From the NCBI GenBank assembly GCA_007121785.1, contig SKJX01000083.1, forward strand, positions 169-24,168: a stretch of DNA of 24,000 nucleotides. Direction: 5' to 3'. Both the position numbers and the translations under genes were made by a program. Below, piece after piece: positions 1 through 24,000 of this stretch. Within the stretch, counting starts at the first letter, position 1, and each line of letters opens with the position of its first letter. Source of the stretch: Nitriliruptoraceae bacterium. Lineage in GTDB: Bacteria; Actinomycetota; Nitriliruptoria; Nitriliruptorales; Nitriliruptoraceae. Below the pieces are notes generated by a model. The model worked only from the letters and a program-made list of their open reading frames with translations, ran no database searches and was not told the DNA's origin.

Positions 1-156
1 GAAGACGTCCTCGGCTGGCACCAGGCCGCTCAAGCCCACGACCACCATCACCAGGATCGCGGCGACGTCGATGCGCACCACCTCGGTGATGAACAGCGTC
101 ACGGTGACGGCCAGGATCGCCAGCACCACGATCATCTCGGGGGTCGGAGCCTCCAT
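1..156 (-). CDS. SLC13/DASS-family anion permease; only the N-terminal 52 codons are present because the gene runs off the left edge
   Basis: Hand translation of the minus strand from ATG 156..154 gives MEAPTPEMIVVLAILAVTVTLFITEVVRIDVAAILVMVVVGLSGLVPAEDVF, open to position 1. A GGAGAGGA Shine-Dalgarno (complement of 161-168) lies 4 nt upstream. The hydrophobic N-terminus with the LFxTExxRxDVxA pattern is typical of SLC13/YfbS-type permeases. It is absent from the ORF track only because it is short. Confidence 0.5.
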   Translation of the reverse strand, partial: MEAPTPEMIVVLAILAVTVTLFITEVVRIDVAAILVMVVVGLSGLVPAEDVF

Positions 157-185
157 GCCATCCTCTCCGAGGGGCTTCGATGAGT

Positions 186-217
186 GGCGCCCCGGCCAGG
201 GGGATGACCGGGGCGCC
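186..217 (-). terminator. GC-rich hairpin (10-bp stem, 12-nt loop) between the MBL-rhodanese gene and the SLC13 gene; possible attenuator or terminator
   Basis: GGCGCCCCGG (186-195) pairs perfectly with CCGGGGCGCC (208-217). It lies 57 nt downstream of the stop at 274. No U-tract follows, so termination activity is uncertain. Confidence 0.3.
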
Positions 218-273
218 AGGTGGGGTGGGTGTCGCGACCGACCGGGTCAGCGGTGACCGGTCGAGGACGTCGC

Positions 274-1674
274 TCAGCTGGTGGTGAGCTCGAACCCGAG
301 CGCGTCGAGTTGGTGGTCGAAGTCGTCGATCAGCACGGGGGTCCGACCGCCTCGGGCGACCAGCGACGCGGCGATCGCAGCGCGGTAGCCGGAGGCGCAG
401 TGGACCCACAGCTCCCCGTCGGTCGGCAGCTCGTGCATGCGGTGCTCGAGCTCGTGGATCGGGACGTGGATCGAGCCGGCGATCCCACCGGTGGCGCGCT
501 CGTCGTGGCGCCGGACGTCCAGGACGTGGACCGGGCTGCTGCCGTTGGTGTCGGCCATGCGCTTGGCGAGCTGCTCGAAGTCCGCGATCTGGTAGCTACC
601 GCGGTCCAGGCCGACCCCGTAGCTGTCGACCCCGTCGAGCGCCTGCGCGGCTGGCCGGTCGATGCCGACGCGGACCATCTGCCGCTGCGCCTCGGAGACC
701 TCCTCCTGGGTGTCGCCGATCAGGGTGACCGGGGTGCCCCACGGGATGATCCACGCCAGGTAGGTGATGAAGGTGGTACCGACCTCGACGTTGATCGTGC
801 CCGTGACGTGGTCCTGAGCGAACGCGGTACGCGAGCGCAGGTCGACGACCCACTCCCCGGCGTGGATGCGCTGGGCGACCTCGGTCGGGTCCGCCTCGAC
901 GGCGGGCGAGAGGTCCACGGGACCGGGACCGACCTTGTTCCGCGGCGCCATGTGGGCGTAGTACCGCGGGTAGGCGTCCAGGCCGCTCAACAACGTCTGC
1001 ACGAACTCGTCGGTGTCGGTGATGGTCAGCGCCAGGTTCGCGCGGCGCTGTTCCCCGATCGTGGAGATCTCCACGCCGTACTTCGGGTCGACGTTGCTGG
1101 TGGTCTCGTCCGCGGCGGCCGACGAGCAGAAGCTGCCGAACCCGTGGGTGGGAAGCACCGTGGTGTCGTCGTCGAGCTCCTCGGCCAACCGCTTGGCGGT
1201 GGCATGCTGCTGGCGGGTGAGCTGCTCGGCGACCTTGGGGGAGATCAGGTCGGTGCGTCCGACCGAGCCGTACAGCATCGAGCCGCCGGTGAACACCGCC
1301 TGGCGCGTCCCGTCGCTGACGACGTAGGACACGTGGGTGGGCGTGTGGCCTGGGGTGTGCATGACCCGGATCGTCAGGCCGGCGACCGTGAGCTCGTCAC
1401 CGTCCTCGACGCCGTGGAAGTCGAAGAAGGTGTCCTCCTGCGCTGACATGACGTAGGTCGCACCGGTCTGGCGGGCGAGTTCGACCCCGCCGGTGACGTA
1501 GTCGTTGTGGTTGTGGGTCTCGAGCACGTAGTGGACCTCGAGCGCGTGCTCCTCAAGGATCGCCTGGACGCGGTCGATGTCACGCTGCGGGTCGATGACG
1601 ACGGCGTTCGAGCCGTCGGCGACCACGTAGCTGCGGTCGCCGAGCGAGGGTGTCTCGATCGTGTGGATCTGCAT
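274..1674 (-). CDS. MBL-fold metallo-hydrolase (persulfide-dioxygenase-like) fused to two rhodanese domains (CstB-like architecture)
   Basis: ORF 274..1791. The likely start is ATG 1674 (MQIHTIETP...), with a GGGGAGG SD about 9 nt upstream. The metallo-beta-lactamase motif is ETHNHNDYV...HTPGHTPTH. Two rhodanese modules follow: the first lacks the catalytic Cys, and the second carries the active-site loop HCASGYRA. Confidence 0.85.
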   Translation of the reverse strand: MQIHTIETPSLGDRSYVVADGSNAVVIDPQRDIDRVQAILEEHALEVHYVLETHNHNDYVTGGVELARQTGATYVMSAQEDTFFDFHGVEDGDELTVAGLTIRVMHTPGHTPTHVSYVVSDGTRQAVFTGGSMLYGSVGRTDLISPKVAEQLTRQQHATAKRLAEELDDDTTVLPTHGFGSFCSSAAADETTSNVDPKYGVEISTIGEQRRANLALTITDTDEFVQTLLSGLDAYPRYYAHMAPRNKVGPGPVDLSPAVEADPTEVAQRIHAGEWVVDLRSRTAFAQDHVTGTINVEVGTTFITYLAWIIPWGTPVTLIGDTQEEVSEAQRQMVRVGIDRPAAQALDGVDSYGVGLDRGSYQIADFEQLAKRMADTNGSSPVHVLDVRRHDERATGGIAGSIHVPIHELEHRMHELPTDGELWVHCASGYRAAIAASLVARGGRTPVLIDDFDHQLDALGFELTTS

Positions 1675-1810
1675 GGAGGTCGGCCTCCCCTTCGGGTGGT
1701 CTGCGGTCGGCTTCGGCTGAGCTGCGGTCGGCGCCGTCGGTCGCGGTGCGGGTGTCGGGCGGTGACGGCGATGCGCTGTCGGGGCGTGCACCCATCCTCA
1801 ACGGACGGAT

Positions 1811-1824
1811 AAGTACGGACATTT
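1811..1824. promoter_or_regulatory. AT-rich patch AAGTACGGACATTT in the SulP / MBL-rhodanese intergenic region; candidate operator or -10 region
   Basis: This is the only AT-rich stretch in the 165-nt gap 1675-1839. Its core GTACGGACAT matches 9 of 10 positions of the palindrome core GTACGTACAT at 4232-4241. Confidence 0.3.
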
Positions 1825-1839
1825 CCGGGGAGTGCCGGG

Positions 1840-3603
1840 TCAGGGCGCCTGTGCGCTCGCCGCACCATCCGCGGCGGGCCGCTCATCCTCCAGAGCACCA
1901 GCATGACCCACGGGCGCACCTGCGTCCACGGCCCCAACGGCACCCTCGACCCGGTCGTGCATCCGGCCGGCGAACCGGTCGTCGAGGTGGGCGCGGGCCA
2001 ACGTCGCCGCCACGGGCGGGCGGACGCCGGCGAGGTGGCAGTCCACGTCCGCGGCGGCGCACGCACCATCGATCGTCGCGAGGGCATCGACGCCGCTGGC
2101 GTCGATGGTCGGCACGCCCGACAGATCGAGCACCAGCCGGGGGCGTACCCGCTCGGGGCCTCCACGCGGGAGGTCAGCCAGCAACCGGTCGACGCGGTCG
2201 CGCAACTGCACACCGCTGGCGGGCAGCAGGTCCCCGTCGACGTGCAGGACGGTCGTCGTCCCCACCGCATCGGCCGTCAGGGTCGGGACCCCGACGCGCC
2301 AGACGGTGATCAGCAGGCTCGCCGCGATGCCGACGACGATGCCGAGCTCCACCCCCAGCAGCAGGGTGGCGGCGAAGGTGATCAGCAGGGCCACACCGTC
2401 GGAGCGCTCGACCCGCCAGGTGTGGATCGCCTCGCGGACGTCCACCAACTTGGCGACGGCGACGAGCACGACGGCGGCCAGTACCACCTCCGGCAACGTG
2501 GCGAAGAGGGGTGCGAGCACCAGCAGCGCGACCAGGACCCCGGCCGCGGTGACGATGCTGGCCAGCGGCGTCCGCGCACCGGCCGTGTGGTTGACGGCCG
2601 TGCGGGAGAACCCGCCGGCCACCGGGAAGCCCTGGACCAGCCCGGCCGCCAGGTTGGCGGCACCGGAGGCGATCAGCTCCCGGTCGGGATCGATCCGGTC
2701 GCGGGTGCGGGCCGCGACCGCCCGGGCGACGCTGATCCCTTCGAGGTAGGACAGCAGGGCGATGATCACCGCGCCGGGCAGCAGTGCGACGACCGCGTCC
2801 AAGGGAGCGATCGGCAGGGTCGGCGCCGGCAGCCCGGCCGGCACCTCGCCGAGCACCGCGACGCCGGCATCGGCCAGGCTGAACAGCGGCACCGCGGCCG
2901 TGGCGAGCGCGACCACCAGCAGCGGGGTCGGGACCTTGTTGCCCAACCACCGCCCGGCGAGCAGCGCGACGATCGCGACCGCGCCGACCGCGAGGGTGGG
3001 AAGGTGCACCTGACCGAGCTCGCCACCGAGCGACGCGATCCGCTCCACCCAGCCGTCCGGACGACCGATCGACACGCCCAGCAGCTTGTCCAGCTGGCTG
3101 GTGGCGATCACGATCGCCGCCGCGGAGGTGAAGCCGCTGACGACCGGGTGCGACAGCAGCGTGGTCAGGCGCCCGGCGCGGAGCAGGCCGAGGACGACCT
3201 GGATCGCCCCGACCATCAGCGCGAGCACGCCCGCCAACGTCACGTACGCGCCGGGGTCGCCGTCGGCGATCGGCGCCAGCGTGGAGGCGGTGAGCAACGA
3301 GACGATCGCGACCGGCCCGAAAGCGAGCTGGCCGGACGTGCCGAGCAGCGCGTAGGCCACCAGCGGCACGGTCGCGGCGTACAGCCCGGTCACCGGCGGC
3401 ATCCCCGCCAGCGCGGCGTAGGCCATCGCCTGCGGGACGAGCATCGCAGCGACGGTCAGTCCCGCGAGCAGGTCCGCTCGATGGGAGCCGGCATCCGCAC
3501 GGCGGAGCCACCCGACGATGGGCAAGTACCGCTCCAGCCGTGAGCGGTGCCGGGGCGACCCTTGCAGGGTCGCCCCGGCACCTCCCCGCGCCCTCGAACC
3601 CAT
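1840..3603 (-). CDS. SulP-family anion (sulfate-type) transporter with C-terminal STAS domain
   Basis: ORF 1840..3606. The N-terminus LERYLPIVGWLRR...DLLAGLTVAAMLVPQAMAYA is the classic SulP start, and multiple TM segments follow. The C-terminal STAS-like region reads LVLDLSGVPTIDASGVDAL. ATG 3603 has a GGAG 7 nt upstream; GTG 3606 is the alternative start. Confidence 0.9.
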   Translation of the reverse strand: MGSRARGGAGATLQGSPRHRSRLERYLPIVGWLRRADAGSHRADLLAGLTVAAMLVPQAMAYAALAGMPPVTGLYAATVPLVAYALLGTSGQLAFGPVAIVSLLTASTLAPIADGDPGAYVTLAGVLALMVGAIQVVLGLLRAGRLTTLLSHPVVSGFTSAAAIVIATSQLDKLLGVSIGRPDGWVERIASLGGELGQVHLPTLAVGAVAIVALLAGRWLGNKVPTPLLVVALATAAVPLFSLADAGVAVLGEVPAGLPAPTLPIAPLDAVVALLPGAVIIALLSYLEGISVARAVAARTRDRIDPDRELIASGAANLAAGLVQGFPVAGGFSRTAVNHTAGARTPLASIVTAAGVLVALLVLAPLFATLPEVVLAAVVLVAVAKLVDVREAIHTWRVERSDGVALLITFAATLLLGVELGIVVGIAASLLITVWRVGVPTLTADAVGTTTVLHVDGDLLPASGVQLRDRVDRLLADLPRGGPERVRPRLVLDLSGVPTIDASGVDALATIDGACAAADVDCHLAGVRPPVAATLARAHLDDRFAGRMHDRVEGAVGAVDAGAPVGHAGALEDERPAADGAASAQAP

Positions 3604-3631
3604 CACCGGCTCCGATCGGTCGGCGCCGACG

Positions 3632-4180
3632 TCAGTTCGTTGACGAGGAGGTGGTCTTCGGACGGTTGTAGGGCAGCTTCGCCAGGAGCATGCCCATCGC
3701 GCAGGTGTTGGTGACCGCGGCGAACACCAGTCCGGCGCCGACGAACCCGGCGACGAACCGCGCCGGCGGGAAGACGATGCTCACCAGGATCGACAGCAGC
3801 ACGATCGAGCCGGCGACCAGCCGGACCTGTCGCTCCAGGTCCCACCGGATCACGTCCTGGACGATCGGGCCGTCGACCTGCTGCCACGCGAGCACCCCGC
3901 CCTCGAGGATCGGCAGCTCACCCAGCCCGGCCTCGGAGAGCTTCTCCTGCGCCTGGTGCGCGCGGTTGCCGGTGCGGCAGACCAGCACCACCTCGCGCCC
4001 CTCCTCGGTGAGCTCGCGGATCTTGTCGACGTGGTCGTCGAGCTCGTCCAGCGGCAGGTTCCTGGAACTGGGCAGGTGGATCGACTCGAACTCGCCGGGG
4101 GTTCGGACGTCGATCACCGCCGCCTCGTCCAAGCGGTGCTTGAGCACGTCGGGGTCGATACACACGGTCGCCTGCGTCAC
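3632..4180 (-). CDS. Rhodanese-domain sulfurtransferase with C-terminal DUF2892 membrane anchor (YgaP-like)
   Basis: GTG start at 4180 with an AGGAGG SD 6 nt upstream. The rhodanese fold has the active-site loop VCRTGNRA. The C-terminal two-TM segment ends in AAVTNTCAMGMLLAKLP, which is typical of DUF2892. Confidence 0.85.
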   Translation of the reverse strand: MTQATVCIDPDVLKHRLDEAAVIDVRTPGEFESIHLPSSRNLPLDELDDHVDKIRELTEEGREVVLVCRTGNRAHQAQEKLSEAGLGELPILEGGVLAWQQVDGPIVQDVIRWDLERQVRLVAGSIVLLSILVSIVFPPARFVAGFVGAGLVFAAVTNTCAMGMLLAKLPYNRPKTTSSSTN

Positions 4181-4229
4181 GGGTTCCTCCTGGGGTGGGA
4201 GCGGAAGGGTCCGCCCTCGTCAACGCGCA

Positions 4230-4241
4230 ATGTACGTACAT
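4230..4241. promoter_or_regulatory. Perfect 12-bp palindrome ATGTACGTACAT in an AT-rich patch of the divergent promoter region; candidate operator
   Basis: Read directly from the sequence. It sits between the divergent starts at 4180 (-) and 4438 (+), is flanked by TATTT, and overlaps -10-like hexamers on both strands. Confidence 0.4.
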
Positions 4242-4437
4242 ATTTCGACGTTGGCGATCCGACACTACGGCGTGCGACCCTCGCGCACGGTCGGGACACC
4301 GCCCTCACGCGACCTTCACCGCTCCCGGGCACTCGAGTGCCGGCCGGAGGGAATCCGCGGGACCGCCGGTCGGTTGCCAACGCGAGCGACCCGACCCACC
4401 AGCGCCGGACGACCCGGCAACGCCCCCGGAGATCACC

Positions 4438-5850
4438 ATGTTCACCACCTACGACGTCATCGTCATCGGCGCCGGCCCGGCCGGAGAGAACGCCGCCGAC
4501 TACGCCCGCCAACGCGGCCTGACCGCGGCCATCATCGAAGCCGAACTGGTCGGCGGCGAGTGCAGCTACTGGGGCTGCATGCCCTCCAAGGCGCTCCTGC
4601 GACCCACCGAGGCGCTCGCCGCCGCCCGCCGCGTCCCGGCCGCCGCTGCCGCGATCACCGGCGAGGTCGACGTCGAGAAGGTGCTGCGCAACCGCGACGC
4701 GTTCACCTCCAACTGGGAGGACAAGGGCCAGGTCGACTGGCTCGAGGGCGCCGGGGTCGAGCTGCACCGTGGCCACGGGCGCCTGGTCGGCGAGAAGGTC
4801 GTCGAGGTGATCGCGGAGGACGGCAGCGTGACCCGACTGGAGGCGAGCGAAGGCGTGGTGATCGGGGTCGGGACCCGCGCCGCGCACCCGCCGGTCGCCG
4901 GCCTGAGCGACATCATCACCTGGGACAACCGCGACATCACCGAGGCCAAGGAGATCCCGGACCGCCTGCTCGTCCTCGGCGGTGGCGTGATCGGTACCGA
5001 GATGGCTCAGGCCTTCGCGCGGCTCGGAGCCGACGAGGTCACCGTCATCGAGGCGCTCGATCGCGTGCTCGGCGTCGAGGAGCCCTTTGTCAGCGACGAG
5101 ATCGTCGCGGCGCTCGAAGCCGAGGGCATCGCTTTCCACCTCGGCGCCCGGGCCGAGCAGGTCCGGCGTGAGGGCACCGACGGTCCGGTCACCGTCACCC
5201 TCGCAAGCGGCGATGAGGTCACCGGCGATGAGTTGCTGGTCGCGGTCGGTCGGCGCGCACCGACGGACCAGCTCGGCCTCGACACGATCGGCGTCGAACC
5301 CGGGCGTGGCGGGTTCATCGAGGTGGACGACCACCTGCGCGTTCCCGGCCACGACTGGCTCTACGTCGTCGGTGACGCCAACGGCCGTGCGCTGCTCACC
5401 CACCAGGGCAAGTACCAGGCCCGCCTGGTCGGTGACGCGCTCGCCGGGGTCGACGTCGACCCGGCCTGGGCCGACGAACGCGCCGTACCGAGGGTCGTCT
5501 ACACCGACCCGCAGGTCGCCGCGGTCGGTCTGACCGAGGCCCAGGCACGCGAGGCCGGTCACGACGTCACCACCGCCTCCTACAACGTCGGGCACTCCGC
5601 GGGCGGTGCGCTGCTCGGCAAGGGCACCGACGGCACCGCGAAGCTCGTGATCGACCGCCCCCGTCGCACGATCCTCGGGGCGACCTTCGTCGGACCTGGC
5701 GTGGGTGAGATGCTGCACGCCGCGACGATCGCCGTGGTCAGCGAGGTCACCCTCGAACAGCTCTGGCACGCCGTGCCGCCGTTCCCAACGGTCTCGGAGG
5801 TGTGGCTACGGCTGCTCGAGCAGGTGCGGGCCCAGGAGCTCGGTGCCTGA
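4438..5850 (+). CDS. Class-I pyridine-nucleotide-disulfide oxidoreductase (dihydrolipoyl dehydrogenase / mercuric-reductase-like family)
   Basis: ORF 4195..5850. The real start is ATG 4438 (MFTTYDVIVIGAGPAGENAA, the FAD-binding GxGxxG motif) with a GGAG upstream. The redox-active disulfide motif is GGECSYWGCMPSK, the second Rossmann motif is LVLGGGVIGTEMAQ, and the C-terminal dimerisation motif is HAVPPFPTVSE. Confidence 0.85.
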   Translation: MFTTYDVIVIGAGPAGENAADYARQRGLTAAIIEAELVGGECSYWGCMPSKALLRPTEALAAARRVPAAAAAITGEVDVEKVLRNRDAFTSNWEDKGQVDWLEGAGVELHRGHGRLVGEKVVEVIAEDGSVTRLEASEGVVIGVGTRAAHPPVAGLSDIITWDNRDITEAKEIPDRLLVLGGGVIGTEMAQAFARLGADEVTVIEALDRVLGVEEPFVSDEIVAALEAEGIAFHLGARAEQVRREGTDGPVTVTLASGDEVTGDELLVAVGRRAPTDQLGLDTIGVEPGRGGFIEVDDHLRVPGHDWLYVVGDANGRALLTHQGKYQARLVGDALAGVDVDPAWADERAVPRVVYTDPQVAAVGLTEAQAREAGHDVTTASYNVGHSAGGALLGKGTDGTAKLVIDRPRRTILGATFVGPGVGEMLHAATIAVVSEVTLEQLWHAVPPFPTVSEVWLRLLEQVRAQELGA

Positions 5851-5934
5851 CCGGACGCCGATCGCACGCACCCTGCTTGCCCCTCCGCCTCTCCGGCCGA
5901 CAGGAGCAGGGGACGATCAGGGAGCACGACGCAC

Positions 5935-8022
5935 GTGAGGGGACGGTTCGGCGGTGACGGACCGCGATCGGTGGTGCGCACGTTCGCGTGGCGTTCCGCG
6001 ATCGTGTTCGCCATCGTCGCGGTCGGCCTCCACGTGCTCGTCAGCTCCGCGGTGACCGGGCACGTCCGTCAGGCGGCGACCTTCCACGCCGAGTTCGTCG
6101 CCCACTCGGTGCTCGACCCGCTCCTGGCGGAGCGAAGCCAGCCCGATGAGCCCGTGCATGAAGCAGCCGGGGACCCGGCGTTCCGGGCGGCGATCGAGGC
6201 CTACGCGATCGACGAGCACGTCGTCCGCATCCTCATCTGGGGCATGGACGGGACCGTGATCGCGTCGGACGACCCGTCGGTGCTGGGAGCGTCACCGCCC
6301 GGCTACCTCGACGGCGTCGGTGTGCAGGACGGGGCGCTCCACGCCGACGACGGCTCGCTCGACGCACCGGCCACGCCGGGCGGCCGCGCCGTCGACGACC
6401 CCGTCCGCAGCTTCATCCCGCTGGAGACCGGGGACGACCTGGTCGCGGAGATCCTGCAGGACCCGGCGATGTCGATTGGCGCCGCGAGTTCCTTCTCGCG
6501 GCTGCTGGATCTGACCGTCGTCGGTGGCCTCGCGCTCCTCTGGGCCCTGCTGCTGCCGGTCGCTCGCCGCGCCAGCCGTCGGCTCGACCGCCAGGCGCGA
6601 ACCGACGATCTGACCGGGTTGCTCAACCGTGGTGCCGTCCGCTCCCGGTTGAAGGACGCGGTCGACCACGCCGGTCGCGCCGGGGCCTACGTCGCGGTCC
6701 TGTTCATCGACCTCGACGGCTTCAAGGCGATCAACGAGGCGGGCGGCCATCAGGCCGGCGATCACGTCCTGCGGCAGGTCGCTGCCCGGCTCCGCGGTCA
6801 GGTGCGCTCCGTCGACGCGGTCGGCCGCTTCGCCGGTGACGAGTTCGTGGTGATCATCGACGGGGTCAACGACGAGGTCGCGGCGGAGCAGGTCGCCGCG
6901 CGGACGCTCGAGACCCTGCGTGAGCCCATCGACGGGGTCGGACCGCACCGGCTGACGGCGAGCATCGGCATGAGCGTCGGGTCGACGCGCAGCTCCGCCG
7001 ACGAACTGCTCCGCGATGCCGACGCGGCCATGTACGAGGCCAAATCCGACGGTGGCGATCACTACCGCGTGTTCGACGACGAACTGCGGTGCCTGGTGGC
7101 ACGTCGTCAGTGGATCGAGCGTGAGGTGCTCAGCGCGGTCGACGATGACCAGTTGCACCTGGTGTTCCAGCCGTTCGTGGCGCTCCAGGGTGAGCGTGCC
7201 GGCACGGTCGTCGCGGTCGAGGCACTGCTGCGTTGGACCCACCCCGAGGAGGGCCCCATCGGGCCCGGGGAGTTCATCCCCATCGCCGAGACGAGCGGTG
7301 CGCTCCATCGGCTCGGCCCGTGGATCATCGACGCGGCCTGTCACCAGCTGGCCACCTGGCAGACCGAGCTTCCCGCCCACGCCGAGCCGCGCATCTTCGT
7401 CAACCTCTCACCGGTCGAGCTGCGCAACGGTCTCCTCGACCAACTCGACGACGTGCTGGAGCGCACCGGAGCCGACGCGCGAGGCCTCGGGTTCGAGATC
7501 ACCGAGACCGCCATCCTCAGCGAGGACGACACGTCCGTCGTCGACACCCTGGCGGCGCTCCGTGACCGCGGCTGCGTCATCGCGGTGGACGACTTCGGGA
7601 CCGGCTACTCGTCGCTCAGCCGGCTGCGGACGATGCCGATCGACCTGCTCAAGCTCGACGCGTCGTTCGTGGGCAGCCTCACGTCCAGCCGGCGCGAGCT
7701 GGCGATCTCCACGGCCGTGGCGGGGCTCGCGCAACGGCTCGGCGTCACGGTCCTCGCGGAGGGCATCGAGACCACCGATCAGCTCGTCGCCGTCCGCGAA
7801 CTCGGCTTCGACCTCGCGCAGGGCTACCACCTGGCTCGACCGGCACCTCCGGAGGAGATCGTCGCCTACCTGTCGACCGCGGCGCTGCCCGCCGGGCCGC
7901 CGGCGCCGATCGGCGACCGTCATCTCGATCCTGACGGCGGGGTCACCCCGTCGTGGGCGTTACGGCCACGAGGCGAAGGTCGTGGGTCAGCAGACGCTGT
8001 CGGTGGGCTTGGGGTTGGGTAG
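5935..8022 (+). CDS. Membrane-anchored GGDEF-EAL protein (c-di-GMP synthase/phosphodiesterase) with a periplasmic sensor region between two TM helices
   Basis: GTG start at 5935. The GGDEF domain has an RSVD I-site followed by the AGDEF A-site variant. EAL-domain motifs are VEALLRW, DDFGTGYSSL, LKLD, EGIET and QGYHLARP. Confidence 0.85.
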   Translation: MRGRFGGDGPRSVVRTFAWRSAIVFAIVAVGLHVLVSSAVTGHVRQAATFHAEFVAHSVLDPLLAERSQPDEPVHEAAGDPAFRAAIEAYAIDEHVVRILIWGMDGTVIASDDPSVLGASPPGYLDGVGVQDGALHADDGSLDAPATPGGRAVDDPVRSFIPLETGDDLVAEILQDPAMSIGAASSFSRLLDLTVVGGLALLWALLLPVARRASRRLDRQARTDDLTGLLNRGAVRSRLKDAVDHAGRAGAYVAVLFIDLDGFKAINEAGGHQAGDHVLRQVAARLRGQVRSVDAVGRFAGDEFVVIIDGVNDEVAAEQVAARTLETLREPIDGVGPHRLTASIGMSVGSTRSSADELLRDADAAMYEAKSDGGDHYRVFDDELRCLVARRQWIEREVLSAVDDDQLHLVFQPFVALQGERAGTVVAVEALLRWTHPEEGPIGPGEFIPIAETSGALHRLGPWIIDAACHQLATWQTELPAHAEPRIFVNLSPVELRNGLLDQLDDVLERTGADARGLGFEITETAILSEDDTSVVDTLAALRDRGCVIAVDDFGTGYSSLSRLRTMPIDLLKLDASFVGSLTSSRRELAISTAVAGLAQRLGVTVLAEGIETTDQLVAVRELGFDLAQGYHLARPAPPEEIVAYLSTAALPAGPPAPIGDRHLDPDGGVTPSWALRPRGEGRGSADAVGGLGVG

Positions 8023-9231
8023 ACCGAACAGCGACCGCAACCGTAAGCCCACCCAGGTCCCGGCCAGCGCCATCACCCCCCAGATCCACCCGTGCAGGCT
8101 CAGCGAGGCGATCCCCGACAGGTACGCGCCGATGTTGCAGCCGAAGGCGATGCTCGCCCCGTAGCCCATCGCGATCCCACCCACGGTGTGGGAGGCCGCG
8201 ACGTTGCGTGGCACCTTGCGCCGGAAGGTGAAGGACCCGGCGACCGCGGCCGCCACCAACGCACCGAGGATGATCCCGATGTTGGTCACGCTGGTGTTGT
8301 CGAGCAGGATCGAGGACTCCAGGGCAGGGTTGTTCTGCCAGGCTGGCCAGCTCGCCGGATCCCCCAGCCCGAGGGCGCCCACGAGCTTGGAGCCCCAGAG
8401 CCGGAACGCACCGGTGACCCCCCAAGGCGACCCCGAGGTCAGCAGCACGAGCGCGTTGAGGCCGGCCAGCACCAGGGCGCCGACCCACAACGGCCACGAC
8501 CCGCGCAGGATGCGGGCGGCACCGCGCGTGGTCGGCACCGGATCGATGGGCGGCGGCTGGCGACGACGACGGACGACCTCCGCGACCGTCGCGATCACGG
8601 CCAGCAACGTCAGCGAGACCACGACACCACCGGCGTGACCGAACCGCGTGTCCGCCAACGACACGGGATCGCTGATGACCACGCCGGCCACCCCACCGGG
8701 CTCCCACCACTGCACCGTTCGGATACCCGCGATCGACCCGACGATGAAGGCGGCGAGGGTGATCAGCACCGGGCCGTGACCGGAGCCGGTGGCGTACAAC
8801 GTCCCGGAGGCGCAGGCGCCCCCGAGCTGCATGCCGATCCCGAACAGCACCGACCCGACGAACAACCCCAGCGTGATCGGCGCGACGAACCCGGACGCAT
8901 CACCGAAGAACCCCGCACCTCCAGCCAGGATCGGTGCGAACAGCACCACCGCCGTGCCGAGCATCAGCGTGTGCGCCTGTAACCCACGACCCTGACCGAC
9001 GCTGACCAGTTGCCGCCAGGCGGAGGTGAAACCGAACCTCGCGTGGAACAGGGTGACGCCCAGCGCCACCCCGAGCACGAGCAGCAGCGCACGGTCCAGC
9101 CCGTAGCGCTGGAAGGCGTACCAGGCCAGGGCGAGGGCACCCAGGCTGCCCGTGGCGGCCAGCCCGAGCTGTGGGGCCGGCAGGGACGGCGCCGTCCTCG
9201 GTGGGTCCTGGACGAGCGGGGTGGTGGCCAT
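7987..9231 (-). CDS. YeeE/YedE-family sulfur-compound (thiosulfate-type) transporter, two-repeat form
   Basis: ORF 7987..9264. The likely start is ATG 9231 (MATTPLV) with a GGAGA SD. It is a polytopic membrane protein with the conserved Cys motifs GGACASGTLY and FGCNIGAY characteristic of YeeE/YedE. Confidence 0.85.
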   Translation of the reverse strand: MATTPLVQDPPRTAPSLPAPQLGLAATGSLGALALAWYAFQRYGLDRALLLVLGVALGVTLFHARFGFTSAWRQLVSVGQGRGLQAHTLMLGTAVVLFAPILAGGAGFFGDASGFVAPITLGLFVGSVLFGIGMQLGGACASGTLYATGSGHGPVLITLAAFIVGSIAGIRTVQWWEPGGVAGVVISDPVSLADTRFGHAGGVVVSLTLLAVIATVAEVVRRRRQPPPIDPVPTTRGAARILRGSWPLWVGALVLAGLNALVLLTSGSPWGVTGAFRLWGSKLVGALGLGDPASWPAWQNNPALESSILLDNTSVTNIGIILGALVAAAVAGSFTFRRKVPRNVAASHTVGGIAMGYGASIAFGCNIGAYLSGIASLSLHGWIWGVMALAGTWVGLRLRSLFGLPNPKPTDSVC

Positions 9232-9355
9232 GAAGGGATCTCCGGGTCGATCACGTGTGCACACGCCACGGTGTGGGCGCGGTCGGCGAGGTGGTCGCTC
9301 GAGCGACGGCGGCCACGCTACGGAGCGGACCGGTGACCCAGCCAGCCCGACCGTG

Positions 9356-9631
9356 TCAACGTGGCGAACCCCGTGACTCGGGTCCGTCGTCCGCGGCGAG
9401 ACGGTCGACGACCTGGCAGAGCCGCGTGTACGCCTCCACGTCCAGGTCGGGCCGCAACCGTCGGAGCGCCGCGATCACGGCCTGGAAGGTCCGCGCCTCG
9501 ACCCCGCACCGCTGGCAGCTCTCCAGGTGGGCGGCGACCAGTTCGGCGTGCCGCGGCTCCACCTCGCCGTCCAGGAAGGCCTGGAGGATGCGTCGGACGG
9601 CGCGGCAGCCCAAACGGTCCTCCGCTGACAT
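9356..9631 (-). CDS. Orphan ZAS-type (zinc-binding, RsrA-like) anti-sigma factor, paralog of the protein at 11118..11405
   Basis: ORF 9356..9706. The likely start is ATG 9631 (MSAEDRLGC...), although its SD is weak. It has an N-terminal Cys plus HLESCQRC (HxxxCxxC). It aligns without gaps to the second anti-sigma factor (FLDGE, RPDLD, HLxxCxRC), and GC3 is high in this frame. Confidence 0.6.
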   Translation of the reverse strand: MSAEDRLGCRAVRRILQAFLDGEVEPRHAELVAAHLESCQRCGVEARTFQAVIAALRRLRPDLDVEAYTRLCQVVDRLAADDGPESRGSPR

Positions 9632-9752
9632 CCACGATCCACGGTGCACCACGCCACACGCCCGTCCGGTCGGGGCCCTACCGCGGCAACCCCTCAGGGG
9701 TGCCACGGCTTCCGCCTGGTCACGAACCGCCTGCGGACGGGCCCCGGCCGGC

Positions 9753-10505
9753 TCAGAGCGTGGCGTCGAACCAGCTGCGGATCACGTCCAGCGCTCGCTC
9801 GGCTGACGCGCGACGGCTCAGCAGGTGGTCGGCGTCCAACAGCGGGTAGAACGCCTTCGGCTGGTGCGCGGCCGCGAAGATCCGCTCGCCCTCATCGACC
9901 CCGACCACCTCGTCGTCGACCGCGTGGACCACCAGCAACGGCCGGTCGAGGTCGGCGATGGCGCCGCGCTGATCGTGGTCATCGAGGTCGTCGAGGAAGC
10001 CACGACCGATGTCGAACTCCCGACCGCCGATCGTGACCCGGATCGTGTCACCCGTCCCGTCGTCGTCGGCCGTCATGAAGTGATGCCGTACGTGCTCCGG
10101 GGTCGAGGGAGCGCCGAGCGTGACCACCGAGCGGACGGTGTGCAGCTTGCGTGTCGCCAGCAGCGCGGCGGCACCGCCCAGGCTGTGCCCGAGCAAGCCA
10201 CACGGGCCGTAGCCACGGTCGATCAACGCGGTCGCGGCGGCCGTCAGGTCACGGACGTCGTTGGCGACGGTGGTGGTCGCGAACTCACCTTCGCTCTCCC
10301 CCAGCCCGGTGAAGTCGAACCGCAGGACCGCGTAGCCCGCCTCCGCCAAACCGGTCGCCAGCCGGGTCATGGTGTGAAGATCCTTGGAGCAGGTGAAGCA
10401 GTGCGCGAGCAGGACGCTGCCTCGCGCGGTGCCCTCCGGACGGTGGAAGGTCCCGGCGAGTTCGCTGCCGGTACTGCCGGGGAAGCTGAGCTCCTCGGTC
10501 TCCAC
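9753..10505 (-). CDS. Alpha/beta-fold hydrolase (esterase/lipase-type serine hydrolase)
   Basis: ORF 9753..10667. The upstream part would overlap the sigma-factor gene, so the likely start is GTG 10505 (VETEELSFPG), which has an AGGAG SD 7 nt upstream. The nucleophile elbow is GHSLGG, and the C-terminal VHAVDDEVV...DADH motifs provide the Asp and His. Confidence 0.75.
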   Translation of the reverse strand: METEELSFPGSTGSELAGTFHRPEGTARGSVLLAHCFTCSKDLHTMTRLATGLAEAGYAVLRFDFTGLGESEGEFATTTVANDVRDLTAAATALIDRGYGPCGLLGHSLGGAAALLATRKLHTVRSVVTLGAPSTPEHVRHHFMTADDDGTGDTIRVTIGGREFDIGRGFLDDLDDHDQRGAIADLDRPLLVVHAVDDEVVGVDEGERIFAAAHQPKAFYPLLDADHLLSRRASAERALDVIRSWFDATL

Positions 10506-10523
10506 GTCTCGCTCCTGATCGCT

Positions 10524-10551
10524 GGGAACGGCCAGCCTATGCAGGCACCTC
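10524..10551 (+). promoter_or_regulatory. Candidate ECF-type autoregulatory promoter GGGAAC-N18-CCTC upstream of the sigma-factor gene
   Basis: GGGAAC lies at 10524-10529 and CCTC at 10548-10551, about 30 nt before the GTG at 10582. The same GGGAAC-N18-nYTC layout occurs twice in the tlpA/lipoprotein intergenic region. Confidence 0.3.
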
Positions 10552-10581
10552 GGGCGACGCGCCCGCAGTACTCTGCCGGCC

Positions 10582-11121
10582 GTGCCCACCGACGATCGCG
10601 ATGCCAGGTTCCGGGAGCAGGTCCTCCCGGAGCTCGAGGTGATGTACCGGGTCGCCCGTCGGCTCACGGGGGACGCGACCGACGCGGAGGACCTCGTCCA
10701 GGACGTGCTCGTCCGCGCCTACCGGTCCTTCGACGGGTTCGATGGCCGCTACCCCCGGGCGTGGTTGCTGACGATCCTGCGCAACACCCACATCAACCAG
10801 CTTCGCAAGCGCCGCACCGACCTGCTCGACGACGAGGTCGCACAGCAGCTGCCGGCACGCGGCCACGACGGTCGCGAGGACGGGACCGCCGAGCAGGCGT
10901 TCCAGGACGACCTCGACCCGGTCGTGCGCGACGCGCTGGCGCAGCTCTCGCCCAAGCACCGGGCGGTCGTGGCGCTGGTCGATCTCGATGAACTCACCTA
11001 CCAGGAGGCCGCCGACGTGCTCGACGTCCCGGTCGGCACGGTGATGAGCCGCCTGCACCGTGCCCGACGCAAGGTCAAGGCGCACCTCGAAGCGCACGGG
11101 ATCACGGAGGTGCCGCGATGA
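10582..11121 (+). CDS. ECF (group 4) sigma-70 family RNA polymerase sigma factor
   Basis: GTG start at 10582. Region 2 reads DAEDLVQDVLVRAYRSFDGFDG...AWLLTILRN. Region 4 reads LSPKHRAVVALVDLDELTYQEAADVLDVPVGTVMSRLHRAR. Confidence 0.9.
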   Translation: MPTDDRDARFREQVLPELEVMYRVARRLTGDATDAEDLVQDVLVRAYRSFDGFDGRYPRAWLLTILRNTHINQLRKRRTDLLDDEVAQQLPARGHDGREDGTAEQAFQDDLDPVVRDALAQLSPKHRAVVALVDLDELTYQEAADVLDVPVGTVMSRLHRARRKVKAHLEAHGITEVPR

Positions 11122-11405
11122 GGTGGTGGCGTCGGAGCCCGACCCCGCTGCCCGAGCAGCCGGACTGCGACGAGGTGGCCACGGTCCTGCAGTCCTACCT
11201 CGACGGGGAACTGGGCCCGCAGGACGCCGACAAGGTCAGCGAGCACCTCCAGCACTGCGACCGGTGCGAGATCGCGGCGAGCACCGTCACCCGCGTCATC
11301 GACGCGATCCGCCGGCAACGACCGGACCTCGACCCCGAACCGGTGGAGCGCCTGACCGGCTTCATCGATCAGCTCAGCGACGAGGGTCCCCCGCCGGATC
11401 GTTGA
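11118..11405 (+). CDS. ZAS-type (RsrA-like) anti-sigma factor, translationally coupled to the ECF sigma factor
   Basis: An ATGA start/stop overlap occupies 11118-11121. The motif is HLQHCDRC (HxxxCxxC) with an upstream Cys (PDCDEV). It has no TM segment, so it is a cytoplasmic redox or zinc sensor type. Confidence 0.8.
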   Translation: MRWWRRSPTPLPEQPDCDEVATVLQSYLDGELGPQDADKVSEHLQHCDRCEIAASTVTRVIDAIRRQRPDLDPEPVERLTGFIDQLSDEGPPPDR

Positions 11406-12294
11406 CCGCCGCCTGGGCCTCGTCCGTCGGGGCTGCGTGGCCGCCGGCCGATCCAGCACGCTCGCGCCGACCCGCCGCCCGGACGGCGATCGCGGCGGCG
11501 ACGACCGCCACCGCAGCGACCACCCCCACGGCGACGGCGTGGTCGGTCGCCAGGTTGGTCAGGCGTGCCGAGAGCTGCTCGACCCACACGACCGCCGCCG
11601 GTTGCGAGGTGGGGTCACCCGTGAGCGTCGTCGCCCAGAAGAAGACGATGTAGCCACCAGCCAGCGCCAGGATCGCGCCGGCGGCCCGTTCGATGAACCG
11701 GCCGGAGGCCCGGAGACGGTCGATCACGGTGCGGTGGCCGACCGCCAACGCGAGCGTGACCACCATCAGCATCGCCGCCATGCCCAGGCCGTACACCAGG
11801 AAGGTCACCAGCCCCGCGACGAACCCCAGCTGCGGGATCGTGCCGGCCACGACGACCAGGAACACCGGAAGCGTGCACGACAGCGACGCGATCGCGTAGG
11901 AGACACCGAACACGAAGACGCCGCCGTTGCCGCTGCTGGTCCCGCCACCGGCGGGCTTGGGCAGCCTCGCCCGCAACTCCAGCCCGAGCATCACGGCGAT
12001 CCCGAGCACGACGAGCACTACCCCGACGATCAGCGCGATCCACGGCATCAGGTCGACGACCGCCTGCACGCCGGCGCTGATGAGGATGCCGGCCACGCCG
12101 AAGACCACCAGGAACCCGGCCGAGACCAGCGTGCCCACCCACAGGGCCCGGCGGATCGCGCTGCCGCGTCCGCCGTCGCGGTCGGCGTCGACCCCGACGA
12201 AGTACGACAGGTAGGCCGGCAGCATCGCGAACCCGCACGGGTTGAGCGTCGCGACCAACCCCGCGGTGAACGCCAGCGCGAAGGGCACCTCCAT
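11374..12294 (-). CDS. ccdA: Cytochrome c biogenesis / thiol-disulfide electron transporter CcdA (DsbD-core family)
   Basis: The N-terminus FALAFTAGLVATLNPCGFAMLPAYLSYF carries the first conserved Cys, and the second is in YAIASLSCTLPVF. The protein is polytopic. Its ATG overlaps the stop of the upstream thioredoxin gene (ATGA at 12291-12296). Confidence 0.85.
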   Translation of the reverse strand: MEVPFALAFTAGLVATLNPCGFAMLPAYLSYFVGVDADRDGGRGSAIRRALWVGTLVSAGFLVVFGVAGILISAGVQAVVDLMPWIALIVGVVLVVLGIAVMLGLELRARLPKPAGGGTSSGNGGVFVFGVSYAIASLSCTLPVFLVVVAGTIPQLGFVAGLVTFLVYGLGMAAMLMVVTLALAVGHRTVIDRLRASGRFIERAAGAILALAGGYIVFFWATTLTGDPTSQPAAVVWVEQLSARLTNLATDHAVAVGVVAAVAVVAAAIAVRAAGRRERAGSAGGHAAPTDEAQAAVNDPAGDPRR

Positions 12295-12809
12295 CAGACG
12301 TCCGTCCCGAGGTGCTCACCGATCAGCTCGCGGAGCTGCTCCTCGGTGATCAGCCCCGCCTGGCGATGGACGATGCCGCCGTGCTCGTCGATGAAGAACG
12401 TGCTCGGCATGGAGCTCACCTCGAACGCGCGGAACAGATCCCCCTCCGGGTCGAGCCCGAGGTCGTAGGTCACGCCCGTCTGCTCGACGAGCTCTTGCGC
12501 CTGCTCGAGCGAGTCCTGGGTGTTGAGGCCGACGAACCGCACCTGATCGCCAGCGTCGAGGTGGACCCGCTCGAAGTCCGGCATCTCGGCGATGCAGGGG
12601 GCGCACCACGACGCCCAGAAGTTGACCACCATCGGCTCGCCCTCGAACGCCGGCAGCGAGGTGACCTCGCCGTCGAACGTCTCGAAGTCCTGGTCGGGCA
12701 CCGGCGGGCCAGCGGCCTCGTCACCGTCGGAGGTGCACGCGGCGGCGACCAGCGCCAGAGCGACCGTGACGGCCACGAACCGGCGGCGACGTCCACGGGT
12801 GGGGTGCAT
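12294..12809 (-). CDS. TlpA/ResA-like membrane-anchored thioredoxin (thiol-disulfide oxidoreductase) lipoprotein
   Basis: ORF 12294..13517. The real start is ATG 12809 (MHPTRGRRRRFVAVTVALALVAAAC, a signal peptide with lipobox) with an AAGGAG SD. The active site is WASWCAPC. Confidence 0.85.
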   Translation of the reverse strand: MHPTRGRRRRFVAVTVALALVAAACTSDGDEAAGPPVPDQDFETFDGEVTSLPAFEGEPMVVNFWASWCAPCIAEMPDFERVHLDAGDQVRFVGLNTQDSLEQAQELVEQTGVTYDLGLDPEGDLFRAFEVSSMPSTFFIDEHGGIVHRQAGLITEEQLRELIGEHLGTDV

Positions 12810-12883
12810 CGGGGCTCCTTGGAGATCGAGCTCGGCATCGGGTGACAGCGATCGGTTCGACGGATCACCGCGGGCGTACTCGA

Positions 12884-12911
12884 GGGAACCCACGGGCTGG
12901 CCGCAGGCTTC
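12884..12911 (+). promoter_or_regulatory. Candidate ECF-type promoter GGGAAC-N18-CTTC oriented toward the lipoprotein gene
   Basis: GGGAAC lies at 12884-12889 and CTTC at 12908-12911. The spacing is the same as in the element at 10524-10551. Confidence 0.25.
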
Positions 12912-12934
12912 CAGGGATCGACCGACGGCCCGGG

Positions 12935-12962
12935 GAATGGTGCCTGGCCGCGACGGGTTCCC
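12935..12962 (-). promoter_or_regulatory. Candidate ECF-type promoter GGGAAC-N18-ATTC oriented toward tlpA-ccdA
   Basis: On the minus strand, GGGAAC is the complement of 12957-12962 and ATTC the complement of 12935-12938. It lies face-to-face with the element at 12884-12911. Confidence 0.25.
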
Positions 12963-13038
12963 GAAGCGGACCCGCGCGAGCCGCCGGTGGCGGTCGCCGT
13001 CCGCGCATGCCGTCAGTACCGATCCAGGAGCCGCCACG

Positions 13039-13728
13039 ATGCGCCATCCCCTGCGTCGAGCGATCGCGCTGTCGGCGGCAGGACTGGTCACCCTCAGCGC
13101 CTGCACCTCGCCGGATGAGGCCCCGGTCCCCGACGACGACCTCCCGGAAGGCTGGTCGAGCGAACAGGTCGACGACGACCGGGAGGGCACCTTCACCCTC
13201 GCTCGGCCCGACGACGCCGTGCTCTGGAAGATGGGCGACGCCGTCGACAAGATCGAGGCGGAGACCGACGGCACCCCGTGGGGCGGCTTCTGGGTCCCGC
13301 AGCTCGACCGTGCGACCTCGGACCGCGACAACGTGCGCGCGCTCGCGGTGCTCCACGACGACGACGACGGGGTCGTCTCCTGGCAGGTCAACGTCGCCGC
13401 GACCAACGAGGAGCTGCCCACCGATCCCGACGAGCTGGCGGCGGCGTGGGCCGAGCAGTTCCGCTCCCAGGAGCTGGACGTCGAGGTGGAGACCACGACC
13501 GAGTGGGCGGACCGCACGATCGCGCAGGTGGAGTTCCGGGTGCCCGAATCGGTGTTCGACGGTGAGGTCCGCTACGTCCGGCAGTGGTTCGTGACGGACG
13601 AACAGCACGACCGGCTGTGGTCGTTCGTCTGCGACGCACCCGCCGACGAGGCGGCCTCCGCGGCCACCTGCGACGCGGCACTGGACGGGTTCCGTCCCAG
13701 CGACGCCCCCGCCGGCGTCGAGCTCTGA
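13039..13728 (+). CDS. Acidic secreted lipoprotein of unknown function
   Basis: ORF 12592..13728. The real start is ATG 13039 with an AGGAG SD 8 nt upstream. The signal peptide MRHPLRRAIALSAAGLVTLSAC has a lipobox. The mature part is rich in Asp/Glu and contains two Cys near the C-terminus. I recognise no family. Confidence 0.6.
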   Translation: MRHPLRRAIALSAAGLVTLSACTSPDEAPVPDDDLPEGWSSEQVDDDREGTFTLARPDDAVLWKMGDAVDKIEAETDGTPWGGFWVPQLDRATSDRDNVRALAVLHDDDDGVVSWQVNVAATNEELPTDPDELAAAWAEQFRSQELDVEVETTTEWADRTIAQVEFRVPESVFDGEVRYVRQWFVTDEQHDRLWSFVCDAPADEAASAATCDAALDGFRPSDAPAGVEL

Positions 13729-13756
13729 GCCGGTCGAGGCCTCGTCCCGTCCGCCG

Positions 13757-15142
13757 TCACGCAGCCCGGTCGGCGAGCGGTTCGAGCTTCGCCGTGAAGT
13801 GGCGCAGCATCGCCGGCTGGGACACGATCCGCAGCCCCCGCAGCTCGTCGGCGCGGCCGGCGACCTCCGCGAGGACCTCGCCGACGTAGTCGACGTGGCT
13901 CTGGGTGTAGGTGCGCCGCGGCAACGCCAACCGAACCAGGTCGTGGGTGGCCGGCTCGTCCGGGCCGTCCGGCTGCGGCCGACCGAACATCAAGGTGCCC
14001 ACCTCGACGCCGCGCACCCCGCCGGTGAGGTAGAGCTCGCAGGCCAGCGCCTGTGCCGGGTAGGCGTGCGGAGGGATGTGGGGCAGCAACCCGCGGGCGT
14101 CGAGGTAGACCGCGTGGCCGCCGGGTGGGCGGACCGTCGGGATCCCGGCGTCCCAGGCGAGCTCGGCCAGGTACTCGGCGGTGCGGACCCGGTAGGTCAG
14201 GTAGGCAGGGTCGGTCACCTCGAGCAGCCCCTGCGCCAGCGCTTCCAGGTCACGGCCGGCCAGTCCGCCGTAGGTGGGGAAGCCCTCGGTGAGGATCAAC
14301 ATCGCCCGGCACCGCTCGGCCAGGTCCGGATCGTCGATCGCCAGGACCCCGCCGATGTTGGCCAACCCGTCCTTCTTCAGGCTGATCCAGCAGCCGTCCG
14401 CCAGCCGGAACAGCTCACGGGCGACCTCGCGGGGCTCGCGGCCCTCCTGCCCCGCCTCGCGCTGGGTGATGAACCACGCGTTCTCCGCGAACCGGGCGGC
14501 GTCGAGGAACAGCGGCAGGTCGTGGCGGTCGCAGACCTCGCGGACCGCCCGGACGTTGGCCAGCGACACCGGTTGCCCACCACCGGAGTTGTCGGTGATC
14601 GTGATCGTCACGCACGGGATGCGGTCGCGGCCGACCTCGGCGATCGTCGCCTCGAGGGCGTCGACGTCCAGATCGCCCTTGAACGGCAGCTCCGCGCTCA
14701 GCTCACGGGCCGCCGGTGGGATCAGGTCCCGCGCTTCGGCCCGCTGGTACTCCACGTTGGCGCGCGTGGTGTCGAAGTGCCGGTTGTTGGGGACCACGTC
14801 GCCGGGACGGACGATCTCACCGAACAGGATCCGTTCGGCGGCCCGGCCCTGATGGGTCGGGATCACGTGCTCGAACCCGGTGAGGTCGCGCACCACCGAC
14901 TCGAAGCGGTGGAACGACGCGGAGCCGGCGTAGGACTCGTCGCCGCGCATCAGTGCCGCCCACTGCTCGCTGGACATCGCCCCGGTCCCCGAGTCGGTCA
15001 GCAGGTCGATCAGCACGTCCTGGGCGTCCAGGCCGAACAGGTTCCAGCCGGCCCCCTCGAGCGCCGCCCGCCGTTCCTCACGGTCCGTCGGCCGGATCGG
15101 CTCGACGACCTTGACCCGGAACGGTTCGATCACGGTGCGCAT
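13757..15142 (-). CDS. Tryptophanase / tyrosine phenol-lyase family PLP-dependent beta-eliminating lyase
   Basis: ATG at 15142 with an AGGAG SD. The protein is collinear over its full length with TnaA/TPL: EPFRVKVVEP, IDLLTDSGTGAMS, THQGRAAE, the PLP-lysine motif SLKKDGLANIGG, and GGHAVYLDA. I cannot separate Trp from Tyr specificity by eye. Confidence 0.9.
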   Translation of the reverse strand: MRTVIEPFRVKVVEPIRPTDREERRAALEGAGWNLFGLDAQDVLIDLLTDSGTGAMSSEQWAALMRGDESYAGSASFHRFESVVRDLTGFEHVIPTHQGRAAERILFGEIVRPGDVVPNNRHFDTTRANVEYQRAEARDLIPPAARELSAELPFKGDLDVDALEATIAEVGRDRIPCVTITITDNSGGGQPVSLANVRAVREVCDRHDLPLFLDAARFAENAWFITQREAGQEGREPREVARELFRLADGCWISLKKDGLANIGGVLAIDDPDLAERCRAMLILTEGFPTYGGLAGRDLEALAQGLLEVTDPAYLTYRVRTAEYLAELAWDAGIPTVRPPGGHAVYLDARGLLPHIPPHAYPAQALACELYLTGGVRGVEVGTLMFGRPQPDGPDEPATHDLVRLALPRRTYTQSHVDYVGEVLAEVAGRADELRGLRIVSQPAMLRHFTAKLEPLADRAA

Positions 15143-15154
15143 CGCTCGGACTCC

Positions 15155-16477
15155 TCATCGGTCGGGCCCGGCCGGGGGCGACGTCGAGGGGCGCGGTGGG
15201 GCCTCGACGCCGGTGGGCCACAACCCGGCCAGTAGGGCCGACGCTAGAGCAGCACCGACGGCCACGCCGCCGATGGCGAACAGCGGGAGCCCGTCGACCA
15301 CCCGGGCAGCCCCGACGGCGGCCGTCAGGACCCCCAGGTTGAGCAGGACGGCGCGGCTGCGGGCCCCGACCTCCAGCCGCTCACGGAGCACGTCACGGGC
15401 CTCGGTGCTGTGCCCACGCAGCATCGGTGCGAGGTAGATCAACGTGGCCGTGATGGCCTGGGCCAGGACCCCGGCCAGCGCCACCGTGCCCAGCAGGTCG
15501 AGCCACCGCCAGGTGCCGGTCGCGACCACGGCGACGTCGCCCCACGCGAACACCGGGAACCAGAGGCACACCCCCAGCACCAGCGGCCGGGCCGCCGTCA
15601 CCCGGGCGCGGTAGACGGCTCGGAAGACCGGCAGGCACACCAACGTGGCCGCGGTGGCGTACACCGCCAGCCCGGCACCGGCGACGACCTGCGCCGCGAG
15701 CCCCCACGGTCCGTCCAGCGCCGTGAGCAGCAGCACCAGGACCGCGACGCTCAAGCCCGTCGCCCCGTGGCGCAGCCAGCGGGCCGCACGAGCGTCCGCA
15801 CCCGGCTCGATCTGGCAGCGCGCCATCGTCGGCCCGAAGAACACCAGGGTCGCCAGCAGGGTCAGCCCACCCCACCCGAGCACGTTGGCGTGCAGGTGCG
15901 CCAGCCGGGTCGAGGCGTACCACGTGCCGCTGACCAGCCCGACCCCCAGCAGCGCCCCGAAGACCGCGCCGTGGATGAACGCGCCGTGGGCGCGTTCGTA
16001 GATCCGCGCGATCCACGCGAAGCGGGCACCGATGGCGGAGCGGCGCATGTGGCGCAGCCGGCGGTACGCCACGAACACCGACACGGTGACGGTCGTGGCC
16101 CCGATCGCCAGCGCCGGCAGCCAACCGGTCGGCAGCCCGATCAGCGTCACCGCGATGCCGACGTTGGTGACGACCGGCCAGACGGCCGACCGCTCCCCGG
16201 GGGTGCGGGTGACGGTCCGGCCGAAGTGCTCGCTGAAGGTCAGCACCAGGTTGGTGAGCACCCCGAGCGTGAACAGGTGCACCGCGAACCACCGGCCACC
16301 GGGCAGGTGGTCACCGAGGATGAGCCAGACGACCAGCAGCGCCGCGTAGCCGAGCGCCAGGGCGATGCTGGGAGCGGCGGGACCGAACGGCGAACGTCCG
16401 CGAGGGCGTTGGCCGTGGCCGGGCCGCAGGGACGGCAGCGAGGACGCGTTCGGGTTCATCCCGGCACCAGCGTTCAT
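15155..16477 (-). CDS. Polytopic His-containing membrane protein, NnrS-like (paralog 2)
   Basis: ORF 15155..16933. The start is assigned to ATG 16477, which overlaps the upstream stop (ATGA at 16474-16477). WFAVHLFTLG resembles the NnrS WHAHEMLFGF motif, and HANVLGWGGLTLLATL resembles the NnrS HALTVGAIGLMTLAMM motif. The family call is by eye only. Confidence 0.45.
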   Translation of the reverse strand: MNAGAGMNPNASSLPSLRPGHGQRPRGRSPFGPAAPSIALALGYAALLVVWLILGDHLPGGRWFAVHLFTLGVLTNLVLTFSEHFGRTVTRTPGERSAVWPVVTNVGIAVTLIGLPTGWLPALAIGATTVTVSVFVAYRRLRHMRRSAIGARFAWIARIYERAHGAFIHGAVFGALLGVGLVSGTWYASTRLAHLHANVLGWGGLTLLATLVFFGPTMARCQIEPGADARAARWLRHGATGLSVAVLVLLLTALDGPWGLAAQVVAGAGLAVYATAATLVCLPVFRAVYRARVTAARPLVLGVCLWFPVFAWGDVAVVATGTWRWLDLLGTVALAGVLAQAITATLIYLAPMLRGHSTEARDVLRERLEVGARSRAVLLNLGVLTAAVGAARVVDGLPLFAIGGVAVGAALASALLAGLWPTGVEAPPRPSTSPPAGPDR

Positions 16478-17607
16478 GCCGGCACCGGTGCGGTCGAGGC
16501 CGTGCGGCGTCCGCGACGCACCGACCGGACGGTCAGGACCAGGAACACCGTCAGGGCGAGGACGTTGCCGTGCAGCGCGACCTCGCGCCAGCCTTCCGAG
16601 CCGAGCAGGTCCGCGCCGATCCGCACCGCGACGGAGACGTGGAGCAGCGTGAGCGGCAGGTAGGCACGTCGGTGGAACTCCAGCGGGGTCCGGAGCACGG
16701 CCGGGACGATGATCGGAGCATGGCCCATCACCATCGACAGCACGAACCCGACGAACAGCGAGTGCACCAGCGCGTCGTGCAGCAGGTGACCGGAGGCACC
16801 CAGGGCCATCGCGACCCACAACACCCCGCTGACGGCCATCCAGACGTACGCCGTCAGCAGGCAGATGGCGATGAACCGGGTCAGCCCCGTGCGGTGGACG
16901 GTCCGGCGCGCCAGGTCGTAGCGGACCAACCACGCGACCTGGCCCAGCAGCCCCAGCCCGCCCAGCAGCAGCCCGGTCGAGCGCCAGAACGCCGCCATGG
17001 CCACCCCCAGCGCGAAGACGCCCACCGCGACCAGGAACCGACGACGGCTCCGTGCGGAGGGCAGGGTCAATCGGCTCAGCTCCAGCCGTTCACCGACGAT
17101 CGTCAGCACCAGGAACGCCGCCAGCAGCGGCGTGATCCGGATCGGGCCCAGCCCCGCCAGCCACAGCACGGCCGCCCCGACCCAGGCGAGAGCACCGAGC
17201 CCCATGATCGCCAGGTGCACCTCGCGCCCACCTCGACGCAGCAGCTCCAGATAGGTCGCGGTGACCACCAGACCGCCGAGCAGCAACAGCACGCCGCCGA
17301 CCGGTCGCAGCAGCGGCAACGTCAGCGTCGCCGCCCCGGTCAGCGCGGGGCCGAGGTAGCCCCACCGGGTGCCGAGCGCGACCGCCCGCTCCAGCGCGAT
17401 GACGGTGCCGAGGAACCCGAGCACCATGATCACGCCGTGCAGATCCGGTGCGACGAACCGGTGCTCGATCCCGGCGCGGCCCAGCCCGGTGTACACCCCG
17501 AGGACCAACCCGATCCCTCCGAGCAGCAGCAGCGCCAACCGATGCTGCGGCAACCGAGGAGCGGTGCCAGCGATGGGTGTGGACGGCGGGGACGTCGAGG
17601 TGGTCAC
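16474..17607 (-). CDS. Polytopic His-containing membrane protein, NnrS-like (paralog 1)
   Basis: ORF 16474..17805. The start is assigned to GTG 17607, which overlaps the regulator stop (GTGA at 17604-17607) and has an AGGAG SD 6 nt upstream. Motifs LHGVIMVLGFLGTVIA, IVGERLELS, AYVW and HSLFVGFVLSMVMGH parallel the NnrS motifs WHAHEMLFGFxxAVIA, IGGRIIPAF, LHxxYxW and HALTVGAIGLMTLAM. Confidence 0.5.
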   Translation of the reverse strand: MTTSTSPPSTPIAGTAPRLPQHRLALLLLGGIGLVLGVYTGLGRAGIEHRFVAPDLHGVIMVLGFLGTVIALERAVALGTRWGYLGPALTGAATLTLPLLRPVGGVLLLLGGLVVTATYLELLRRGGREVHLAIMGLGALAWVGAAVLWLAGLGPIRITPLLAAFLVLTIVGERLELSRLTLPSARSRRRFLVAVGVFALGVAMAAFWRSTGLLLGGLGLLGQVAWLVRYDLARRTVHRTGLTRFIAICLLTAYVWMAVSGVLWVAMALGASGHLLHDALVHSLFVGFVLSMVMGHAPIIVPAVLRTPLEFHRRAYLPLTLLHVSVAVRIGADLLGSEGWREVALHGNVLALTVFLVLTVRSVRRGRRTASTAPVPA

Positions 17608-18407
17608 GTGGCGCTCCTGAGTCGGGCGACGCAGCCGCCGAACCGCTCGGTCGAGCCGTTCGCGTGCTCGGACGGGGCGTCCCCCGGGTCGAGGGCGAGC
17701 AGCTCCACCTCGTCGCCCATCGCGTCGAGGGCGCCGCGGGTGATGCCGCGGTGCACCGCACACGCGATCTCCGGGTGGATCGCGGCGACGTCGTGGAACG
17801 GGCACCGCGGGAAGGTCAGGTGCAGCTCGGCGTCGGCCAGCTCGGCGACGTCCGGCTCGAAGCCCCAGGACGCGAGCACGGCCAGCAGCCGTTCGATCGC
17901 GTCGCTCGCATCGAGGTGGCGCTCGCGTCCGTCGTCGAGCACCGCGCGGCGGCCCCAGGTTGCGGCGGCATCCTCCGCGATCCGGGCGGGATCCGCGTGG
18001 TCGTGCTGGACCTGACCGGCCAACAGGACGGCCAACCGTCGGTAGACGTCGTCGTCCTGCTCGGCATGGTCGGCGTGATCGGCGTGGTCGGCGTGATCGG
18101 CGTGGTCGGCGTGGTCGCCGCCTGAGCCGACGTCATCGGTGGCGGTGCCTTCACCGAGGTCCGCCTCCGACGCGAGCCGGTACAGCGACCGCGGCCGACC
18201 CGGGCCGTCGGGGGCATCCGTCTCGTGCGCGACCAGCCCGGCGATCTCCAGGACACCGAGGTGGGTGCGTACGGTGTTGCGGTGAAGGTCGAGCCGGTCC
18301 GCGAGGTCACCGATCGCCAGCGGCGAACCAGCGGCGCGCAGCAACTCGAGCAGCTGCGCACGGACCGGACTGGCCAGCGCCCGGTGGACCGTCACCTCGC
18401 TCGTCAC
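17604..18407 (-). CDS. ArsR/HTH_20-type winged-helix transcriptional regulator with an internal (DHA)6 repeat and a C-terminal Cys/His-containing domain
   Basis: GTG start at 18407. The N-terminal wHTH reads ALASPVRAQLLELLRAAGSPLAIGDLADRLDLHRNTVRTHLGVLEIAGLV. The linker is GGDHADHADHADHADHADHAEQDDD. The C-terminal domain has the pattern FPRCPFHD...EIACAVHRG. Confidence 0.75.
   Translation of the reverse strand: MTSEVTVHRALASPVRAQLLELLRAAGSPLAIGDLADRLDLHRNTVRTHLGVLEIAGLVAHETDAPDGPGRPRSLYRLASEADLGEGTATDDVGSGGDHADHADHADHADHADHAEQDDDVYRRLAVLLAGQVQHDHADPARIAEDAAATWGRRAVLDDGRERHLDASDAIERLLAVLASWGFEPDVAELADAELHLTFPRCPFHDVAAIHPEIACAVHRGITRGALDAMGDEVELLALDPGDAPSEHANGSTERFGGCVARLRSAT
18063..18116 (-). 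repeat. In-frame 9-bp tandem repeat x6 (GGCGTGRTC on the plus strand) encoding (Asp-His-Ala)6 inside the regulator gene
   Basis: Read directly: ggcatggtc ggcgtgatc ggcgtggtc ggcgtgatc ggcgtggtc ggcgtggtc. Confidence 0.95.
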
Positions 18408-18423
18408 GCCGTCACCTCGCTCG
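18389..18423. repeat. 15-bp direct repeat CCGTCACCTCGCTCG x2 (20-bp period) spanning the regulator start codon
   Basis: The copies lie at 18389-18403 and 18409-18423. On the coding strand each copy contains GAGGTGACGG, that is, an SD-like GAGG followed by GTG. Confidence 0.9.
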
Positions 18424-18430
18424 ACACGGT

Positions 18431-18551
18431 GGGGACCTCGGTGGGATCCAGCGGGATCCAGCGGGGACCGTCGGTCGGGATCGTCGGTCGGGATCCAGCG
18501 GGGACCGTCGGTCGGGACCGTCGGTCGGGATCGTCGGCGGGCCAGCCGAAC
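18431..18551. repeat. Non-coding tandem array of about 11 short units (10-14 bp) of two types, GGGATCCAGC and GGG(G)AYCGTCGGTC
   Basis: Read directly. The units start at 18431, 18443, 18453, 18463, 18477, 18490, 18500, 18514, 18527, 18539 and 18552. The 37-bp block 18453-18489 recurs at 18490-18538 with one extra 13-bp unit. Confidence 0.9.
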
Positions 18552-18568
18552 GGGCAGCCCACCCGCCA

Positions 18569-18584
18569 GAGGTCAGCTGACCTC
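18569..18584. promoter_or_regulatory. Perfect 16-bp palindrome GAGGTCAGCTGACCTC overlapping the cupredoxin stop codon; candidate operator or short hairpin
   Basis: Read directly. It lies immediately upstream (on the minus strand) of the repeat array and the regulator gene. Confidence 0.3.
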
Positions 18585-18947
18585 CAGGGTCCCTTCCATC
18601 CCGGCGTCCCGGTGGCCCGGGATGCTGCAGTAGACGGTGTAGGTCCCGGCGTCCAGGTCGATCGTGCCGGTGTTGGTCTCACCGGGGTCGGCGTGCACGA
18701 CCAGGTCATCGCCCTCCTCCTCGACCACGAAGTCGTGTTCGACCCCGCCGACGTTCTCCAGGGCCACGGTGACCTCGCCGGCGTCCGCAGCGAACGACTC
18801 GGGCTCGAAGTACATGTCGCCGGCTTCGATCTGCAGCGAGCCGTCGGTCGCGGGCTCCGCGGCGTCGCCGCCGTTGCCGCATCCGGCCAGCACGACGGCG
18901 GCGGTGGCAGCCATGGCCACCAGGCGGGTCGTCCGTGTCCTGTTCAT
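18573..18947 (-). CDS. Type-1 (blue) copper protein, plastocyanin/azurin-like cupredoxin lipoprotein
   Basis: The start is ATG 18947, or GTG 18950 as an alternative, with a GAGAGGA SD. The signal peptide has the lipobox VLAGC. The copper ligands are His in GGVEHDF and the C-x4-H-x4-M motif YCSIPGHRDAGM. Confidence 0.85.
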   Translation of the reverse strand: MNRTRTTRLVAMAATAAVVLAGCGNGGDAAEPATDGSLQIEAGDMYFEPESFAADAGEVTVALENVGGVEHDFVVEEEGDDLVVHADPGETNTGTIDLDAGTYTVYCSIPGHRDAGMEGTLEVS

Positions 18948-19011
18948 CACAACGTCCTCTCTGTCGGGTCCGCAGCGACCGATGTCGCCGTCGTTGGAGT
19001 GACCGGCTCGG

Positions 19012-19029
19012 GTACTAAACGTTTTGTAC
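19012..19029. promoter_or_regulatory. Imperfect 18-bp palindrome GTACTAAACGTTTTGTAC (8 of 9 arm pairs) inside the most AT-rich patch of the window; candidate operator or promoter of the cupredoxin gene
   Basis: Read directly. It lies 65-82 nt upstream of the cupredoxin start, with TTGCAT and TAGTGT/TAGTAC hexamers nearby on the minus strand. Confidence 0.35.
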
Positions 19030-19080
19030 TACACTAATGATTACGATGCAAGCCCGGAGCCCACACCGCACGCCCCGGGA

Positions 19081-20322
19081 TCATCCCTGCGGCGCGTGCT
19101 CCTGCCCGGCCAGCCAACGGTCGACGACGATGAAGCGCCAGACCGTGTGCACCAGGCCGGCGAGAGCGACGGTGGAGAGCAGCATCAGCCCGATGGCGAA
19201 GGAACCGGTCACCTGGAATACGCCGCCCATGACCAGGGGTGGGAGGAACCCGCCGAGTCCTCCGGCCGCACCGACGAACCCGGTGACCGCACCGACCGAC
19301 GTCTCGGGGGCCCGACGACCGACCAGCGCGAACACCGCACCGTTGCCGATGCCCAGGGCGGCCGCGACGGACAGGAACGTCGCGGTGGAGGCCACCAGCG
19401 GGAACTCGAAGGCGATCACGATCGCCCCGGCACCGATGACGGCCAGCGCGGCCGCCAGCACCCGTGGGGCGTCGATCCGGTCGGCCAGGATCCCACCGAC
19501 CGGGCGAGCGATCGTGGCCAGGACGAGGAAGCCGCCGGTGCGCGCCGCCGCATCCGCCGCCGTCAGGTCGTAGATCTGCTGGAGGTAGCTGGGCAGGTAG
19601 ACCCCGAAGGCGACGAAGCCACCGAAGGTGATGGCGTACAGGGCGGCGAGGTCGTACGTCACCCGCAGGGCCAGCGCCTTGCGCAGCCGGGCGACCATGG
19701 GCAACGTCTGCGGTTCCCAGTTCGGCGCATCCCGCCCGAAGATCCAGGCGAGGGCGGCGGTCGAGGCGAGCACCGCCCCCACGATGAGGAACACCCCCGG
19801 CCGCGAGGTGGCGCTCTGCAGCGGCTGGGTCGTGAACGCCGCGACCGCGGTCCCGGCGCCGCCCATCCCGTAGATGCCCAGCGCGGTCCCACGTCGTTCG
19901 GGTGGGAACCATGCGTTGACGAACGGCACCCCGACGGCGAACGACGCGCCGGAGAACCCCAGCAGCAGCGCTCCCAGGAGCAGGGTGGGGTAGGCCTCGA
20001 AGGCCGCCAGCCAGACCAACGGGATGACCACCGCCAGGCTGAGCCCGGTCAGCACCACCCGGCCGCCGTAGCGGTCGGTCACCGCTCCGAGGGGGATCCG
20101 TGCGAGCGACCCCAGGATGACCGGGACCGCGACGAGCAGCGACACCTGGACCGGCTGGAGCGCGAGCGCCTCGCGGTAGTCCGGCGCGAGCGGCGAGAGC
20201 AGCCCCCAGGCCCAGAACGTCGTCAGGTACGTCAACGTCGCCACCAGGAGCGCCCGCCACGCCCCGGAGCGAACCGGTGCGGCGGCCGTCACGGTGACCT
20301 CGCTCCCACCCTTGGCCTGCAT
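19081..20322 (-). CDS. MFS transporter of the NarK / nitrate-nitrite porter (NNP) type
   Basis: ORF 19081..20382. The start is uncertain: ATG 20322 has no clear SD, and GTG 20292 has a GAGG 5-6 nt upstream. The motifs FVNAWFPPERRGTALGIYGMGGAGTAV and GIGNGAVFALV...GAVTGFVGAAGGLGGFLPP parallel the two NarK nitrate-signature regions. Confidence 0.65.
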   Translation of the reverse strand: MQAKGGSEVTVTAAAPVRSGAWRALLVATLTYLTTFWAWGLLSPLAPDYREALALQPVQVSLLVAVPVILGSLARIPLGAVTDRYGGRVVLTGLSLAVVIPLVWLAAFEAYPTLLLGALLLGFSGASFAVGVPFVNAWFPPERRGTALGIYGMGGAGTAVAAFTTQPLQSATSRPGVFLIVGAVLASTAALAWIFGRDAPNWEPQTLPMVARLRKALALRVTYDLAALYAITFGGFVAFGVYLPSYLQQIYDLTAADAAARTGGFLVLATIARPVGGILADRIDAPRVLAAALAVIGAGAIVIAFEFPLVASTATFLSVAAALGIGNGAVFALVGRRAPETSVGAVTGFVGAAGGLGGFLPPLVMGGVFQVTGSFAIGLMLLSTVALAGLVHTVWRFIVVDRWLAGQEHAPQG

Positions 20323-20353
20323 CGTGCGATCCGAGCGCGCCACCGCGCGCACG

Positions 20354-21484
20354 TCAAGGAGCCGCAACGACCTCCGGTGCATCGACCGCGGACCCGTGCC
20401 GCGCCCCTCGCCGGAACGACCGACGGACCACCAGCGCCACCGGGACGGCCTGCAGCAGTCCCAGCGCGACGGTCAGGCGCACCAGCCCATCGGGCCACAC
20501 GGTCGGGAACCCGCTGGCGAACAGCATCGGCAGGTGCACGATGCCCTGGTGGTAGAGCACGGAGGCCGAGGCGATCCCGAGGGCCAGCACCCGACCCGAG
20601 GCCACCCGCAGCGCCCAGATGGCGCCACCGATCCCACCGATCAGGAAGATCGAGGTGTGCAGCAGCCCGGTCAGTTCGTCCAACGGCTCCGACGGCCAGG
20701 CGGCCAGGTCGTCGACGAGGTGGATCGTGTTGATCGCGGCGACCGCACCGACCGTCCACGCCGCCGGACGGATCAGCCCCGGCAGGTCCGGACGTCGCAG
20801 CCCGAGCACCGCCGGCAGGGCCAGCACGGCCGCCAAGGCGAGCCACGGCGTCGCGCTCGGCGGGTCCTCCCACACGAGCTGTCCGCGGACCTCCACGATC
20901 CGGCCGTCGTGGTGGAGGGGGAGCGTCCAGTCGGTGAACGGCCCTTCGTCCTCACCGGCCGAGCCGATCACCCCGACCAGCCGCATGTCCATCAACGACC
21001 GGGCCAGCGGTCCGGCGTCGACGAACCTCGGCGGCTGCGGGGCCATCCAGTGCGTCCGGTGGTCGTGCCAGACCCAGCGGGGCTCGTCGTCGACGTGCAC
21101 CCAGTCCGGCGGCGCGTCCGGGTCGACGGTCGGTGGCAGGGCGACGTCACCGAACCGTTCGCTGTTGAGGTAGGTGGCAGCCGAGTGGCGGTTGCGCTGG
21201 ACCCCGTCGGGTCCGATCCGCAGGTACGGCTCGCGGTCGTAGCCCTCGACGATCACCGGCTGGTCGCCCTCGTTGACGAGTTCGACGGCGAGCCCGCCGG
21301 TGTGGACGGTGAGCTGGACACCGGGCAGTTCGGGGCCTTCGACCACCTCGCTGACGATGTTGGTGGTCTCCTCCGTCCGCGTGTGCGCGTCGGCGCCGGC
21401 CGTCCATCCCAGCAGCACCGCGGCACCGGCCGCGGACACGACGGACAGCCGGACGGGCCACCGCAGCGTGCCGGTCACCACCAT
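20354..21484 (-). CDS. Unknown protein with a signal peptide, a His-rich extracytoplasmic domain and about five C-terminal TM helices
   Basis: ORF 20354..21982. The start is assigned to ATG 21484, which overlaps the ctaB stop by 10 nt. The predicted signal peptide ends in GADA followed by HTRTEE. The periplasmic part contains WVHVDDEPRWVWHDHRTHWM. I recognise no family. Confidence 0.55.
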   Translation of the reverse strand: MVVTGTLRWPVRLSVVSAAGAAVLLGWTAGADAHTRTEETTNIVSEVVEGPELPGVQLTVHTGGLAVELVNEGDQPVIVEGYDREPYLRIGPDGVQRNRHSAATYLNSERFGDVALPPTVDPDAPPDWVHVDDEPRWVWHDHRTHWMAPQPPRFVDAGPLARSLMDMRLVGVIGSAGEDEGPFTDWTLPLHHDGRIVEVRGQLVWEDPPSATPWLALAAVLALPAVLGLRRPDLPGLIRPAAWTVGAVAAINTIHLVDDLAAWPSEPLDELTGLLHTSIFLIGGIGGAIWALRVASGRVLALGIASASVLYHQGIVHLPMLFASGFPTVWPDGLVRLTVALGLLQAVPVALVVRRSFRRGARHGSAVDAPEVVAAP

Positions 21485-22425
21485 GCGGTCGTGCCGATCA
21501 GCACGAACAGCAGGGCGAGGTACAGGTTGGAGGTGTGGAAGCTCTTCCAGGCGGTGGATGGTGTCGGCGAGCTGAGCAGCCGGGCCGCCCGGAGCACCAG
21601 CAGCGCTCCCAGAGCCGAAGCGAGCGCGAGGTAGCCGACCCCGCCGACGCCGACCAGGGGCAGCAGCAGGGAGCTGCTGGCGGTGGCGATCGCGTAGCCG
21701 AGCGCATGGCGGGCGGCGACCTTCGGCCCTCGGACGGTGGGCAGCATGGGGATGCCGGCACGGCCGTAGTCCTGTCCGGTGCCGACGGCCAGCGACCAGA
21801 AGTGGATCGGGGTCCAGAGCACGACGACGGTGGTGAGCACGACCGCCGCCAGCGGGACCTGGCCGGTGACCGCCGCCCACCCGATCATCGGTGGCAGCGC
21901 ACCCGCCACCCCGCCGATGACGATGTTCTGCGAGCTGCGACGCTTCAACCACAGGGTGTAGATCCCGACGTACCACAGCCACGCGGTGAGGGTCAGCAGG
22001 GCCGCGACCGGCCCGGCCGCCGTCAGCATCGTGACCGAACCCACGATCAGCAGCACGGTCGCGAAGACCAGCGCCGCTCGCGGGCGGATGCGCCCGGTCG
22101 GTAGCGGGCGATCCTCGGTCCGGTGCATCGCCCCGTCGATGTCACGGTCGATGACCATGTTGGTCGCGTGGGCGGAGCTCGACACCAGTGCACCGCCGAC
22201 CACGGTGCCGAGTACCAGCCAGGCACCCGGCCACCCACCCGCCGCGACGATCATCGCCGGCACGGTGGTGATCAGCAGCAGTTCGACGATGCGGGGTTTG
22301 GTCAGCGCCAGGTAGTCACGGACCGTCCGCCGCACGTCGGACACCGACGATGCGCGGGCGACCGTGGGTGCCCGCGCCACCCCCGGGGTGGTCGAGCCGA
22401 CGTGGGTGTTGAGCGGCGTCGCCAC
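21475..22425 (-). CDS. ctaB: Protohaem IX farnesyltransferase (haem O synthase)
   Basis: GTG start at 22425, 3 nt after the oxidase stop. UbiA-fold motifs are YLALTKPRIVELLLITT, NMVIDRDIDGAMHRTEDRPLP and YTLWLKR. Confidence 0.9.
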   Translation of the reverse strand: MATPLNTHVGSTTPGVARAPTVARASSVSDVRRTVRDYLALTKPRIVELLLITTVPAMIVAAGGWPGAWLVLGTVVGGALVSSSAHATNMVIDRDIDGAMHRTEDRPLPTGRIRPRAALVFATVLLIVGSVTMLTAAGPVAALLTLTAWLWYVGIYTLWLKRRSSQNIVIGGVAGALPPMIGWAAVTGQVPLAAVVLTTVVVLWTPIHFWSLAVGTGQDYGRAGIPMLPTVRGPKVAARHALGYAIATASSSLLLPLVGVGGVGYLALASALGALLVLRAARLLSSPTPSTAWKSFHTSNLYLALLFVLIGTTAWW

Positions 22426-22428
22426 GGG

Positions 22429-24000
22429 TCACCCCACCGGCCAGGCTTGGGACAGGTTGAAGTGCGCAGCGAGGTAGAGCAGCACGAACCACCCGAGGAA
22501 CACCAGCACGAGGAAGTAGGTGCCCGGCGCCTCGAAGGTCGCCCACCGGCCGCGCAACTGCAGCATGCGCTGGACCATGCCGAGCTTCTCCGGCTCTTCA
22601 CCGTGCATGTCGGGCCGCTCGGCGGTCGCGGTGACCGTGCCGGCCGGCTGCCCAACAGGTTCGGTCACCGCTCCGGGACGCTCACGGGGGCTCAGCGGTG
22701 AGCCAGCGCGGAAGGCGAACCCGAGCCCCGCATCCGGCTGCTCGCTGCGTTCGCCCTTCAGCAGGGTCATCGCGATGATCCAGATGAACTGGATCCCACC
22801 GATCACGGCGACGACCGCACCCAGCGACACCAGGACCATCACCAGCGGCACGGCCCCGGCCTCGAACAGGGGCATGGCCACCTGCGCACCCTCGTAGTCG
22901 AGGTCGGAGACCCGCCGTGGGACGCCGAGCTGCCCGGCGAGCATCATCCCGAGCGTCAGCACCGCGACGCCCCCGGCGAACACGTAGGGCTGGATCCGTG
23001 CCATGCGCATGTTGGTCAGGTTGCGCTGGGCGAGCAAGGGGATCAGGTAGTAGGAGATGCCCATGAACGCCAGGGTCGTGCCCGAGACGACCGTGGCGTG
23101 GAAGTGGCCGACCGTGAAGAGCGTGTTGTGGATCACCATGTTGAGCTGCATGGTCCCCATGAGCACACCGCTGGTCCCGGCGATGAAGCCGAAGTACACC
23201 ACCGAAAGCACCAGCGAGGACACCCCCGGTTCACGCCAGGGCAGCTTCCTCAGCCACGTCAGCAGCCCCCTGCGGTGCCCGGCTTCGCGCTGGGAGATCT
23301 CCATCGACGCCGGGATCGAGAACGCGTGGATCAGGCTCGCCAGGACGGCGAGGTAGAGCATGTAGCTGGTGTTCATGATCCGGTGGCTGGTCCCCAGCCC
23401 CGGGTCGACCAGCAGGTGGTGGACCGCACCCAGGTGGATGAAGGCGATGTAGAGCAGGAACGCGACGCGGCTGAGCCCCTCGTTGACCGGACGGCCGCCG
23501 AGCGTGAAGCCGATCAGCGCGTACCAGACCGCCACCATGATGGCCAGGTTGACCTGCTGCGCACCGTGGCCGATGCCCCAGAAGAACAGGCGGTAGGTCG
23601 CCGGGTCGACCAGTTCCATCAGGCCGATCGACTGCAGGAACAGCATCCCGTAGGCCACCGCGCCGGTCCCCAACGCGTAGACGGCGATGACCGCGCCGGC
23701 CATCAGCCCGTAGACGACCAGCGGGAGCGACCCTTCGTAGCTGCCTTCGCGCTTCGCGCCGATGACGTTGGCGACGAAGATCCCGCAGGCCAGCAGCATC
23801 CCGACCGCGAACAGCAGCACCCCGGCGTAGTACAGCGGGTGCGCCGTCAACGGCGGGTACGCGGTGAACATCACCGTCGCCTCGCCGGCGAGCATCATCC
23901 ACTGCGCCAGGGCGATCCCGACGATCATCATCACGAAGTTGGCCCAGGCCAGCTTCGGCACCCGCATGCGGGTGTTGAGCAGCATCGTCGAGCCCCAGTA
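22429..24000 (-). CDS. Haem-copper oxidoreductase catalytic subunit I, B-family (ba3)-like with a non-canonical active site; 5' end lies outside the window
   Basis: The frame stays open to position 24000 (..YWGSTMLLNTR). It is collinear with Thermus ba3 subunit I as I recall that sequence: EATVMFTAYPPL, GAVHHLLVDPG (two CuB His), VGHFHATV (haem ligands), GVPRR, and an extra C-terminal helix. Helix VI reads FWGIGHGAQQVN instead of GHPxVY. Confidence 0.85.
   Translation of the reverse strand, partial: YWGSTMLLNTRMRVPKLAWANFVMMIVGIALAQWMMLAGEATVMFTAYPPLTAHPLYYAGVLLFAVGMLLACGIFVANVIGAKREGSYEGSLPLVVYGLMAGAVIAVYALGTGAVAYGMLFLQSIGLMELVDPATYRLFFWGIGHGAQQVNLAIMVAVWYALIGFTLGGRPVNEGLSRVAFLLYIAFIHLGAVHHLLVDPGLGTSHRIMNTSYMLYLAVLASLIHAFSIPASMEISQREAGHRRGLLTWLRKLPWREPGVSSLVLSVVYFGFIAGTSGVLMGTMQLNMVIHNTLFTVGHFHATVVSGTTLAFMGISYYLIPLLAQRNLTNMRMARIQPYVFAGGVAVLTLGMMLAGQLGVPRRVSDLDYEGAQVAMPLFEAGAVPLVMVLVSLGAVVAVIGGIQFIWIIAMTLLKGERSEQPDAGLGFAFRAGSPLSPRERPGAVTEPVGQPAGTVTATAERPDMHGEEPEKLGMVQRMLQLRGRWATFEAPGTYFLVLVFLGWFVLLYLAAHFNLSQAWPVG

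Follow-up and report, generated by a model that had tools for sequence, protein, structure and literature searches.

The eNOR family of nitric oxide reductases is said to go back to Hemp and Gennis in 2008. These enzymes are reported as common in hypersaline settings. The eNOR of Rhodothermus marinus DSM 4252 has been characterised as an NO reductase with no activity toward O2 (Murali et al., 2024, PMC11214002). The family is diagnosed by a Gln at the site of the active-site Tyr (PMC8756737, Table A4), a position that holds Asn in sNOR, Glu in cNOR and qNOR, and Tyr in the O2 reductases (PMC8756737). A K channel like that of the ba3 oxidases, including S309, is retained in eNOR, and the operons encode a CuA-containing subunit II together with CtaA and CtaB (PMC11214002). 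A modified haem a (haem As) occupies both haem sites, and CtaA is often encoded in the operon.

The locus considered here lies at one end of a stretch of 24,000 nucleotides, the whole of which was analysed (the window). To judge from its sequence, the gene at this end very probably encodes subunit I of an eNOR-family NO reductase, an offshoot of the ba3-like B-family O2 reductases. A first-pass annotation of the same DNA had proposed a B-family-derived enzyme without the cross-linked Tyr, a candidate NO reductase. The Gln found at that site, the clade to which the protein belongs and its metal ligands all support this proposal, and the family that had been left unnamed can now be assigned as eNOR. 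The predicted assignment draws on the Gln diagnostic, on a clade of Gln-bearing sequences with 94% bootstrap support, and on the neighbouring ctaB, with a CuA subunit II and CtaA encoded alongside in a 96%-identical contig.

The subunit I gene and its active site

The gene occupies positions 22429 to 24000 on the minus strand. Its reading frame is uninterrupted from 24000 down to a TGA stop at 22429-22431, so that the window holds the C-terminal 523 codons and the stop. Comparison with a 610-aa homologue (P0001), to which subunit I is 96% identical, places about 87 N-terminal codons beyond 24000, among them the codon of the first low-spin haem His. That this is a ba3-like haem-copper subunit I, as first read, is borne out by the match to Pfam COX1 (E 5e-50) and by a PDB search in which the subunit I chains of Thermus thermophilus ba3 are the best solved relatives (E ∼3e-47). 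No cNOR or qNOR chain figures among the 32 matches that this search gave at E<=0.001. NCBIfam oxidase models score the protein far under their cut-offs (97 bits against 670, for example). Automatic annotation mislabels this eNOR-type subunit I gene as a cytochrome oxidase.

The metal ligands H232, H281, H282, H386 and H388 all fall inside the window, and every one that had been listed from the first reading is present at the site given for it. In helix VI (FWGIGHGAQQVNLA, 23542 to 23583, minus strand; located by HMMER and two MAFFT alignments), the His at 23566-23568 is a metal-B ligand, the equivalent of ba3 H233. The HH pair of helix VII (23416 to 23421, minus strand) provides the metal-B ligands that the alignments equate with ba3 H282 and H283. 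In the GHFH of helix X (23098 to 23109, minus strand; alignments with ba3), the high-spin haem is bound by the first His (ba3 H384) and the low-spin haem by the second (ba3 H386). The sixth ligand, H70, falls past the window end and is present in P0001.

The departure from the O2 reductases lies in helix VI, where a QQ pair (23554-23559) stands in place of ba3 V236 and Y237, and an Asn in place of W239. These three ba3 positions hold V, Y and W in 14/14 B-family references. The O2-reductase motif GHPxVY(FW) is absent from subunit I, which carries GHGAQQVN instead. HMMER and both MAFFT alignments set ba3 GH233PIVY237 against GHGAQQ, and Q236, four residues past the first metal-B His, is thereby aligned with Tyr237. 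Because there are no gaps between the anchors W229/G232/H233 and Y248, the second Gln occupies the position of the cross-link Tyr, and the replacement of this Tyr by Gln, claimed at the outset, is confirmed.

Residues corresponding to the ba3 K channel are found in two places. Y247 (23521-23523) is the counterpart of ba3 Y248, while SLIHAFS in helix VIII (23317 to 23337, minus strand) contains the counterparts of K-channel S309, T312 (His here) and T315 (Ser here). In the family alignment these K-channel-like residues are conserved in 91/92 (S309), 92/92 (H312), 88/92 (S/T315) and 92/92 (Y247) sequences.

Family conservation and phylogenetic placement

Chance does not account for the substitution. 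Among the matches listed, 120/120 close homologues carry GHxxQQ[VIM]N, as do 78/78 parsed loci of a genome scan (best 80 loci) whose sample is biased toward Gln, since one of its two search patterns contained QQ. Q235, Q236 and N238 are each present in 92/92 sequences of a diverse alignment set. The Tyr-bearing relatives used for comparison were drawn from a separate, unbiased representative search.

A neighbour-joining tree was built from 401 columns with 100 bootstraps, the distances of saturated pairs being capped. In this tree 45 Gln-bearing sequences, subunit I among them, form one clade (94/100 bootstraps), with the Tyr-keeping relatives outside. The clade branches with B-family-derived groups, and its members come from Nitriliruptoria, Bacillota, Chloroflexota (including Anaerolineae), Gemmatimonadota, Rhodothermales, Proteobacteria, a Thermus plasmid and a haloarchaeon. 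Subunit I sits on a short branch inside it; a check for placement within a clade of Tyr-bearing oxidases found it outside such clades in the same neighbour-joining analysis. A sister pairing of the K family and eNOR has been published (bioRxiv 10.1101/592808), and the sister relationship in the present tree agrees with it. The member from the Thermus plasmid carries GHFK, which corresponds to the His/Lys ligation of the low-spin haem reported for some eNORs (PMC11214002).

The closest named relatives among the matches listed are MAGs of Nitriliruptoraceae and Egicoccus, and identity to the nearest Rhodothermales sequence is about 44%. A search seeded with a Rhodothermales MAG protein gave no R. 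marinus entry among the matches listed, and when the Thermus accession cited in PMC8756737 was sought on Thermus plasmids, other accessions were found. The link to the assayed R. marinus enzyme is made through the diagnostic residue, the presence of a Rhodothermales MAG in the clade and the published descriptions. Keyword searches, one of them also matching 'enormous', found no paper describing eNOR in Nitriliruptoria. Members of this lineage are haloalkaliphilic actinobacteria, recovered from soda-lake and saline settings.

Operon and neighbouring genes

Subunit II, CtaA and an Rrf2 regulator lie outside the window and are inferred from a related contig, L001 (96% protein and 93% DNA identity). 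The gene order there is Rrf2 regulator, CtaA, a 50-aa ORF, subunit II, subunit I and CtaB. Subunit II (196 aa), encoded upstream of subunit I, contains H...CxExCGxxHxxM with all CuA ligands (H, C, C, H, M) and matches the ba3 CuA domain with E 1e-17. All loci (86/86) have a subunit II homologue, and 68/75 of those testable have the CuA motif. The haem a synthase CtaA lies upstream in L001 and in one further locus, L088. The Rrf2 regulator upstream in L001 has three Cys, and control may thus depend on an Fe-S cluster sensor that could respond to NO.

Inside the window, ctaB (haem o synthase; 21475 to 22425, minus strand; NCBIfam NF003349 E 8e-101, Pfam UbiA E 7e-62) lies 3 nt downstream of the subunit I stop. 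Both the identity and the spacing had been given in the first-pass annotation and proved correct on checking. The gene adjoins that of the enzyme in 23/86 loci. The start of the next gene (20354 to 21478, minus strand) overlaps the ctaB stop; it encodes a 374-aa protein with no Pfam or NCBIfam match, in which a domain of about 230 aa can be discerned by eye, preceded by one hydrophobic stretch at the N-terminus and followed by others toward the C-terminus. This protein is found in 6/86 loci, all from Nitriliruptoria.

Further downstream lies an MFS transporter (19081 to 20322, minus strand; 413 aa from the second Met; MFS_1 E 2e-37). The earlier description of it as NarK-type stands in part: its best family is TIGR00886 (E 6e-60), but a score of 203 bits against a cut-off of 311.7 makes it NarK-like only. 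The blue-copper lipoprotein that had been noted nearby (18573 to 18950, minus strand) is indeed of the plastocyanin/azurin type, with a Copper-bind match (E 2e-11), the lipobox LAGC and Cys/His/Met ligands (C..H....M). It occurs in 6/86 loci, five of Nitriliruptoria type and one in a Chloroflexota MAG (L012). It is followed by an ArsR/HTH_20-type regulator with a HADHADHADHADHADHAEQDDD linker (17604 to 18407, minus strand; Pfam HTH_20 E 5e-11).

Two polytopic membrane proteins complete this part of the window. The first, of 377 aa (16474 to 17607, minus strand), belongs to an uncharacterised family and has no Pfam or NCBIfam match; on Burkholderiales plasmids its homologues adjoin Rrf2, hemerythrin, NnrS and qNOR genes. 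The second, of 440 aa (15155 to 16477, minus strand), likewise matches no Pfam or NCBIfam family; it is found in 3/86 loci, and no homologue was found on the plasmids searched. The two NnrS-like proteins reported from the first reading did not survive comparison with that family, there being no NnrS match in Pfam (PF05940) at E<=10, none in NCBIfam, and only E ∼1 in BLASTP against an annotated NnrS. For the 377-aa protein, an NnrS identity was also rejected by hhalign (probability 0.3%), and no Pfam domain was found in its 120 listed homologues. A YwiC-like identity of the 440-aa protein was ruled out (BLASTP E ∼5), and none of the three unknown proteins proved homologous to the cytochrome b/Fe-S protein linked to eNOR (E >1).

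A gene for this cytochrome b/Fe-S fusion adjoins eNOR in 63/85 other loci and is absent from the Nitriliruptoria eNOR loci, including the window. It is conceivable, though on balance doubtful, that the eNOR core of Nitriliruptoria has been re-plumbed, with a lineage-specific set replacing the cytochrome b/Fe-S protein as a distinct system of electron input and assembly. The proposed set comprises the blue-copper lipoprotein, the NarK-like transporter, the 374-aa protein, which is translationally coupled to ctaB, and the two polytopic membrane proteins. Within it the 374-aa protein would be secreted-plus-membrane, and one of the polytopic proteins has relatives in proteobacterial NO-stress loci. 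If such re-plumbing took place, the enzyme would scavenge NO while conserving energy, in organisms possibly devoid of nitrite reductase.

Proposed reaction and comparison with known enzymes

As an eNOR, the enzyme would receive electrons from a periplasmic carrier, the blue-copper lipoprotein encoded nearby being the natural candidate donor. These would pass from CuA to the low-spin haem and on to the high-spin haem/metal-B centre, in which metal B may be Fe or Cu and where 2NO + 2e- + 2H+ would be converted to N2O + H2O. A tyrosyl radical would not be needed for this two-electron reduction. The enzyme may serve either denitrification or NO scavenging in this organism. The protons are probably cytoplasmic and would enter by the conserved K-channel-like path (Y247, S309, H312, S315), in which case turnover would be electrogenic.

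The same fold might have been turned in this lineage to another chemistry, such as the reduction of N2O or peroxide or the dismutation of NO, with the accessory genes serving it. NO dismutation or N2O reduction has been proposed for other Tyr-less haem-copper offshoots, and the Nitriliruptoria loci have unique unknown genes instead of the cytochrome b/Fe-S partner. There is also no nir gene nearby. Pfam scans found no nir, nos or nar gene in the 24-kb window, and together with the gene tables of relatives they found no nitrite reductase in the Nitriliruptoria loci; tblastn with a Thermus NirK-like protein gave a match in one locus only, from Latescibacterota. However, the NOD and N2O-reductase families that have been proposed are akin to qNOR and cNOR rather than to the B family, and in subunit I, with its short branch in the clade, all clade-invariant active-site and channel residues are unchanged. 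Another chemistry is accordingly regarded as improbable.

Continued O2 reduction, with the Tyr supplied from another helix as in cbb3 (the candidates being Y300 and Y303 in helix VIII and Y271 in helix VII), is very improbable. In its favour is the NTSYMLY segment with which helix VIII begins (23353 to 23373, minus strand; alignment of 92 family members), in which N297, Y300 and Y303 are 98-100% conserved across the Gln clade (Y300 in 92/92). Neither the canonical B-family oxidases nor the Tyr-keeping relatives have these residues, whose appearance thus goes together with the loss of Tyr237. CtaA, which requires O2, is moreover encoded in the operon. Against this, several donors failed to elicit O2 reduction by R. 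marinus eNOR (PMC11214002), and Y300, being invariant in a clade that includes the Rhodothermales sequence, probably confers no oxidase activity. According to Murali et al., structural models contain no migrated Tyr in these families. The alignment does not bear out Y271, the Tyr of LLYIAF that had been singled out as a possible stand-in, in that role: it aligns with ba3 F272, lies 10 residues ahead of the HH pair and is replaced by Leu in 5/92 family members. The C-family Tyr is 6 residues ahead of the HH pair (Y251 against H257/H258 in the cbb3 numbering of Pseudomonas stutzeri). In a more radical variant of the re-plumbed eNOR core considered above, the Tyr300/Tyr303 pair would be a relocated redox-active element.

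That the gene is a decaying or non-functional oxidase remnant, as its incompleteness in the window and the missing key catalytic Tyr of the oxidases might suggest, is effectively refuted, for the truncation is the end of the window and not a mutation, the frame is open for 523 codons, dN/dS against the 93%-identical L001 copy is 0.07, no ligand has been lost and the substitution holds without exception across phyla. A neighbouring protein of the window (P0296, 100% identical) is on record from a contig no longer than 24,170 nt, and the source contig probably stops near that point as well.

The eNOR family has already been named and one member characterised biochemically, and this gene is an ordinary further member. 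Knowledge of the family is left unchanged; the Gln-for-Tyr diagnostic is confirmed alongside clade placement and operon context, and a lineage-specific accessory gene set is flagged beside the Nitriliruptoria eNOR. N2O, the product of NO reductases, is a strong greenhouse gas, and a Nitriliruptoria-like actinobacterium joins the organisms predicted to convert NO to N2O, possibly with energy conservation.

Like other eNORs, the enzyme has Gln at the cross-link site, the three metal-B His, both sets of haem ligands and a K channel containing S309. In contrast to most eNOR loci, the present one is without the cytochrome b/Fe-S fusion gene and has instead the blue-copper lipoprotein, the NarK-like transporter and three unknown membrane proteins. 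It also differs from the described eNORs in its host, a Nitriliruptoria-like actinobacterium.

The helix order and ligand spacing are those of Thermus thermophilus ba3 (PDB 1EHK/3S8F), with whose CuA domain the subunit II of L001 can be aligned. Identity to ba3, however, is 29% over 407 aligned residues, and the changes from ba3 to subunit I include Y237Q, V236Q, W239N, Y244V and T312H. An extra invariant Glu, absent from ba3, is found in helix II (E83, outside the window). The ba3 operon, cbaDBA, runs from a small ORF to subunit II and subunit I, and L001 has the same order.

The nearest branches outside eNOR are archaeal 'QY' relatives (Hodarchaeales, Thermoproteota), which are 33-41% identical to P0001. 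They have Q235, N238, H312 and E83 in common with eNOR, but they keep the cross-link Tyr and are without N297, Y300 and Y303. These relatives are probably the K family of O2 reductases (bioRxiv 10.1101/592808).

The better-known cNOR and qNOR share the proposed reaction and have their family-defining residue at the same position of helix VI, four residues past the His. In them, however, the residue is Glu, an FeB ligand, instead of Gln, and they are kin of cbb3 and not of ba3. Their electrons enter by cytochrome c or quinol rather than CuA, and they reportedly have no conserved cytoplasmic proton channel.

The sNOR, bNOR, gNOR and nNOR families, likewise derived from the B family, are also without the active-site Tyr and have second subunits of the cupredoxin fold. 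In sNOR the site holds Asn, and bNOR reportedly has the same active site, whereas subunit I has Gln. In gNOR an Asp replaces one metal-B His and subunit II is without CuA ligands (PMC11214002), whereas subunit I has all three metal-B His and the L001 operon encodes the CuA ligands. In nNOR the active-site residues are of the cNOR type (Glu) and the low-spin haem is ligated by His/Met (PMC11214002); subunit I, by contrast, has Gln at the site, and its GHFH gives His/His ligation.

Subunit I gene and its active site

The gene at 22429-24000 (minus strand) very probably encodes subunit I of an eNOR-family nitric-oxide (NO) reductase from a Nitriliruptoria-like actinobacterium, a reading of both family and function drawn from sequence comparison. 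Its frame is open from the window edge at 24000 to a TGA at 22429-22431; a mechanical ORF list places its start at an internal ATG (22429-23985). As the frame runs to the edge, and a homologue 96% identical across all 523 residues (P0001, full-length, whose numbering is used here) has 610 residues, some 87 residues of the N-terminus fall outside the window. P0296, 100% identical to a protein encoded nearby in the window, belongs to a contig no longer than 24,170 nt, so in the source, too, the gene is probably cut by the contig end. The part of P0001 corresponding to sequence beyond 24000 holds two family-specific features: the motif RTCxVTG at residues 11-17, whose Cys is kept in 99% of eNOR sequences, and E83 in helix II, invariant in eNOR and occupied by a hydrophobic residue in B-family oxidases.

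The window protein matches Pfam COX1 (E 5e-50), and its best solved relatives in HMMER searches are the subunit I chains of Thermus thermophilus ba3 (E about 3e-47), to which it is 29% identical across 407 aligned positions. All NCBIfam oxidase models score far under their cut-offs (CtaD, for example, 97 bits against 670), and because that library has no model for eNOR, name-based surveys overlook this NO reductase. Comparison with the copy on L001, a closely related contig, gives dS 0.25, dN 0.018 and a dN/dS of 0.07, indicating strong purifying selection.

Three motifs had been located in the first-pass annotation, FWGIGHGAQQVNLA (23542-23583), an HH pair (23416-23421) and GHFH (23098-23109), and all are found there. 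Its central claim, that Gln replaces the cross-linked Tyr, is likewise borne out. The HMMER alignment to ba3 and two independent MAFFT alignments agree in setting GH233-P-I-V-Y237 of ba3 against G-H-G-A-Q-Q, and the anchors W229, G232, H233 and Y248 keep the same spacing in both proteins, so that the second Gln stands where ba3 has its His-cross-linked tyrosine. In cNOR, the position of this Gln236 is taken by the FeB-ligating Glu. All three metal-B histidines and His/His low-spin ligation are present.

The motif GHxxQQ[VIM]N occurs in 120 of 120 close homologues among the matches listed. It also occurs in all 78 parsed loci from species-representative genomes (best 80 of at least 567 relatives), a sample biased toward Gln since one of the two scan patterns contained QQ. 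The Tyr-bearing relatives came from a representative search free of that bias. Q235, Q236 and N238 are invariant in a diverse set of 92 sequences, where 14 of 14 B-family references carry V, Y and W instead.

Family assignment and phylogenetic placement

The active-site residue in helix VI is Tyr in oxygen reductases, Glu in cNOR and qNOR, Asn in sNOR and Gln in eNOR, for which one proton channel is predicted (PMC8756737 Table A4, after Hemp & Gennis 2008). The active site of bNOR is that of sNOR, gNOR has Asp in place of one metal-B His, and nNOR combines cNOR-type residues with a His/Met low-spin haem (PMC11214002, Murali et al. 2024). The Gln, the three metal-B histidines and the His/His ligation thus rule out sNOR/bNOR, gNOR, nNOR and cNOR/qNOR, each on its defining features. 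The earlier proposal of a B-family-derived NO-reductase candidate is supported and can be sharpened to eNOR on the diagnostic Gln, the clade and the operon features.

In a neighbour-joining tree (79 sequences, among them no R. marinus eNOR; 401 well-aligned columns; 100 bootstraps), P0001 represented the window protein, which is truncated. All 45 Gln-bearing proteins group in one clade (94/100 bootstraps), in which P0001 falls within a tight Nitriliruptoria subclade; placement inside a clade of verified O2 reducers, which would have favoured an oxidase, does not occur. Hosts of the clade include Nitriliruptoria, Bacillota/Thermaerobacter, Thermomicrobium, Chloroflexota, Gemmatimonadota, Acidobacteriota, Rhodothermales/Balneolaceae, Alpha-, Beta-, Gamma- and Deltaproteobacteria, a Thermus thermophilus megaplasmid and the haloarchaeon Natrarchaeobius. 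The search found at least 567 relatives among 185,579 species genomes, in line with the eNOR reported in 547 genomes of an earlier and smaller GTDB release. The Thermus plasmid member has GHFK, the His/Lys low-spin variant reported for some eNORs (PMC11214002). Its locus (L003, plasmid pTthSNM6-6b, 2185-12196) also encodes a NirK-like multicopper protein fused to a cupredoxin, cytochrome P460, an Rrf2 regulator, a DUF542 protein and a YwiC-like protein, and looks like a compact N-oxide island.

The nearest branches outside the Gln clade are archaeal proteins (Hodarchaeales, Thermoproteota) with GHxxQY. The GHxxQY relatives (P0122, P0124, P0126, P0136) share Q235, N238, H312 and E83 with eNOR but retain the cross-link Tyr. 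They resemble a transitional or sister group of O2 reductases, probably the 'K' family, and their placement fits the reported clustering of that family with eNOR (bioRxiv 10.1101/592808). The next group out, with Tyr replacing a haem-ligand His, fits the 'J' family of the same study.

A tyrosine relocated from elsewhere could in principle leave the enzyme an O2 reductase. At the beginning of helix VIII (window 23353-23373, minus strand), N297, Y300 and Y303 are fully or almost fully conserved in the Gln clade, are missing from canonical B oxidases and from the Tyr-keeping sisters, and arise together with the loss of Tyr237. However, models of these families have no migrated tyrosine (Murali et al., PMC11214002), and Y300 is present in 92 of 92 members, including a Rhodothermales sequence related to an enzyme that does not reduce O2, which makes this explanation highly improbable. 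The Tyr of LLYIAFIHLGAVHH (Y271), a further candidate flagged at first pass, fares no better: it aligns to ba3 F272, ten residues before the HH pair, and 5 of 92 members have Leu instead. The C-family cross-link Tyr presumably lies six residues before that pair (cbb3, P. stutzeri Y251 against H257/H258), where the present family has Ile or Leu.

Operon partners, probable proton path and proposed reaction

L001 stands in for the region beyond 24000: its copy of the gene is 96% identical to that of the window at the protein level and 93% at the DNA level, and the downstream gene order is the same. It encodes, in order, an Rrf2-family regulator with a C-x6-C-x5-C motif, CtaA, a 50-residue ORF, a 196-residue subunit II, subunit I and CtaB. 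Small ORF, subunit II and subunit I follow what we take to be the order of the ba3 cbaDBA operon. Subunit II matches the ba3 CuA domain (HMMER, E 1e-17) and keeps every CuA ligand (DVQH..., ICNEYCGLGHHLM). Before its membrane helix, a DERRWL stretch seen by eye appears to resemble the ba3 channel entrance, which we take to read E15-K-G-W-L; the HMMER alignment covered only the CuA domain, so this resemblance is one that we infer. Across related loci, a subunit II homologue is found in 86 of 86 and the CuA motif in 68 of 75 testable ones; of the 86, 47 have a detectable small ORF, 23 have CtaB and 21 an Rrf2 gene. CtaA is reported from many eNOR operons (PMC11214002).

In the 92-sequence alignment, the counterparts of the ba3 K-channel in subunit I are Y247 (ba3 Y248; 92/92), S309 (91/92), H312 in place of T312 (92/92) and S/T315 (88/92), matching the published description of eNOR, in which a ba3-like channel including S309 is kept (PMC11214002).

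The window and L001 together show the ligands, the Gln in place of Tyr, a CuA partner, genes for haem o and haem a synthases and a polar path that is conserved. By analogy with the family, electrons would pass from a periplasmic donor through CuA and the low-spin haem to the high-spin haem/metal-B centre, where two NO would be converted to N2O, a two-electron reaction that would need no tyrosyl radical. Protons would probably enter from the cytoplasm, making turnover electrogenic. In R. marinus, the eNOR contains haem As and reduces NO with a kcat of about 0.7 per second at 25 C, but not O2 (PMC11214002). A clade shared with this assayed enzyme is suggested by the diagnostic residue, by a Rhodothermales MAG protein within the clade and by several matching published descriptors.

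Neighbouring genes and the Nitriliruptoria arrangement

Downstream of subunit I lie ctaB (3 nt away, as first described), a 374-residue protein, an MFS transporter, a blue-copper lipoprotein, an ArsR-type regulator and membrane proteins of 377 and 440 residues. The lipoprotein was correctly recognized, having a lipobox (LAGC) and Cys/His/Met ligands. The supposed NarK-type transporter is an MFS protein with NarK as its best family, at a score under that model's cut-off, and the NnrS identity proposed for the two polytopic membrane proteins is not supported. The ArsR/HTH_20 regulator (17604-18407, minus strand) carries a five-fold HAD repeat and an acidic run (DHADHADHADHADHADHAEQDDD) between its DNA-binding and C-terminal domains, a stretch that may be a metal-binding linker.

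The 377-residue protein (16474-17607, minus strand; relatives at L085:6452-7744 and L086:6548-7657) belongs to a large family (3110 matches at E<=1e-3, without a Pfam domain among the matches listed) and recurs in six eNOR loci of different phyla. Homologues on Cupriavidus necator pHG1 and a Paraburkholderia plasmid adjoin Rrf2, hemerythrin-domain, DUF2249, NnrS and qNOR genes. This NO context is indirect; the protein may belong, still unnamed, to NO-stress regulons. Neither a nitrite reductase nor any other denitrification enzyme turned up in the 24 kb window or in three long contigs of relatives. The role of the enzyme here may be denitrification or the scavenging of NO. The rest of the window holds sulfur-related genes, an ECF sigma factor, CcdA/thioredoxin-like genes and a beta-eliminating lyase. 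The sulfur-related set, at 274-9264 and unrelated to the eNOR finding, consists of a metallo-beta-lactamase-fold protein with a rhodanese domain, a SulP/STAS transporter, a pyridine-nucleotide disulfide oxidoreductase, a YeeE/YedE-type sulfur transporter and a GGDEF-EAL protein.

The start of the 374-residue protein gene (20354-21478, minus strand) overlaps the ctaB stop. The protein has no Pfam or NCBIfam match, and the six loci (of 86) that encode it are all Nitriliruptoria eNOR loci, each with the gene placed after ctaB. Inspected by eye, the sequence has a signal-peptide-like hydrophobic N-terminus, with a His directly after the putative cleavage site (GADA/HT), a domain of about 230 residues and hydrophobic stretches towards the C-terminus. 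The protein may serve in assembly or in metal delivery.

In most phyla, and in 63 of 85 loci, the gene for a fusion protein of about 526 residues (L004:11414-12994; homologues in L010-L084) lies no more than 10 kb from eNOR. The protein joins an N-terminal cytochrome b domain, as annotated in a Defluviimonas plasmid record, to cysteine-rich C-terminal motifs resembling Fe-S sites. It is absent from every Nitriliruptoria locus and from the Clostridia and Thermomicrobium loci, though those loci reach 15-22 kb; lacking it are the window, L001, L002, L005-L008 and L087-L089. Nitriliruptoria loci have the cupredoxin and the 374-residue protein instead, which suggests a different electron-input or assembly arrangement. 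eNOR is an already known, biochemically validated kind of enzyme to which the window protein adds one member; only this difference in electron input or assembly has some novelty.
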